Positions 1 through 64,000 of a stretch of DNA of 64,000 nt are shown here, piece after piece; positions within the stretch are counted from its first letter, which is position 1; every line of letters starts with the position of its first letter. Where the stretch lies: assembly GCA_958009085.1 (NCBI GenBank), contig OY253686.1:1-64000 (forward strand). Reading direction: 5' to 3'. Origin of the DNA: Protoeuglena noctilucae. Lineage: Eukaryota. The translations under genes and the position numbers were made by a program. The notes beneath the pieces were generated by a model. It ran no database searches, had not been told where the DNA came from, and saw only the letters and a program-made list of their open reading frames with translations.

Positions 1-549
1 CGGGTTCCGATGCCCTGGGACCCCACTCCCAAGGCTCAAAGTGCACGCAGTCATGCCCCCCGCGCCGCGCGCTACGAGCTTTTTCAACATATCCTCCACG
101 CATGTAGCATCATCTAATATTCCCCAACACAAACAGCACTCACCCGCATCTCTTCCGACGTCGCCCCGGCCGGCATCGACGCAGCCATGTCCACTCCCCA
201 GCAAACAACCCCCATCCAGCCCTGTCCACACGCCTGTCGCCATCCCCGCCGCTGCATCGTTACCTAACATAACCCCCCGCAGACCCGCACGTACTCCTGC
301 CTCACCTGCATCACTGCCAGTCGCCCCGCTCGAGTGACCGCTCGCCCGCCGCCCACGCTGCACCCCCCGCGGCAGCCAGCGTGCGGCCCTTACCACCACG
401 GCCTTCCTCCGCACCGAACATACCCTGGGCATGCCAGATCGCACGTGCTTGTCATACCATTGTCCTTCACTTCAACACGCGGGGGGTGCCTAGCCACACT
501 AAGGATGCATGCAGCCACGCGCACAGCTCATAGCAAACCGCCACCCCGC

Positions 550-3500
550 TCAGTCGCTCTCGTCCAGGCTGGAACCCGACGCGAGGCGCCCCATCTGCTC
601 CGCCAGCGCCACGACGGCGTCCAGGCCGTGGAACCGCGCGAGGCTCTCGGCCGTGGCAAAGACCTGCGGCCGCCACCACAGACACCGTCCGTCGCCGCCA
701 TGTATGTTACCACCCCACGGCACGCCCCCCGTCGTCAGTCCGCTGCTCACCTGCCCCATGGACTCGGCCGGCACGGTGGCCTCGTAGGTGCCCCCGCAGT
801 CGCAGTGCTGCCGGATGGCCCCCTGCCGGACCAGGCGGCACTTGACGCACCTGCGCGGGACGGAGTTACGGGCGAGAGATGCTGACCAGCCCGCCCGCCA
901 CCCCTCCCCTGCTCCCCCCCTCTCGAGGGCCCCCGCACCTGAGGTCCTGGGTGTGCCACGCCTCCCACTGCGCCCGCAGCGACTCGACCACCCGGACCTC
1001 CACATCCGCCATGTCCGCCTGGGCCCCACAGCCTGGCCGCGGGCAGGCCCAGCCCCCATCAGCCGGGGCGCGCTCACGGCAGGCGTCCACGTCCCGTGCG
1101 TCCCCGCACCCCGGGCACCGCACGCCCCCCACCACCCACGACGGCCGCGGGGGGCGCGCCGAAGCCGCCGGCGCGAACTCGTCCACGTGCAGCAGTCGCA
1201 GGGCGTTGCGCCGCAGCCGCGCCACCGAGTCCGAGACGCGCGGGTCCACGGATAGCAGCTGCGGGGGCGACATGGGCAGGGCGTGTGGGCCGTGGGGCGC
1301 CGCGCGCGCCTGGAGACGTGCAAACGGATTCGCGACCCCTCCTTGCACCCACCTCCCATGCGGCCTTGGCGAAGGCGAGGGCCGGGGTGTCGTTGGGCCC
1401 CCCCGTGCCGCCCGGCAGCTCCGGGAAGGCGTAGGGGCTGCGTCCCGAGGTCGGGGCCCCCGTGGCCACCCGGTCCACCTTGCGCAGCGTTTCCATGACG
1501 GCGGGGGTGATGCCCTCCCGCACCAGCTCCTCCATCTGCCCCGACGCCATGGCCTCCGCGTCCTCGGACCCCGCGCACTGCGACGAGGGTGCGGTGGGGC
1601 ATTGCAGGGAAAGTCATGCAAGGCAGACAGCGGAGAGACGCGCTGCCACGCCACGCCGCGCTCAGGTCCGCTCCTGCCAGCCCCTCCCATAGCACAGCAA
1701 CTGCCCACAAGCGCACTCGCCTGGGCGCGCGACGCCAGCCACGGCTCGACGAGGAAGCGCGCGGCGAGGGCATCGAAGTGCTCGTGCAGGGCGCGTGGCA
1801 GCGCGTCCCGGATCTCCCACTCAGCGTCGATGGGCGGCAGGTGGTCAGGGCCCCACCCGTCGGGGTGCTTGTCCGCTGCGGGGCCGTCCACGACCTGGGG
1901 GCGGCGGGGAGGAGGCACGGTGCGCTTGGCCACTTGATATGCCAGGCCAGGGCAGGAAATCGGCGGCGGTTAGATGGCGGAGGTGCAGCCGTGCGCGTCC
2001 GCAGCCCTCGCCTGCGAGCCGCCCTCGTCGCCCTCATCGCCCTCTCCCCCGTGCGCCTCCCTGACGTTCTCGAACGAGTACCCCGGCGGAGGCGACAGGC
2101 TTGGCTCGCGCAGTCCCGCCCAGTTGGCCGCGTCGCGCCAGAGCAGCGCGTGCCAGGTGCGCGTGACGGGCAGCACCAGCCACTCGAGCAGGTCGTTGGA
2201 AGCGAGGGCGCGGAGGAGGAAGGTCACGTAGCCGCGGGCGTGGGCCACCGAGACGCGGTTGGTAAAGATGACCACGCGCGACAAGTCGCCGTGCACCACT
2301 GCGAGGGGCGAGCGGCAGCTACGGGCCACAGTGAGGCAGAGACTCCCAGCTGGGGAAGCCTGCGGCAGAGGCACGCCCAAGGCTGCGACTCACCCGTGGC
2401 CCCGAGCCTCTGCAGGCCGGAGAGGAGGTGCGAGAAGAGGCGCCGCATGAGGGCGAGGAGGCACGTGGCCAGGGCGGGGTCGTGCACGGCGCTGCGCTCC
2501 GAGGAAAGCCACTGCAGGAGGCCGTCCCGCAGCACGCGGTGCACGGCCGAGCCAGCCTCGCACCTGCGGATGCAGGCAGGGGTGCCGGCCTGAGCCACGT
2601 CACATGGGCCAGGCCACGTGACACGCAGCCCCACCTCGCCCGACTCACTTGGCTTGCCAGGTCAGGACGACGCGCCGGAGCTGCGCCAGGGCCGCCCCGC
2701 AGGCGTCGGTCCCCGGCCCCCTCCCCTCCGCGGCCTCGATGGCGTCGGACTTGAGGAGGGCGCAGAGGGCCAGGTGGAAGACGCCCAGCTCCACGCACAC
2801 GCCGCGGTACGCCCCGGGGCGGGACACGGTCGCAGCCCCGCCCGTCAGCGAGGGCCTGGGCGCCGACGCAGGTGCCGCCCCCGCCCCCGTACGGTCGGCA
2901 GCCATGGCGGCCAGCGCCTCAAGGATGTCCGCGGGGCACTCGTCGGTGGCGCCCACGTCGGGGAGGGAAGCGTCGCGCACCCACAGGAGGTGCCCGGATC
3001 CCATCTGCGGGGACGGACAGCGGCTCGCATAGATGGGGCGCATGGGGGGGTCGCCAGCGGTGCGATGGTCATGGATGCAGCGCCACCCCTCACCAGCGCG
3101 CGGCAGAAGTCAGCATCAGCGGCGCCGAGGAGCGGGTCGGCGGGGAGGTTGCCGATGGGGACGCGGGCGGCCTGGGCGACGGCGCGACGGTCGCGCAGTG
3201 CAGCGGCCGAGGCCAGGAGGCGCCCCAGGGCGACGCGGACGGCGGGGGCCTGCCAGTAGAGGGCGGGGAGGGCGTCGGCGTCGGCGGGGCGATGGGGCAG
3301 GTCGACGCAGGGGAGGTCGTTGAGGGAGGGGACTAGGCGGCGGAGGGCAGTGGAGGGCGAGGGTCCCTCGCAGACAGCCAGGCAGGGGCCGCGGTGGCGG
3401 TCCCGGTGCTGCGCCAGGGCCGCTTGGACGCGCGAGAAGGCCTCGGACAGCGACTTGACGTGGCGCACCTCGAAGGCCAGGCCCTGGGGTGGCGGGGGTG

Positions 3501-6500
3501 CCGTCAGATGTCATGCGGGTCAGACGTCACACGCGTGGGGGCGCATGCAGAGCACTTCACGGCAGCTGCACACCGGCGGCCAAACATTGGCGAACTGCTG
3601 TCATGACCACGACGTGCACGCAGCGCGCCTGGCCATGCACTGCTCTCTTGTCCACACCTTGCCGATCTCCAGGGCCAGCTCAGCCGCCCCCTGGGGCATG
3701 TCAGCATCCGCTCCCTCCCCCTCGTCGCCGTCCTCGAGGGCCGCCGCCTGCGCCGCGTCGACGATGCGGTCCCACGCCGACGACGCCGCGGCTGCGCTGG
3801 CCTCGCGTGGGGCGCGGGCGGCCGGCTCCACGACCAGGAGGTGGGCGGCGCGGGCGTGGGGCACGAGGAGGGCGACGAGGGCGACGCCGCGGAAGGGGTG
3901 CACGAGGTGGAAGAGGGACACGGCGCGGAGGGCGCCGCGGGACAGCGCGGACAGGTACGGGGGGTCGCTGGGGCGCTCGGGGGCTGCGGTGAGGTCCGCC
4001 AGTCCCAAACCCTGCTGCAGGGCGCGGGGGCGCACGTGCGGGGCCACTGCGGCGAGGAGGGCGCGGCGTGAAACGGCACGCGATCGCAGGAGCAGCGCCA
4101 AGCTCGTGAGGCGGGCACGATAAAGGGCGGCCGGTCCGCTCTGCGTGGCTGCAGCAGCAGCCCTCACCGACAGCCGCGGACCCGAACGTGAGGACGGCAA
4201 GGAGGTCGAGGGGCATGCGGGCGTGGAAGACGCCGACGATGTCCCGGTTGGCCAGGACGTGGGCGAGGGCGTGCGCCGTGCGGTGGAAGGCACGCTCGGA
4301 CATGCAGACCTCGAGGACCTGGGGGGCCACGCGACGCGGATCGCGGTCAATGGCAGGCCAAGCGTGACAGAGAGCATGTGCAGCATGGAAGGGCGCGCGT
4401 GCTTGCCTGGAATGCGTCGGCGTCGGGGAGGCCCGTGACCCAGGGGGGAGTGGCAGCACCCTTGGGGAGGGGGGTGACAGAGGCCTCGACGCCACGCTTG
4501 GACGCCACCTCGAGGATGCGCGCAGCAGCTGCCTTTCTGCGGGAAGGGACGGGCGCAGCGCTGCCGAGGCTGACGCTGCCAGCTGCCGTCCGCCTGTCCA
4601 TCATCATCCCCCCGACCACTCACCCCGAACCCGCGTCGGTGGCGACCACGTAGAGCTTGCGGGGCACGCGCAAAGGCACCCCGAACATCTGGTCGCCCAC
4701 CATGGCCCACACCCGGAACTCCCCTGGGGCGCCACCCGGCTGCACCTGCACCACGTCCCAGCGAGCACGCCAGACGCGGCTCTGCGGGGTACAAAGAGAG
4801 TGTGCCGATGGGCGAGCAGCGCTGGAGAGAGCGCCTTCATGCGCCGTGCCATGCTGCGCTCGCCTGCTGCTGGCGGAAGAAGGCCCCCACGGCACCCGAG
4901 GTGGTCGCGTCATCCTCGTCATCTGACGCCTGCCGTGCCGCCACGGCCGCACGGCGCGCACGCTTGGCCGCCCGCTGCGGGGAAAGAGAGGGGGCGTGAT
5001 GGCTGAGACCCAGGAGGGGCATGCATCCAGCCACGGCACGCCTGCTTGCCACGCCGCGCCTCACCTTGCCCAGGGCGGCCATCCACTTGCGCTTCTGCAC
5101 CCTCAGCCACCCCGTGTAGTCGTCCTGCCGACTAGGCACCGGGGATGCCGGCTCAGGCACCGCGGGGCCCCTCGCCCGCGCCGCGTGAGGGGTGGACAGC
5201 TCCACGCGCGCCTCAGCAGCCACGGCGGACCCGGGAGTGGAGGGCGGGCGAGGGCTGGCGCCTTCTTGCCCTCCCGCTGCTCTCGCTGCCGCCGCCGCCC
5301 TCTCGAGCAGGGCCTTGGCGGTCGGCGCTGCGTCCTCGATGTCCATGGCCACGGCAGGGCGCGCCCGTGCGGCCATGGCCCCCATCATGTCGCGGATGCT
5401 GGCCTGGTGCAAAGGGTCCTTACGTTCCCGCACCTGGGGGCCAGAGGAGATGGGCATGAGGACACGAGCGAGAGCGCTGGCAACACCTGGTGCACGTGCA
5501 GTGGCGTGCTGGGGTCCTTGCCCACGCGTGCCCTCGCCTGCTTGCCGAGCCAGTCCGGGTGGCGGATGCGGGGCACGGGGTTATCGACCCCCTGCATGGC
5601 GGCGGGGATGGTAATGATCTTCTGGATGGCGTTGCCCAGCCGCTCGCGGTAGTACTCCCAGTCAATCACGTCCCTGCGAAAGAGAGGGGAGCGGAGCAGG
5701 ACGTGGTGGGTGTCGCAGGTTGAGTGGTGAGGCGGCACAGGCAGCCGGCGGCGCGGCCAGTCACCGTGGGTCCGGCATGCCCTCGCCCGGCAGCACGGTG
5801 CGGCACCATCGCTGGAGGTAGGTGCGGGCCACGTGGGGCTGCGAGGACCAGGCGACGACGGGGACGCAGCGCTCGGTGGTGGAGACGCCCTCGGGGTACT
5901 GGGGAGGGAACAGGGAGGAGGTGTGGGTCACAGCTCAGAAGAGGGACGGCGGGCAAAGGAAAGCGAGCATTGCAGCCACAGCCGCGTTGTGGCACAGGAG
6001 TGGGCAGGGGAAGGGGTGGAGCAATCGCAGCGAGGCTGCCAGTCTAAGAGAGCACGTCGTCCCCCTCAGCTTGCCTTTGCGACGATGTACTCGGCCCTGA
6101 GCCCCTTGTCCTTGACGCGCTCGTCCCCCAGGAAGGCCGCGAGTCTCTTGGCGGTGGTGGTGGCGCAGCTCTTGCGTCCCCCGTACTCCTCCAGTCCCTT
6201 GGACATGGTGGATGACTCGCTCAGGAACCCCAGCAGCTCCGCGTCGTCCAAGTCGCGGCCGCGGGTGTCGAGCAGGTCCAGCCAACTGGGAGCGAGGGGA
6301 CAGGGGGGGTGCGGAGTTGCAGATGCGAGGACAGCTGCCAAGCTGCATTGGGATGCCCAGCTGTGCCATGGGTGGGCCCAGCCCTCTCCCCGCGCCCTCA
6401 CCGGTTGGCGCAGGCGGCCACGGCGTCGTAGCAGTCCTTCAGAGAGGCACCGGAGAGGAAGGGGGACCCGCCGCTGAAGAGCTCCGCCTGAAAGGACTTG

Positions 6501-9500
6501 ACCAGCTGCAGCTCCCCGCGGCGCTTAAGCTCAAAGCCCTTGACCTCCGCCAGGCTGCCGTCTGTAGGGGTGTGGGGGGGCGGGGGTGTGGGATCAGCAA
6601 GGTGGGGCGGAGCGGGGCTGGGATAGCAGCCGCAGCGTGCACATCGTACCGAAGTTGAACACGGCGTAGCGCTTCTTGATGAGCTTGCCCTCTTGCTGCG
6701 ACGCCGGCAGCACCATGGCTTTGTACGGCCCATCCACCTCGAACTCGATAGACATCTCCTGAGGAGGGAAGACAGGTGAGTAAGGGTGTCAGCGCAGGTG
6801 GCCACTGCGCACCCCTGACAGGCAAGGCTGTGGTGTCACTCGTCGCCCCCCTCTCGCGCCCCGCCCGTCACCGTGGTGGTCTGGTAGATCTTGCGCTCGC
6901 GGTCCACGAGGGTCTGGTACTGGGAGTTGGTGTTGTTGGCAGCCGTGACGCGGTTGAGCATGCTGCAGGGGTAGGAAATCTGCAGGCAAGAGAGCGAGGG
7001 TGTCATGGTGGGTGAAGCGTGGATGTGGGGGTGGCACGTGCGCATCATGCGCCCCCGCCGTGCGCCGCTTGCCTTGAATCCCTTGCCCCCCTTGGTTGCG
7101 AGCTTGAACTCCCCCGGGAAGGACGCCGGCAGCGCGACCCAGATGCCGTCGGTGTCGAGCTCGAGGGGGCGCCCGAGCTTGCTGCAGAGGGCGTTGGCGA
7201 CGCTGATGATCTTGGCGCCCGTGTGGGTGACGACGCCGGCCATCTCCATGGAGTACCACCGCGCGCCCTTGCGCATGACGTAGCCGTAGAAGGAGTTGAG
7301 GATGCACTTGTGCGCCAGCTGCAGGGACTCGTACAGAACCACCATGTCGGACGCCTCCTGCACCACCAGGGCACCTGAGGGGGAGGGAGAGCGAGACGGA
7401 TGACGATGTAGATGCTTGGACCCTCGCCAGCCACTGCGCCTTTGATGCGTCGCGTGACAGCCCCTCTCGCCAGCCCCTGCACCCTCGCTGCACTGCATCG
7501 CGTGCCGGCCCCCTGCACCCTCGCTGCATCGGGTGCTAGGCCTCACCTGCCCCCTGCGCCCTCGCCGCGTCGAGCTTCCCCGCCCACTCCTTGGTGAGGC
7601 GCTTGTACACATACCGCCTGTCCCGGAACGCCCGCACCGTGTCGATGTAGAAGGAGTTCTCCCGCATGCACACACCCGCGTCGCGCCGCTGCTCCACGGG
7701 CTTGTCCAGCACTGCAGGCAGTCGGCGGGATTGGATGCTGTGAGCGACGGCCTGTCATGTGACCGGCGTACCCGCATCACCTGCGCTCCCTCACCCCTCT
7801 TGTACACCTTCTGGCAGTATGCCTTGAAGCGCTCCTTGACCAGGCGACGCTGCTCGTCCAGGGCCAGGTCCTGGAAAGACACCTGGCATGGGGCAGGACA
7901 CGCGTCTGACGTTAACAGTGCCAGCGATGCCACGCAGATGACCATAGAAGGCCATCCATTTGTCAACGTAGCCCTCTCAGCCACTGAGCAGCAGAGCTCC
8001 ACCCCACCACCCCCGCGCGTGTCACCTGTCCCCCTCCCTCTCCCCGGAACACCTCCGACTCCACCTGGGCCTTGACGGCCGCGTACTCGGCACGCGTGGC
8101 GGCGTACGTCTCCCCACGCCACACCCAGTCCATGCGCTTGAGGCACGTCTTGCCCGGCTGGTTGAAGTCGCACGCCGCGCACTGCTCGTCCGTCACCATG
8201 GCGGGGGGCTGCGGGGGAGAGCGGAGGGATGTGAGCGGCGCATCCCGACTGTTATGCAATCACCAATGCCACCCCGCTCTGCCCTGCCCTCGCCTGGAGT
8301 CGGTTGGTGAGGATGATGTTGGGATACATGGCCGACACGTCCAGATGGTACAGCACCGGGCACTCGTCGCGGTTCGGCCGGTCCCTCAGGTCCTCCAGCG
8401 ACGCGCGGATGCGTGCCTTGACGTCCTCCAGGCCCACCACGTCCTCTACCGACGCCTTGCCCTCGTGCTGCACCGCGTACTGCATGTCCTCGTCCAGGTT
8501 GTCGATCAGCTCCTGGTAGCCCTGGGGGCGCGAGAGGGGGACAGGGCGCGTCACAGTGAGAAAGGGTGGAGGGGTCAAGTGCGGCTTGTTTGCCTGCGAC
8601 AGGGCGGCCAGCACATGCGCTGCCACCACCGCAGTCACCACCCCGCCCGTCCCTCTCACCGCGGGGGAGCACCGGAACCGCAGGGGTATGTCTGCGCGGA
8701 AGATGCCTGACTCGATGGCCTCGACCTTGCCCCCGATGTACGTCTCGGCCTCGAGCAGGCGGTTGTCGAAGTAGCGCTCATGGGGCGTGACGTGCTTGTT
8801 GGGGGCCACCACCCCGGCACGGTATGCCTCAACCATCAGCAGCATCTCGCACAGCGTGCCCGACCCCTTGCGGAGGACCTCGTCGGGGGCCATGGGGATG
8901 ATGGTGCAGAGGGAGAAGATGAAGGGGTGGATGTACTTCATGTACAGGTAGTAGGTCGCCACTGCGAGCGCGAGAGAGTCAGCAACCGTGTTGGGAGTGT
9001 CACCTATCCCTGCCAGGCACCGCACGCCAACGCTTGCATACATGGGCCCCTCCATTCCCGTCTCCTCCCCAGCCCATACCCATGCCAGCCATGCCCAGCG
9101 TCCCTCACCGGCGTCTGACACCGAGTAGGATGCCATGGTCTGTGGTCTCTCCGCCGCCATGCGCACCATGTCCTCGGGGGGCACCTCCATGGGGTTGTAC
9201 CCCAGCTTGGCGCGGGTGACGGCCTTGAGGCCCCGGGACCCCTGGGGTAGGTACGAGTCGCGGTTGACCCAGTGCATGCAGTCCATGTGGAGGGCAGCAC
9301 GGCTCAGGCACTCCCCGCCGCCCTCCTTGATCCTGCGGGCAGCAGGTGGGAGGGGGTAAGCGCGGTCAAAGCACAGCAGCACTCCCACAGGGCTGCCACG
9401 CCTGCAAGCGGTGGGAAGGCGCAATCTGCCATGGCTGCGTGGCCGTCTCACTTGAACCCGAGGGACTGGTGCATGTCGATGCCGTGGCGCTCCGACCGCG

Positions 9501-11057
9501 CCTGGAGGAATGGCCAGTCGAAGAAATCCCCGTTGTAGGTCACGAAGATGCCCGGCCTCACGCGCCGCATGTGGGCGTACCACCGCTCCAGCAGCTCCCT
9601 CTCGTCGGCCACGTTGACCACGGTGAAGGGGCCGGGGAACTCTGCCTTGGGGGAGTACTCGAAGTCCGCCACGTCCGCCGACACCACCTCGCGGTTGACG
9701 AGAAGGAACCCCTGCCGGTCGACCATGTAGGAGATCATGAAGACCTGGTCGTACTCGGCGTTGGGGAACTGGAGGGGCAGCTTGGTCGTCTCGATGTCGA
9801 AGGCGCACACCACCGGCTCGGCCATGCGGCGCAGGCTCTCCAGCTTGGCCAGGCGCCCCACGCCCCCCTCGGCGTGCACCTCGAACCACTGCCCGGCACG
9901 CACGTCGCAGTCGATTGAGAAGCGCACGTGGTAGGGGACGTCGTACTCGCGCAGGTCCACGATCTGGGCACAGCGGGGACTCCCACATGCGATCAGACAG
10001 CCGCAGCCAGCATCGCGGCAGACGCTGCCGGCATGCGCTGGCCACACGTCCTCACCGCGTCCATGTAGTCCTGGATCGTGGGCCGCCCCTCCGCCGCGAA
10101 CAGGCCCTGGTCTCTGCGCGGCACGGAGAGAAGCGCGGCAATCACCGGGCTCCACCTCTGCCCTGCCATGGGGGGCATGTCGCAGTGGACCCAAGCCAGC
10201 CCAGCGCATCGCACCTCTCCTCCGCGCGTGCCCTGGCGCGGTTGCGCTGCACGGCTCCTTGCAGCTCCCGCTTGACGTCCATGAGCCCCTGCACGGTGTG
10301 GAAGGCGACCTTGACCAGCTTGCGTCGCAGGCCCGACAGGTGGTTCTTCAGGGACAGGTCCTCCATGTCCACCGTCTCGGCGCTGCGCACGCGGCCCTCG
10401 AAGCGACGCCTGGGGGGAGCGGAGAGGGTGCGGGGTTGCGTACAGCAGGCACGGGTGCGTGAAGCGGCAGCAGCGGTGGCACGCGCGAGCGCTGCGAGTG
10501 GGCGGGAGTTGAACAAACACGTGTAGCTCCAAGCGAGGCTCTGGCGCATTGTTGTTCCTGGCACTGCTCTCCGCCCCCTGAGGTCACCTGAGGAAGTCCT
10601 CCACGTCTCCCTCGCTCCCCGGCCGGGTGTGGACGAACAGGTACGGCGCAAAGGGCACGCGGACCTTGAACATGGCGCCGTCCTGCCCCACGAAGAGGCA
10701 CGCCACGGCCGACTGCGCCTGCCCCGTCTCGGCGTCCGCCAGCTGGCAGGGCTGGAAGTTGAGCAGCCACGCCACGCGGGGGGAAGCGCCCGTGTCGGAC
10801 AGGAGGGGGAAGCCGAGGCCGCCGTGCAAGGAGTCCTCCGCCGCCGTCTCGGCGCGGACGTCGCGCTGCTGCTGGCCGCGCGCGCCGGGGCCGCGCTGCG
10901 GGGAAGGCGGGGCGGAAAACGACTCGGCAGGAGCGCACGCTGAGGGCGGGACGCGACGGCACGCGCGGTGGAGCCCCGTGCGCTGCTCCGCAGACTTCCT
11001 CTGTGATCAAATACGCCACTGCCACACCTCAGATCCCTCCGGGGCCCCGTCCGCCAT
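550..11057 (-). CDS. POLE: DNA polymerase epsilon catalytic subunit (multi-exon)
   Basis: Spliced exons give the exonuclease motif AFDIETTK, polymerase motifs [20 protein letters not shown] and [51 protein letters not shown] and C-terminal Cys clusters. The start [10 protein letters not shown] at 11057 splices in phase to the exon at 10895; the stop is at 550. Confidence 0.96.
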
Positions 11058-11787
11058 CGCCTGGGCCCATTTCCCCGGCCTACGCTTGCGCAGCCCGTTT
11101 CCGGCCGGGTTGGAGGCGCCATCTCCGCCCTGCGGAGGCGAAGGATACAGATTAAAGCTGCTTGGTGGATGCGGACTCCGCTGCGCATCGCACGGGATCC
11201 CGAGGAGGCAGGGTGGGTGCGGCCATCTGTTGACTCGCCTGCGCGCCCCGGTCGCGCGCTGCCCTCTCCGCCATTGGACTCGTGCACGAATGCTAGCAGT
11301 TGGAGCCTGTCGGGGTCCCAATCATGGCCGGCGGCCACGAGAGAACGACAGACGGCCCGAAGGAAACCGTGGCGCTGGGTGACACGCCGCGCCTCGATGG
11401 ACGCTCTCAGGGGCCCTTGGTCACCACGACAGCCCTATGAAAACAAATTGTAGCCCCTTTACGTAAGGACAGCAGGCTCTTTTGCTTCTTTCCGGGCCTG
11501 GGTTTGCCGGTCCTGGAAAGGGCGGGAAGGGCCCTCCGAGGTGCCACGGTGGCCCCAGCAACGTGCACGCTCGCTCCGCGACAGTGTATGGGCGACTTGT
11601 TCAAAGGATCACACATGCGGCCAGTTCCCTCGTCGCTAAGAACAGACTGGCGATAGCGACTGGCAGGATTGCATGAAATCAGAAACACAACTGCACTTCT
11701 CGATAGCGATGCGCCAGACCAAGGCGTCCTGGGCGGATTCAACGACCAAACGAAAAGGTCTGTCCTGGGGCGCAGAAAGTCCCGACA

Positions 11788-14112
11788 CTACTGCTCGAGG
11801 CGCGTGGCCTTGATCCAGATGCCCTCAATCGGCTGCATCGTGATGCCGGTGCGGATCGGCATCTCGCTGGAGCTCTTCTGGCCGGGCATGGGCTCGAAGC
11901 GGAAGCGCCGCAGCATCTCGATGGTCGCCAGCTTCATCTCCTCCAGCGCAAACTTCTGGCCGACGCAGGCGCGAGGGCCCAGGCCGAACGGGCTGCGGGG
12001 CGCAGGATGGAGGGACGTTCGCGCTTCAGGGTGAGCACCCTGGACCGACCTGAAGTTGCTCGCCACGCCGCATAAGCGCTCGCCTGTACGCGTACGGGTG
12101 GGATGGCTCCGGCCCGCCCGGCCTGTCGGCCATGAAGCGCTCGGGGATGAATGCCTCGGGGTCGGACCAGTACTTGGGGTCCCTGTGGGCGTAGTAGTTG
12201 GGGAACCACAGCACGGTGCCCTCCTCCACGCGCAGCTGGCGCCCGTCCTCCATGGGCAGCGTCGCGTCGCGGTCCGCCACGCGCACGTGCAGGGGGGCGG
12301 GCGGGTACAGGCGCAGGACCTCCTTGATGGATGCATTGAGGTACGCGCACTCCTCCAGGCGCTCGAAGCTGCGGGGTAAGGGTGACGAGGCGGCGGTCAG
12401 CGAGTGCCTGCCACAACAGGCGCGCTGGCATCGCCCCACCCGCGCCCCCTCGCCTGGGCTCGCCGTCCGCATAAGTCTTGAGAATCTCTACGCGGAGCTT
12501 GTCCTGGATGCCCGGGTTGGCGGCCAGCAGGTGCAGCAGGTACGACAGCGTCAGGGCGGTGGTCTCGGACCCGGCGATGATGAGCAGCCAGATCTGCGCG
12601 ATGGCCTGGTCCTGGGTCACGCGGTTGCCACTCTTCTGCGCCTGCGGGTGCGGCGAAGGGTGCGGGGGTAAAGAATGGTCACGCCGCGAGGCATTTGCCA
12701 TGCAGCCGGCCACAAGCAACTCTGACACAGGCGCTTGCACCATGGCGTGCATCGGCATGTGTCGGCACGCGCGCGCATCCTCGCCTGCATGAGCATGTCC
12801 GGGAAGGACCCCGTGGCGGGGGTGACGGCCCCTCCCTTCCCGCCCGTGCCCCCCGCCAGCAGCGCCTCCGAGACCTTCATCAGCGTCACGCGGCTCTCGC
12901 CTACGCGGAGGCGCGATGGGGCCACGAACCACGGCACGAGCGGGCGCAGGAGGGAGGCGAAGGGGTAGAAGAGCATGCCCAGCGCAGCGTAGGGACTCTC
13001 GTGCGGGTCAGCTGCGGGCGCGGGTGATGAGGAGTGTGAAGGTGCCACCGCTTGCGCCCCTCGCTGGCCCAGCCCCGGTCCCCACATCCGCTGCGGCATG
13101 CGACAGGGGTCCGCATGGACTCACTGGCTTTCTGGAATGCCTCCGCGACCTGCTTCAGGTCCGCGAAGGGGCACTTGCTGGACAGCTGCACGTTGGGCAT
13201 GTCCCGCAGAGGCGTCAGGAAGTCGATGCCGAACGCCGTGCGCCCCACCACGTCCAGCCCCAGCCGCTTGAGCTCGTGGGTGACGTCGAAGTAGTCGCCC
13301 TTGTCGGCGCGGGCGCTGATGTCCTGCACCAGCCGCGCCACCGCCCGGGACATGACCGGCGCGTAGAAGCGCAGGGAGCTGTCGTTGGAGACCTGGGGGG
13401 ATCACGAGGGGGGCGAGACGGGTCGCGAGCACAGACAGGGCGGCAGCGGAGGCGCTCAGGAGAGCGGGAGTGGACTGAGCCGGCTGCTGTGCACCCTGCA
13501 GAGCGTGGCTTACCCAGTAGGTCCAGAGGCCCCGCGTCCGCTTCCACTGGTCGACGTCACGCTCGCACAGGATGGTGCGCTTCATGATCTCCGTGTCCCT
13601 GGCCGTCGGCCCCAGGTCCAGGCCGTCCGTCGATCGGTTGGGGAAGGTGGCAAACGCGCGGATGGCCGCCTCGTACATCCCGGGGTCCAGCGTGGCCACG
13701 ATGGGGGCCCGGCCGAACTGCCCGGCAAACGTGCGGGTCTTGAAGCGATCGCAGAAGAACTTCACCAGGTGGTGCAGGTTGCCCTCCTGTAAATGCCGCA
13801 GGGCCCCCTTGTCTGTCGCGGGGAAGCCCATCAGCCACGTAAAGCCCGCGGCCGGGATCCCCTGCTTCCGGAGACGCTCGACAGCCCTTCTCTCACGGAT
13901 GCGGAGACCGTGGACGAACACCACAAGCACGACGAGCGCGACCGCGCTGAGGGGCACAACCCCGATCAAATACCACTGCGGGGACGCGGGCCCGATAGGA
14001 GCGGGGTTCTTTCCCTGAATGGGGCGCCTTCGATCATTTACATCGCATTCGTCACATCGATGAGGCCCGCGGGCGCAAAGATCACACCCCCGCGGCGCTG
14101 TCTCACCATCAT
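11788..14112 (-). CDS. Cytochrome P450 (CYP711/CYP3-clan-like), multi-exon
   Basis: N-terminal hydrophobic anchor, I-helix AGSETT, EVLR (ExxR), PERF and heme motif PFGLGPRACVG. The inferred first coding exon is ATG ATG|GTGAGA at 14112-14107, spliced to 14014. Subfamily is tentative. Confidence 0.92.
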
Positions 14113-14508
14113 GGCGCCACACTAACCCTGCCGCCTGGAGTACGCGAGGCGAGCCCGATTTGCGAGACCGGCACGCGACGTCGTTGTCAAAGACCGTTTC
14201 TATTAGTAGGCTCGGAGGTACGGGCGATCGCAGGGTCCCGGCCTCGTCTTTCGCCCGTGACCAACCGTAGGTTCTTTGCGCGGATCCGCGGCCGTGTTGC
14301 GATGAGACGTTGCCCCAGGCACTCTAGACTGTGAGACACGACGCTCTCGTCGTCGATTGTCAGGAAAGGCGCCGTGCTCGCCAGAGCCAGCCGTGCCAGC
14401 TGTCAGCTTCGTGTGCTGCTTCAACCTATGCAAGCTGCCTCTGAGACTAGTGGATGCGAGTCGCCCGCCTGAGGGGAAAATCGGCGAGGCGACCGAGCGA
14501 GCCGACCG

Positions 14509-15958
14509 TCATGCGCGGTAGCGTGGCTCTGCCTGCCGCGCGACCCACTGCACCGCCTCCGCCAGGCACACGTCCTTCCCCGCGTCGAGCTGGGCGGGGC
14601 AGGGGACGTCCGGGGTCAGCCCCCCCTCCCGGGCGATGTCGTAGCCGCTGGGCAGCAGGAACTTGGCGATGGTGACCTTGGCCCCCGCGCCACGCCCCCC
14701 GATGGGGAAGTAGTACTGCACGAGTCCCTTCCCGAAGGTGCGCTCCCCCAGCAGCACCGCGCGGCCGTGGTCCCGCAGCGCCCCCGCGACGATCTCCCCC
14801 GACGACGCCGTGCCTCGGTCCGCCAGCACCGCGACCGGCCGCGTGGTCTGCTGCCGCGGTGGGTCCGGGAAGACGGCCGTGGGGAGGGAGTCGAGGCGCC
14901 AGCGGTAGTCGACCGCATCCCCACGCCGCACTGCGCGGGAGAGACCGAGTTGGTCAGTGCGCAGATCACACTTCCTGCCAGGCCTGCATGCGATGCACGG
15001 TGGCAACCTCACCCGTGTCGACCACGCCGCACTGCCCTCGGCTGCAGTCGAGGAAGAGTCCCGCGGTGCGCAGGGCCTCCTCGAATTCCCCCCCGGGGTT
15101 GTTGCGCAGGTCCAGCACGTACCCCACGGGAGGCGTGGCGGAGGACTCGCTCTCAATCAACGCGCGCTGCAGGCCCTCTGTGCTGTTGGCGTTGAAGTAG
15201 TGCAGGCGGAGGTAGGCCACGTGGCCACCGCCCGGCAGAGACACGCTCGCCGCCTTCACGGGGGGCTGCCCCAGCCGCCGGCGCTCCAGCACCAGGTCAC
15301 GCGTGCATGAGGACGGTCCCTCCCCCGACGCCACGCGCAGCTCCACCGCGCTGCCCAGGGGGCCACGCAAAGCACCCTGCACCTCCGCGGGTGACATCTG
15401 CGCGGCCATTCGACCATCAATCGACAGGACCCTGCGAAGGGGCACGGGGGGGTGCGCTCTGGGTTGCAACCACGTGACAGCCCCATTGTGAGACGCGCCA
15501 CCAAGCTGTCCATCTCGTGTCTCGCCTGTCCCCCATGACGATCCCCGCCTGCTCCGCGCTCGACTCCGCCAATACCGCCTCCACGACGCGCCCCCCCCCC
15601 TCCTCCACCTCCCCCAGAACCACCCCCGGGCCCTGCCGCGTGCGCTCCACGTACCGCGCCTCGGCCCTCCCCGGGTGCTGAACACCCCAGCGGAAGCGAC
15701 TGGGGGGCAGCCATTGGGTGAATGGGTCCCCCAGCGTCGACAGCATCACACGCGCCGCGTGGTTCAGCTCCGCCTCCGTCCGAAGCGGGCCCGCCTCCAT
15801 CGCCTGCGCGCGAGGACAGCGGGCAGGTCACCCTTGCGAGGGACGCATCGTGCTCGCTCTCCTGTCCGCTGCACGTGCGGACGCTCACGCAGAGCGTCAA
15901 GTCTCACCGTGCGCGCAAGAGCGTCTGCCCATCTCCCCTCGTCGAAGCCCTCCCCCAT
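14509..15958 (-). CDS. C-terminal processing peptidase (CtpA/S41 family); 5' end not resolved
   Basis: MLSTLGDPFT, a PDZ segment (SSAEQAGIVMGD-RVLSIDG), YVLDLRNNPGG, catalytic Ser in TASSGE and Lys in TFGKG. No convincing start or targeting exon lies directly upstream. Confidence 0.88.
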
Positions 15959-16375
15959 GCACCGCCCCCGCCGTCGCTGCGGCCTCGAATGGGCTCATGG
16001 GCTCGTGAATCGCGCCGCGCTCCATCAGTCGCCGACACGAGCCGCAGTTTTCTGGACCAAAAAATTCCCCTCGCGCCCCTCGCCAGAGCGGCGCCTCCGA
16101 GAGCGCAGGAAACCCGTGGCGTCGACTGAAATGCGACGGCGCGAGGAGGCCGGGACCATCGGCGGGAGCTCTCGTGTTCAATGAACCCGCAGCCGACCCT
16201 GCAGACGCCGGCGTCGCGGTCGGGAACGTGCACGCCCGCGCAACCAGTGTCCACGTCTCCCGAGCCGCCCGGCGACCGTCCCGCTTCGCGCGCCGACATC
16301 TACATTCTTCAAGTCCCTAGCGAGCGCACGCGCGGGGCGAGAGGCGCCGCTGGAGCGCGGGGCCGCCAAAAGGGC

Positions 16376-16503
16376 GTACCAGGGCGGTACCGACACAGTA
16401 CCCGCGGTACGCGGCCGCGGACCCGAAAACCGCGTACCGGGCGAGTTCCGCGCCCTGTTCCGGCCCTGTTCTGGCGTACTCGCGGAAAACCGGCTCCCGG
16501 TAC
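16376..16503. promoter_or_regulatory. Dense GTAC motif cluster (candidate SBP-box/CuRE-type sites or element-end repeats)
   Basis: GTAC at 16376, 16387, 16398, 16407, 16434, 16476 and 16500: seven in 128 bp. Function is inferred only. Confidence 0.4.
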
Positions 16504-16506
16504 CCG

Positions 16507-16657
16507 CCGAATCTCCCACCAGTGGATAGGGCGACCTTGGCGGCGCCCCCCATTTATCCGTTGTTAGCGCGGGGAGGCCGCGGCCCCACGGCCCGGGCCC
16601 TCGGGCCGCCGGTTGGACCCCCAGAATGGCCCTACCCCCCCGAATCTCCCACCAGTG
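16507..16657 (+). repeat. 18-bp perfect direct repeat CCGAATCTCCCACCAGTG
   Basis: Copies at 16507-16524 and 16640-16657, each with TACCC just upstream. Confidence 0.85.
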
Positions 16658-17306
16658 TTGTGCTGCATGCGTCAGAATTAGAGATCCCAGAATCGACAAT
16701 AAAGCCTCACTGCGCCCTTCTTTGAAACAATTGATTGCGACATCTTCGCACGCATCCAGAACAAGCCCCCCTTGCTAGCGAGGGCAGCTAGCCTCTTTCC
16801 TTGCCCCAGTGTTCTCGGCGACTGGGACTGACGGATCCTTCCGGAGCTTCAGGTCAGCAGAACCATTATTATATGTTTTACGGCGCCGCTCAAGCGCCGG
16901 CATGAGGCTTAGAAACGTAATATTCGCCGCGTCGCCGGTCAAAACACGCCGGCTTAGGGATGGTTGCCTTCCCTGCACGGGCCCATAAGGCTTCACGCGG
17001 ACCGCGTGAGCCGCATTATCGTGTGGCACATGACCGCGCGAAGGGACAGGGTGGGCGCGGAGCTCGCGGGGAAGGGAGCGTGGGGGCGTGACTGTTCGCG
17101 CCTCCTCTTCCCCCATCGCCGACCAGCAAACGCTTTCGCGGTCTATCCATCACCTGTTGCAGGACATGGTTTAGTCCAGAATCAGACTACTGCAGGCACC
17201 GAGACGGGCGCAAAGTCGCGACGCCACCCCAACTCTTTACGCCTCGTTGGCCACCATTTTCACGCAGGCCCCCCTCCGAGGAGGCCGGCTGCCGCAGTGG
17301 GGCACC

Positions 17307-20300
17307 ATGATGAGCCCCTGGCTCGCCGTCATCACGGTTTTGTGGGGACTGGTGGTATTACTCGTCCAGCAGTCCAAGTGGGCCGAGCAGAAGTCGAAAA
17401 GGGCCAAGTCCGCCCGAGGTAACGAAGACACATAGCGTGGGCGTAACGCATTTACCACGGTGCAAAACAGAAACGTGCTTGTTACATGTCATGAAATGAT
17501 GCCCGGTGCTTCCCACGCAGGCCGATATGAAATCTCCTCCCACGAGACCGTCTTGATGGTTAAGAAAATGAACGACTGGCTGAAGATCCCCAACAACGTC
17601 AAGAAGGGATACTGCATGGTCAAGCCCCCGTGGGTGGGGGTGGCCTCATGGAAGGCTGGCCGTCGTACCATCGGCGTGAGGCGTGGTGGACCAAGAGAAC
17701 CGAGCTTTGTTTCTCGCTGCTTCTGGGTGAGCGCTAGTGTTGGCATGTTCTCAACTTGCCACTTGCGCTGACGTCGGGTCCATCGGCGGGCGACAAGACA
17801 ACCCGTCCTCCTTGCCATCACAGACCATGGTGACGCCCGTCACAGCACTGTTCAAGATTCCGGCCATCTTATGGAAAGCATGCTCTCCCATCCCTGCTAA
17901 AATCGAGGACTGTCCGTCCAGCACCGGAGATGATGCCACACCGCATTGTGCACCCACGTCTTCCAATCTCGCCCCGGATGAGCTGGGGGACGCCCAGGTA
18001 AAACGTCGTGCGGGGCGGGAATATAATGATGACTCTCCTTAAACATGCTTTGCTTTTTTCTAATTCTCTTACTGCGTCCCTTAACGGCGTGCACCAACTG
18101 CGCCGCAGAGGACCAAGAACGTGTGGCAGCGTTTCCAGACATTCGGCAACCGACGCTTCAAATGCACGTCTGCGTGCTGGCAAAGGGTTGCAGCTGGCGG
18201 TGCGGCAGTGACGTGGGTATTAAGGCGAGTGCGCAGCGCAGAAAAAGTTTGGTTTACGTTCCATTTAAAATAATAAATTTATTACATGTTCAAAATAAGT
18301 AGGACGTGGTAAATAAGAGTGCATCTCTACATGGTGTTCTTGTCGGGAATGCCACACAATGGCAAATAGAAGTTGTTGTTGAGTGCATTTCAGGGTGGGG
18401 AAATTCACGTCTTCACGTCATACGTTGACGATTACCATAGTCACGGGACACAATTGATTAATTACAATGTACTTCATCACACCATTAAAAGCGTGACGCA
18501 CATGAGATCGTGGGCATCACGTCTTATATTACCAGGGTTATGGTAGGGCATGCATGTTCTATAGCTCTGGCATTTGGAGCCAAGAGCTCCACGCCTTTAT
18601 AGTAACTTCCACACCTAGACACGTAATAAAGTAGTTTTTAATTATAAGAACGACCAACAAATGCTTCTCTTCTTCTCACAGGGTCATGCAAGTCGGGACG
18701 GGAATTGACATCGCGCGATCTTCGGTTCAGAAACTAATTGACCGGTCATGCAGTTCAAGCGGAGGTCCTGGCGATGGCGGCAATGCGAATGCTCCCCAGA
18801 GAATCACCCTTCAGTTTGACCTCTACGTCGTGCATGGTGAGACTAGGGGTACGACTTTATGCCCCTACTCCGCCGAGACTTAGCGCCCTAATTGACTGCT
18901 TTCTGCACACAAGTCACAGTCCTGTATAACAAGACTATAACATCCTCGCCCACCGTTGTGACTGCAGAAAACCGGCGGATGAGGACGAGGCAATGCCACG
19001 TGTTAAACTTCCCTCGGCGAGTACATGTCAATGGCAAGACTTTCAGGAGGCGTGAGACTAAAGACCTCAATGGACCCCCGCGCTGTGGAGGCTGGGTGGA
19101 CTTTTTCTGTTCATGGATGCGAAAGACGCACGTGGACATTGACAAGAACTTCATCGATAACTCATATCTCCGCGACGAGGTCAAGGAGGCGGTCCACTTT
19201 TCGTTTGCTGTCGTTTACGTGGAGGAGCGCGTCTCTTCCAGGGCTCCTTCCCCCGTCACCACCATCACCCTCAACGTCGCGAACTTCATTCCGCCCCCAG
19301 CCAAGTCGGCTGCCACGTCGGCCAAGCTCACCATCGACAGCGCCACCGCTTGCAACTGTGCGGGCGGCGCCCCGTCCCCAGCCACGTCGGCCGCTCCGGC
19401 CGGGCTTGAAGCGCCGATTCCCACTGCATGTGAGGAGGCGCCGGGGGGAATGGGGTTGAGGGGAGGTACGCCCAATGTGGCGCATGCATCTACTCTGACG
19501 CTGGACAGCCAAAGGAGCCCTCCTCCACGGCGCAAGAGGAAGAATATGGGAAACACGTGCTATCGAAACGCGGTGTTCCAAGCTCTCGCTTCCTTCCACA
19601 TCTTTCTAAACGCACTTGAGCGAGCGGTAAATGGATCTTACGACGGATGCCTTAAAGCTAAGCTGAAGCAATTGATCGACGACCATGTGGGGGATGTTTT
19701 GGAACCAGACGACAGTGTTATTGTGGAGGGCACGGACTTCGATAATCCTGGAATGCACGACGCGCCCCAGTTCTTTGAGGCAGTGGTGAGTAGCCTACGA
19801 GTGCTGTTTCGGTATCCGGGACCTTGTATCCCGTATCCTTGTATTGTATCCTTGTATTTGCCCTAGCCCACGTATGCGCAGCAATATATCCACGACAGCC
19901 CATGCATCCTTCTCGCAGATTGAGAAGATCGATGACAAAAGCATCGCAGATTGCTTCAAAATATGGACTGTAACGACGTCTACCTGTCAATGCGGTCATG
20001 AGACCAGTCGTCGGGACGAATTGTGGGTGCAAAGGTGAGCTGCTTCTGGTTGTATTATTTACAATTATCCAATTTTTGGAGATGTGTTTAATGCAAGTAT
20101 AGTCTGCAGTCTTTACTTTGAAATAAAACCATAATATATATATTATTATGTGAGTTAAAGTCTTTCTAAAATGTAAATAATACTGTTATGGATTTTGTGG
20201 AATTCCTTAAGCCTTGAATGTGCTTGCAGGGTCCCACTTCTCGTGCTTGACACATCTATCGACTGGCATGAACTTCAAGATCTGGTCAGTGACAAGCACA

Positions 20301-23300
20301 CCGGCGGCACGGCAAGGAGATGCGTCAAGTGCGGCAACTTCGAAGAGCACACGGAGGTGGAGACATTTCACGCATCGGACGTACTGGCCCTGCAACTGCT
20401 GCGCTTCGAAAGTGAGTATGATAGTGTGGCTTGGAGGGTAAATAAAGAGCATATACCCCCCTGCATTTTACGCCTGCGTTTACGGCCACCATATGTCAGA
20501 ATATACTCCCCGGCACTTTTGCCACCGCAGTGGATGGTAACACGTCTCGGAAGAAGATGGATCGTGTGTCCCTTCCAGATATGCTGACCTTTTCAGGGGG
20601 CAATTACGTTCTCACGGCTGTTGTTCACCATTATGGAGATGGCACTGATACTGGGCACTTCGTGACGTCTTTCCGCGTGGAGGGGGACAGATGGGGATGC
20701 GCCGATGACGACAACGTCGGGTGGACAGACGAGCACAAAGTCAAGTCTCAGAGTGACTCTTGCTACCTTGTCTTCTACGTCAAGGAGTGCGACACAACGA
20801 ACCCTCCTAATCCCACCATCGTTCAGGCAAGAAGATATAATATTGCAGATTTCCGAGCGCTGATACTTGCCATGTGTGTCTTCATAGCAGTAACGCAAAA
20901 AAGTTTTTCAAAATAGAAAACTTTCATGCTATATTTATTATCAATTACAGCCATTTAGCTTGTGCAGACATCCTGACTTACATAATAGCCTATTGCTGTC
21001 CCCCAATAGTACCAATCCGTGTCCGTCAGATGCACGCATCTCACTTATGGCTTCTACGACATCTCCCAAGGATTGGGGCATTCCTCCCCCATCTTAACAA
21101 CTGTCCACAAGTGTTTGTATCAAAATATGTATTCATTTCTGCGCAACTCCGCACGCAGCCACGGTCCACCACGGCAAGGAGACATACTTGCTCCATGAGT
21201 GACAACAGTGACATGGAAATGAGCGAAGAGGTCCTCTGCCAAGGAGGAGGTGAGCAATTTGTGTAACCTACTATTTATGAGCGATTTAATAGTAGTAAAC
21301 AAACTTACAATTACTTTGTATTTTTCTTCATACATTTTGGTTGCTCAAACAACTTCTAGCAGCGGAAAATTCGATTTTCATCAGCTTTGCATAAACGAGT
21401 TTGTGACGTTATTTAAAACCTCCACGCAACATTTGCACACAACGACGTCATCCCACATACCACTTCCTGTCTCAAATACAAATACATGGTTACTGCCACA
21501 CCCGCAGTCAATGGGGACACCGACCGACAACCGGATGCTATAGCCGGTGAGAGGATGGGCCGGCAGGTGGAGACGTGGGACGCGGAGAACGTCGCGGGCA
21601 TGTGGGTGGCCACGAGCGCGGTTGCGGGAGCGGGACCGAATGTCTGAGCTTGAGAGTGGGTCGCAAGCGCGCCCGAAGCAGCACTGAGAGCGAGGCTGAC
21701 CCACAGCAATCACTGTCGGCGAGTCATGGGCGCGGTCATGGGCGTGGGCGTCGGACGGGCAACTTGGTGGACGTCAAGGGCCGCAAGTGTGGCCGCGAGT
21801 GTGGCGTGGACGGGTGCAAAGTGCGCCCCAGCTTTGGGATCAAGGGTCGCCCAGCCACGCGCTGCGCAAGGCACAAGACGGACGACATGGCGAGAGTCCG
21901 GAACCGCGAGTGTGGCGTGGACGGGTGCACAACGCAGCCCCGCTTTGGGATCAATGGTTGCCCAGCCACGCGCTGCGCAAGGCACAAGACGGACGACATG
22001 ATGGACGCCCGGAGCCGCAAGTGTGGCGTGGACGGGTGCACAACGCAGCCCAGCTTTGGGATCAAGGGTCGCCCAGCCACGCGCTGCGCAAGGCATAAGA
22101 CGGACGACATGGTGGACGCCCGGGGCCGCGAGTGTGGCGTGGACGGGTGCACAACGCAGCCCCACTTTGGGATCGAGGGTCACCCAGCCACGCGCTGCGC
22201 AAGGCACAAGACGGACGACATGGTGAACGTCTTGAGCTGCGAGTGTGGCGTGGACGGCTGCACAACGCACCCCAGCTTCGGGATCGAGGGTTGCCCAGCC
22301 ACGCGCTGCGCAAGGCACAAGACGGACGACATGGCGAACGTCCTGAGCCGCAAGTGTGGCGTGGACGGGTGCACAACGCAGCCCAGCTTTGGGATCAAGG
22401 GTTGCCCAGCCACGCGCTGCGCAAGGCACAAGACGGACGACATGGTGAACGTCCTGAGCCGCAAGTGTGGCGAGGACGGGTGCAAAGTGCGCCCCAGCTT
22501 TGGGCCTGAGGGTGGCCCGGCCACGCGCTGCGCAATGCACAAGACGGACGACATGGTGAACGTCCTGAGCCGCGAGTGTGGCGTGGACGGGTGCAAAGTG
22601 CGCCCCAGCTTTGGGCCTGAGGGTGGCCCGGCCACGCGCTGCGCAATGCACAAGACGGACGACATGGTGGACGTCCGGGGCGGCAAGTGTACCCACCCGA
22701 ACTGTGCAGCCAAGAAACCTTTGTGGGGAAAGCTGAGGAAAGACGGCAAGCCAGACCGTGGGAAACGGTATTGCAACGATCACTACGACTGGGAACCAGG
22801 TCTTATCAACTTGGCTGAACACATGCGGGACCGCGAGTGCCGCCGGCTCAGTGACCTAACGGACAGTGCGGCCGACGACCTGGATGCCCTACCCAAGGCA
22901 CACAAGGACGAGATCGTGGCAAAGATTGTGGCGTGGGTGCGTGAAGTGCTGCGGGTGCACAAGCACGCATCCATCTACATTTGCGTTTCGCACTGGTTTC
23001 GTATCATAGAAGAGATTGGGCGGACGCCATTCACGAACGGCTACTTTGTGGACGAGGGCGGCAACCCGCTCACCACCAAGGACCTGTCCCTTGCCAAGGC
23101 CATCAATGACCTTGGGGCCAAGCAGGAGGTGCTGGCGGTGACAGTCCGCCCCGAAGATGCCAATGACATCGAGAAGGCGGTGCACCAACAGCTCCACTAT
23201 GAGTTGACGCCTCGACTTTCTGCTGATGATCGTCCGGATGGGCACCGCCTTTGGCGCAAGGAGGGGACGGGTGGCACTCGGGTGCCGCGGCTCATCCCAC

Positions 23301-23845
23301 CGGAGGTCGCCCGCAGGTGTGTCAGATACGTAGTCGGGGCATTTGTCATCCCCGACGGGGACCCACCTAGCACGGCGTTTGCTCTCAGTGGAAAGGACAC
23401 TGACCTGCACGAGGCCGCTCAGAGGGCCAGGGCAAACCACTACCAACCCTTACAGCGCGTGGTGCACTTGCCCGTTCCCCCGCTCTCCTACCTGCCCGCT
23501 GGGATATCTCGGCAGATTGGTGGCGGGCGCGTGCTACCTGATACAGCCGCACACAGCAACAAGCTGCGCCAGCTCATGGTCAAGATCGGCACAGATGGGC
23601 TTCCGATGTACTTGCGGTTGCGCGCATTCGTCTCAGCCACGGGAACGGAGACCGAAAGGGATGATGTCGAGGAAGAGAGTGCCAACTCGGACGAGGACAT
23701 TGATTTGGAGGCAGCGCTTGAAGAACAGGACGATGCTGGCATGGACGAAGAGTCGGGGTCTGGTGCCGAGGACATGGACGAGTGGCACGACACGGAGGCG
23801 GGGCCGAGCAATGGGGAGGCAACCTCATGGGAGAAGCCCAATTGA
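17307..23845 (+). CDS. Multi-exon protein: hydrophobic N-terminus, MATH-like domain, USP (C19) deubiquitinase, EsV-1-7-type repeats, GIY-YIG-like domain, acidic tail
   Basis: Phase-consistent exons: 18682-18836, 18968-19785, 19919-20034, 20230-20411, 20531-20826 (GC donor), 21159-21249, 21508-21566, 21707-23845. Probable upstream exons: 17307-17418, 17521-17726, 17824-17997, about 18111-18199 (this junction is ambiguous). USP motifs: NMGNTCY, MHDAPQFF, LQLLRF, VVHHYG...GHF, W-x3-DDDNV, CYLVFY. Confidence 0.72.
21797..22684 (+). repeat. Coding tandem repeat, 8 x 111 bp (37 aa), EsV-1-7-type Cys/His repeat
   Basis: Units start at 21797, 21908, 22019, 22130, 22241, 22352, 22463 and 22574. Consensus CGVDGCxxxPSFGxxGxPATRCARHKTDDMVxV; a divergent ninth unit starts at 22685. 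Confidence 0.93.
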
Positions 23846-25911
23846 TGCTTCTCTGGTTAAGTTGTTACGGCGGCCAGCTCTCTTGCGTATGCTTATAGAG
23901 AACAAGTCTCAGATTGCTGGTATTCAGTGCCCGGTGTTAGCACCCTTGCACCCAACCATGCATGTTCGTGCTGTGCATGAAGTGCAGCACCTTGTCTGGG
24001 CAACAGTTGCTTGGCGTTGATCATGAGTGGTCCTCCACAGTTGAATGGATCCACTCAAAAATGTTCCACTCAGAAATGTAGAGAATATAGCTTCGAGACC
24101 ACAGGGGTTCAAATGCCAAAAGCCTAGCTAGGTGCACAATAAAACATTCTTGATGCACAGCGCCTTCTGTGCGACCTCCCTATCCCAAGGCCGCCCCCCA
24201 TTCCCCCCAAACATGCCGGCAAAGGCTGCGCGTTGCGACCGTTGCCGTGGTCATCCGCAAACACGTGGGCCCGAAGCGAGGGCAGCGGGTGACCAGACGC
24301 GCGGCGTGGATGGCAAAGGGGCCGCGCGCGTGCTCTCCGGGCGGGACGGACAGACGGGGCGAGCCCCGCCCCCACGCCGACGTGTGCCGGCAAGGTCGTG
24401 AAGGGGCCCATGGGTCCACCCCCCACCCCCACAGGGGCAGCTTCAAGCGGTCCCTCCCGCGGGGCCGGCGCGCTCCGGATGTGTGCCCGGAGGTCGCGGC
24501 GGGGCGCCCGGGTCGCGTGGCCGTGGGGGCCGTGGGGCGCCGGGAGCCGACTGTTGGCCCCGGCACCGCCCCGTGGGCGTCTGCGCATGCAAGCGGGCGG
24601 TATTTCGACGTCGGATCGATACACGGACCCCGCCCGGGCATGGCGTGGTCACGCACCCACTCGACCCCTCCTCGTCCCGGTGGGAAATCATGGAAAGGAC
24701 GCCTCGAGGCCGTGAATCGCCACCCCCCCCCCCTGCGCGCGATGCTATCGCACCTATGTGAATAGACCGATGATAATGGCAACGCATATCGTTCTCGGCG
24801 CGTGGTAGTGCAGCGCAAGCGAGCACGTTTATGACTTCAAGGACCGTGGATCGTCCGCCCGGTGAACAGCGCAGCGTGGCAGTCCCCGGGAAACAGACCA
24901 ACACCGAGAGCTGTGGGTCTCGTCCTCACCCGCCGCGATAAGCGACCGTCTTCGGTAGCGTGTCGTCGCACGCTCTCGCGGGAGCCGGCTACTCAACCCC
25001 CTTTCCCAGCACGTATGGAAAGGGTGACTATTCGCTCTTCCTGCCGCGTCGCACCGCCCGCCGGGCCCCGGGCCGCCAGTCGCCAGGGCCTAGCATGGGG
25101 CCGCCCCAGAACGGGGCAGCGAGGGAGACGGTGGGGCTCTCGTGGACCGGCGCCTACTCCTAGGGGTGTTGGCGGTAGGCGCTGAGACGTGCGGTGGGCG
25201 TCGTGCAGGAGCCACCTGCGCATGGGTGCCGGTGAAAGTATTCAAACAGCTTGCGATCAACACCAGCACTCGGCCTCTTGAGCCGGCACAAGCGGCATGA
25301 GCTAGGACTCCTTGCTCTTCACCCCATGCCTTGTCGGCTCGATAATCACGCCTCCTCGCAGCGTTGTCGACCAGCCTCTTGCACTCCTGCTCCATTTCGG
25401 CACCAGGTGCCCTCGTGTACGCATGGTCACTTCCCAGGGACTCCCACCAAGCTGCCGTTCCCGGGTGCGGTCGCATGAAGCAGCAAGAGGCACTCCAGTA
25501 ACCTGGCAGTCCAGCAGGTCCAAGATACTAGCCCCAGCGATGCTCAGCGCAGCCCGAGTGACCCCAACCAGCACTGTTAGACACACGCCAGTAGGGCGTA
25601 CCTGGGTAGCCCCTCGTCGCCCGCTGCGTGCCTGTGACGACGCCCACCGCGCTAGTGCTTGTGGTTGTACCGTCTACGTCCGATGACCTCGCTGCATGGG
25701 CCGGACTGCCGTTGCACAGCATGTATGAGCGTTAGTGCACTACGCAATCCCGGCCGCACATACTGTCAACTCGCTGTACCGCTACCAAAGGGGGCATCCA
25801 AGGCGCACTACATTGACATCAACAAAAGCAGCCGGTGTTCCACATTCGCAAGCGATGCTCTTGGTGCCATGACAATACATGACCCACTATCGGGTATTCA
25901 CCTGGGTGGAG

Positions 25912-26250
25912 TCAGGCCCTGACACGGTTCATGTGAACCCGTTTAAGAGCCTGCGTGGGCATCCCCAAGACCCATGTGGGTCTCAAACGGTTAGGCTCCT
26001 CGCAGTCGTCGAGCTCAAGATTGCTGCGCCACTCGACATATTGGCTCAGGTGCGACCCCAGCGAGTGCGCCTCGACCGCGGGCGCGCCGGCGAGAAGCAC
26101 ACAGCTCACACCCCCGAGGAGCAAGCCGACCGCGCGCCGACCGCCGTCCCATTCGGCGCGGCAACACGTCGCGCGACGTCTACAGTGTCGGAAGCGCGAT
26201 ATCGACCGGACCGATGTCGAAGGCAGCGTTCGACGCGCGCACCAAGACAT
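25912..26250 (-). CDS. Short ORF resembling a bipartite plastid/thylakoid-lumen targeting sequence
   Basis: Ser/Arg-rich MSWCARRTLPSTSVRSISRFRHCRRRATCCRA followed by RR, a hydrophobic stretch and a signal-peptidase-like site (RRAVGLLLGGVSCVLLAGAPAVEA). No recognisable mature domain follows. Confidence 0.35.
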   Translation of the reverse strand: MSWCARRTLPSTSVRSISRFRHCRRRATCCRAEWDGGRRAVGLLLGGVSCVLLAGAPAVEAHSLGSHLSQYVEWRSNLELDDCEEPNRLRPTWVLGMPTQALKRVHMNRVRA

Positions 26251-26553
26251 GTGAGTATTTGTCCCTGCCCTGTGCGCACACGGCGCTTCCTCGAACCCAC
26301 CGGGGCTCGGCCCGTGACGATCACTTGCGCAGATGTGACATACTGTTTCGACATTGAAGCGGCCTCGGCCACACACTGACACAGGGCTTCACCCAACGCC
26401 CCTAGCTACGGGCCACAAAAAGCGGCCACTGGGTGGATGCGCCTGGAGAGAGTTTCCGGAAACCGAGATCACGCCTAACCCTACCACTACTAGATCTAGC
26501 GCGCGCAGCTGCTCGCTAACCCCCGCTCCCAGCATTCTCTACCCTACGCCCCC

Positions 26554-29500
26554 TCACAGCACTTCGTAGTCATCCGGCACGACCTGGTTGCCGCGGGGCT
26601 GGGGAGCCCCCTCCCCGCCCCGGGTGCCGGGCCGCGACGCCGTGGCCGACCCAGCCCCCGACCCAGCGCCAGACGCAGCCCCTGACCCGGCCCCCGACCC
26701 TGCCCCGGCCTTTGCCCCAAGCTGGGCCTGCGCGCCCGAGGGCCCGGCGGCGGCGGCCGGTGGCGCGGCGGCCCTGGCGGACGCGTTGGCCGCGACGAGG
26801 AACCCCTCCTCCTCAAATTCGTCCGGGATGGGCGGCGGCACCCACTCGAAGAAGTCGGGCTCGCCCGGGTCGACCCATGCGCCCTCGTCGAGGAGCTGCT
26901 GGACCTGGACGGCGAGGGCCAGCGTGGCGGTGCGCTGGATGTCGAGGATGGCCCGTGCGCGCTGGGGGTCGAGCGTCTCGACGTAGCGGAGGATGAGGAG
27001 GTAGCGGTGGCAGTTGCGGGCCGTGGAGCCCCGCTGCTCCACCACGCGGTCGACCAGCTCGGGGACCTCCAGGTAGTTGTCCGTGAGCCACTCGTCGTAC
27101 ATCCACTTGCGCAGGGCGGCGGCGCGGCGCACGGCGTCCCGTGCCAGCACCACCGGCTCCACCACGGCCGCGATGGCCGAGGGGCGCGGGTCGCCCTCGT
27201 CCTGCACCCCGCGCGCGCCCAGGGCGTCGAGGAAGCCCAGGAGCCCCGCGGGCATCTCGGCGGCCATGCGCGCGAGGTGGGCGTACGGGTTGCCGCCCAG
27301 GGCGTCCACGTAGCGGCAGAGCTTGGTGTAGCGCCGCGCCTGGGCGACCGTCATGCCGGCGTCGCAGGCGGCCAGCTGCAGGACGGCGTTGACGGCGCGG
27401 GGCTCGTCCGGGTCGACGTCCTCGCTGGCCACCAGCCGCACCGAGTTGGCGTTCCACACGCGCCACACGGCCTCGCGGAAGTCCTTGCCGAGGGCGTTGG
27501 CGCGGCGCAGGTCCACCACGGGCACCAGCTGCTTGAGCAGGCCGGGGAGGGAGGGCGCCTCGCCGGGGTCGCGCCAGGCCAGGGACCGCCTGGCCAGCTC
27601 CACGCGGTGCGCCAGGGCCGAGACGGAGGCGTCGTTGTCGAGGAGCAGGTCGCGGCGCTCCTTGGCGGGCAGCGAGTCCAGGAAGCGCACCAGGGCCAGG
27701 TAGCGGTCGGCCACGGGCACCTCGAGGTCGAGGGCGCGGCAGACCTGGCGGTGCGTGGTGGCTGGGTCGAGGCAGAGCAGCTGGTAGCGCTGCTCCCGCA
27801 GGCGCACCCCCAGCTGGTAGGCCTCCCTCACGATGCGGAGGGCCTCGGCGCCGCGGTCGGCGACGAAGGAGGCCAGGCGCGAGGAGCCGTAGAGGCGCAC
27901 GGCGAAGTAGAGGGCGAGGAGGGCGTTCTCGGCGACGAAGGCGATGAAGAGGCGGGTCCAGACGGTGAGGGTGGTGGAGGTGAAGACGTATGTCTGGAGG
28001 GCGGAGGAGGAGAGGGCGAGGAAGAAGCACTGGTTGATGACGCCCACGACCATGAGGGCCTCGAACGCCACGCGGAAGACGCCGATGCCCGGCCAGCGCT
28101 CCGAGAGGGGACGCTGCGGGAGGGGAGGGGTGGGGGGGTGGTTGCGCTGTCGCTGTTGCTTTCGTGTCCACTCGCGCGGCGCTGTGGCCGTCACGCCCGC
28201 AGCTGGCCGCGGGTCCCTGGCCGCCCGCTGCTTACCTGCGTGACGCGGTTGAACTTCCACACGTCCATCTGCGCGACCGCGAACATGGAGAGGAGGAGCG
28301 CGACGGCGGACAGCGACCACGCGGACCCGAACGACATGAACACCGCCAGCTGCACGAGGACGCTGGAGAACTCCACCGAGTACTCGCTCGTCGTGGCGAG
28401 GATCTCCCCGCGAAGCTTCTCCTGCACCTCGTCCTCGAGGCCCGCGGCCAGGAGGTCGCCTGGGGGGGTGGGGGTGAGGGAGGTGGTTGAGGTGGGTCAG
28501 GCAAAAACAAGCACGCAGCTGTAAAGGCCCAAGCACTTTAACACGCCTACTTTCCGCACTCACCCGTCTCGGCGAGGTCCTCGTCGTTCCCCATGCCCAT
28601 GCCCATGCCCATGCCCATGCCGCCCCCCGCCTCGGCCAGCGCCCCCGGCCCCCCCTCCGCGTCCGCCCCCGCCTTGTCCGCCTCGGGGGTGCCCTTGGCG
28701 GCGATCCTCTCGACGTCCGCGCGCGCCACGCGCTTCCCCCGCGCGCCCAGCCAGGGCAGGGCGTACTCGATGAGCAGGGCCAGGACCTGCCCCACCACCA
28801 CGATGGCGGCCAGGGTGGCGGCCGTGAGGTCGAAGTCGCGCTTGTAGTAGGCGAAGTAGTAGAGGGACGCGGTGCTGTTGAGGTACTGGAACGTGACCAG
28901 CTTGATCGCCAGGGATGTGTCGTGCTCGTACACGGTGCCGAAGTTCTCGCGGTACGTGAGCCACACGGCCACGCGCTCCCACAGGGCGTTGAGGGTGAAG
29001 ATGGCGAGGGCGTTAGCGGCGGTGGTGGCGTAGAGGGCCGCGGTGCCGTAGTAGTTGCGGGTGCGGGTGAGGGGGTTGTTGAAGTTGTGGTGGAGCTTGG
29101 GGTCGTTGTCGATCAGGCCGATGACCACGACCACGATGGCCCAGGCGGAGAAGAGCGCGGCGGCGGCGGCGAGGAGCCAGGCGGCGACGGAGGCGCAGAT
29201 CCACTGCACGCGCGCCTTGAGCATGGCGGGGGTGGTGACGGGGACGTACTGCCAGGCGTTGTTGACGTACAGGCGCCTGACCACGGCCGTGGACGCCGGG
29301 TTGGGCGTCTTGGGGTACTCGTGGACGGTGTCGAGGCGCCAGCGGAAGCGCAGCTCGGCCTCCTTGGTCGCCCACCCGCGCACCAGCACGGCGGCCCAGA
29401 TCACGCAGACCAGGAAGAAGAAGTAGGCGATGGGGTGGTCGTAGGAGAGCGTGACGGACGTCTTGCCGGTGACCTCGGAGGGGGGGCGCAGGGGCACCCA

Positions 29501-32500
29501 CAAGATGCCGAAGCAGACGGCCCCGGCGGTGGCGGGGACGAGCATGGCGTGGCCGGCGTGGTGCACAAACGCCTCGTAGAAGCCGAGCTTGGATCCGAAG
29601 TACTTGAAGACGGCCTGGAGGGGCCGCAGCATGGCGCGGCGGTCCACGAAAGACCGCATCTGCCGCCGCCAGTACCCCCGCTTGCGCTGGTGGCCGAGGT
29701 TCCAGGCGTCCAGCACCTCCTCCCGGCCCACGTCATCGTGGAGCACCATGAACTTGCGCACGACACGGAGGCGCACGTAGAGGGCCATCTTGATGCCGGC
29801 CGAGCGCACGTCAGCCACGGTGGCGGCACGCCCCTCGACCTTGCCCGCCGCGCCGGCTGTGACGGTGGCGGGGGGGCGGGGGGTGGCGCGGAGGGACGTG
29901 AGGGGCGAGTCGACCATGGGCGCCTCGATGATGTTGAGCAGGATCTGCTGCCGTTCCCCGCGCGTGAAGGGCTGGAACCCCGTGTCGGGGAAGGTGGCGT
30001 GGTCGACGAAGAACTCGGCGGCGTCGGCGCCGGTGCGCTTGGCGCGGAAGCGCATGCGCTCCGCCTCGAGCTGGAGGCGGTAGACGGGGGCGCCCACCCG
30101 CACGAGGAGGTAGTGGCGGACCCCCGTGGCGATGAGCCCCAGGGCCTTCTCCTGGGCCAGGACCGTCTCGACCTGGACGAAGAGCCCCGCGCGCTTGAGC
30201 TTGCGCACGATGGAGTCGCGGTCGACGAGCTGGTGCACGATGCGCTGCTGGCGGACGTCGCGGGGCACGGCGGGCGCCTGGAGCACGCGGTCGCCGATGT
30301 TGGGGCCCGAGGTGGCCACGACCCAGCGCCCCTCGTCGAACACGATGCCGAAGTCGAACACGACCGGGTGGGAGTCGTCGACCACCACGTGCCTGTCCTC
30401 GATGTAGTCGCGGATGAGCTCGGCGATCTCGGGGACGCGCGCGTAGTCGTAGGCGCTGTGGCCCTGGGCGTCGAGGAGCACCTCGGTGTCCCCCGCGCTG
30501 ATGAGCGTGTCCACGCCCTCGAACCAGTTGGACAGCGCCGCGCGGTGCAGGGGGGTGCGCCCCGTCTGCCGCTCGGCCAGGTTGGTGTTGGCGCCTGCGT
30601 TGACCAGCAGCTTCAGCATGCGGAGGTCCGAGTGCGTCACGGCCAGGAAGAGGGGAGTCAGGCCCGCGTTGTCCTGGAGGTCTGCGGGGGAAGGGGGGAG
30701 TAACGCGGCAGTTGAGCATGCGTGGACGCATGACGCCAGCCCACGTTTCGCACGCACCGCCTATGCCACAACGCAGGCATCGCTGCCCTCTGTGTCGACA
30801 AGTTTACCATAGCTCTATCCGCACCGCATTCCGTCTCCCCTCAACCCCCCCCCCCCCATATGCTGCGTCTCACCCAGGTCGAGGTCGAGCTTCATCTCGT
30901 CGTCCAGCAGCATCTCCAGCACCACCTCATTCCCCGGCACCGAGCACGCCTTGTGCAGCACCCCCTGCCCCTCGAAGTCCACCGCCATGGCATCCGCCCC
31001 CAGCTCCAGCAGACGCTTGGCCGTGCGGTACGCGGCCGCCCCGCACGCCACGTGCAGCGCCGTGCACCCGGCCTGGTTGGCGGCGTTGATCTCCGCGGGG
31101 TCCTCGGCGGCGCCCGAGAGCACCTCGTATTCCAGGAACGCGTTGATGGCCATGAAGTTGTCCCCCGCCGCCGCGCAGTGCAGGGGCGTGTCGCCCGCCG
31201 CGTCCCGCAGCGACGTCACCCGCACCGACAGGTGGGGCATCAGCAGCTCCAGGGCCTTGACGTTGCCGCTGGCGGACGCCGTGTGGAGCGGGGTGCGGCC
31301 CTGCCCGTTGCGCATCAGCGGGTCCGCCCCCGCCTCCAGCATGGCCGCCAGCGCCGCCTGCTTCCCGTGCAGCACCGCCATGTCCAGCGCCGTCTCGCCG
31401 CCCTTGCCCTTGAGGCGCGGGTTGGCCCCCCGCGCAAGCAGCTCCCTGACCACGTCCGCGTGCCCCATCTTGGCCGCCAGGTGCAGCGGCGTGGTGGGCC
31501 ACTGCAGCGCGTCTTCCCCGTTCACGTCCAGCCGGTCCACGTCAAGCAGGTGCCGCACCTCGTCCACCTCCCCCGCCTCCGCCGCGCGGTGCAGCGCGTC
31601 CTGGGGGATGAGCTCGAACCCCGGCACCAGGCAGTCGACCAGCGTGCGGTGGCGCAGCACGGCCAGCGAGAACTCGCGCTTGGTCACCAGCTGCTTGGCG
31701 GCGCCGAAGAGCGCGCTCAGCAGCGTCTTGGCCGTGCGGTCGGGGAAGCGAGACTCCTCCGACGCGCCGCCTGGAGGTGGGGGGGAGGGTTGGTGGATCA
31801 CAGACCGCTGCAGGTGGTCTTGGCAGCCAGGCGCGGCACCCACCCAGCCACACCGCTGTCCATGGTGCGTGTTTGTAATTGTAACGAGCAGAGACACGGG
31901 TCAATACAAGCCCACCCCTCGTCTCACCGGCGGCCTTCCCCTGCTTGCGCCGGACCTCCTCCAGCCCCGCCAGCGCCAGGCGCAGCACGTTGTACATGTC
32001 GTCCACCCGCAGCCGGTCCTGCGGCCCCTGCATGTGGTACACCCTCCACGCGAAGTCCAGCAGCTCCGGCACCGTCCCCCGCAGCATGACCGAGTACGCC
32101 TCGCAGAACTCCCGGAAGTCGACGTCGCCGTGGCCGTCGAGGTCGAAGGCCTTGAACAGCTGCTTCTGCAGCACGTGGTTGGTCCATCCCAGCTCCTCCT
32201 CCACCACGCGGTAGAACTGGTTGCCCTGCGCACATACAGGAGGTGATTCGTGGGTGGGGGTTACGGGGCATGGGGGCGGTTAATGGGAGCCGTGCAAGAG
32301 CCGGCGCTGGTCGGCATTGCCTGGCGATGACAATAGCAAGCATAGCAGCGCCCCCCGACTCGCCAGCAAGCGGTCGGCGGTCATGCGCTTGTACGCCAGC
32401 AGGAGCTTGCGCAGTTCGTCCGGATTGAAGTGGGTGGTGTTGTTCTCGAGCAGCTCCTCCAGCAGCTCGTCGGGCGTGCGGCGCAGTCGCCGGTAGGCGT

Positions 32501-32576
32501 CCGCCACGGCCCCCACCACCGCATTCTTGACCACCTGCTTCTTGATGCCCCGCTGCCACAGGTCCTTGGGCGGCAT
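26554..32576 (-). CDS. EF-hand (NCS/CBL-like) + ankyrin repeats + anoctamin/TMEM16 domain + C-terminal repeats
   Basis: EF loop DLDGHGDVDFRE; ankyrin motifs TPLHLAA, TPLHTAS, TPLHCAA, TALHVAC, TPLFLAV and TPLHRAA; TMEM16 motifs ERQQIL, YFGSKLGFY, LTYRENF..HDTSLAIKLVTFQYLN, RP..GIGVF and FVAEN. About six exons. Confidence 0.85.
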
Positions 32577-33613
32577 GGCACACCCGTCACGCGCTCGGGC
32601 CCCGGCGGAGGCGCATCTGAATGCGGCGGGAGAGGAAGGAGCGCTCGGCGAGAGGGAGGGCGCGACGGCCGCGGCGAGGGGCGCACAGCAAGTCCGGCGC
32701 AGGACGTGGCCTCGCCTGTTGCGCGGAGCCTCTCCGAGCCGGCCTCGCCCTCAGCGAATGCAGGAAATATCGAGCTACCTCAGGTCGTGACACGCCTGCA
32801 AGCACACGAGTCCCGAGAGCGTAGGCGGGGCGCAGAGTGATGGGTCGGTCGCGTTGGCGGCCCAAAGGCGACCAGCTGCGCACCGGCGCGCCCGCCGATA
32901 CACGAGCGCACACACGGCGGCGCAAACAAGAGGGTGGGCTACGAGCTTAAAGCGTTCATGCTCCCTGCGGCCCCCGGCGCCAGTCCCACATGTGCCCACG
33001 GCGAGGGCAAGGCTCGCGGCGGGCCAGGAGCGGCCGGACGCGGACGGATGCTCGTGACGGGATATGTTTGATTGGCTCGGTGGTTGCAGGCCGGGGCAAG
33101 GCCTCTAACAACGCGGCGCGCGGGCTGCCAGCTCGGGCCTCGAGCGGCAGCCCTGGCGCCCGTCGCGAGGCGTCGACTCACCCTTTGCGGAGGAAATGCG
33201 ATGAGCTAGCTATCGCCGAACCAAGCCCCAGCCTCAGACGCGACTTGCGAGCGGTCAGCGCTCGCGACCTATGCTCTGCGGCAACCTCGCGTTAGGTGCC
33301 CAGCTTTGGCGCAGTCGTCGGCGAAGCGCCTGACTTTATGCAGGCGCTGGCAAGCGTGAGCCGGGGTATGACCTGCTAGGGCTGGCAACTCGCGGCGCCT
33401 GCGGTGATTCTGGCCTGAGCCCGACGCTTTTGATGCTTTTCCTCGGAATACACGCCATGGGGCAATCGCTCGGTTCTCATCCGCTTCATGGAGTGCAAGA
33501 AAGCTCACGGCAGCGCTCCCCGCGCGCGCGGCGTGAAGTCACATGTCAAGAGCACCAGGTCACGCCTCTGGCTACCTCCACTGCGCCAGGGTCCCCTCGT
33601 CGATGCAGTGACG

Positions 33614-36600
33614 CTACGCCTGACCACTCACGAGGGTGCCCGACCCCCTCAGCCGCTGCGAGGCCCGGGGCCCCGAGAGGCCCTCCACCAGCTTCAGCTG
33701 CTGCTGCTTGGCGCGCAGGTCGCGGATCTCGCGCCGCAGCTCCTTGATCTCCTTGATCAGCGCCACTGCGAGCGCGGGCACACGGGTGTTGGTGCTTTCT
33801 GCGCTGTCCCTGCCGCCACACTGCTGCGCCCGTCTGCACCCCCCCTCGCCCCTCACCGTTCTCCTGCATCGCCTGCATGTTCTCCGCGGTGCTCTTGGCC
33901 GCGTGCGCCGCCAGCTTCTGCTTCAGGTCCTCCACCGTCACCTCCAGGTACTCCTTCTGCCTTCGGTACTCGTCGTGGATGTCGGCGTCCATGCTCACCT
34001 CCTCGATCTGCGCCTTGCCCACGTGCCACTCGTACAGCTCCTGAGGGGAACGACGCACGCGACTGGCGTCGCATGCTCTGCTCATACCATGGCATTGCGA
34101 TGCGTCGTGTGCCATCTAGTCACGTACTACCCTCGCATGCGTCGGCCACATGCCCCACCCCCCCTTGTCTCTCCCCTCGCCTTGAGTTTCTCCTTGAGCC
34201 TCCTCGGGTCCTGGATCAGCTGCACCAGCTCGTGGAGGTCGTGCTGAATCTTGTGCACCCTTGTGCTGCGCCGCGACAGCCGCGCCCGCTGCTCCAGCAC
34301 CCCCGCCTGCAGCGACTGCACCCGCGCCCGCATGTCGGCGATGCTGGCCTCCAGCGCCGCGTTCTGCTTGTGGAAGCGCTCCAGGTCGCGGTCCATGTCC
34401 TTGATCTGGTCCTTCATTGTCTTGATCTGGGGGAGAGACACTGACACGGCAGCAGTGGGGGAGGGTAGCGTAGCTGGCTGAAGCTTGCTGAAGCAGGGTG
34501 CGCGACACCCTGCCACCCACCGCACCCCTCGCTGCATGCCATCCAGCACACCACTCCATCAGCACCCACCCCACTCGCATCCCATCACAAAAACCAGACA
34601 TCTCCACCCCATCCCATCCCATCCCACACATCAGACATCACGCCTCGCATCCATCCCACCCCACGCCCCCCCGGTCCCTCACCTCGACTTCCTTGGGCTC
34701 GATCTGCTTCTTCAGCTCCTTGATCTTGTAGTCGAGCACGAATTTGAACTTCTCCAGCTCCTGGTTCTCCTTCTTGAGCTCGTACGACTTCTTCTCTTTC
34801 TCCACGATCAGCTCGTCCTTCTCGTCGATCTCTGCCTTCAGTCCCTGGTTGTCCTGCACCGTGCTCTTGGCCGTCTCGCGGAGGTCCTCCACCTTGCGCT
34901 CCATCTGGGGGGAGGGGAGGAGGGGAGTGTGTATGTAGGGGAGAGCGGGGGGCGGGAGGGGGCAGGGGTCTGACTGGGCGGGGACAGAGCAGTGACAAGG
35001 AACATGGTTGGGGGTGCGAAGAGCGTGGCTGGTGTGGAGCAGGGAGTGTGGTTGGGATTGTCACCAGCATGGTTGGGTTCGCAAGCAGCGTGGTCAGTGA
35101 AGCGTGCCCCATGTGCATGCCACCCCCCCCCATCCCCCTCCCCACCTCCTTCTCCTCCTCGATCTTGTCCTGAATCTCCTTCTGCAGCTGGCTGAACTTC
35201 TTCCTCATGATGCCGTTCTCCCCCTTGAGGGACAGCGACACGTCCCTCTCGGCCGCCAGCAGCTTCTCGTTCCGCTCCTTCAGCTCCTCGATCTCCTTGT
35301 CGAAGTCCTGGTACATCTGCTCCTCGATCTCCGCGTACTCCCTCGCCGCCTCCTCCCGCTCCTGCTGCAGCTTCTCGATGTTCATGCGCTCCTCCTCCAG
35401 CTCGGCCTCGAACTTCTCCGTCAGCTCCTGGATCATGCGCTCGTTCTGCTCCAGCATGAGCGCCTGCTGCTCCCGCCACTGCTGCTCCAAGGCGTCCTTG
35501 TCCGCCTGCAGGCTCTGCCATCGCTCCACCTCCTCCATGATCTTCTGCTGGAAGCGGCTGTCGAGCGCGGCCACCCGGTGCTGGTGCTGCTCGTCCATGT
35601 GCTTTATGCGCTCCTCGTACACCATCTCCATCTCGTTCTTGTCCTGGAGCAGGCGCTCGAACGACTCCTTGTCCCGCTCCAGCTCCTCCATGTAACGCGC
35701 CGTCCGCTGCTTGACCTCGTCATTCATGTGGTTCTCCTTCAGGCGCTTCTCGTACTGGGGGGGGGGGACAGGGGAGACGTGTTGATACGATGAGATTGAG
35801 CGCTATGAGTGTGAGTGCAGTGTGCCACGCATGCACACAAGGCGCTGCGTGTGGGCGCTGCGAGTGTCAAGCAGGCACAGCCACATCCCACACAACCCCT
35901 CACCTCGAACCCCATCTGGTTGTCCTGCAGTCGCTGCTCCAGCTCCGCCGCCTGCCTCCGCCTCTCCTCCAAGTCGCTCTTCGTCACCAGCACCTCCTCG
36001 GCCCAGGGGAGCGCCTCACGGTCCGCCCCCACCGCCTGCACGTCGCGCACCTCGTGAACCGACAGGCACCCGTCCTCGCCCGCCGCGAACAGCACCGAGC
36101 TGTCCTTGCTGCAAACATGGGGACGAGGATGAGGTCGCTGCGACGGTCGCTTGTCTCAGTTACCAAGGTGCGACAGCGTGGCTGTCACAATGAGACACTC
36201 TCTGCATCTCTCTGCACCCAGCTCTTCTTGCCTCAGTCGCAGCCGTGTGATGCGCCCGTGGTGCGGCTTGGCCTCCGGCTGCTGGTGCTCCCCCGTCAGT
36301 GGGTACTTGTAGGCGCGGAGGAGACCCGACTCGGTCGAGGCGAAGAGCGACCGGGCGCCGTTGGGGAGAACCACTTGCGTCAACACCTGCGAGAGGGAAA
36401 TGTGACGGGCGGTTTGATATACTCGCCGGGCGCAGAGCAAGCCCGTGCCACGACCATCACTCGTAACATTGCGTCACACCCATGTCACATGCGATGCGCG
36501 TGGCATGTCTGCTCCCTCGCCTCTCCGCTCTTGACTTCCTTGGTGAAGGCCCCCCTCTCGTCCACTTCCTTGAGCAACCTGTCCGACCCAACGGCGTAAA

Positions 36601-39066
36601 AGGCGCGGAAGTCGGGACCCGCTGCCACGCAGTAGTACACGCATCCCTTCAGCACGCTCTCCACCTCCTTGTCGCGGCTGAAGTCGTCCATGTGCCACAT
36701 GTAGATGGCACCATCGCCACCCGTCGACAACAGCCTGGGTGGACGGTGGGGATGAGGTGCGGTTGGGGAGTGGAGATGCGAGGCGCGGTGGGGCGTGGAG
36801 ATGCGAGGCAGAGGTGCTTGTTTGCTCACTTCGAGTCGTCTTTGGACCACACGATGCTGTTGACCTTGCCGTTGTGCCCCCTCAGGTTGCTGACGTTCTC
36901 CCCCGTGTACGTGCTGTAGACGGCGATCGTGCTGCCATTGACCGCGGCCAGCAGGTGGCCCCCGTTGCTGAACTGGCACTCGCGGCAGGCCTTGATGTTG
37001 AACTCCTTGATCACCCGCAGGTCCTCCATCAGCTGCGGGAGGGGGAAGGGCGCATGCTGGGTCACGCAGTGCTATGTATGCCAGCACATCGGTGCCCCGC
37101 CACCACATGCACAAGCGCAGGCCCTGCCTGCGCCACCGCTCGCAGCTGCCCATGCATCGCAATGCCTCTAGTCACTAGCCACTCACCACTGTCATAAGTC
37201 GCAGCTTGTCGGCGAACCCGACCAGAAGCAGGTACCCCGACGGGTGAAGGGCGATGGAGTAGGCCTCCTCGACAAAGTCCTTGGCAAGCTCGCAGTAGCA
37301 GTCGACGTTGTTCCATATCTGCAAATGATTATACATGTAGTATTACAGCTAGGGCAGAGAGGGGCCCAGCTGTCAGCCCTGCGTGCGACGGCATGCAATG
37401 CAATTGCGGGGTGCAGTGGCAGCGTCCTGGTCTCACCCGCACGGACCCCCGGGAGGAGCAGGTGGCTGCGATGGGCTTGCGCGCGCACGTGTCGAGTCCG
37501 GTGATGGCGGTGGAGTGGAAGGGCGCCGACAGCAGCGTCACCGTGACCTCGTCCCCCCTCGCGAGGTTCGTGCCCTCCAGGGTTAGCAGGGACACCTGGT
37601 TGTCGTTGGTGGACACCACGATGGAATTCTGCGAATAGTACAAGCGAGGGGATATCGACAGCGAGGTGAGATGCAGGGTGGAGCACCGGCAGGCGACCGT
37701 ATGGTGGCGGTGGGTCAACGTGGTGCGTGTTGTGCCTGCCCGTGTCCTATCGCCACGCGTCTGCCCTCGCCTCGGATGGCGCCACGCTGATGCCCGTGAC
37801 GGTGCCGCCGCCCCGGTTGACCGACAGCTGCTTGACAATGCGGAAGGCGTCGCCGTCCTCGGCCCCGCGCTCCACCACCGCCACCATCCCGTCCGACCCG
37901 CCGACGACGAAGCCGCGCGAGAAGGGGCAGAGGGAGTTGATGCTCCCCGGCCCGTCGTGCCGTGCCAGCAGCTGCACCACCTCGCCCCCCTCCACCACCA
38001 GCAGCTCGCCCTGGTCCGTGCCAATCACCAGCGACGGCTCAGGGGCGACCCCCGCCTCGCCCTCGCCCTCCGCGGGCGTGTCCGCGGCCGGGGTGCCCGC
38101 GCCGGTGTCGCTGGGTCCCCTGACGTAGCACTGGCAGGTGAAGCCCTGCTGGGCGCGCCGGGCGGCCCCCACGTCCATCTCGGGCATGCCGGCCCCGTCC
38201 ACGCGGAAGCTCCGCAGCAGGCCGGGTCCCACGACGGAGAAGCGCCCCTGCTCGCCCTCCCGCACCCAGGGGGAGAACGCCACGCTGCGGACGGGCGCCT
38301 GGGGCGTGGACATGCGCGCCGTGTGCACCACCTTGCCCTTCTCCCACAGGAACAGCACCGCGTTCCACTCGGGGCCGCCGCCCTGGCACACGAGGTACTT
38401 CTCGTCGGCGCTGCGGGGGAGGGAGGGGGGGAGTTGTAGGGTAGATGTGGCGTGAGCGCACCGTGAGCGCGGCCCATCGCGGCAAGCATTGTTGTGACAT
38501 GCGCCGCTCGCCTGAAGGAAAGCGCCACGTATTCCTTGGATCCCACGTCCGACGCCAGCAGCATCTTGCGCCGCTTGAGCGTCGTGAGGTCGTAGATGCA
38601 CACCGTCCCACGCTCGCCGTACTCGGCCATCGCCAGGTACTTGCGGGACCGAGACATGGCCACGGCGGTGATGCCGCCGGACTCATGGCTACCTGCGCGA
38701 GGATCGGCGGAGCGTCGGGGGGCGCATGGCGCGCGCGGGGCGGCGTGGGCGCAAGAGGCGGGGCCGCACCCGGCAAAAACTGCTGGGCGCGCGTCTCCTT
38801 GTCGAGCACGACGATGTAGTGCCCCGCCGGATACAGAATTGTCGAGTCGTCGATGTGGAAGACATTCTGGGGAATGTCGCCGCGCACGCCGAAGACGTGG
38901 CTGCGGCGGAGGGGCGGGCGGCATGTGGCCGCGCGGACGGGGCTTGCGGCGTTCATCAGGCACCGCCGGGCCGTCCAGCACATGGCAGAAAGCGACGGAG
39001 ATATTCGCGACTGTCCGTGGCCGCGGAACCCGCCGCTCACCGGGGCGTCAGTGCCGCGACCGACAT
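33614..39066 (-). CDS. CFAP57: Cilia- and flagella-associated protein 57 (WD40 + coiled coil)
   Basis: N-terminus [32 protein letters not shown]40 repeats ([18 protein letters not shown]), coiled coil with [12 protein letters not shown] and [28 protein letters not shown], and [10 protein letters not shown]. Confidence 0.92.
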
Positions 39067-39798
39067 CTCTCCCCCCGCGCGGTCAGGGCCGGAGGCCCCG
39101 ACGCTGCGGCCTGCGCCTTATCCCCAAGCAAGGGGTCAAAGAACGCGCACCGGAAGCCCGCCCGCCGAGCTCGCAGCGTCCTACCCGCGGCGCGGAATCC
39201 CGTTCTGCGCGCCTGCGTTCAAGGAAGGCGCCCGGGCGCGTGGGTTTGGGCGTCGCGTCACCAGCTGGAACCACGGGGTCAAAGAACGCTTTAGAATGGT
39301 TCCACTCTCGTTGTCAAGGGACGAGGAGAGATCGCGCGGGAGCTGCCTGTTGGCACATGCGAGGCCCGCTGTGGCGCCCCGTGCGACCGAGGCGCCGAGC
39401 GTACCGGCAGAAGCTGCGACGCGGCGATGAGGCTTAGATTGCGCACCATGGTGCCACTCACCCACCTGCGGGCGCTCTGCAGCCAGCGGTGTTTGCAGAA
39501 AAGGCTCACAGCTCCACGGCAGGCTTGCTGTCAGGACCAACGGAGCCCCCTTTGGTAAGCACATGTCTGGCTTCAGTGCAGGGGACGTCGTGGACTTGTG
39601 CGGGAGCAGCCTGGCATCGACACGCTCTGACATGCTGGGCAGGCTCCCCGCGCCGGTGTTTGAGGGATTCGGACACCGCACCGCATCCTCATATCTGTGA
39701 TGCGACCATCTCCATCCCATTAGCCCCATCCAGCCCGTATCCGCTCCCCCATTCCCGAGGGGCGGTGCAGCTCTCCGCGCTCGCTCGCATCCGCGATC

Positions 39799-41390
39799 AT
39801 GATCCAGGTGTTTGTGAAACATCTGGACGGAAAAACTTTGCCATACTCGATCCACGCGAGCGCTCGGGTGTCGGAGCTCAAGGACCGCGTCTTTTCGCGA
39901 TGCGGGATCGATCCCGACGAGCAGCGGCTTCGCCAAGGCGGGGTACGTGACGAAGTTGCTGCAATTGTGTCGATGGAGGCATGGCGGGGCCTCCCGCGTG
40001 CTGGATAGTGACGCTCCATCTCCATGGTTGCTTCCATGCCACGGCCGCAGAAAGAGCTGGACGGCTCGTGGAGCAGCCGTCTGGGCCCGCCGAGTGAATA
40101 TCAGCCGTCCGATCTGGTGACCGAGATGCACTTCAAGCGCGTCCACCGCTCCAGCGACAGCGCTGCACGGATCACGGACGAGACGCTGACCCTGCCCGGC
40201 AAGGCAACGGGCCTCACCGTCAGCGACCTCAAGCGCTGGGCCAGCTGCGTTTGGCAGACACGAGTCGTGGAGGCCACGGTGTCCGGGTGCGCGCTGAAGC
40301 CCGACCGGCCCCTCTCCACCCTGTGCATGCTGGATGCGGATGTGGTGCTGGTGACGGAGGGGTCGTGGGCCCCTGCGGACGCCCCGGCGCGGCGTCCGAC
40401 GCTGGAGGAGCTGGGCATCGGCAACGACGCCACCGTGCACCTGCTGCTGCGCCTGCGGGGGGGCGCGGGGTGGACGCTTCCTCCGCCGAATGGACCGCAG
40501 CGTTTCGTGGATGTGACGGACTCGAGGCTCCTGAAGCAGGCGAGAGAGCGTGAGGGATGCTTGTCTTGCTGAGATGTGCCAGGGTGCTGCAGAGACTGCT
40601 TATCGCCGTCCGCTCGCAGCGGCATTTCTCGTCGACTGCCCCCGCGTGGCGTCAAGTGACGCGGGGTCTCAACCTGGAGGGCATTTGCACCAACACCGCC
40701 TGCGAGGCTCGGAACCAGCTCGTGATCTGCCCCGTGGGAATGGGCGAGACGGAGATCGTCAGCTACCATGCGACCTGCCCGATGTGCGAGGAGAAGATTG
40801 TTGCCACCACCTGCGGCTTCAGCAGCTGCACCTTCGCATTCGAGGGCCTCAAGCAGGACGGCGAGTCTTGCTTTGGCAGCAGGCAGCACAGGCACACGTT
40901 GTACATGTCCGCCGCGCTGCTTCACCCCTCGCTGCCGTCGTGGCTGCAGGCCAGGCATTCCACCAGGTGACGGTTGCGCCCCAGGAGACCCGAACGGACA
41001 TGTACTCCATCTACGACCACCGCACGGAGGGCGGCATGGGCACGTGGGCCATGCTGTCGTCGCGCACGTGGGCGACGCCCCCCCGCAAGTGCCCCATCTG
41101 CCTGGTGACCATGAAGGGGCGCAGGCTCATCGGCGTCACGTCGTGCGGGCACGAGTACCACTTGACGTGCATCAACAAGGTGACTGCGACCGTGAGGGGG
41201 GGTGCCGGGTACCTGTGTGCAGGTCTGGATGTGACGGTGGCTGGGATGCGGTTGCGGAGCGTGCAGCACATGACGTGGCCCAGTCCCTGTTGCCCATCGA
41301 TCCCCGCAGTGGCTGACCCGGGCGCACCGCTGCCCCTTGGACCACGAGCCATGCACGGCCGCGCAGCTGACCCGGAAGAGGGCACAGTGA
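39799..41390 (+). CDS. Ubiquitin-like (with about 109-aa insert)-LRLRGG + Cys-rich domain + RING-H2 protein, copy 1 (394 aa)
   Basis: Exons 39799-39942, 40051-40539, 40620-40860, 40950-41179 and 41310-41390 splice in phase, with two GC donors. MIQVFVKHLDGKT..DEQRL..GKELD and TLEELGI..TVHLLLRLRGG align to ubiquitin. RING: CPIC..CGHEYHLTC..W..CPLD. Confidence 0.85.
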
Positions 41391-41970
41391 TGGCGCACCA
41401 CGCAAACAGCCACACAGAGAGCGCATGCGCGGTGGCAGGGACACGACTGCCGGGGCGAAGGACAGCGACAGAGGGGCAGAGGTGGGCAGGGGCGGAGCGT
41501 GCTGTGAGCGTGGGCACAGCTGTGAGGGGGCCGAGCGTGGCGCCTGCGTCTAGTCCGAGCCGCGGATTGAATGACTGCTCTCAGATGCGGCGCTGCAGCG
41601 AGTTTAAGCGGCCGGGCAAGAGGGCCAGGCAATGACACTCGTCGATACGCTCGGCAAGCTCGCGGCGCCGGCATTAGCGCTGAAGCCAACCACTGATGCC
41701 TGATATCCGTCATCGGTTGTAAGAAGGGTCAGCTTTCTCATGCGCGGAGGCTGGGCCGGATCGAGGCGGGCTGCACCAGCCAGACGCGTGACAACGTCCA
41801 TGCGCGGGCCGAGGCAGAGGCTTTCGAGGGATCCAACCACCCTGCCTCATTCTCACATCCGCGATGCGACCATCGCAACCTGCATTGTCCACATCCAGCC
41901 CGTATCCCCTCCCCCACTCCCGAGGGACGGTGCAGCTCTCCGCGCTCGCGCGCATCCACGGGCCGCGATC

Positions 41971-43567
41971 ATGATCCAGGTGTTTGTGAAACATCTGGAC
42001 GGAAAAACTTTGCCATACTCGATCCACGCGAGCGCTCGGGTGTCGGAGCTCAAGGACCGCGTCTTTTCGCGATGCGGGATCGATCCCGACGAGCAGCGGC
42101 TTCAGCGAAGCGGGGTAAGAGTTGCGTACATGCAGATGGAGGCATTGCGGGGTGGGCTGCGGGCTGGATAGCATCGCTCAATCCCCAGGGTCGCGTCCGT
42201 GCCGCGAGCGCAGAAGGAGCTGGATAACTCTTGGAGCAGCCGCCTGGGTCCGCCAAGTGAATATCAGCCGTCCGATCTGGTGGTTGAGGTGCTTGTTACG
42301 CGCGTACATCGTTCCAGCGGCAGCATCGTGCGGGTCACGAAGGAGACGCTTACCATGCCGGGCGAGGCTACGGGCCTTACCGCCGCTGACCTCCGCCGCT
42401 GGGCCAGCTGCGTTTGGCAGACGCGAGTCGTGGAGGCCACGGTGTCCGGGTGCGCGCTGAAGCCCGACCGGCCCCTCTCCACCCTGCGCATGCTGGATGC
42501 GGGTGTGGTGCTGGTGACGGAGGGGTCGTGGGCCCCTGCGGACGCCCCGGCGCGGCGTCCGACGCTGGAGGAGCTGGGCATCGGCAACGACGCCACCGTG
42601 CACCTGCTGCTGCGCCTGCGGGGGGGCGCGGGGTGGACGCTTCCTCCGCCGAATGGACCGCAGCGTTTCGTGGATGTGACGGACTCGAGGCTCCTGAAGC
42701 AGGCGAGAGAGCGTGAGAGATACTCATGTTTCAAAGATGCAGCAGGGTGCTCCGCAGACGGCTTGCCTCCTTCCCATCGCAGCAAAAGTTTTAATCTTCT
42801 GCCCCCGCCTGGCGTGTTGTTACGCCTGGTCTCAACCTGGAGGGCATTTGCAAAAACGATGAGTGTGAGGCATGGGACGAGCGCGTCATCTGCCCCGTGG
42901 GAATGGGCGAGACGGAGATCGTCAGCTATCACGCCCGCTGCCCCATGTGCCACGAGACGATCGAGGCCACCTCGTGTGGCTTCAGCAGCTGCACCTTCGC
43001 ATTCGAGGGCCTCAAGCAGAGCGGCAAGTTGCATAAACGTACCAGTAGCAGGAATGGAAACCTTCACGTCACATTCCTGTACCCCCTCATTGTGTCCTGT
43101 CGTGTCTTTGCTCCACGCAGGTAACGCCTTCCGCCAGGTGACCGTGGCGCCCAAGGAGACGCGTGAAGATCACTGCTCCATCTACGACCACAGCAGCAGA
43201 GGTGGCATGGGCACGTGGGCGATGCTGTCGTCGCGCACGTGGGCCACCCGCTCCCGCGAGTGCCCCATCTGCCTGGTGGCCATGGCCGGCACTGTCGCCG
43301 TCACGCCGTGCGGGCACAAGTATCACGACAACTGCATCCGCAAGGTGATCATAGTATTGCTATCAAAGGTGCCGGCATGCATGGGCGCAGGTCGGGGTCA
43401 GGGTCGGGGTGACGGAGGCTGCCGAGATGCAGAGCATATGAACACAGCATGTTGCTCAATCATGTGTCGCATGTCGCTCCCCGCAGTGGCTGGCGCGGGC
43501 GGCCCGCTGCCCTCTGGACAATGAGCCGTGCACCGTGGCTCAGCTGACCCGGAAGATCGCCCGGTGA
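41971..43567 (+). pseudogene. Copy 2 of the Ubl-Cys-rich-RING gene, with an in-frame TAA in exon 3
   Basis: Same five-exon layout (41971-42114, 42214-42702, 42783-43023, 43121-43344, 43487-43567). TAA at 42792-42794 stands where copy 1 has TCG (Ser). Confidence 0.72.
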
Positions 43568-44822
43568 CGGCGCATTCAGCAGACAACACACACAGTGGGC
43601 GCATGTGAGAGGTGGCAGAGACAGGACTGAAGAGGGCTGAGAGATGGGCAGGGGCGGAGCGTGCTGTGAGCGTGGGCACAGCTGTGAGGTGGCTGAGCGT
43701 GCTGTGAGCGTGGGCGCAGATATGTGGGCCAAGCGCGGCATGTTCTCTCCCCCATCCGAGCCGCGGATTGAACGATGGGTGCTTTCAGAAGCGACACTGC
43801 GCCGCCGCAGAGTGCAAGGGAGCCGGGCAGGCACAGCGGCCGAGGGGCGCAAAGGGGCATGCCCACACACGCGCATCGCAGGAACGCAGCATGGCAGAAG
43901 GTGCATGGCACTCAGCAGGGGGTCAGCGCGGGCTGTGTCATGTCCACGCGCGGCCCTGCGCGCTGCGAAGCGGCTATGCCACACTCTGGCACTCATGCGG
44001 GTGGCTGCGCATGCGTGCAAAGGAGAGTGGCCGACACGCTGTGCCTGCGTCATGCTCATCTCGTCGACACCCTTGCCGACATGTTCTTGGACAGTCGACC
44101 CCTGTCAGTTGTCATGATTCCTCCCTCACATGTCTGGGTCAGTGAAGGGCAGCAGGGGCGCGCCGGGTGCGGGTGCCGGGCGTGGACCGCGGGGGGAGGG
44201 CCCCGTCTGTGCATCTGCAGGCGGACGAATGGGGATGGATGGTAAATGAATGTGCTGTGAAAGGGGCGAGTGCGCTGCGAGAGTGCACGGCATGGAACGG
44301 TCATGTCACCGCGTGCACTACATAAATGGTAATGCACACACCATGCGCAACCTTCCCATCCCATCAACCTTCCCATCCCATCGCATCGCACGCCTGTCAT
44401 GTCACATGAGCATCTGCCCATGCTATCAACAACCTTACAATCCATGCCCCCCTCACGCACCGTGGCTGGGTGGCGCTGGGTAGGGGCCCCCCTGGGATCG
44501 GAAGAGGTGGCTGCCGGGCATGTTCTGCAGGATGCCCTTAGTAGCATCAGCCACAGAGCGGGACAGGGGGGGGCGGCCGTTGCCGGACGCGGGGAGACTG
44601 CGATTGGGGGGTGGGGAGTGAAGATGAGATGAATGGGGTGTTGGAATGGGGAATGCGGCATGCGTAGATGCTGGTACCGGACTAGTACCAGAGCAGTGGG
44701 TGAGGGGAGTGCGGTGCGAGTGAGCGACAAGTGAGCAATGCATGATCAATAAGCTAGCAGCAAGTCAGTCATAGCAGCGAGTGAACGACTCATGAGCAAC
44801 ACGCAACAGCGTCACTGTTCCC

Positions 44823-47800
44823 TCACGTGGCGTATGGCGCGACGGGGGGTGGCAGGTCGCTTGCATGCACGAAGTCGCCGTGGGCCAGGGGGTCCAGGCC
44901 TGAGGGGTGGGAGCTGCCATTCGTCCACAGATGCACCTGGAGGGGTGAATGAGAGGGGTGGAAGTGTCAATGGATGTGTTGCTGTTGGGGAGATGTGCGC
45001 AGGGAAGCCAGCGGGCATGCGTGGCTGTGACATGAGTGGGGAGAGAAGTGGGATGGGCTGACAAGCGAAAACAGTATTTCAGTCTCTGCCAACACAGTCC
45101 CTCTCACCCTCACCCCCACCCCCACCACTCCCACCCCCCCTCACCGTCTGCATCCACCACTACCATCAAGCAATCCCCCCCCACCACTACTCCCCCTCTC
45201 TCTCACCCTCTCCACCAGTACCCATCTCAGCCCCCCCCCCCCCCCCCCCCCCCCGATCCCACCCCCCTCACCCTCTGCATCCACCGTGCCGCAAAGTGCC
45301 CATCTGCAGACCCGTTCCTCGCACCCCCGTCCGGCCCCGCACCCCCGTCGTTGTGCAGCAGAGAGAAATACGTCGAGTGCAGCGCCGACCGGCGGCGATA
45401 GGCCAGGGCTGCCAGGTACACCGCCGCACCGATGGCCCCCACCAGCGCCAGAACCCACGCAGCCGTGCGCAGGGGGTGGTGCTTCTGAGGAACACACGGG
45501 GTTGGGGTAGAGTGATCATGTCGGAGAATGGATATCGTGTCGTGATGTTACAGAGAACATACACGAGACGGATGGGTGACTGTGACGGTAACAGCGACGA
45601 TCGGCGTTTGCTTGCATGACCAGCGCACGGTGCATCTGCCATCCTGGTCTCGCCACTCCACTACCACAGCACAGTCCCCAACATGCATCTGCACTCTTGT
45701 TAACACCGCTCCCATGCCCCGCTCGCCTTCGCGGAGGGTCGGCCCCCACCGCGCCCGCCCCCACCCCCACGCCCACTCCCTCCCCCGTTGCCGCCCTTGC
45801 CGCCGCCGTCCCATGGCAGCGGATCGGATCCCGCGTCCGGATCGATGTTGTCGTCGTTGCCTTGCGTGCAGTAGCTGAGCTCGCGGCCCGTGCAGACCCA
45901 GCCGGGCTCAATGCGGCACTGCGATGGGTGAGTGGGTGAGGGTGAGGACATGAGGGTGAGGAGAGGTGAGGTGCGGAGATGAGGGTGATGGGAGGGGTGG
46001 TGGAGAGGTGAGACGAGGTGACAAGACACGGATGCGCTAGCTGCAATGCTGCACCCACCGCCACCCTCACCACCCCCTCATCTCTCACCGCACAGCTGCA
46101 CCCATCTCAACTCATCCCCACCCCGCCCCCCCTCACCGTGCTGCTGCACCCGTCCCCGTCCCTGTCGTTCCCGTCGTCGCACTCCTCCAGCCCCTGCACG
46201 TACCCATCCCCACAGAAGGACAGCCAGGGCACCACAGTCCAGCGTGGCTCCCCGCTCATGATGAGGTGATGGCCGTGGCCCGTCTCGTCGCGAACGCGGT
46301 AACCCTCGCCCTCGTCGAACTTCCTGGGAGGGGGGGGGGGGGGGGGGGGAGTGGGGGTGGTGTGAGGGGAGGGGGGGCAGGGGAGGAGCGGGCGGGCGTG
46401 GGGGGTAGCAAGCACGCAAGTGAGGGTGGCAATCCATTCATTAGCCTGTCTCCTTCCATTGTCTAATTGTCCATCCATCAATTAATCCATCCATCATCCA
46501 TTCATAATGTCCATCTCTCACCAGTACGCCACCAGGTCTCTGCTCCTGGGGCTGACGCCCGGATCGTCGAAGTCGCCCGACCCCGCCTGCGCCTCGTCCG
46601 CACGCATGTTCTCGAGAATCTCGTCCTGTGAAGTGAGAGATAAAGCATATAAGATAAAGATTGCATGTTGTTGAGATGGGTGTGTGATAAAGAGTGCATC
46701 TCCCACGTCCTCTCCTCACCTGCGTCAGTGCCCTCCTCCACAGCCGCATCTCTCACATCCACTCACATTCACTCTCTCATCACCCAGTCACCCATCTCAC
46801 CTGTGTCAGTGCCCTCCTCCACAGCCGCATCTCCCACATCCACTCACAGTTACTCCCATCACTCTCATCACCCATCCATCGAACTCCCCTCACCTGCGTC
46901 AGTGCCCTCCTCCACAGCCGCATCTCCTCCATGAGACCGTAGAAGTCCTGGCTGCCATGCTCCACCTCACCCTTGCCTGTGATTGGGGGAAATGAGAGAT
47001 GGGCAGTGAGTGACAATCAAGCAGACCATCGCCCTGCATGCACACCCACACCCACGCTGCTACCCACACCCACCCCCACACTGCTACCCACCCCCAGACC
47101 CCCCCACTCTCCCACACTCTCACCTGACCCCCTGGCCCCGGTCCGCGAGTCAAAGCACCCCCCCCTGCAGTCCTGCTCCCTCCCCACCACCAGCGTGCCC
47201 CCGCTGGGGATGACCTTGCCCTTGCCACGCGTCACGCGCCACATCAGACGGCCGTTGTCGTACAGGCTCGTCTCGCCTGGGGGTGAGTTGGGATGCAGGG
47301 TGGGTGTTGGTAATGAAGAGGTAAGCGTGGTGTGGGAGAGGAGTGGAGAGGGATGGCAGTGGGGTGGCTGGGGAGTGTCACAAGTGTTCATGCGAGAGAG
47401 AGCGAGACAGGGTGATTTATAGTCGCTCCTCACATACACCCTACCTACATGCATGCATGCATGCAACGCGAGAGAGTGTGTCTATCTCATTCCACCCCTC
47501 ACCCGTGTCGCTCCTCCATGTGACGGCGATGTGGTGGAACTGACCATCCGTGGACCCGAAGCCAGCCAGATGATCGGTGACTGAGAGAGCACACGGGAGA
47601 GGGGTGTTTTGTGTGAGTGAGGGCAGCGTGTGGGAGATGGGGAGCGCATGGGAGGGTGCACATGCGCATGTGGGGCGCTGCGATGCACAACAGCGCATGT
47701 GTGATGCACACGCCTCGTTTATAAACATGACCCAGTCATTGGAAGCAACTCCTCTGCTCATCTCTCACCCGTTCCCTCGTCTTCCATCACAGAGATGCCT

Positions 47801-50800
47801 GGGGGGGGAGGGGAGGAGAGGGGGCGGGTGGGTGAGGGTGAGGGTGATGAGCGCAGAGAGATGGGGTAAATGGAGATGGAAAGAGATGGCGAGGTTGACG
47901 GTGATGGTCAGTCCTCCCTAAGTCACTCACTCACTCACTCACTCAGTCACTCAACCAATCACTCACTCACCCCAGGCGTTGTAGTTGAACAGGTCGAAGG
48001 TGCTGTCAATCCATCAACCACGCACTCCCTCACTCCCTCACTCCCTCACTCTCACTCCATCACTCAACCACTCTATCAACCAATCGCTCACCCCAGTCGT
48101 TGTAGTTGAACAGGTCGAAGGTGTTGTCGTCCACGCCGTACGCGTCCCCCACTGCGTAACTGAAGGGCGTGCCCTGGTTGCAGCTGTCGGGGCTCATCAT
48201 CCAGAACTCCAGCGTCAGAGCACGGTCGGGGAAGCCGCCGAACTCCGACACCATCAGCACGTTGTCGGAGCTGAGGCGCAGAGCGTGGCCGGCCGAGCCC
48301 GGCTGGGGCCCGGGCAGCGGGAGGCCGTCGGTGGCGGTGAGGGGGGCGTAGCTGTAGTGCCATAAGGGGGAGAGGGAGCCTGCGAGTGGGGAGAGAAGGG
48401 CTTGTTGTGTGTTTCCACGCCCTCCCTCACGCCCTCACCCATGTACACGTGGTTGCCGTGCACTCGCCCATACGCTATGCGCATCCACACCACCCCTCAC
48501 CCATCCCCATTTGCTTGTATAGGCACTCACCCATGTACATGTGGTTGCGGTGCGCGCTCCTGTCCATGAGGAACTTGGCTCCGTCCTGCGCGTCCCCCGT
48601 GAACTCGATGGCCACCGCGATGCTCGACTGCTGGTCGCGGCTGAGGTCGTCCCAGGTGCATAACATGACTGATTGGATGTCGGATGATGAGAGGGCGCCC
48701 TCCCAGATGCGCAGCTGGGGGGGGGGGGGTGTTGAGGAGAGAGGGGAGAGGAAGTGAGAGGGTGGATCCGTCCATATCATCTCCATTACCCCCACTGTCA
48801 TCTCTCCCCTCACCTGCGCCAGATCCCCATCGAGCGCCGTCCGCGGCTGGAAGCACCCCCCCATGCACTCCTGGTTCTGACCCAGCACCAGGCTCCCCTC
48901 CGACAGCCGCGCCTTGCCAGCTGACAGCGTGGGGGTGACGCCCCCGTCCTTGGGATTGACGTACTCCAGGCGACCGGCGCGGCTGATCCAGAAGGGAGTC
49001 ATTGCTTTGCCGTCCAGGTACAGGGACACCGTGCCCTTGTCGTACGACCAGGTGACTGGAGGGGGATGGGTGGGGGTGGTCAGTGAGTGAGGGGGGGGTG
49101 GGAGTGGCGCATGAGAGCTGCACGGGGGGTGCGGGAGCTGCGAGAGGGCATGCGGGATGTGAGACGGGGTGCACGGAGGGAGTGAGAGAGACAGCACACC
49201 TCTGCACTCCCCTCTCCAGCAACGCAGCCATCGACACTACCCATATATCCGCATCCATCCCCCCTGACATGCACATGCACTCACCCGCGATGTGGTGCCA
49301 GGTCGCGTCCGTCCACTGGGTGTAGAAGTCGACCCAGTTGTCCTGTTTCTGGGGGTTGCTCTCCCGGTTGGAGTTGACGTGCACCCGCACCGAGCCCACC
49401 GTGCTGATGCTGTCGTCCTCCTCGTCAATGTCGCTGCCCACGTACTGAATGGGAGAGAGGGAGGGGGTGAATGATGTGTGATGGGTTGTGAGCATGGTTG
49501 GGTAATCAGGCATTCGGCCCTCTCTCACACACCAACCCCCCGTCATCTCTCCTCCCTCACCTCATCCAGGTACCTCTCCCTCACAGCATAGCACCACCCC
49601 TCTCTTATCAATTTCTCACCTCATCCAGGTACCTCTCGATGAGGATGGCGTCGTCGGCAAAGTAGCTGTCCGGCATCCACCCCCTGCCAGAGTCGCTGCC
49701 ATCCGATGGCACCACCGATGCGTACGACAGCACCACGTCCTTGGTGTCGAAGAGGGGGAACGACGCACTGGCGGACGTGGCCTGGGATGAGAGAGGAAGG
49801 GGTGTGAGGGGGTTGAGGGGTGAGAGTGGTGGGAGCGACAGCGGTGCGGGGCCTGAGATGTTGCACTGTGCAGCGGTAGCATTATGGCATGCATGAGCAG
49901 TAGCGACATGGGACGAGCACCACTCTAGCCAGTCGCTGCCCCATCACCGCTTCAGCACAGCAACCATCACACACAAACACTATTCCCTTACCTTGGGCAG
50001 GCTTGCCCAGAATTCGACGGTGATGTCCCGCGTGGGCATGCCCTGCACTCGGCTGTTGATGGCGTAGTTGTTGTCGAAGGAGCCCGTGCTGGTGTAGAAG
50101 TCGGTGGCCAGCTGCACCCCCGTGGTCAGCACGGGGCGCGCGGTGAGGACCAGGTCGTGCCCGTTGCCTGGGGGGGATGTGGAGATGCAGAGATGAGAAG
50201 ATGAGATGGGCAAAGACGAGAGTGGAGAGCAGGCGACCACTGGGCTGTCGCATATATCAGACACACACTGCCACATCTCTACGACACCCAGACCCACACC
50301 CTCAGCATTCACATGCCTGTCTCATGTCTCACCCGATGAGTCCGTGGCCACTGCCGTCTCCTGGAACACCCCCGACGTCTCATCCGGGTCATCGAAGCTC
50401 CAGTAGGCGACCAGGTCGGGGTCAGGGCCGAGCTTCAAACGCATGTCGCGGAGAATCTGAGAGGAAAGAGAGTGACAGGGTGAGACGAGGTGACATATGA
50501 CCATCTCAGCAGCTGTGGCTGGGGAGGTGTCGCAGCGCACACCCCAGCGCACACCGCCTCTCACCCCCACACAACACGCGCACCACTCCCCACCCCACCA
50601 CCTCCTCTCCCCCCTCTCACATCACCCTTACCCTCTCTGCCCCACAGTCACCCTAACCATGTCTCCCCATCTCACCTCCGCCTGCGTGCGTGCACGTCTC
50701 CACAGCCGCACTTCGTCCATGTAACCACGGAACGCCTGGTCCCTCTCCGTGCATCCCCCGTAGCAGTCCTGCTCAGCGCCGAGGATGAAGGCGCCGTTGG

Positions 50801-51955
50801 GGGGGAGGGGGTCCGTCTTGCCCGTCTGCAGAGAAGGGGTGGGGCGGCACAAGAGTGCAACAATCGCCAGTGCAAGGCGCTGGTCTCTCGTCACCCAACA
50901 GTGAAGCAGCGCTTGGATATACAACCGAACAGGCCCCCATCGCATGCCACCGCAAGTCTCTGCGCACCCCCTCGCCCACTCCCCCCACTCCCAATGCCCC
51001 CCTCACCTGTGCCTCGGCCATCAGCAGGCCGTCGACGAAGATCTGGCTCGTGCCGTTGCGCTTGGCGTCCCAGGTGACCGCGACGTGTTTCCAGCCCCCC
51101 GCGCTGTCCACCAGGCTCGCCGTGCGGTAATACCGGGGGTCGTCTGGGTCGAATTTGCAGGCGCACGACTCGCAGTCCTCGTCGGGCGCCAGCTGCAGGT
51201 ACCGGAAGTCCCGGCACACCAGCAGCTGCTGGTGGTTGTAGACCACGAAGGCGTTGTTGTGGCGATGGAAGTCGTCCTCGGAATCGCTCGACGTGCTCGG
51301 CACAGCGTAGCTGCGTTCGACGGGGCAAGTCGTGCGCGGTCAAGCGCGGCGCGGGCGGCCCGGGGCAGCGGCGTAGGGACTGGGAGGACGAACGTTAATG
51401 CGGCGCGAGGCACGCGCGGCGCGAAGGGGGGCCGGGCGCCGCGCAGCACGGCCTGCCACCGAAAAGCGCCTCGCGCTGGGCTGCGGCCCTCGCGGGCCCG
51501 CCGGCGCCGCGCGGCTAGTCCAACGCGACGCTACTCGCACATACAAACGTGCGGGGAAGCTTCCTGAGGCCGAGCTGCGCGCGTGCGGCGCGGAATGCGC
51601 GGGCACCCTCGCAGGCGCGCGCGAGCCTCCCCTCGCTCCCCCGGCGCACCCCCGCGCACCTCATCAGCGTCCCCTTGCTGCACTCGTCCGTCGTCGACAC
51701 CCATGCCTCGAACGTCAGCGCGTCGCTGGGCATTGCGGCGAATGGCTCCAGCTTGAGGGGCGTGTCGTTGAAAAGCAGCGCGTGGCCTGCGCGACGGCAC
51801 GACACCGGTGTAGTTGGGATATAAAGCAAGCGGCGGCGCTCTCGGAGCCCTCCCACCCGCTCTGCGCGCGCACCGGCATCGCCGGCCCTGGAAACCCCGG
51901 CCCACGCGCCCGCGGCGAGGCCGGCGAGCACGGCCACGCCGCCGATGATCGTCAT
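44823..51955 (-). CDS. Type I membrane protein with three LamG/pentraxin-like domains and a Cys-rich CGDG..EECDDGN repeat
   Basis: Signal-like MTIIGGVAVLAGLAAGAWAG; three sets of (W/F)xH(V/I)AVTW, LG-x-(E/N)Q(D/E)CxGGC and RLW/RIW motifs; [35 protein letters not shown]; TM helix WVLALVGAIGAAVYLAALAYRRR. The last exon is inferred. Confidence 0.8.
46715..46926 (-). repeat. Triplicated about 38-bp exon end plus 5' splice site
   Basis: CTCACCTG(C/T)GTCAGTGCCCTCCTCCACAGCCGCATCTC at 46715, 46796 and 46889. The last copy is the true exon junction. Confidence 0.9.
47922..47970. repeat. Imperfect (CACT)n intronic microsatellite
   Basis: A run of TCAC/CACT units in an intron of the LamG gene. Confidence 0.75.
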
Positions 51956-52345
51956 GTTCACGTTCGCAGCCAAAGTCGGTGCTTTTCCCCCGGTGCGGTG
52001 GCCACGGTGCCGCTGGGTCCGCTGCTGCTCCTCAGCAGCTCAATTCCCCTCCCCGCGACGTCGGATGCGGCGGGGCTGATGCACACGGCAAGTATCTGCG
52101 GGACTCGTGGCGCACCGGACCGTCTTGAGGGTCGGGGCCTGCCCTACCCTGACACGCCAGATGGAACGTGGAGTTCAAGAGCGCAGCCAAGAACTTGGCT
52201 CAACGCGGGAACGGGAGGAGCAACGAGCGCCGAAGCAAGACCAAACGGACGCGACAGCACAGCACAGCACCGCAGCGCAGCGCAAGCAAGGCAACGCATC
52301 CGCCATTCCCATCCCATCCGTCCCGAGTCCCGCCCACCCAGGGAC

Positions 52346-55070
52346 TCAGCACTCCTCCGAGAAAGCATAGAAGACCGGCACGCGGTCCACGGCGCCGACG
52401 CCGGCCGCGCCCGCCAGCGGGTGGCATCCGGCCGAGTCGATCGCAAGGAAGTCACCGACGCGCAGCTCGGGGAGCATCACGCCGCGCGCGACGACGTCCG
52501 GGCGATCGTAAGAAGGCCCGAAGACGTTGGAGGAGCGCTGCTTGGCGTCGGCGGGCAGCGGCTCGAGCGCCGGGTGGGGCAGGGGGCGGCACACGACGCC
52601 GTTCTTGCCCGCAGTCCCCTCTCCCGTCCCGTCCGACACCCAGTACTCGACGGGGGCGTCCTGGCGCGCGCGGCACCCCGAGACCTGGACCACGAGCGTC
52701 GTCACGTGCTGCGCCAGGAAGGCGCCGGGCTCTGCGTGGGCCGAGGGGGCAGTTGCGGTTGGGTCGAGGGTGCCATCGGGGTGTCATGCCGCAGCCGCCA
52801 CTGCATTCGGCATCCCGCACTCACCGGCGATGATCTCGTAGCCCCCATCGGCTGGGAAGTGCAGGTCGAGCGCTGCGTTGAGGGCGGCAGGGACACCCCC
52901 CGCGCTCATGCGGCCCGAGGGGTCCAGGGACAGGGAGAAGCCCCCGCCGATGTCGAGCACCGTCGGGCGCATGCCCCGGGCAGCGGCGTCGTCGAAGGCC
53001 CGGCGGGCGACGACCACCGCGTGCGCGAGGGCGTCCGCATGCATCGCGCCGTCGCCCACGTGCAGCGCCACGCCGGCCAGGGCGAGCCCTGACTCGGCGA
53101 CGGCGTCCAGCAAACCGGGGACGTCCCCCGGCGCTGCGCCCTGGGGCACGGCGCCCTCCTCAGCCGCCACGTCGATGCGCAGCAGCAGCCGGCAGCCGGG
53201 GTGGAGCTGGCGCAGCTTGGCAATCTCCCCGGCGCCGTCGAAGGCCACGAGGTCGACGCCGGTGTGGGCGAGGGCGCGGAGCTCGGCGGGGCGGCGCAGG
53301 GGGTGGGTGAGCACCAGCCGCGAGGCTGGGGCGCCGTGCAGGAGGGCGGCGTCGGCCTCGCGCCTTGAGCGGCAGGCGAACCCGGCCCCGAGGGCGGCGA
53401 GCGTGGCGAGGAGGCCCGGGTCGGCGTTGGCGCGGACGGCGTAGCGCGGGGCCACGCGGGGGAAGGCCTCGCGCCATGCGCGGAGGGCGCGAGCGGCACG
53501 GCCCAGGTCGTGGAGGCAGAAGGAGTCCTCCAGGGCCCTCTCGGGGAGCAGGCGCGACAGGAGGGCGTCGACAGCGGCGCGGGACCCGGAGGGCAGCGGC
53601 TCGGCACCCAGGGTGGCCAGCACACGCGCCAGGCCGGGGGCAGCGTCGGGGGTGCTGAGGCGGGCGGCGGCGTGGGTGAGGCGCGGGGAGGGCGGGGAGC
53701 CCTTGGGGGAGCCTGCGGGGGGAAGGGAGGGTAGGGGACGTGTGAGACAGCGACGTGAGACGGCCAGACGTGGGGGACGGATGAGCAGGCGAGATGCGTC
53801 AAGGTGACGTTAGGCAGGAGAGCATGTGAATGAGGCAACACCGTCGCCGCGCCCAGCCCTGCATCCGCGTCTCACCCGGGAGGTAGACGGGCGTGGCCGT
53901 GTCGCGGGAGGGCACCTCGGTGGGCGCGGGCACTCCGAGGTTGGTGTCGCGGATGAGGCGCTCGATGCCGCGGGGGGCCGCGGGGCAAGACCCGGCGAGG
54001 GCGGAGGGGTCCTCGAGGGCGAAGCGCAGGTAGGCGACGCGCCCGCCGCACCCGAGGGTCTGCAGGGAGACACCGTCGGGGCGGTAGCCGGGCGGGGCAG
54101 GGAACGTGAGCGGCAGCGCCTCCCAGGCGTCGGCGCCGTCCGCGTCCGTGGTGAGCGTGACGAAGAGGCTGCCCGGGAGGAACACCCCCGCGCACCCCGC
54201 CACCATGCCGGCCACGTCGAGGTCGGCCGGGTCCCAGTTGGATGCCTCGCAGCTGGCGTACGACGCCTGGGGCTCGGGGGTCACGTGGATGGTGCAGAAG
54301 CCGTCCTTCCAGAGCCCGTTCATGGAGTAGCCGCAGGGATCGAACACGTAATCGTCGATGTCGGCGTGGGGGAACAACGCACGCACGCCCGTCCGCTCGG
54401 TGCACTCCTTGGCGGACTCCCCGGGGAAGATGCGGCGGAAGCCGTCGGCCTGCGCGCGGCCCAGCTCCGTCATGCACACCTCCAAGGAGTAGCCGGGGCG
54501 GCGGGAGGCGGGCGAGGGGCTGCGCTCGCGGTCCGCCACGAACACGTGCCATTGCAGGCCGCGGCGGGCGTCCCCCAGCACGTAGGAGCGGGGCCCGTCG
54601 CCCAGGGACTCGAAGCGCGCGGTGAGGAAGGCGACCTCGGCGTCCCAGTCCTGGTACAGCGCCGGCTGCTGCTCCGGGAAGAGGAAGGACGCCCGGGAGT
54701 AGCGCACCCGGCGCAGGCGCAGGCCCAGGGCCTCGGCGGCGGCGGCGGCGGGGGCGGCGGCGGAGAGGAGCCGCGTGGTGCCGCACGTCTTGAGGACGAA
54801 CTTGTCCGCGTAGATGAAGAGGGAGGACTCGGAGAGCACGTACGCGTCGAAGGCGGCGCACGACCGCACCGACACGACCGTGCAGGCGGCCAGGTCCATG
54901 AGGGCGTCCACCTCGGAGCGCGGGAGGGCGCGCAGGCCGCGGGGGTCCGCGCCGGGGCCCATGTCGAAGTCGAGCTCCACCCGCTTCTCGCTGCCCTCGA
55001 ACAGCGGGGCGGGGAAGACGTCGTCCAGAGCGGGGACGAAGCCCTCCGCGGGAAAAGACGCCGCCATCAT
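52346..55070 (-). CDS. SAMDC: S-adenosylmethionine decarboxylase fused to a degenerate ornithine decarboxylase-like domain (822 aa)
   Basis: Exons 55070-53876, 53712-52825 and 52731-52346 join in phase with GT-AG. AdoMetDC motifs: FEGSEKR, LSESSLF, LKTCGTT, PCGYSMNG, TIHVTPE. ODC-fold motifs: YAVRAN, LHVG, LDIGGGF, IIAEPG, VFGPSYD. Confidence 0.92.
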
Positions 55071-55271
55071 GCTGAACGCGAGAGAAGACTGCGGGCGGCG
55101 GGAGTGCAAAAGGCGCTCGGGGCAGGGGAATTGAAAACGAAGCATGCGCAGCCGAATGCGAGCGCGTGTGCGCCCCACCTGCGCCTAGCTGGCGGGAGAA
55201 CCGGGCAGAGAGTCCGGCTCAAGATAAATGTTGTGGGAATTTGCTTGTCGATCTACAACCCCGTGGGGATG

Positions 55272-56140
55272 TTAGCTCGGGCGCTTCACGACCTGCGGCC
55301 ACAGAACCGGGCGGAGCGTCGTCAGCCGGCGGGGCATACGGACGAGGCGAGCGCACGCCCGTGCGAGACCGACGCCGACGCGGCGCTTGCGCCCCCGACA
55401 TGCCGGCGCGCGCGCACACTTATCCCCAGCCACACACCCGGCGAGGCCAGGACCGCGGCGGCCTCGACGCGCGATATAGCGGGCTCCCAACATGCGCGCG
55501 GGCACATCGGCGACCAAACACCATCGCACGCGGGGGAGACAAGCGCGCAGGGGGCCGCGCGGGCCCGGGGGGCCGCAGGCAGCCCTACCCGCCCCCGATG
55601 GCGCCGCGCCCTCCCCGCAAGGCGCATCCGAAACCCCGGCATGCAGGCAGCGGCTACATCATAGAATGTGCACGTAGGGCCGGCCGGGGGCCCAGGCAAG
55701 GGCGGCAGGGGATGGGGGAGCGCGCCGGGCCCTACGAGCGGCGCTGCGGCGCCCCTCACGTCGAACGCGGAGGCGTTCTTGAACTTCTTCCCGAGTCCCC
55801 ACGGGCGAACGTCGGCGATGAGCTCGGAGAACCCTGCGGGGTGGAAAGGCCCAGAACCCGCTCGGTGGCGCTTCCCAGGCGCGGGGAATGGCCCGACGGC
55901 GACTGAATATGCCCCCATTCCATCCACCGAGACATCGGCCGATGCGCGGCGCGCGCCGCGCCGCTTGTGGCGGCCAGGGTGGGGGGGGCAGCCTGCCGAG
56001 GCCACCGCCGCAAGCGCGCGCGGAGGAATGGGGAAGAGACCATTTAGCTGCGCGCCCCCCGACCCACCAGTCAGCTGGGCCCTCCGGAAGGACTTAAACA
56101 CGCGGCGAGAGAGTTTCGTGCTACCAGTCACAGATGGCAT
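55272..56140 (-). CDS. Conserved-peptide uORF (AdoMetDC leader peptide), three exons, 55 aa
   Basis: Exons 56140-56068, 55833-55760 and 55292-55272 give MPSVTGSTKLSRRVFKSFRRAQLTGFSELIADVRPWGLGKKFKNASAFDVVKRPS*. This resembles the plant SAMDC small uORF (GYSIEDVRP.GGIKKF....KPS*). Confidence 0.88.
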
Positions 56141-56373
56141 GGTCCTCGTATGCGTGAGGCCGTTAACAACGGGTGGGAAGGCCACTCAGCGACATAGCTT
56201 GGGCCTTGGCGCGGGGATTGGGCTCGAGAGGGGAAGGCGACGGCTTTGGACAGCCTGGCTCGACGCGCGGACAGCTGGAGTGCAGGAGTGGCGCAGGGTA
56301 CGGCGCATCGGCAGCATAAGGGCGCGCGGGAGCCTGTCGGACACCGTGTCTGACGGGTCGGACGGGTAATAAC

Positions 56374-58001
56374 CTAGGCCGCGCCAAAGCCAGCCCGGCG
56401 CGTCTCAGCGAGCCAGACGTGCAGGAGACGGTCGTAGAAGGAGCAAGAAGTTACGAGGCATCGACCTGAGGGGTCGCCGGGGCCCTGGTACCAGTCGACA
56501 CCGTATGCGAGATGGTCGCCGCCCTGGGCGTCGTAGCGCTCCACAATCTCGAGCCCCTGCTCCGTGCTAGGGACTCTGCGGGTCGAGGGTAGGTGGCGCC
56601 GCGTGGGCAAGCGACCTCGCGAGCCTCTGCATCACGGACATGCGGGCCCTGCTCGCACCTCGCGATGGCAAAGCCCGCGTGCATGCACGCCGCCAGCACC
56701 AGAGACTCGTCGCTCGGATGCCACTTGACGCGCCACACGCCGCCCCCCGTGTCCACGGCCTCGGCCAGCAGCGGCGCCGCGGGCATCCGGGCATCCCAGA
56801 CACGCAGGCGCTGGTCGTAGCTGCCTGCGCGGGTGGGTGGGGTAATGACATTAGCCACCGCTCTTACAATATGCCATGCATGAGCTAGCGGCGGGACAGC
56901 CGGGGCTGCCGTGCATGCGCGGGGAGGCTGGCCAAGGCATCGCGGCGTGTTGTCACCAGTGAGGAGCTGATGTTGGCGATGGGGGCTGCTCTGCGCGCAG
57001 CAGACGCCGGCGCCGTGTGCCCGGGAGTTGACGTGACACTCTTGCGCGCCCTGCCGCAAGTCCCACGTCTTGAGCTGCAGTGCACGGGAACACACACACA
57101 CACACGTCAGCGCCACCGTCAGTCAGCCCTGCATCCCCCTCGCCCGTCGGCTCAGCGGCGTCACCTTGGCGTCGTCCCCGCCCGTGTAGACCACGGATGG
57201 CGTCCAGTGGTCCCATGCCACACACCAGCACTCGAGGTCATGCCCTTTCCACCTGACCACCTCCTGCATCCCGCCCTCCCGCACCTGCACAGGTGCACCA
57301 GTGGAGCATGTTAAGGTGCCAATCCCTGAGTCGTCTCTCCCAGCTTTCATGCGACTTCTTGCCATCGCAGTATCCGCACCACCCCTCGCCTGCAACACAG
57401 CTGCCCCGCCCCCCGATGTGCTCACGGCCAGCTGCGCAGGATCGCTGGCGGGCCCCCTGCCCCAGTCGACTGTCACGCACATGTCTGGCCCCCCCACTTC
57501 CACTGATACCGCACGATGCAGGGACGCGGCCGGTGCCTCGCCTTTGCCACTTCCAGCCGCCCTCTGCACCTGCCACAGCGACACGCTGCCGTCTGCGCCC
57601 GCCATCGCGAGCAGCGCGCCCCCTTCGGACCTCGCCGTGGCCTCCGGTGCCCACTTTATGTCGAAGATGCCCGCGCATGGCTCGGAGTTCACGTCTGCCA
57701 GCGAGCAGGAGGCCAAACCCGAGTCACGTGGCCCCTGGGAGCACGTGGCGTGCGAGACACTTGTCACGATGCGTTATATTCACGTCAGAAGCCACGTTGC
57801 GGGTGCGAACGCGCTCCCTTCGCGGCAGCAACGCACCCGCAGCGCAAACAGATGAAGGCACCCGTCCCGCCGCTGCGTCTGGCTGTCGAGCTGATACGTG
57901 CCGACAGCCAGCAAGTCCTCCAGACCCGAGCTGGGGCAGAACTCCGCGCAGTCCGCGTTCAGCGGCAGCGTGCGGGCATCCAGCAGCGCCTGCCCGGCCA
58001 T
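56374..58001 (-). CDS. DPH7: Diphthine methyl ester hydrolase / WDR85-like WD40 protein
   Basis: NADCAEFCP..LAVGTYQL, GIFDIKW, HDLECW, YTGGDD, GSYD, GGGVWRVKWHP, LAACMHAGF, LAYGVDW and SCSFYD. Confidence 0.9.
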
Positions 58002-58476
58002 GGCGGGCGGCCGGCGCGTTCCCCGGACGGAGAGCGATTTGAGATTGAAGTGTGGGCGGTTACCCGAGCGCTGAATGAGATGCGGTCGTGCGGTGTCGCT
58101 GAAAATGGCGTTTCGCATCCCTACGCAGGGCAGCCCCCCGCCCCTGCGCCAGAGCGCCAGGAGTGACGCTATAATGACACGCGCTGACGCACCTGCCCTC
58201 CAGCTACAACGTGACTGCCACCGCGGCTGGCTTCGGGTCTCCGCGACGCACGACTGAGCCCCCTTCCCTAGAGCAAACTTAGCAAACTCGCACAGGAAGC
58301 GGCGGCCTCGCAGTAGCGCACAGCTTTGTTGGCATTCGTATATCCTGGTCTGCGTGTCTACTTCAGCGGCCGACGAGGCGCGGCCTCACCTGTTTGCGAG
58401 CGCATCGGTCTTGAGCTGATGCTGGGCCCTGCTGGCCTGGGCAGGCCACGAGGGCGGGGTGGGAGGTGGTGAAACC

Positions 58477-61400
58477 ATGTCAGGCTTGCGCGCGAGTCAA
58501 GAGGAGCGCATTCGCCGCAATGCGGAGGCGACAGCGCTGCGCAGGCAGAGGTGACATTCGCCGCCCCGCGTGCGCGGCCCTCCGCCCCCCCGCTCCGGCG
58601 ACGACGCATCGCGCGTTTGAGAAGCATACGAGCAGTCGACGCGCACCCCAGCGACGCCACCCATCTTCTCCCGCAGGCTGGAGGAGCGCATGCGTCAGGC
58701 TGAGGAAGAGGAGCGCGCCCGGGCGCAGGAGGCGCTGGTGAGACGCCGCGGCCTGTGTGCTCATTTCCAATCTTTCCGAAGCTGTCTCCGCGCTGGTCTC
58801 TTCCGCACGCGCCGTGCCGCGGCGGGCGTGGAACAAGTGTGTTCCCCGTGCCACGTCCGCAGATGCGACGCAAGGCGGAGCGGCAGCGGTCGGACCGTTA
58901 CCTCCGCGCCCCTGCGTCGCCCGCGCCCGAGCCCGAGCGCTCCTTCCTGCGCCGCGGTCAGGGCCGCGCCCGCGCACGCCCCTCGCCACCCCCAACAGCG
59001 GTCCCTGACCCCTGCGACGACGCCGCGGCTCGGCGGGCCAAGTGGCGCGGGGAGCTGAGGTGCGTGATGGTGGAGATGATGCTCATCTCATGCATGCGCA
59101 TGTCGTGGTTGCCGTGGCTGCCGTGGTTGCGGATTTGCGTCTGCCTCTCGGCTAGTCATTGGCAGCAGTGTCGATCACCGTGCAAGCACTGACCTGTTTG
59201 GCTCTCTTCCCCTGATAGCAGGGCGTACATTCAGGAGCAGAAGAGCCGCGTGCGCGAGGCGGGGGCGGCGGGGGACGGCAACCCTCGCGGGGCGGAGGTG
59301 GCAGTGGCGTCACGCGCGCAAGCGCCCCCCGTGCCACAGCCGCTCGTGCCACAGCACACAGGCAGGGGCCCTGCGCCGCGCATCGACTGGGGCCGCGTGC
59401 GGGCGATGGCGGAGGCGAACCTGGAGCGATTGCTGGGGGAGGGGGGTGCAAAGAGTGATGGTGGTGGTGTTGAGGAGCTGGGAGGGGCAAGGGCGACCGA
59501 TGCAGTTGCTACCCCCTCACAGGCAGCCCCTGCGCCTGCCCCTCACCCGGGCGGTCTGCGTCGCGGGGTGGTGTCGAGTGCGCGGTTCCGACCGGAGCCC
59601 GCGAGCCCTGCGTTGGGGGAGAGCGCCGAGGGGGGGAGGCAGGTGAGGGACGCATGGCATGAGTCATGCCACGCCACGCAACCGCACATGGGGTCAATGC
59701 ACTGTCCCGCTGCGTGTGCCCATGGCTAAGGGTGATTCTATCTGATGGGTATATGTGAAATACAATGCATATGACAGTCATGTCCCGCTCCTTTCCCCCC
59801 GCAGCTCCCCGTCGACGTTGCATCGTCGCGCGAGGGCCCCTCCCCCCAACCACGCTCACCCCACCCACCCTCGCCGCCACCCGCGCCACACCCCACCACC
59901 TCCCCCACCCCCTCTCCCCCTCCCACCCCGCCCCACCCCACCGCCCCCACCTCCTCCAGCCCGTTTAGCCTCCGCAACTGGGCTGCCGACCGGGACGTGG
60001 ATTTGAATCAAGTGGCGCAGGGACTGGGATCTACGGAAGATGCTTTGGTATCTTCATTCAAATTCCTGCTCAGCAGGGATGGGGGAGGGGCGGGCGCGGG
60101 TGCAGGCACCCCCCCACGCACGCCTCAGGTAAGCGGAGAGTGCTGGGGAGAGTGGGGGGGTGTCTGTGAAGGGGCAAGGGAGTCGATAGGTGATGGTGGT
60201 GGTTGTGAGTGGTGGTCGGTGCATTCGCGACGGCGGAGTGCGAGTGCAAACGGTCGTGGCTGGCATGCGGGAGGCGAGAGTTGGTTGGCATTAATGACGA
60301 CAGCAGGACATGACATCTCCGCAATCTACACTGTGCTCTTTCCCATCGCAGTTGACGGCGGCGGGTCAGGAGCTGGTGCGGAGCATTGTCAGTCTGGCAG
60401 CGTCGCTGCAGGGGGGTGAGAGGGGGGGTTCGGGGATCGAATCCCGCCATCTGCAATTGAGTCTCGAGGCTTCCATGGATGCACTGGCGGTGTCGCTGGG
60501 CCTGGGGGGGACGGGGGGGGTAACAGATATGGGGGGTGATGGTGGTGTGAGCGATGTGGGTGAGGTGGTGGGAACAACAGGCAGTGAGGTGGAGTTGAGA
60601 GAGGTACATGATGTGGTGGATGTGGATGCGGCATTAGCAAAGGCGGCGGAGGGGGCAGAGGAGACGCGGCGTGCGTTCCCTTGGCTGGCGTTTGGGGCGG
60701 GGAGGGGGCGGAGAGCTGGGGACAATGGGGGTGGGGGGAGTGGTGGGGTGCGGGGCGAGGGTGCGGGGGAGGGGGAGGGGAGAGGGGTTGAGGAGACTAA
60801 GGGTGGTGGGGATGGGGGTGCAGTGGATGGGTCACAAGAGGGTCACCAGCTTGCAAATCACCACGCATCACACCCGGCCATCCACCAGCCAACTCATCAA
60901 CCAATGCACCAACCCCATCAGTCAATGCACCAGGCATCCCACCACGCATTGACGCCAGCACCTGACCACCCCATGCACCCGCCACTGCGCCATGACTCGG
61001 CGTATGCGGGTCCGCCCTCCCCCCGCACGGTGCCCGCTCCCCTGGCATGGGACGTGCCTGTTACCACAGCTGAGCCACGCTCGGCAAAGGGCGGGGGCGA
61101 GGCAGTAGAGTGGGAATGGCGGGGTGGGGTGAGGGAGGGGCGAGGGGGGCATGCGGGGTGGGGAGGGGCGGGGGAGCGGGGTGGGGTGAGGGAGAGGGGT
61201 GGTGGAGAGGAGAGGGGTGGGAGGAGGCAGGGTGCTGTTACTACTACTACACAAGGGAGGAGTGGGGGAGAGGAGAGGAGTGCCCGACGGCGGCTCAGGT
61301 TCGGAATGCGTGACCACCCAACACGACCACGCCAGTGCATCGCTACCTGAACGAGCATTCCATTGGGTTGTGTAAAGTAACGTACCATCTCGCATGCCCA

Positions 61401-64000
61401 TACGCATGTAACAGTACTCATTTAATATATGGTATAACCAATCCCCTCTCCTTGGCTGGCCGCAGGCTGCATGCCGATGACCATCCCTCGCCCCCGCCGC
61501 CGCCCCGCCCCACCCCGCCACCCTCCCCTTCCCTCCAACGCCGCCGCAGCCCCGCGCCCTCCCCCGCCCGCCGCGCCCGCGCCGCACCGCCCCCTTCCCC
61601 CGCCCCGCCTCCCCCCATGCTATTCGTGCCTCCCTCTGTCGTGGTCGCCAAAGCCGCCGCTGCCGGCCACTCAGCGGCGTCCTCGCGATACTCTGCCTCC
61701 CCCGCCGCCACCCCCCTCGCATCGCCGGTGCGCGGGGGTGGGGATGGGGTGGGTGGCAGGGTGTGGGGTGGGGATGGGAGGGGGGAGGGTGCGGGGGTGG
61801 GTGGGAGTGCGGCGACAGCAGTGACGAGTGTGTTTGGGGTGGAGAGAGAGGGCGGTGGTGGGGGGTGGTGGTGGGGTGGGGAGAGAGGGTGGGTTGCGTG
61901 GGGGCGTGGGGGGGTGGCGTGGGAGTTACCGGGATGCTTTGGCAAAGCAACGGGCGATGGTGGGTGGCAGGGGTGGCAAGGGTGGTGGTGGGAAGCGGAG
62001 AGAGGGGGGTGGAGGGGAGAGCGGTGGGAAGGGGGAGGGGGAGGGGAGGGGCGGGGGCATGCAGGGGGAGAGTGCAGATGTGCGTGGGGGGGAGGTGCAT
62101 GGGTCGGGGGGTGGTGGGGAGGGAGAGCGAGCGATGGGGTTGGATGCGGGTGAGGGTGCGGGTGGCAGTGCGGGTGTGGGTGGCAGTGCGGGTGGGGGAG
62201 AGGCGAAGGGTGGGGCAGAGGTGGCGGATGTGGCATGGCAGGGAGTGGCTGATGTGCCTGAGAGTGCGGGGTCGTCACGTCCCATCGGGGGTGGCAATGG
62301 TGGCCGCGGGTGTCGTGGCGAGGATGGGGCGGATGCGTGGTTTGGGGGCGTGCCTGGCGCAGCGCTGGTGGGGGTGGGGAGGGAGGGGGATGCGGGCGCG
62401 GAGGGGCCGCTGGTCAAGGTGAGGATTGGAACATGCATGGGATGATCTATATGAGACTAGCAGCGTAGGTGACTGCTGAGCACTGACTGCGCTGTGCGTG
62501 TAGTCGCATGTTGTATGTGCGCTCTTGCACTGTCGTGGCGACATGCGATGCGAGAGGCAGGACAGTTCTTACTACTAGTTATCACCATGCATGTCAACAT
62601 GATATACTCTTTTGTATTCGCAATATCCGCAGAAGGGCAGTTTCCTGCGCGCTGCCATGGAGGCCCACCACCGCGCGGAGTGGGCCAGGGCAGAGCGGGC
62701 GCGCATCGCGGCAGAGCTGAGAGCAGCAACAAATGGGGCAGCGAGTGGGACAGCGGGGGATGCGAGGAGCGGTGCGGGTGGCAAGCCTGCGGGGGGAAAG
62801 GGGGATGTGGGCGGAGGGGCGGGGAGGGAGGGCAAGCGAGGGGCGGGGTTGGCGGTGCGGGCGGTGGGGCTGACGGAGGCAGAGCGTCAACTGATCGAAT
62901 CGCTGCGGAAACTCGACATCGCCGCGATACGGTGAGAGCTACGGGAGGGTAGGGGGTGTGGGTGTGGGTGTGGGTGCTGACTTGAGCTGACCCTAACAAA
63001 TCTCTCACTGCACCTCTATCACATCCCCTCTCTTCGCATTTACCACCATCCATCCTTTCTTCCTCTTTCTCTCTCTCAGCAAGGGCGTGCGTGTGCGTGC
63101 GACCGACGCTGCCGTGGCGGCGGGGGCAGGGGCGGCGGGCGTGGCAGATTCCACGGCAGAGGCGCGGCTGCGGGCGAGCATCGAGGCACTGGACAGGGTG
63201 AGAGGGGTGGAGATGGATGCAGGGAGCATGAGAGTAGCATGGATGCAATGATTGTGACCATGGCACTGCAGCTGCAGAGGGCAAGTGACGCCGAACGCAC
63301 CGATTGCAAAGCGCATATGTATGACATATGCTGCTCTCCTAATGTTAACCACACACACACCCCAATTCTACCCCTTCCCCCCCCCCTCACCCCCAGGCCC
63401 TCCGCTCCCGCTCGCCCTCCCCGTCCCCCCACGCCCACGCCGCACCCTGGCTGGCCCCACCCCCCGCCCCCGCCACCCCCGCCCTCTCCGTCCGCTCCGC
63501 CCCACCCAACGCCGCCCCCGCCCTCCCCACCCCCGCCCCTCGCGCCCCCGCCCCTCCGCCCGTCGCCCCCGAGCGCAGTGCTCCCTCCCAGCCCCCCGCC
63601 AGCACCGCAGCGGCGAGGGTGGCGATGGGCGGCGGGCGGCAGCTGGGGCAGCGGCTGGCGAGGGAGGCTGCGGAGGTGCGGAGGACGCTGTCGGACCGAG
63701 CGAGGCGCGACGCGGGGGCAGCGAATGTCAGAAACAACGCAACTGGCAACGCAGCAGTGTCGGGGCAGATGCCGCAGATGCCAAACATGCCGCAGATGCC
63801 GTCTGCTTGGGTCGATGCGGCGGCGTGGCACGCGGCAGCGTTGCGACCGTCTGCCACCCCACCCCCGGGCTGGCAACCGCACCCGCACCCGCACCCGCAC
63901 ATGCAAATGCACTCGCACATGCACCCGCAAGTGCAAGCGAATGCCGTTCCCTGGGCCCAGGCTGCTGCTCAGAGTGCCTGGCACCCACAGCAATGGGCAG
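58477..64000 (+). CDS. Hypothetical low-complexity/coiled-coil protein, multi-exon, continuing beyond the window
   Basis: MSGLRASQEERIRRNAEATALRRQR|LEERMRQAEEEERARAQEAL, plus later helical patches (LTEAERQLIESLRKLD, RLRASIEALDR) bounded by GT/AG sites. No family was recognised and the exon structure is uncertain. Confidence 0.5.

Follow-up and report, generated by a model that had tools for sequence, protein, structure and literature searches.

Does a GC-poor island in the genome of Protoeuglena noctilucae encode one protein or two? The 64,000-nucleotide stretch of DNA analysed here (the window) carries a USP-family deubiquitinase gene and, immediately downstream on the same strand, an array of EsV-1-7 repeats. 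EsV-1-7 proteins form a large family with links to the development of brown algae and to giant viruses; to our knowledge, no biochemical role is known for them. The original prediction joined the two parts into a single USP7-like enzyme that is retargeted by the repeat array and may belong to a mobile element. We consider that there is about an even chance that the island instead contains two adjacent, co-oriented genes, which would be expressed as separate transcripts. The features on which this reading is built are listed in Table 1.

Table 1. Features of the GC-poor island, in window coordinates; a slash marks the exon-intron boundary.
Feature	Position	Strand	Remarks
Compositional island	16500..24200	.	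GC counts
Candidate first exon	17307..17418	+	ATG 17307; hydrophobic N-terminus MMSPWLAVITVLWGLVVLLV...; donor GAG/GTAACG; in-frame join to 17521
Candidate exon 2	17521..17726	+	GRYEISSHETVLMVKKMNDW...; donor TGG/GTGAGC; without family match
Candidate exon 3	17824..17997	+	Strong acceptor; 3' end ambiguous
Exon c	18109..18199	+	..HVCVLAKGCSWR; MATH-like part; acceptor 18109 or 18139; donor GCG/GTGCGG
Exon d	18682..18836	+	VMQVGTG...QRITLQFDLYVVH; MATH-like part; no Pfam match at E ≤ 10
Exon e/U1	18920..19785	+	MATH-like end (GGWVDFF, NSYLRDE), Ala/Pro/Ser-rich linker, Cys box GNTCY (Cys 19558-19560)
USP exon U2	19919..20034	+	First zinc-ribbon CxxC (CQC at 19985)
USP exon U3	20230..20411	+	Second CxxC (CVKC at 20321)
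USP exon U4	20531..20826	+	His 20656-20658, Asp 20704-20712, catalytic-domain end YLVFYVKE
Post-USP segment	20827..20916	+	Intron start (GC donor GCAAGA 20827; alternative GT donor 20890) or 29-codon read-through tail to TAG 20914-20916
Candidate linking exon	21159..21249	+	Acceptor CGCACGCAG, donor GAG/GTGAGC; holds ATG 21195, possible repeat-gene start; read-through to TAA 21264-21266
Candidate exon	21486..21566	+	21508-21566 after acceptor CACCCGCAG, or first exon with ATG 21486 (aaatacATGg)
Proposed last intron	21567..21706	+	140 nt, GC 0.68; retained in the sole RNA-library contig there; open in the repeat frame
Single large exon, EsV-1-7 repeat protein	21707..23845	+	Stop TGA 23843-23845
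Eight 37-aa EsV-1-7 units	21791..22678	+	C-x4-C-x15-C-x2-H
Ninth, variant repeat	22688..22783	+	C-x4-C-x20-C-x2-H; kept in the closest relative, P0005
CTD core	22883..23467	+	Predicted alpha/beta; conserved
Acidic tail	23651..23842	+	D or E in 26 of 64 residues; relatives acidic-tailed too
AATAAA	24138..24143	+	293 nt past the stop codon

The USP/UCH catalytic domain is divided among four exons between 18920 and 20826, which join in frame and without a stop through canonical GTGAG...CAG introns. The Pfam UCH profile (PF00443) matches the ORF piece 18892-19866 at the Cys box (E 2.4e-4, 21.3 bits; profile positions 4-69 on residues 217-272) and the ORF piece 20446-20916 at the His box (E 1.4e-8, 35.1 bits; profile positions 172-254 of 254), so that at a gathering cut-off of 23.9 bits the former lies just below the threshold and the latter above it. 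A phmmer search of the PDB with exon 20533-20826 returned eight sequences, each of which is a USP (USP15, USP11, five entries of USP14, and USP18; best E 3e-4), with the USP15 alignment spanning GHF...W..DDD.V...YLVFY, and the Cys-box sequence NMGNTCYRNAVFQAL aligned to USP21. The full catalytic triad of the original prediction is present (codons TGC for Cys, CAC for His and GAT GAC GAC for Asp), and Pfam and PDB matches all point to USPs. The exons that separate the Cys box from the His box carry an intact CxxC...CxxC zinc ribbon of the fingers, a feature of many USPs. The gene thus appears to encode a very divergent USP-family cysteine deubiquitinase with its catalytic motifs (Cys box, His box and Asp) and zinc ribbon intact, and for this reason the enzyme should remove ubiquitin from substrates through the usual Cys-His-Asp thiol-protease mechanism.

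The gene might alternatively be a decaying, non-functional relic next to a repeat gene that works alone. Such a reading could account for the low Pfam score of the Cys-box exon, for an N-terminal exon chain that cannot be assembled using strong splice sites alone and for our finding no longer protein related to the USP piece. However, a relic is unlikely given the stop-free, in-frame catalytic exons with their canonical introns and the retention of Cys, His, Asp and all four ribbon cysteines.

What lies in front of the catalytic core? The exon that begins at ATG 17307 is presumably part of the USP gene. The strong donor of candidate exon 3 (17998) joins exon c out of frame, and relaxed splice-site thresholds admit 358 in-frame chains from ATG 17307 to exon c. 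As for the MATH region proposed earlier, its motifs (GCSWR/V, ITLQFDLYVV, GGWVDFF and NSYLRDE) are present and its exons (18109 or 18139-18199, 18682-18836 and 18920-19785) join in frame, but its family assignment finds no match: the five candidate N-terminal exons gave no hit to MATH (PF00917) or any other family in Pfam at E ≤ 10, PDB phmmer (E ≤ 1 and E ≤ 10) listed no MATH, TRAF, SPOP or USP7 chain, and the Atlas returned nothing, in searches that each took a single exon of a region split over at least three. The protein would begin with a hydrophobic, possibly membrane-anchoring N-terminus, followed by a region matched by no tool, ahead of the catalytic core.

USP7/HAUSP and the plant UBP12 and UBP13 enzymes share the order MATH-USP-UBL, in which the C-terminal UBL (HUBL) region follows the catalytic core. 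Like these enzymes, the protein encoded here has a USP (peptidase C19) core with Cys box, zinc ribbon, His box and Asp behind a non-catalytic N-terminal region. Unlike USP7 and UBP12, it has no exon that, searched singly, matches a MATH profile or a MATH structure in the PDB, and it has no C-terminal UBL (HUBL) region, with Pfam matching nothing but UCH in 20446-20916 and nothing but EsV_1_7_cys in 21551-23842; what comes after the catalytic domain here is a stop or a linker and the repeats. Moreover, among sequences of known structure the His-box exon comes closest to USP15, USP11 and USP14, not USP7. In these searches, the proposed USP7 likeness extends no further than the USP core.

The second part of the locus bears out the predicted eight repeats. 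C-x4-C-x15-C-x2-H fits all eight units, with C, C, C and H invariant in each, and Pfam PF19114 matches in eight stretches (E 2e-87; 287.2 bits against a cut-off of 25). TRF reports a period of 111 nt, 8.1 copies and 91% matches at 21792-22690, and the units fall into a KVR subtype (units 1, 7 and 8) and a TTQ subtype (units 2-6). These tandem Cys-rich motifs are like those of the EsV-1-7 family, which includes Ectocarpus IMM and EsV-1 gene 7. In the sections of the sources that describe them, IMM consists of its own N-terminal domain and five repeats (10.1101/2024.02.19.579948), and none of the Ectocarpus EsV-1-7 genes carries a further Pfam domain (10.64898/2026.04.27.720984). The protein encoded in the window differs from the Ectocarpus proteins in its eight 91%-identical units, its conserved non-repeat domain and its acidic tail, and it is encoded in a genome that is GC-rich and not brown-alga-like.

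The approximately 300 residues past the repeats form a conserved, previously unannotated domain, newly described here, which we call the CTD. A full HMMER scan of 1.84 billion representatives with the CTD yielded seven matches at E ≤ 0.001, namely the window's own protein, five relatives (P0005-P0009) and one probably spurious repeat protein; P0005 is 50% identical to the window's protein (E 1e-76). Together with P0011-P0017 and the metagenome loci L001-L004, these relatives share 28-57% identity in the CTD. The CTD defines a small family with the order EsV-1-7 repeats, variant repeat, CTD and acidic tail, whose other members are stand-alone proteins. The window's protein shares the variant terminal repeat, the CTD and the acidic tail with its relatives, several of which also carry EsV-1-7 arrays: PF19114 matches 6 of the 12 rows of the CTD alignment A3 (row 1 being the window's own CTD core), and the stand-alone proteins P0013 (617 aa) and P0015 (593 aa) combine PF19114 with the CTD. 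Beyond brown algae, EsV-1-7 repeats thus sit in a small family characterised by an additional conserved domain and an acidic tail. Unlike the window's gene, the relatives have their own start codons, and their repeats number zero to six and are more divergent. In none of them does a USP lie upstream, L003 being the only locus with more than 1 kb of upstream sequence; there, the relative has its own Met in the ORF, and what lies 1 kb upstream of it is the end of another family member, not a USP. The GC3 of the L003 ORF is host-like (0.92), compared with 0.71-0.83 in the window's gene.

No protein of 420-3820 aa in a 5.8-billion set joins the CTD to any other domain. Profile searches with the CTD sequence gave no match in Pfam, PHROGs, PADLOC or the PDB, and the Atlas gave nothing usable. 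Two AlphaFold models of the CTD were made, the first poor (pLDDT 49.9) and the second moderate (pLDDT 64.9). Foldseek against the PDB gave a best E of 1.2. With the model of pLDDT 64.9, STING domains make up 14 of the 50 listed VIA-align rows, at Z 3.0-4.3 and with no chain at Z ≥ 5. Weak BFVD matches comprise an uncharacterised Klosneuvirus protein (E 0.012, TM 0.36) and a Yasminevirus GIY-YIG protein (E 0.13, TM 0.33); Pfam shows no GIY-YIG family at E ≤ 10 in any of the 12 rows of A3.

How is the repeat exon reached by the transcript? Since no in-frame ATG precedes the first repeat of the large repeat ORF, upstream exons must be borrowed. The best-fitting ones also continue the reading frame of the USP, and models with an own start are open as well, giving 750 aa from ATG 21195 or 739 aa from ATG 21486. 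The single transcript of the original prediction would join the USP exons to 21159-21249, then to 21508-21566 and finally to the repeat exon; in its product, at least 1,313 aa long, the EsV-1-7 array and the CTD would target the deubiquitinase. The chain from 20826 through these two exons to 21707 is indeed in frame and free of stops, with a length of 1,313 aa from ATG 18162 (variants of 1,334-1,356 aa are also open), and CTGAC does precede the 21707 acceptor. The chain is not unique, however. At least four in-frame variants lead from the USP to the repeats (donor 20827 or 20890, acceptor 21030 or 21159, acceptor 21567), as a single frame runs without a stop over 20841-21263, and with so many alternatives in-frame joining is weak evidence for a fusion. 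Two further configurations were set aside: 21030-21249 as one coding exon from ATG 21030, which has a GC3 of 0.44, and donor 21547 (GTGAGA), for which a search by hand gave no in-frame acceptor into the repeat frame.

The splice sites point in both directions. The exon 21159-21249 resembles an internal, linking exon, in that its acceptor is good and its GT donor is stronger than any other in the region; the acceptors 21159 and 21508 and the donor 21250 match the consensus of the confident introns; and the spacers 20827-21158 and 21250-21507 are AT-rich, as are the USP introns. The candidate linking exons have a GC3 of 0.60-0.63, which is USP-like. In opposition to these points, the fused chain depends on a GC donor (CAG/GCAAGA, 20827) and a weak GT donor (CAG/GTGGAG, 21567), and its last intron is exon-like in GC (other introns have a GC of 0.29-0.58). 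Read in the repeat frame, this intron encodes an NLS-like GRKRAR. The 29-codon read-through tail past 20826 is AT-rich and intron-like by hand count, and the GC donor at 20827 may therefore really be in use. At the junction there is a single RNA-library contig, which is unspliced and matches the genomic sequence colinearly from 21423 to 21757. This contig may represent pre-mRNA or DNA carry-over, and it is perhaps uninformative since it also keeps the 21567-21706 intron that the two-gene model needs. The metatranscriptome run X1 is patchy, with a depth of about 3, and was chosen by repeat words; it has nothing on 17301-21305 or 22908-24242, gaps that carry no inference. No splice joint was found in the four runs aligned, which are available as contigs only and of which three have no recorded library type.

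The reading of two genes is preferred on the basis of the stand-alone relatives, the open own-start models, the poor donors in the fused chain, the unspliced RNA contig and the lack of a fused homologue, whether among the CTD proteins or as a longer relative of the USP piece. These observations, along with the absence of a MATH match in exon-by-exon searches, weaken the earlier proposal of one retargeted enzyme; in addition, an N-terminus that serves as a hydrophobic anchor would be oddly paired with an NLS-like, nuclear-type array in one chain. We regard a single fused transcript as possible, if somewhat doubtful. The stand-alone relatives are compatible with a derived fusion at this locus, and a more specific version of events, in which the fusion is real and arose through the arrival of an intron-rich USP gene of foreign origin in front of a resident repeat gene, which it captured, can be advanced tentatively and is rather doubtful in our view. 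If a fusion exists, no EsV-1-7 protein before it would have had a catalytic domain; its deubiquitinase would be directed by eight zinc modules in a fast-evolving array, together with a domain of unknown fold, and the locus would provide a natural test of the array's binding target by tying the array to a measurable enzymatic activity.

Under the preferred two-gene reading, the first gene would comprise approximately 10 exons, begin at about 17307 or further downstream, extend to 20826 and a short end beyond it, and encode the divergent USP. The second gene would start in a small upstream exon (ATG 21195 or 21486) that is spliced to 21707-23845. Its product would consist of eight near-identical, presumably zinc-binding EsV-1-7 Cys3His modules, a conserved variant module, an alpha/beta domain of about 200 aa without known relatives and an acidic tail. 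We infer from these sequence features that the repeat protein binds zinc and functions in the nucleus as an adaptor or regulator, in which the array would bind a macromolecule, either DNA or protein, on which the CTD and acidic tail would act.

Where did the island come from? It spans approximately 7.7 kb and has a mean GC of 0.55, compared with 0.68 elsewhere, and 18 of the 19 200-nt segments with GC < 0.5 in the whole 64 kb fall in 18101-24200. GC3 is 0.53-0.67 in the USP exons, 0.71 in the CTD and 0.83 in the EsV-1-7 repeats, against 0.83-0.97 in the neighbouring host housekeeping genes. The island is thus a compositional outlier, as the original prediction of a distinct island had it. It is flanked by a peptidase S41 gene (at position ~15 kb) and an anoctamin/ankyrin gene (at 26.5-30.7 kb), both on the minus strand. 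Pfam matched 11 of the 48 flanking ORFs scanned, and every match is a cellular-type gene, including DNA polymerase epsilon, P450, peptidase S41, anoctamin, RING, ODC and SAMDC; the DNA polymerase B at 0.5-10 kb bears the zf-DPOE finger of polymerase epsilon.

Could the island be a fragment of an integrated giant virus (Nucleocytoviricota), with both genes as viral cargo? Its GC is low for the host, and the EsV-1-7 domain is treated as virus-associated in the relevant portions of the literature (10.64898/2026.04.27.720984; PMC12993054). EsV-1-7 arrays are also present in giant-virus contigs: all four IMG/VR pattern matches (L005-L008) contain six Pfam stretches and, like the window's protein, combine EsV-1-7 units and an HKTDDM(V/M)D linker motif with a non-repeat C-terminal domain. 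However, these viral arrays are only 29-30% identical to the window's array, their C-terminal domain is unrelated to the CTD (hhalign probability 0.1), and their genes are intronless and lie in AT-rich DNA (GC 0.33-0.38). The USP gene, in turn, contains about nine spliceosomal-type introns, scans of viral sequences with the CTD and with a USP exon revealed no relative, and hallmark genes occur in none of the 48 flanking ORFs. A viral fragment is accordingly very unlikely. The same kind of array on a different domain in giant viruses points to the array as a portable targeting module.

Nor does the island resemble a transposable element: no inverted or long terminal repeat pair brackets it, and no Pfam family of transposases, integrases or reverse transcriptases lies inside or adjacent to it. 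With neither a transposon nor a virus hallmark in the island or the 48 flanking ORFs, the earlier mobile-element claim is not sustained. On base composition, the USP gene and the repeat gene would both be foreign to the host, the intron-rich USP gene above all, which suggests acquisition from a less GC-rich, eukaryote-like source that is neither a known virus nor a known transposon. As an AT-rich, intron-rich gene amid GC-rich housekeeping genes, the USP gene is a clean candidate for eukaryote-to-eukaryote gene transfer.

An island-free (empty-site) allele was considered for contigs that diverge at 24309 and 24450 with loose ends absent from the window, and was rejected; these contigs are read as a dispersed repeat or a local bubble because their depths are inconsistent in sum across runs. 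The island contigs have a depth of 76-100 in run X2, which is of the same order as that of the two alternative flank contigs summed (121).

The ORF at 21551-23845 (764 codons) encodes a protein that consists of an EsV-1-7 repeat array, a ninth variant unit, a conserved C-terminal domain (CTD; core 22883-23467) and an acidic tail. This architecture defines an unnamed family, which is the most solid new result of the analysis. Pfam recognizes eight EsV_1_7_cys stretches in the ORF (E 2e-87), and the underlying DNA is a 111-nt tandem repeat with 8.1 copies and 91% identity. The motif C-x4-C-x15-C-x2-H fits all eight units, each of 37 aa, in agreement with the original prediction. The units form two blocks, with units 1, 7 and 8 of a KVR type and units 2-6 of a TTQ type. 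Across the units, 20 of the 37 codon positions are variable, and 16 of these alter the amino acid; the variation is concentrated in the linker and in the loop that separates the second Cys from the third, and the four metal-ligand positions are invariant. We claim no diversifying selection because the 16:4 ratio is about as expected from unselected mutation.

What are the relatives of this protein? A word-indexed search with the CTD retrieved only P0001-P0004, the window's own ORF calls, which are prokaryote-style predictions; in two of the four the array is collapsed. When 1.84 billion representatives were scanned in full with HMMER, seven proteins reached E<=0.001: the window's own protein, five relatives (P0005-P0009) and a repeat protein of 1,233 aa, which we take to be a spurious match (35 bits over eight short stretches). 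Identity is 50% for P0005 (E 1e-76) and 35% for P0006. In the cluster mates P0013 (617 aa, with an N-terminal Met of its own) and P0015 (593 aa), PF19114 repeats precede the CTD and an acidic tail, and PF19114 matches were found in six of the 12 rows of the CTD alignment, whose first row is the window's own core. Furthermore, a metagenome scan detected four GC-rich loci of the CTD family (0.65-0.71 GC). At one of these, L003, the gene includes a Met of its own and about six divergent repeats, with a GC3 of 0.92, and the sequence ~1 kb upstream is the 3' end of a second family member, not of a USP. The two L003 members stand in tandem on one contig (1-270 and 1313-2734).

The CTD has no match in Pfam, PHROGs, PADLOC or PDB sequences. 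Its AlphaFold2 model from the 12-row alignment is moderate and alpha/beta (pLDDT 64.9, pTM 0.64). Foldseek against the PDB gave a best E of 1.2, and VIA-align returned no chain at Z>=5, with STING cyclic-dinucleotide-binding domains in 14 of the 50 rows listed (Z 3.0-4.3). A BFVD search returned a protein of a Klosneuvirus (E 0.012, TM 0.36) and a GIY-YIG protein of a Yasminevirus (E 0.13). We treat these model-based STING, GIY-YIG and Klosneuvirus likenesses as leads only.

The repeats had been described as viral-type. An IMG/VR scan with the array identified four giant-virus contigs, whose proteins (438-443 aa) contain six EsV-1-7 units with the HKTDDM(V/M)D linker motif found in the window. 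However, these proteins are only 29-30% identical to that of the window, are encoded by DNA of 0.33-0.38 GC and, after the units, carry a different, unannotated C-terminal domain unlike the window's CTD. The repeats are thus not specifically viral-type; the array instead appears to be a portable module, which viruses and cells combine with C-terminal domains of different kinds. On contigs L005 (4923-6254) and L006 (4959-6275), as on L007 and L008, the six units precede a common ~180-aa C-terminal domain with an ...RRPDLLLDLGYQVIIIE(I/V)DENQH... stretch, which by eye resembles PD-(D/E)xK nucleases; this domain has no match in Pfam, PHROGs or PDB phmmer. According to one study (10.1101/2024.02.19.579948), animals and land plants lack EsV-1-7 proteins, which are rare in most stramenopiles and have undergone great expansion in brown algae. 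A second study reports other Pfam domains in none of the Ectocarpus members (10.64898/2026.04.27.720984), and a third presents the Ectocarpus IMM gene as a potential viral gene co-option, with its repeated motifs also in the EsV-1-7 gene of EsV-1 (PMC12993054). Our literature search found no paper describing an EsV-1-7/USP link.

The neighboring exons encode a ubiquitin-specific protease. Pfam finds both ends of the UCH/USP domain in separate ORF pieces, with the Cys box at residues 217-272 of ORF 18892-19866 (E 2.4e-4; 21.3 bits vs a cut-off of 23.9) and the His box in ORF 20446-20916 (E 1.4e-8; 35.1 bits; profile positions 172-254 of 254). The four catalytic exons are linked in frame by GTGAG...CAG introns that are 119-195 nt long and have a GC of 0.29-0.51, and the two middle exons encode a CxxC...CxxC ribbon. 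The triad codons lie where they had been predicted (TGC 19558-60, CAC 20656-58, GAT GAC GAC 20704-12). In the PDB, the last exon matched eight sequences, all of them USPs, with USP15 as the best (E 3e-4), followed by USP11, USP14 (five times) and USP18; the Cys-box exon weakly matched USP21 (E 0.28). The original prediction was largely right, with its USP and EsV-1-7 domain calls confirmed. Its USP7-like label is not supported, as Pfam detects no USP7-type C-terminal region and the nearest solved USPs are other than USP7. The enzyme is very divergent: among proteins of 493-2000 aa, none proved to be related to the 281-aa Cys-box piece, and a search of viral sequences with the last exon likewise gave no relative.

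Do the USP exons and the repeats belong to one gene or two? The proposed fusion through the chain 20826 / 21159-21249 / 21508-21566 / 21707 is indeed in frame and open, giving 1,313 aa from ATG 18162. Consistent with a single spliced protein, the repeat ORF has no in-frame ATG upstream of its first repeat, exon 21159-21249 combines a good acceptor with the strongest GT donor of this region, the spacers between the USP and repeat exons are AT-rich like the USP introns, and the 29-codon read-through tail after 20826 is also AT-rich. However, the donor at 20827 is GC (GCAAGA), the donor at 21567 is weak (GTGGAG), and the last proposed intron (21567-21706) has an exon-like GC of 0.68. Moreover, one frame is open throughout 20841-21263, so several other in-frame chains exist and frame agreement proves little. 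Models in which the repeat gene has its own start are equally open (ATG 21195, 750 aa; ATG 21486, 739 aa), and the USP could stop at TAG 20914 (580 aa) or TAA 21264 (586 aa). The relatives of the repeat protein are stand-alone, and no fused protein was found in the length classes 420-1337 and 1338-3820 aa. We consider a fusion possible but somewhat doubtful and give two separate genes about an even chance.

The sole RNA evidence at this junction is a 335-nt contig, identical to 21423-21757 without gaps, from one marine metatranscriptome run, in which a tenth of the sampled words occur. It spans the end of proposed intron 21250-21507, the small exon and all of proposed intron 21567-21706. This contig probably stems from pre-mRNA or carried-over DNA and decides nothing about the fusion, since the two-gene model likewise needs intron 21567-21706, which is retained there. 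No splice joints were seen in four sequencing runs mapped to the window. The spacers 20827-21158 and 21250-21507 are nearly stop-free in one frame (106/110 and 86/86 codons), a level that just 31 and 29 of 2000 shuffles with preserved dinucleotides attained; the two longest USP introns were not unusual in the same test (1276 and 1087 of 2000). The GC3 of the open spacer frame is 0.44, which is not coding-like. In the repeat frame, 21567-21706 encodes an NLS-like GRKRAR (21659-21676) and then SSTESE. Exon 21159-21249 could also join the repeat frame directly at acceptor 21567, giving an open chain of 1,340 aa.

The motifs quoted for the MATH-like region in the original prediction are present, and exons 18109/18139-18199, 18682-18836 and 18920-19785 join in frame, but no MATH domain was recognized by Pfam in five separate exon translations (E<=10), by PDB phmmer in three unspliced pieces or by an Atlas search of unspliced pieces. 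MATH stays an unproven resemblance by eye because these searches covered unspliced translations rather than the assembled domain. The exon that begins upstream of these, at ATG 17307, encodes a hydrophobic N-terminus of 20 residues and joins 17521-17726 and a third exon from 17824 via good sites. The junction of this third exon to 18109/18139-18199 is ambiguous, with no chain from 17307 by strong sites alone and 358 by relaxed sites.

Features of the window and of the USP and repeat genes
Feature	Position	Strand	Evidence or remark
DNA polymerase epsilon	0.5-10.3 kb	-	Pfam DNA_pol_B_exo1 (E 9e-42) and zf-DPOE finger
Cytochrome P450	about 12-13 kb		Pfam match
Peptidase S41	about 15 kb		Pfam match
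USP catalytic exons	18920-19785, 19919-20034, 20230-20411, 20531-20826	+	read from sequence
Ninth, variant unit	22688-22783		after the array
About 300 further residues			after the ninth unit
Acidic tail			C-terminal to those residues; 26 D/E in 64 residues
Anoctamin with ankyrin repeats	26.5-30.7 kb		Pfam match
Two RING proteins	40-43.5 kb		Pfam matches
S-adenosylmethionine decarboxylase and ornithine decarboxylase ORFs, adjacent	52.8-55.2 kb		Pfam matches

The window comes from a eukaryotic chromosome and is rich in GC (0.60-0.74 per 2 kb); in it, 11 of 48 long flanking ORFs have Pfam matches, all to ordinary cellular genes. The USP and repeat exons lie in its sole AT-rich place, an island of ~7.7 kb (about 16500-24200) between the S41 and anoctamin genes, with a mean GC of 0.553 vs 0.676 (sd 0.058) outside; of the 19 windows of 200 nt with a GC below 0.5, 18 lie within 18101-24200. 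The USP introns are far richer in AT than all else in the window. Third-position GC also sets the island apart from host genes, with a GC3 of 0.83-0.97 in four host genes, 0.53-0.67 in the USP exons, 0.71 in the CTD and 0.83 in the repeats. Both junctions with the GC-rich flanks are reproduced in three other public runs that are labelled as this organism (no library type recorded) and whose contigs are identical to 16459-21821 and 22640-24399 and thus support the junctions independently of the window's assembly.

The composition would fit a gene with introns that was acquired fairly recently from a eukaryote-like donor of lower GC, beside or together with the repeat gene, which belongs to a family usual in GC-rich genomes. 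The idea of mobile-element cargo was not borne out: no inverted or direct repeats bracket the island, no transposase, integrase or viral hallmark gene lies near it, and it contains no tRNA or Rfam family. At the left edge, where GC falls, an exact 18-nt direct repeat, CCGAATCTCCCACCAGTG, occurs at 16507-16524 and 16640-16657, 133 nt apart (two matches in 0 of 100 shuffles); the public-run contig covering the island begins close by, at about 16459. At the right edge (24309-24450), contigs of three runs branch; the cause is a dispersed repeat or else a bubble between alleles. A 7.3-kb contig agrees with the window only over 24309-24399, with 6 mismatches, two alternative contigs begin at 24372, and the window contains none of the loose ends.

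Elsewhere in the window, a tandem duplication at 39718-43739 (period about 2.17 kb, segments 77-97% identical) spans the RING-finger ORFs 40535-41635 and 42172-43524. The S-adenosylmethionine decarboxylase (E 4e-83) and ornithine decarboxylase N-domain (E 6e-42) ORFs abut at 52784-55184, both on the - strand, and may be one bifunctional gene; a fused enzyme of this kind is known in Plasmodium.

Follow-up and report, generated by a model that had tools for sequence, protein, structure and literature searches.

Ligases of the RING or RBR type that contain an integral ubiquitin-like domain (Ubl) are well known, and such integral Ubls usually have no GG tail. The Ubls of UHRF1/NP95, Parkin and HOIL-1L lack this tail and are not released. 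ISG15 is made as a precursor and ends in LRLRGG. A report on the algae Bigelowiella natans and Guillardia theta catalogues zinc RING finger proteins that carry, in frame at the N-terminus, a single ubiquitin unit or two of them, with function unassigned (PMC6332867). It gives these units as complete ubiquitin monomers, and its main text does not use the word "insert"; the comparison made here with these fusions concerns their general type.

Here we describe a predicted gene located at positions 39799–41390 (+ strand) of a 64,000-nt window of Protoeuglena noctilucae DNA, the window being the whole stretch that was analysed. Its product would consist of a Ubl interrupted by an insert and ending in LRLRGG, a Cys-rich mid domain and a RING-H2 finger. 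It resembles ISG15 and FAT10 in having two modules on a modifier-like chain with a C-terminal GG, but the Ubls of these two proteins are in tandem, neither nested nor fused to a ligase, and the second module is here only a putative Ubl. It resembles UHRF1/NP95, Parkin and HOIL-1L in placing an N-terminal Ubl on the chain of a RING-type ligase, whereas these ligases lack both the insert and a counterpart of the mid domain. The Ubls of both groups are among the structural neighbours of the Ubl of P0017, a relative of the gene that is considered below.

Results

The GC content of this DNA is 66–68% and long spurious open reading frames cover both strands, so that an open frame alone carries little weight here. 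The gene model comprises five exons and encodes a 394-aa product without internal stop. A tandem copy of the whole gene (copy 2) lies on the same strand at 41971..43567; it carries the same insert and also ends its RING with CPLD, and its exon 3 contains an in-frame TAA at 42792–42794. The copy studied here (copy 1) shows no such damage and retains every invariant mid-domain residue and the RING ligands, and its public variant P0007 is also open in the same frame. The exon 1 sequences of the two copies differ in the residues just before the insert (3.5 non-synonymous vs 0.5 synonymous differences) and are otherwise identical.

Exon 1 (39799..39942) encodes 48 residues (MIQVFVK...DEQRLRQGG), corresponding to the N-terminal two thirds of the outer Ubl. 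It is followed by intron 1 (39943..40050, 108 nt), a GT-AG intron with the donor GTACGT at 39943, which contains an in-frame TAG, shows no third-position excess of GC (0.67/0.58/0.58 by codon position) and differs from copy 2 by a 9-nt indel and many substitutions. Exon 2 (40051..40539, 163 aa; FVDVTDSRLLKQ) encodes KELDG and then the insert, completes the Ubl with LRLRGG, and continues through the linker into the first part of the Cys-rich domain. Intron 2 (40540..40619, 80 nt) is of the GC-AG type (CAG/GCGAGA...TCGCAG), its borders being placed from the spacing FVDV-14 residues-AP.WR of relatives and from the profile fit of alternative models. Exon 3 (40620..40860) contains the zinc-binding part of the Cys-rich domain (APAWR, GLNLEGICTNTAC, CPMC and TCGFSSC) and is separated by a second GC-AG intron (intron 3, 40861..40949, 89 nt; G/GCGAGT, with GCAAGT in copy 2) from exon 4 (40950..41179), which encodes the C-terminal beta part of this domain and, from 41090, the first six RING ligands. 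Intron 4 (41180..41309, 130 nt) is a GT-AG intron (AAG/GTGACT...CCGCAG) with indels relative to copy 2, and exon 5 (41310..41390) provides the last RING ligand pair, CPLD, with the Asp codon at 41340–41342 and the stop codon TGA at 41388–41390.

The model with two GC donors, including the one at 40540, gave a single match of 143.7 bits covering positions 2–125 of the 131 positions of the mid-domain profile, whereas alternative splice models gave 107.8 bits or a shifted frame. A GT donor at 40550 was rejected for intron 2, as it led to a frame shift or to loss of the domain start. The gene is hence best modelled with two GT-AG and two GC-AG introns. We consider the GC donors credible because marine algae of high GC content commonly have GC-AG introns: their share is reported as 14–17% for two pelagophytes (bioRxiv 10.1101/2024.10.30.620910), and in a haptophyte they are reported to account for 56% of the 241 junctions that were mapped (PMC4028052). 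Contigs from four sequencing runs contained no splice joints; the region was present in X1 (an RNA library) and X2, and absent from X8 and X11. DNA contigs of X2, which is possibly the source of the assembly, covered 39902–40554 with zero differences. The X1 contigs reached 10 nt inside intron 1 and spanned intron 4, showing no joint; as they include intron sequence, and may derive from DNA or unspliced RNA, they show neither splicing nor its absence.

An earlier note on this DNA had recognised a ubiquitin-like sequence split around ubiquitin residues 52–54 by about 109 aa. Both profiles used bear out this anatomy, each matching the domain in two halves. Exon 1 matched the Pfam ubiquitin family PF00240 over profile positions 1–41 (E 1.3e-07, 31.8 bits, cut-off 25.4) and residues 117–136 of exon 2 matched profile positions 53–72 (E 0.089). 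With a family profile built from 68 Ubls of relatives, exon 1 scored 32.4 bits and exon-2 residues 116–138 scored 18.9 bits, and in silico deletion of the insert produced one contiguous match of 64.9 bits. The PF00240 halves lie 110 residues apart, so that no contiguous beta-grasp match of about 72 residues was obtained from the translation as it stands. By our borders the insert (40066..40395) is 110 aa long. The outer Ubl ends at 40464 in an exact LRLRGG (40447..40464), as had been noted, and 15 residues separate this tail from FVDV. At the position equivalent to the Ile44 patch of ubiquitin, copy 1 has RQ and copy 2 has QR; the outer Ubl may consequently miss the usual binding partners.

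The Cys-rich domain announced after LRLRGG was likewise found: its motifs (FVDV..APAWR..GLNLEGIC.N..C..CPMC..TCGFSSC) and every invariant column of the family are present, in keeping with the score of 143.7 bits. The RING-H2 reading also holds, with the ligand pattern CPIC-x14-CGH-x2-H-x2-C-x10-CPLD, in which the eighth ligand is Asp and not Cys, and with exon 4 alone matching Pfam zf-RING_11 (27.5 bits, cut-off 27) and zf-RING_2 (25.8 bits). The RING of RBX1 also has Asp as its last zinc ligand. The segment HRCPLDHE aligned with HKCPVDNE of TRAF6 at E = 2, which is not significant; the two share the C-P-x-D end and no other similarity.

In order to place the gene among known proteins, the Cys-rich domain was used as a phmmer query, which retrieved 1187 relatives with E values up to 0.001, of which 208 had E up to 1e-10. 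The typical layout is a Ubl whose tail is RGG(G), then a short, flexible linker, then an all-beta domain in which four Cys are invariant (signature FxDVSN...AP.WR...GLN.EG.C.N..C...CP.C) and a C-terminal RING-H2. PF00240 was detected in 29 of 36 relatives chosen from the best 150, mostly longer ones, and was accompanied by a RING family in 19 of these 36. The motif located the Cys-rich domain in 118 of 150 relatives examined, and 86 of these 118 have a GG upstream of it at a distance of at most 45 residues. Contiguous, near full-length Ubl matches were obtained in 94 of 149 representatives and a split Ubl in one, P0036, where it resembles a read-through intron. The relatives occur in oomycetes, a xanthophyte and early-diverging fungi, and possibly in rotifers and other lineages; the named members, all hypothetical proteins, come from Tribonema, Aphanomyces, Saprolegnia, Phytophthora, Achlya, Acaulospora, Gigaspora and a chytrid. 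Two of them, KAG5177401.1 of Tribonema minus and KAH9194275.1 of Aphanomyces euteiches, have the same domain order, GG, short linker and FxDV as the gene described here. No orthologue was found among the relatives in the identity range from 51% to 94%. Together, these comparisons assign the gene to a large, widespread and uncharacterised eukaryotic family of predicted Ubl-GG-Cys/beta domain-RING-H2 proteins.

The gene differs from its relatives in several respects. Their Ubl is contiguous and their last RING ligand is Cys (56 of 69 relatives, against none with Asp); since the relatives end in CP.C, the Asp ligand arose within the lineage of the gene itself. Many relatives also possess an extra, divergent Ubl-like domain at the N-terminus, an optional element that could be delimited in 28 of 149 representatives and that itself matched the Ubl alignment with a probability of 65% in hhalign. 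The gene begins at the Met of its own Ubl, and no match to this N-terminal domain was found at E up to 1 in the six frames of 36000–46000.

Pfam holds no model for the central Cys-rich domain, and comparison of the mid-domain profile with solved structures gave as best match a RING finger at E 0.93, which is not significant. Our literature search found no paper on the mid domain of this family. A structure model of the relative P0017 (pLDDT 89.5) showed an all-beta mid domain (pLDDT about 97) and, after the GG, values under 50 at residues 92–95. An exposed linker after the GG fits this low confidence. Two structure searches with the full P0017 model were filled by ubiquitin matches, over the model range 9–91 in one search and among the best 50 of at least 500 matches in the other.

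The earlier note would have been contradicted by splicing of the insert, but several observations suggest that the insert is kept as coding sequence. Its GC content by codon position is 0.65/0.57/0.86, with third-position values (GC3) of 0.73–0.96 in exons and 0.52–0.74 in introns. Relative to copy 2, its dN/dS is 0.31, as compared to 0.31, 0.52 and 0.24 in exons 3, 4 and 5, its first 60 codons differ 10/9/19 times by codon position, and it has no indels while the introns carry them. None of the 101 in-frame GT/GC..AG pairs checked would remove the insert exactly; the nine pairs removing at least 240 nt start at 40117 or later and have purine-rich AG ends, unlike the four GCAG acceptors. Contigs of the RNA library, which may be DNA, cross the 3' border of the insert (40395/40396) unbroken over 40292–40456. 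These data indicate that the insert is translated and is constrained in its evolution to the same degree as the other exons.

No relative carrying the insert was found. Word-based searches with it returned only open reading frames of its own locus, namely P0006 (441 aa, 90% identity), picked out of 3633 candidates, and P0157, picked out of 291. A metagenome scan returned three loci with the same match (residues 92–148, 39% identity); they were taken as spurious, because all three are alike and, in L001, the match comes from one peptide pattern, CMLDADVV, within an unrelated protein. The homologue search that had been proposed, with and without the insert, was thus productive for the Cys-rich domain (the 1187 relatives) and returned nothing for insert-bearing proteins. 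A literature search, judged by the titles and abstracts of the papers listed, yielded nothing on an insertion of this 110-residue type within the ubiquitin fold. Two features of the gene are lineage-specific, namely its insert and the use of Asp as the last ligand of the RING.

The insert had also been said to read like a Ubl, which would give two beta-grasp folds, one within the other. This part of the proposal did not find support. The family Ubl profile scored –0.8 bits on the insert, inside the range of 200 shuffled sequences; hhalign against the Ubl alignment gave a probability of 0.5–0.75%, with a score reached by 18 of 120 shuffles; Pfam at E up to 10 returned zero Ubl families; a PDB sequence search gave nothing relevant; and Smith-Waterman alignment gave z 0.47 with its own outer Ubl and a median z of 0.46 with the 68 Ubls. 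An AlphaFold model of the insert, built from two sequences, reached a pLDDT of 50.2 and showed the order strand-strand-helix-strand, the remainder being unmodelled; a structure search with this poor model gave a best Z of 4.6 and no beta-grasp among the matches. The language-model neighbours of the insert were Ubl clusters at 0.89, where scores under 0.9 count as leads only and a third of shuffled proteins also obtain ten concordant matches. In hhalign, the insert matched the family's N-terminal domain weakly (score 17.6 over 45 columns), a value reached by none of 120 shuffles (maximum 16.8).

Discussion

With a confidence only a little better than even, we favour the explanation that a marine alga of high GC content has a genuine gene with introns at this locus, and that this gene encodes a RING ligase of the family with a translated, lineage-specific insert. 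The 394-aa protein would act as a RING E3 ligase, its RING recruiting a charged E2 and its beta/zinc domain serving as a binding module. The insert would fold into a small alpha/beta module, tethered to the Ubl by two Pro/Ser-rich linkers, and it may replace the divergent N-terminal Ubl-like domain of many relatives, which is absent from this protein. The GG is followed by a C-terminal extension, as the sequence of processed precursors such as ubiquitin fusions, NEDD8, ISG15 and FUBI requires. Because other GG-extended ubiquitin and Ubl precursors are cut in this way, we lean towards the view that LRLRGG, in its exposed linker, is cut by a ubiquitin-type protease. Such a cut would part a 186-residue Ubl-plus-insert piece from the ligase. 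Conjugation of the freed piece by its own RING would be pure conjecture.

The Ubl could instead stay uncut, either as a regulatory or docking domain as in Parkin, UHRF1 and HOIL-1L or as a built-in acceptor like that of the engineered Ub-TRIM21 RING, the insert then modifying this role. The structural neighbours of the P0017 Ubl do include the Ubls of UHRF1/NP95 and Parkin and the Ub-TRIM21 RING fusion, and a docking domain could more easily accommodate an insert of this size and a missing hydrophobic patch. We nevertheless regard this as rather unlikely, since RGG(G) is kept in 86 of 118 relatives and is followed by a low-confidence linker. The same conserved tail, here an exact LRLRGG, speaks for a scenario in which the insert is a nested second beta-grasp and the 186-residue double Ubl, cut after LRLRGG, is activated and conjugated to targets with the fused RING as its cognate ligase. 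The Ubl clusters among the language-model neighbours, the weak match to the divergent N-terminal domain that no shuffle equalled, and a strand-strand-helix-strand order fitting the first half of a beta-grasp point the same way. This scenario seems improbable to us, however: the insert has no significant match to any ubiquitin profile, its model is unreliable and matches no beta-grasp, the score of 0.89 counts as a lead only and its kind of concordance arises in a third of shuffled proteins, and the position equivalent to Ile44 is Arg. To our knowledge, there is no tested precedent for a RING conjugating the Ubl with which it was born. More doubtful still is its fullest version, in which the insert is a genuine second Ubl that descends from, or has taken the place of, the N-terminal Ubl-like domain of the family and has moved into the beta4 loop of the canonical Ubl, and the nested pair is freed as a new modifier made with its own RING ligase. 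If true, this would be the first natural Ubl nested within a Ubl, and a new topology for two-Ubl modifiers.

The two remaining explanations deny the insert a function or a place in the protein. The gene might be a decaying, lineage-specific duplicate with little or no expression, the insert being tolerated junk in a non-functional Ubl. The in-frame TAA of copy 2, contigs of X1 and X2 that give no proof of spliced RNA, the gap in orthologues between 51% and 94% identity and the excess of non-synonymous over synonymous differences just before the insert would agree with decay; a dN/dS of 0.24–0.52 in all diverged parts, insert included, the coding-like GC3, the intact copy 1 and the open frame of P0007 argue against it and make it very unlikely. 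We give hardly any credence to the view that most or all of the insert is an in-frame open intron whose splicing restores a normal 76-residue Ubl. Removal of the insert does yield the full-length match of 64.9 bits and P0036 offers an example of a read-through intron within a Ubl, but no GT/GC..AG pair matches the borders, the GC3, dN/dS and lack of indels are those of exons and unlike the four introns, and the RNA-library contigs, though they may be DNA, run unbroken over 40395/40396.

Of the earlier note as a whole, the anatomy and the translated insert stand, and the insert is at most a putative Ubl. The fusion had been presented as a self-contained modifier system; judged by the sequences of the 1187 relatives, the joining of a Ubl, a Cys/beta domain and a RING is the standard layout of an already widespread family and not a private invention, and what is lineage-specific is the insert together with the Asp ligand. 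The family keeps the cleavage and activation tail of the ubiquitin type, and may therefore represent an unstudied route by which a ligase and a Ubl are obtained from one precursor. In the Protoeuglena noctilucae gene, the loop at residues 52–54 of the ubiquitin fold accommodates an insertion of 110 residues that is translated and under purifying selection; if the outer fold still forms, this would be a natural test of the tolerance of the ubiquitin fold to insertion.

A ubiquitin-like domain split by a coding insert

The five-exon gene at 39799–41390 (+) opens with an ATG at 39799, and its first exon (MIQVFVKHLDGKT...DEQRLRQGG in translation) matches positions 1–41 of the Pfam ubiquitin profile (E 1.3e-07). 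Exon 2 is translated as KELDG, followed by 110 residues (the insert, 40066–40395) and by PTLEELGIGNDATVHLLLRLRGG, a stretch that Pfam places at positions 53–72 of the same profile. A profile built from 68 ubiquitin-like domains (Ubls) of relatives splits the outer Ubl identically, and when the 110 residues were omitted by script the two halves gave a single contiguous match of 64.9 bits (family range 20–124 bits). Because both halves match these profiles and join into one match, the anatomy and coordinates proposed in the earlier note, including the LRLRGG end at 40464, are right. Directly before the insert, the site that we take, from ubiquitin numbering, to be Ile44-Phe45 reads RQ in this gene (copy 1) and QR in its tandem duplicate (copy 2), the first exons being otherwise identical.

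Since long ORFs occupy both strands of the window, where GC is 0.60–0.74 except in one low-GC island, an open frame alone does not prove translation. The insert has a GC content of 0.65/0.57/0.86 by codon position; GC3 is 0.73–0.96 in the exons, and the four introns (0.52–0.74) have no third-position excess. In the first 60 codons of the insert, where the two copies have diverged, 10, 9 and 19 sites differ by codon position, and dN/dS is 0.31, compared with 0.31, 0.52 and 0.24 in exons 3, 4 and 5. Indels between the copies are present in introns and absent from the insert. None of the 101 in-frame GT/GC..AG pairs within exon 2 would excise exactly the insert. Nine would take out at least 240 nt; all of these start at 40117 or beyond, and their ends lie in purine-rich sequence that differs from the four GCAG acceptors. 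With exon-like GC3 and dN/dS, no indels and no splice pair at its borders, the insert is coding sequence. A short direct repeat, GG(C/G)TCGTGG, lies at its start (40063–40071) and 33 nt before its end (40360–40368), both units encoding G-S-W; it could be the trace of an insertion event, or chance.

Gene model and splicing

Intron 1 (+, GT-AG, 108 nt) follows exon 1 with a GT donor at 39943, and intron 4 (+, GT-AG) has its GT donor at 41180. Introns 2 (40540–40619, +) and 3 (40861–40949, +) are GC-AG introns with donors at 40540 (CAG-GCGAGA boundary) and 40861 (G-GCGAGT; GCAAGT in copy 2). The model spliced with these two GC donors encodes 394 residues with 0 internal stops and scores 143.7 bits (positions 2–125 of 131) against the family profile of the mid domain, the Cys-rich domain between the LRLRGG linker and the RING-H2. 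A GT donor at 40550 for intron 2 was rejected, as it gave 107.8 bits or a frame shift. RNA-library contigs cover only 39791–39952, 40292–40542 and 41237–41510; they include intron bases and contain no splice joints. High-GC marine algae often carry GC-AG introns: in the portions available of two reports, two pelagophytes have 14–17% (bioRxiv 10.1101/2024.10.30.620910) and a haptophyte has 56% among 241 mapped junctions (PMC4028052). Gene finders built around GT donors would fail on a gene with two GC-AG introns out of four, which may explain why no annotated protein was found for it.

The mid-domain family

With exon 3 (81 residues) as query, 1187 proteins were retrieved at E up to 0.001 and 208 at E up to 1e-10, the top match being a variant of the locus itself (94% identity) and the runner-up reaching 51%. 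Among 36 relatives chosen out of the best 150, mostly longer ones, PF00240 occurs in 29 and PF00240 together with a RING family in 19, while one has a U-box in place of the RING. A GG lies within 45 residues upstream of the mid domain in 86 of the 118 relatives (among 150) in which a motif located that domain; a typical relative reads LRLRGGG, 2–10 residues, then F[VA]DVSN. The Ubl-GG-mid domain-RING fusion is thus a family trait rather than peculiar to this gene. Named relatives, all hypothetical proteins, come from a xanthophyte, several oomycetes, glomeromycete and mucoromycete fungi and a chytrid, and the commonest recorded taxa of Atlas clusters with the mid domain also include rotifers, euglenozoans and sponges.

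No Pfam model matches the mid domain, and a sequence search of solved structures gave no significant relative. The model of one relative, P0017 (pLDDT 89.5), comprises a Ubl, a low-confidence linker after the GG, an all-beta mid domain (pLDDT ~97) and a RING; both structure searches with it were filled, among the matches listed, by ubiquitin matches. In one Atlas cluster, a rotifer one annotated NAD(P)(+)-arginine ADP-ribosyltransferase, the mid domain is joined to that enzyme and its fold recurs with TM 0.68 over 112 residues, so the mid domain may be a portable binding module.

The earlier note had proposed searching for homologues of the Cys-rich domain with and without the insert. The relatives share the Ubl/RING fusion, but a contiguous, near full-length Ubl is found in 94 of 149 representatives and a split one in a single case, whose 45 extra residues look like a read-through intron. 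The insert is special to this gene. The last RING ligand is Asp (CPLD) in both copies; it is Cys in 56 and Asp in 0 of 69 relatives with a recognisable RING; in the other 13, as inspection of the sequences indicated, the pattern had stopped short on a preceding Cys. CPLDHE of the gene aligns with CPVDNE of TRAF6 (E = 2), and the RBX1 RING has the same Asp-type ending.

Nature of the insert

The weak point of the finding is the claim that the insert is itself a Ubl: ubiquitin profiles, Pfam and structure search fail to identify it. The family Ubl profile scores it at -0.8 bits, inside the range of 200 shuffles, and hhalign against the Ubl alignment gives 0.5–0.75% probability over 14–15 columns, a score reached by 18 of 120 shuffles. 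A Pfam scan at E up to 10 returned no Ubl family, and a profile search of solved structures returned mL42 alone (E 0.58). By Smith-Waterman, the match to its own outer Ubl (z 0.47) was equalled by 293 of 1000 shuffles, and comparison with 68 family Ubls gave a median z of 0.46, with a z above 3 for one of them. The AlphaFold model, from an alignment of the two copies only, has a pLDDT of 50.2 and runs strand 17–27, strand 35–44, helix 52–63 and strand 66–77 with nothing beyond. This predicted order fits the first half of a beta-grasp and is a lead; a structure search with the model gave a top Z of 4.6 and no beta-grasp. Language-model neighbours are Ubl clusters (0.89), by the tool's own text a mere lead.

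Compared by hhalign with a domain that 28 relatives carry at the N terminus, the insert scored 17.6 over 45 columns, a value reached by none of 120 shuffles (mean 9.07, sd 1.69, maximum 16.8). That domain, residues 1–~100 preceding the canonical Ubl in P0020, P0025, P0008, P0014 and others, appears by hhalign to be a divergent Ubl (65% probability, E 5.9e-05 against the Ubl alignment), which would make a tandem Ubl-like pair before the GG the usual family layout. It is absent from the gene in six frames of 36–46 kb. Since the gene lacks this putative Ubl, the insert may be a very divergent Ubl-like module replacing it, which we offer as a hypothesis and not as a result.

Possible function and the second copy

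Together, these results show that the gene product is a family member with intact mid domain and RING, carrying a translated insert. Judged from its domains, it would act as a RING E3 whose mid domain would bind a partner and whose Ubl would be clipped off after the ubiquitin-type RGG tail. We lean towards such clipping at the GG because this tail is retained family-wide in an exposed linker; GG-extended precursors of ubiquitin, NEDD8, ISG15 and FUBI are clipped after the GG. It is much less probable that the freed piece would then be conjugated by the RING made with it. The Ubl might instead stay uncut and act in cis, which we consider unlikely; integral Ubls of ligases usually lack the GG. 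That the gene is a decaying duplicate seems quite improbable; in favour of it, an in-frame TAA at 42792–42794 replaces a family Ser in copy 2, so the assembly contains at least one broken copy.

Copy 2 (41971–43567) duplicates the whole gene in tandem ~2.17 kb downstream. Identity is patchy: 39793–39931 and 40234–40554 are identical or nearly so (3 differences in the second), with ~77–81% elsewhere, a patchwork that looks like gene conversion. P0007, a public 134-aa ORF matching 40566–40970, equals copy 1 including intron read-through except for the tract HARCPMCHETIEATSC, which matches copy 2; this copy-2-like tract in a copy-1 background suggests an allele of another strain with a conversion tract.

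Downstream of the pair, imperfect 78-nt direct repeats with many CACTCA-like motifs occupy 46697–46948 (three copies) and 47930–48128 (two copies). The low-GC island at 18000–21500 (GC 0.43–0.50, a single 500-nt bin at 0.60, against ~0.66 elsewhere) adjoins a 756-aa ORF (21575–23845, +) with eight EsV-1-7 cysteine-rich motifs (PF19114, E 1.8e-87), named from a brown-alga virus; island and ORF may be foreign or viral DNA. Ordinary intron-bearing nuclear genes are represented by fragments: a family-B DNA polymerase that has the polymerase-epsilon zinc finger (550–8182, -), a cytochrome P450 (11934–12932, -) and an anoctamin-like channel (26554–28563, -).

Comparison with published work

Among the papers listed by literature searches for a split or interrupted Ubl, none describes one in its title or abstract. 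In the available part of a beta-grasp survey (PMC1949818), inserts are strands, coils and small elements, with no whole domain within a ubiquitin-like protein. Ubiquitin-zinc RING finger fusions of two algae are in print, without a function in the portion available (PMC6332867). The family itself is uncharacterised, and the insert and the Asp RING ligand set this gene apart within it.

Follow-up and report, generated by a model that had tools for sequence, protein, structure and literature searches.

One gene on the minus strand of the window, by which we mean the whole stretch of 64,000 nucleotides of Protoeuglena noctilucae DNA that was analysed (contig OY253686.1), encodes on a single spliced mRNA a predicted working AdoMetDC fused to an ODC fold that, judged from its residues, is catalytically dead. 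An earlier note, made from the letters alone, had proposed such an arrangement, and it proved correct when RNA contigs, conserved motifs and a comparison of key sites were examined. The question raised by this locus is therefore what the dead half is kept for, and we tentatively favour a role in cis, as a non-catalytic domain on which the AdoMetDC half depends.

The coding sequence runs from the ATG at 55070 to the stop at 52346 and contains two introns, both of the GT..AG type; all features described below lie on the minus strand. The spliced sequence is 2469 nt long, is in frame with one stop only, at its end, and specifies a protein of 822 aa. Coding exon 1 (53876..55070) carries the start codon, the AdoMetDC domain and the beginning of the linker, and coding intron 1 (53713..53875, 163 nt) falls within the linker. 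Coding exon 2 (52825..53712) encodes the Pro/Ser-rich linker and the ODC-like alpha/beta barrel, coding intron 2 (52732..52824, 93 nt) interrupts the EPGA motif within its Glu codon, and coding exon 3 (52346..52731) provides the ODC-like C-terminal sheet domain and ends with the TGA at 52348-52346. In RNA contigs of runs X8 and X10, which come from two metatranscriptome samples of one study, exactly 53875-53713 and 52824-52732 are removed. The 53876/53712 junction, for which RNA evidence had been called for, is therefore present in both, whereas it is absent from the DNA-type run X2, which holds the unspliced form of the gene. The X8 and X10 contigs span the AdoMetDC and ODC halves and run to poly(A) at 52162, and a single X10 contig of 3067 nt extends from the 5' leader through both halves to the 3' end. 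The 3' UTR (52162..52345) stops at this poly(A) addition site, where X7 and X8 show overhangs of 22 and 9 T (plus strand). The gene of the dead-ODC fusion is expressed in the sea. After re-derivation of the coding sequence and alignment, the gene coordinates and motifs of the earlier note all hold, as do its intact frame and splice sites. Besides the AdoMetDC-ODC gene, an EsV-1-7 repeat ORF was seen.

The transcript starts with a spliced 5' leader. The X8 and X10 contigs extend past 55292, and 30 letters of the loose end match 55789-55760. Leader exon 1 (55760..56038) thus shows its 3' end at 55760 together with the GT donor, and we infer its 5' extent from another 279 letters in the RNA contig. 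It is followed by leader intron 1 (55293..55759, 467 nt, GT..AG), by leader exon 2 (55179..55292) and by leader intron 2 (55089..55178, 90 nt, GT..AG), whose joint (55088/55179) is present in X8 and X10. Translation of the spliced leader revealed a uORF of 59 codons that is split by leader intron 1: the first 53 codons occupy 55760..55918, with the ATG at 55918, and the remaining 6 codons are found with the stop (TAA, 55274-55272) in leader exon 2, at 55292-55272. This uORF ends in Pro-Ser-stop, meaning that its penultimate residue is Pro, and 201 nt of mature leader with no other ATG lead from it to the main ATG. The leader uORF of plant AdoMetDC genes is described as having about 48-55 codons and a penultimate Pro (PMC2811004); the uORF found here agrees with the plant type in its position and in its penultimate Pro, and with 59 codons it slightly exceeds the land-plant range. 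When the first 53 of the 59 codons were scanned with the Pfam model of the AdoMetDC leader peptide (PF08132), the score of 14.9 bits (E 0.024) fell below the cut-off of 25, and BLASTP against the leader region of a Closterium fusion model (P0316) gave 9 identical residues out of 17 (E 0.001). The uORF resembles a plant-type AdoMetDC leader peptide, and translation of the AdoMetDC is probably under uORF control.

The AdoMetDC half looks like an ordinary member of its family. Residues 23-350 (54021..55004) match the Pfam domain SAM_decarbox (PF01536) with 279.9 bits (3.6e-83) for a cut-off of 22.2 bits, and comparison with known structures gave 8.8e-47 for the potato enzyme (1mhm) and 7.6e-45 for the human one (1jl0). 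The LSESS motif (residues 79-83) aligns with the human cleavage site and is invariant in 30 out of 30 aligned fusions; its Glu81-Ser82 pair (54825..54830) corresponds to the proenzyme self-cleavage site, with the Ser as pyruvoyl precursor. In addition to LSESS, the sequences FEGSEK, KTCGTT, PCGYSMNG and TIHVTPE are retained, and they contain FEGxEK, KTCGT, PCGYSMN and TIHVTPE, which we take to be the catalytic and processing motifs of AdoMetDC. The self-cleavage and catalytic motifs reported earlier as intact are thus found at their places in alignments with the potato and human structures and with other fusions. The GC3 of this half is 0.97, and its branch is of normal length (0.35, compared with 0.49 in the sister fusion P0241).

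Looking at the C-terminal half, Pfam domains, structure matches and a predicted barrel indicate that the ODC fold is retained. The Orn_Arg_deC_N domain (PF02784) matches at 52826-53497 with 144.3 bits (5.6e-42) and Orn_DAP_Arg_deC (PF00278) at 52427-52588 with 29.7 bits (7.7e-7). The exon 2 barrel is similar to mouse ODC (3.5e-37), exon 3 to the PBCV-1 decarboxylase (5.4e-9) and T. brucei ODC (1.7e-7), and the ODC half to AZIN1 structures (2e-29). An AF2 model of the exon 2 barrel alone reached a mean pLDDT of 88.2, with TM values of 0.69-0.79 against ODC-family structures.

In contrast with the fold, the active site is not preserved, since only 9 out of 19 catalytic, cofactor or substrate residues are kept and the other 10 are lost (K69, D88, K169, S200, R277, D332, C360, Y389, F397 and N398). 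Alignment to active ODCs agrees with the earlier reading that K69, the PLP Schiff-base lysine, is changed into Arg (CGC, 53432..53434) and the catalytic C360 into Tyr (TAC, 52508..52510; GPTCD becomes GPSYD). The cofactor ligands D88 (53375..53377), S200, R277 (52721..52723; EPGR becomes EPGA) and Y389 are replaced by Ala, Asp, Ala and His, respectively. The YDHA motif with the substrate-binding D332 is deleted, F397 and N398 are lost and the K169 loop is shortened; the FACRS and EPGA sequences and the replacement of the DG..YGSF loop agree with the previous description. Three indels are specific to the window, all of them in frame and in active-site loops: the K169 loop is shorter by 4 aa, 3 aa are inserted after D320-G321, and a deletion of 7 aa removes Y331, D332 and H333. 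Six of the eight conserved dimer-interface positions, as named in PMC4139326, are lost as well (169, 277, 322, 331, 332 and 389); for human ODC, changes at 331, 389, 277 and 332 are described as raising the dimer Kd 100-fold over that of a double mutant (PMC4139326). As PLP binding, substrate binding, the general-acid Cys and most of the canonical dimer interface are lost, the domain is expected to yield no putrescine and is unlikely to assemble into the ordinary ODC dimer.

The fusion itself is not the novelty, since fusions with an active ODC are widespread in green algae. Database comparison indicated that the AdoMetDC-ODC fusion is common in green algae and in some streptophytes (Tetraselmis, Micractinium, Trebouxia, Coccomyxa, Auxenochlorella, Picocystis, Chloropicon and Closterium, among others), with the same order of AdoMetDC, linker and ODC as in the window. 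Among the 114 rows compared, 94 keep all 19 ODC key sites, and K69 is Lys in all 94 of these active relatives. They include P0241, the closest relative, whose ODC half has all 19 key sites compared with 9 in the window. In the tree of AdoMetDC plus linker the window is sister to P0241 with a support of 100 (65% identity in the AdoMetDC, 45% in the linker), and both halves of its gene nest among chlorophyte fusions; this placement led us to reject a stramenopile host, which the EsV-1-7 repeat ORF had briefly suggested. These comparisons place the origin of the dead domain in the active ODC half of a bifunctional enzyme common in green algae.

The survey of algal fusions that the earlier note had called for also turned up other dead versions. 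They are found in a Chlorellales-type lineage, in what appears to be an Ulva case, and in a diverse group including a red alga, with 10 compared fusions of 25-67% pairwise identity (12 such rows in the site comparison). In this group of 10 and in the Ulva model the AdoMetDC motifs are intact and K69 is lost; the group with the red alga nevertheless keeps C360, D361, F397 and N398. A first ODC tree paired the window with another dead copy, P0155 (support 91). However, leaving either of them out moved both, and adding P0241 parts them; we read this early pairing as long-branch attraction combined with parallel changes. With the AdoMetDC plus linker data, the grouping of the window and P0155 in one clade was rejected (AU p 0.0002), whereas with the ODC data alone a single origin could not be rejected for the two dead domains (AU p 0.285). 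When 1.84 billion representatives were searched exhaustively, no match to exon 2 exceeded 49% identity, and a word search with P0155 gave no additional dead copy. In the openly accessible literature that was searched, neither an algal AdoMetDC-ODC fusion nor a dead-ODC version was described.

The C-terminal 370 residues are an ODC-derived pseudoenzyme domain. According to the explanation that we favour, the AdoMetDC half would have become dependent on the ODC fold while both halves were active, and because of this dependence the dead ODC would then have been kept as a folded module in cis, contributing to AdoMetDC folding, stability or allosteric tuning. The similar dead copies in a few other algal lineages suggest that a dead half may serve a non-catalytic need. 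It is possible, though more doubtful, that the ODC half became a pseudoenzyme several times independently in algae, each time at or near full length. Such repeated retention would mean that the ODC fold is essential to AdoMetDC in a non-catalytic capacity; this 'prozyme in cis' would act through allosteric control or through assembly, and the supply of dcAdoMet would be uncoupled from putrescine synthesis.

A serious rival, which we regard as somewhat less likely, is that ODC catalysis became dispensable, with putrescine coming from another gene or route or from uptake, and that the domain is a slowly decaying vestige without positive role. It would persist only because clean deletions seldom occur and partial truncations or frameshifts would burden an essential AdoMetDC with a misfolding tail. 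Several features of the sequence are in line with such a decay. The ODC branch measures 2.02 as compared with 0.71 in the active sister P0241 (about 3 times), and this half evolves about 3-4 times faster than its sister and than its own AdoMetDC half. It has also drifted toward GC-rich residues, GARP residues amounting to 45% of the dead half, 40% of its own AdoMetDC half and 31% of the P0241 ODC half. Conserved non-catalytic columns were lost almost as often as catalytic ones, the invariant non-catalytic columns not being kept significantly better (25 out of 35 compared with 9 out of 19, p 0.14), and GC3 (0.92-0.93) is a little below that of the AdoMetDC half. On the other hand, no stop or frameshift is present across the 370 codons of the ODC half, and similarity to ODC extends up to the last residues of the C-terminus. 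GC2 is still low and coding-like (0.52-0.55, when introns and UTRs have 0.54-0.79 at any position). Moreover, P0155, a dead copy derived independently, retains the same structural columns as the window: over 90 conserved columns, 26 are lost in both and 35 kept in both (odds ratio 4.3, p 0.0009), and the ratio is still 3.4 (p 0.016) without the residues of AT-rich codons. Finally, dead domains at or near full length are present in several lineages, including the 10 proteins of 25-67% identity. Scans of metagenome contigs for DNA of relatives, intended for dN/dS, found none, and the run contigs aligned to the window contained no variant letters. Altogether, the frame, the codon bias and shared structural positions are kept, yet constraint is clearly relaxed. 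The regulatory module put forward in the earlier note is thus no more than plausible: the frame, the codon periodicity and the structural positions are retained, but the ODC half is accelerated and drifts toward GC-rich residues.

Another possibility, which we consider improbable, is an action in trans: the dead half would pair with a separate active ODC or with an active AdoMetDC-ODC paralogue, as a dominant-negative subunit, a prozyme-like activator or an antizyme-inhibitor-like decoy. Antizyme, however, is not known from algae. ODC active sites are described as shared between subunits (PMC3253432; PMC4139326). The residues kept without K69 in the group with the red alga are those donated to the partner, which fits a dead subunit completing a partner site, and the window itself keeps D134, R294, D361, D364 and G387. 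But the window has lost the donated residues as well (C360 is Tyr, and F397 and N398 are missing), and the loss of six of the eight dimer-interface positions weakens the earlier idea of a partner for the real ODC. Least probable of all is a new function, either a remodelled pocket for a small ligand (polyamine, dcAdoMet or an amino acid) or a PLP-independent activity: the window-specific changes are indeed concentrated in active-site loops and the pocket keeps E94, R154, H197, the GGG loop (G235-237), E274 and D361, but P0155 has lost other pocket residues (H197Q, E274Q, D361G), meaning that no common new pocket is conserved, and the canonical ligands of substrate and cofactor are missing, D332, K69, D88, R277, S200 and Y389 together, which also makes a canonical ornithine/putrescine or PLP sensor unlikely; a polyamine or ornithine sensor had been among the earlier suggestions.

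The role in cis that we favour can be compared with known systems. The AdoMetDC/ODC fusion has been described as unique to malaria parasites, and in the P. falciparum protein each domain is described as modulating the activity of the other (PMC3253432). Like the window protein, the latter joins an AdoMetDC at the N-terminus through a hinge to an ODC at the C-terminus, on one polypeptide. However, both of its halves are described as active, in a protein of about 170 kDa with parasite-specific inserts (PMC3253432), whereas the window protein has 822 aa and a dead ODC; lacking 10 of the 19 sites, it has no complete second active site and is not of the bifunctional Plasmodium type. The animal proteins AZIN1/2 also have an ODC fold without decarboxylase activity, and the window diverges at 277, 331, 332 and 389, described as positions that separate AZI from ODC (PMC4139326). 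AZIN is nevertheless free-standing and works by binding antizyme, whereas the window domain is fused to AdoMetDC. The K69 lysine, too, is kept in AZIN1 but is Arg in the window.

In trypanosomatids, the AdoMetDC prozyme is described as a dead paralogue that controls AdoMetDC (PMC5201418, PMC6221367). That prozyme, itself a dead AdoMetDC, works in trans as one partner of a heterodimer, whereas the dead part of the window protein is an ODC fold in cis. Dead paralogues have a central regulatory role in polyamine synthesis, prozyme in trypanosomes and antizyme inhibitor in animals. The locus studied here shows that the fusion is ordinary in green algae and that in some lineages its ODC half is a pseudoenzyme in cis. 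If this dead half is needed by AdoMetDC, it would represent a third, independent mode of control of the polyamine pathway by a dead enzyme, and a natural experiment on domain interdependence in a bifunctional enzyme; if it is a vestige, it dates a change in the putrescine source of the alga. Human spermine synthase is described as requiring a dead AdoMetDC-like N-terminal domain for dimer formation and activity (PMC2811004). As in the window protein, a dead polyamine-enzyme domain is fused in cis to an active one; the folds and the enzyme pair differ, and the dependence on the dead domain is established for spermine synthase, whereas for the window protein it is one that we infer.

Pfam matches lay in three open stretches of the minus strand (SAM_decarbox 3.6e-83, Orn_Arg_deC_N 5.6e-42, Orn_DAP_Arg_deC 7.7e-7). 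The coding exons, at 55070-53876, 53712-52825 and 52731-52346 on that strand, are joined at GT..AG borders into a fusion frame of 2469 nt with one stop, the terminal one, encoding 822 aa. One search detected the gene stretch in 13 sequencing runs from four studies, and four of these runs were aligned to the gene; one of the 13 runs may be the origin of the window DNA. RNA contigs from runs X8 and X10 (two samples of one metatranscriptome study) lacked exactly introns 53875-53713 and 52824-52732, which bears out the 53876/53712 junction of the earlier note, and extended through the ODC exons rather than ending before them; a leader intron (55178-55089) was also spliced out. A single 3067-nt X10 contig spanned the leader, both halves and the 3' end, and X7 and X8 contigs terminated in plus-strand T runs at 52162, indicating a minus-strand poly(A) tail. 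The unspliced form was found in X2, a run of the named organism, and in part of X7. Being assembled contigs from one study, these data inform on the presence and structure of the transcript, not on its expression level. A GCC-rich run at 54702-54774, an alanine tract within the AdoMetDC half, was skipped as a repeat in the contig alignment, and several contigs break there. An 8005-nt X2 contig meets the gene by just 21-22 letters (53059-53080 and 53420-53440) and then becomes unlike it (joint skipping 339, side 21); chance or low complexity probably accounts for this join.

Most 2-kb bins of the window, a GC-rich stretch of eukaryotic DNA, have 62-74% GC. Fragments of a ubiquitin C-terminal hydrolase-like gene (18892-19863, E 2.4e-4; 20530-20916, E 1.4e-8) lie in a low-GC island at 18000-22000 (0.50-0.52 vs 0.62-0.74 in its surroundings). 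A 764-aa plus-strand open frame at 21551-23842 carries at least eight cysteine-rich motifs of the EsV-1-7 type (Pfam 2e-87); a 111-bp unit repeated 8.1 times in tandem (21792-22690, 91% matches) encodes them. The minus strand also contains DNA polymerase epsilon-like gene pieces at 553-2223 and 6839-8251 (zf-DPOE 7.6e-7, DNA_pol_B 4.6e-6) and, at 28550-30760, an open frame in which an anoctamin (calcium-activated chloride channel) domain (1.4e-36) comes after ankyrin repeats.

The AdoMetDC half aligned with the potato (8.8e-47) and human (7.6e-45) enzymes. Its FEGSEK, LSESS, KTCGTT, PCGYSMNG and TIHVTPE motifs, which in this family hold the processing and catalytic residues, are all present, in agreement with the intact AdoMetDC of the earlier note, at positions invariant or nearly so among 30 aligned fusions. 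The fusion itself is ordinary. Searching with this half for longer proteins gave 122 matches, and nearly all of the 120 listed had all three Pfam domains; source names among those listed include Micractinium, Myrmecia, Nannochloris, Trebouxia, Coccomyxa, Elliptochloris, Cymbomonas, Ulva, Auxenochlorella, Tetraselmis, Apatococcus, Bryopsis, Closterium, Adiantum and Calypogeia, to which cluster look-ups added Picocystis, Chloropicon, Ostreobium, Mesotaenium and Dolichomastix. Database entries for such fusions carry names such as 'ornithine decarboxylase'. A literature search, subscription papers being outside its reach, found no account of an algal AdoMetDC-ODC fusion or of a dead-ODC version; in a figure legend, one review describes the arrangement as unique to malaria parasites (PMC3253432).

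Upstream of 55292, RNA contigs extend into an exon ending at 55760, across a 467-nt minus-strand leader intron with GT..AG borders (55759-55293). This intron splits a 59-codon minus-strand uORF (55918-55760 and 55292-55272, ATG at 55918) that ends Pro-Ser-stop and is followed by no other ATG before the main start. Its first 53 codons gave a weak, below cut-off match to Pfam AdoMetDC_leader (E 0.024) and shared 9 of 17 residues with the leader portion of a fusion model from Closterium (E 0.001). The uORF resembles a plant-type AdoMetDC leader peptide, an arrangement that would be consistent with regulation of the gene as an AdoMetDC. An out-of-frame 60-codon uORF (ATG 55935, minus strand) overlaps it.

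Exon 2 aligned with mouse (3.5e-37) and human (6.3e-36) ODC, and exon 3 with the C-terminal domain of PBCV-1 decarboxylase and T. brucei ODC. The AlphaFold2 model of exon 2 had a mean pLDDT of 88.2, with disorder limited to the first 21 linker residues, and its best structural matches were ODC-family enzymes (TM 0.69-0.79). Nineteen positions with cofactor, catalytic, substrate or interface roles were mapped in human numbering, with the animal-type ODC P0097 as ruler. Active enzymes read K D E R K H S G G G E R D C D G Y F N and the window protein R A E R - H D G G G E A - Y D G H V G, meaning that ten sites are gone (K69, D88, K169, S200, R277, D332, C360, Y389, F397 and N398). The codons named in the earlier note, CGC at 53434-53432 (PLP-lysine position) and TAC at 52510-52508 (C360 position), were all placed correctly. 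Judged from these residues, the ODC half is not an active PLP decarboxylase, and the view of it as a catalytically dead ODC fold stands. All 19 sites are intact in 94 of the 114 rows compared; in a set made up of the 150 best representatives out of 1.84 billion proteins and the other proteins collected to that point, K69 is replaced only in the window protein and in one other cluster (P0099/P0155).

In P0241 (845 aa), the closest relative, the ODC active site is complete; identity to the window protein is 65% in the AdoMetDC half, 45% in the linker and 48% in the ODC half. The lower content of GC-type residues in P0241 suggests that it comes from another genome and is not a paralogue. The AdoMetDC+linker tree joins the two as sisters (support 100; branch lengths 0.35 for the window protein, 0.49 for P0241), and in the ODC tree the window protein stays within the same small group, Tetraselmis included (96), on a branch of 2.02 vs 0.71 for P0241. 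These lengths indicate that the ODC half, and not the AdoMetDC half, was partly released from constraint since the split. P0155 (640 aa, N-terminally cut) has an intact AdoMetDC C-terminal half and an ODC fold with K69R, D88A, H197Q, E274Q and D361G. Its AdoMetDC half groups with Micractinium, Nannochloris and Auxenochlorella (96-97), and a window+P0155 clade is rejected by the AdoMetDC+linker data (log-likelihood difference 86.7, AU p 0.0002), though not by the ODC data alone (p 0.285). We thus read the two deaths, on the evidence of the AdoMetDC half, as independent losses. The Ulva mutabilis model P0267, whose ODC domain is degenerate over its full length, is either a further dead copy of independent origin or the product of a faulty gene model.

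That the domain is a mere vestige is possible, if on the unlikely side. Besides the longer branch, a GARP content of 45% (31% in the P0241 ODC half) and retention rates that do not differ significantly between catalytic and other invariant columns (p 0.14) count toward relaxation. On the other side, the ODC half has no stop or frameshift, its two parts keep a coding signature (GC3 0.93 and 0.92, GC2 0.55 and 0.52; introns and UTRs 0.54-0.79 at any phase), and the three window-specific indels, in the K169 and 320-334 loops, are all in frame. Furthermore, 90 columns show at least 95% conservation across 94 active relatives. Of these, 40 are lost in the window protein and 41 in P0155, 26 by both, and 35 are kept by both (odds ratio 4.3, p 0.0009; 3.4, p 0.016 with AT-codon residues left out); most of those kept hold structural glycines, prolines or core residues. 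These features count toward the domain being kept.

Action in trans, for example as a partner for the real ODC as proposed earlier, appears improbable. Twelve further fusions lack K69 (P0333-P0340 and P0342-P0345; pairwise identity 25-67% for the ten compared; P0342 is labelled Eucheuma denticulatum, a red alga). Most have intact AdoMetDC motifs, GPTCD and FNGF, and much of their ODC barrel is degenerate; C360, D361, F397 and N398, the residues that an ODC subunit gives to its partner's active site, are kept in most, a pattern that would suit a dead subunit completing an active partner's site. It is doubtful that the window domain forms a canonical ODC-type dimer, either with itself or with a real ODC: eight of the nine interface residues named in PMC4139326 are conserved in the 94 active relatives, and the window protein lacks six of the eight (169, 277, 322, 331, 332 and 389). 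According to the same paper, the 331/389/277/332 quadruple mutant of human ODC has a dimer Kd 100-fold above that of the double mutant. As to the sensor idea of the earlier note, a canonical sensor of ornithine, putrescine or PLP is unlikely, since the domain has lost the ligands for each of them. A new ligand or function is very improbable.

With a canonical sensor unlikely and a canonical dimer doubtful, the reading left is action within the chain itself, in which the dead ODC domain would act structurally or allosterically on the AdoMetDC half; we favour it tentatively, with a little less than even confidence. PMC3253432 describes opposite effects in P. falciparum, the ODC domain lowering AdoMetDC activity and the AdoMetDC domain stimulating ODC, and in human spermine synthase, according to PMC2811004, dimer formation and activity require a dead AdoMetDC-like domain.
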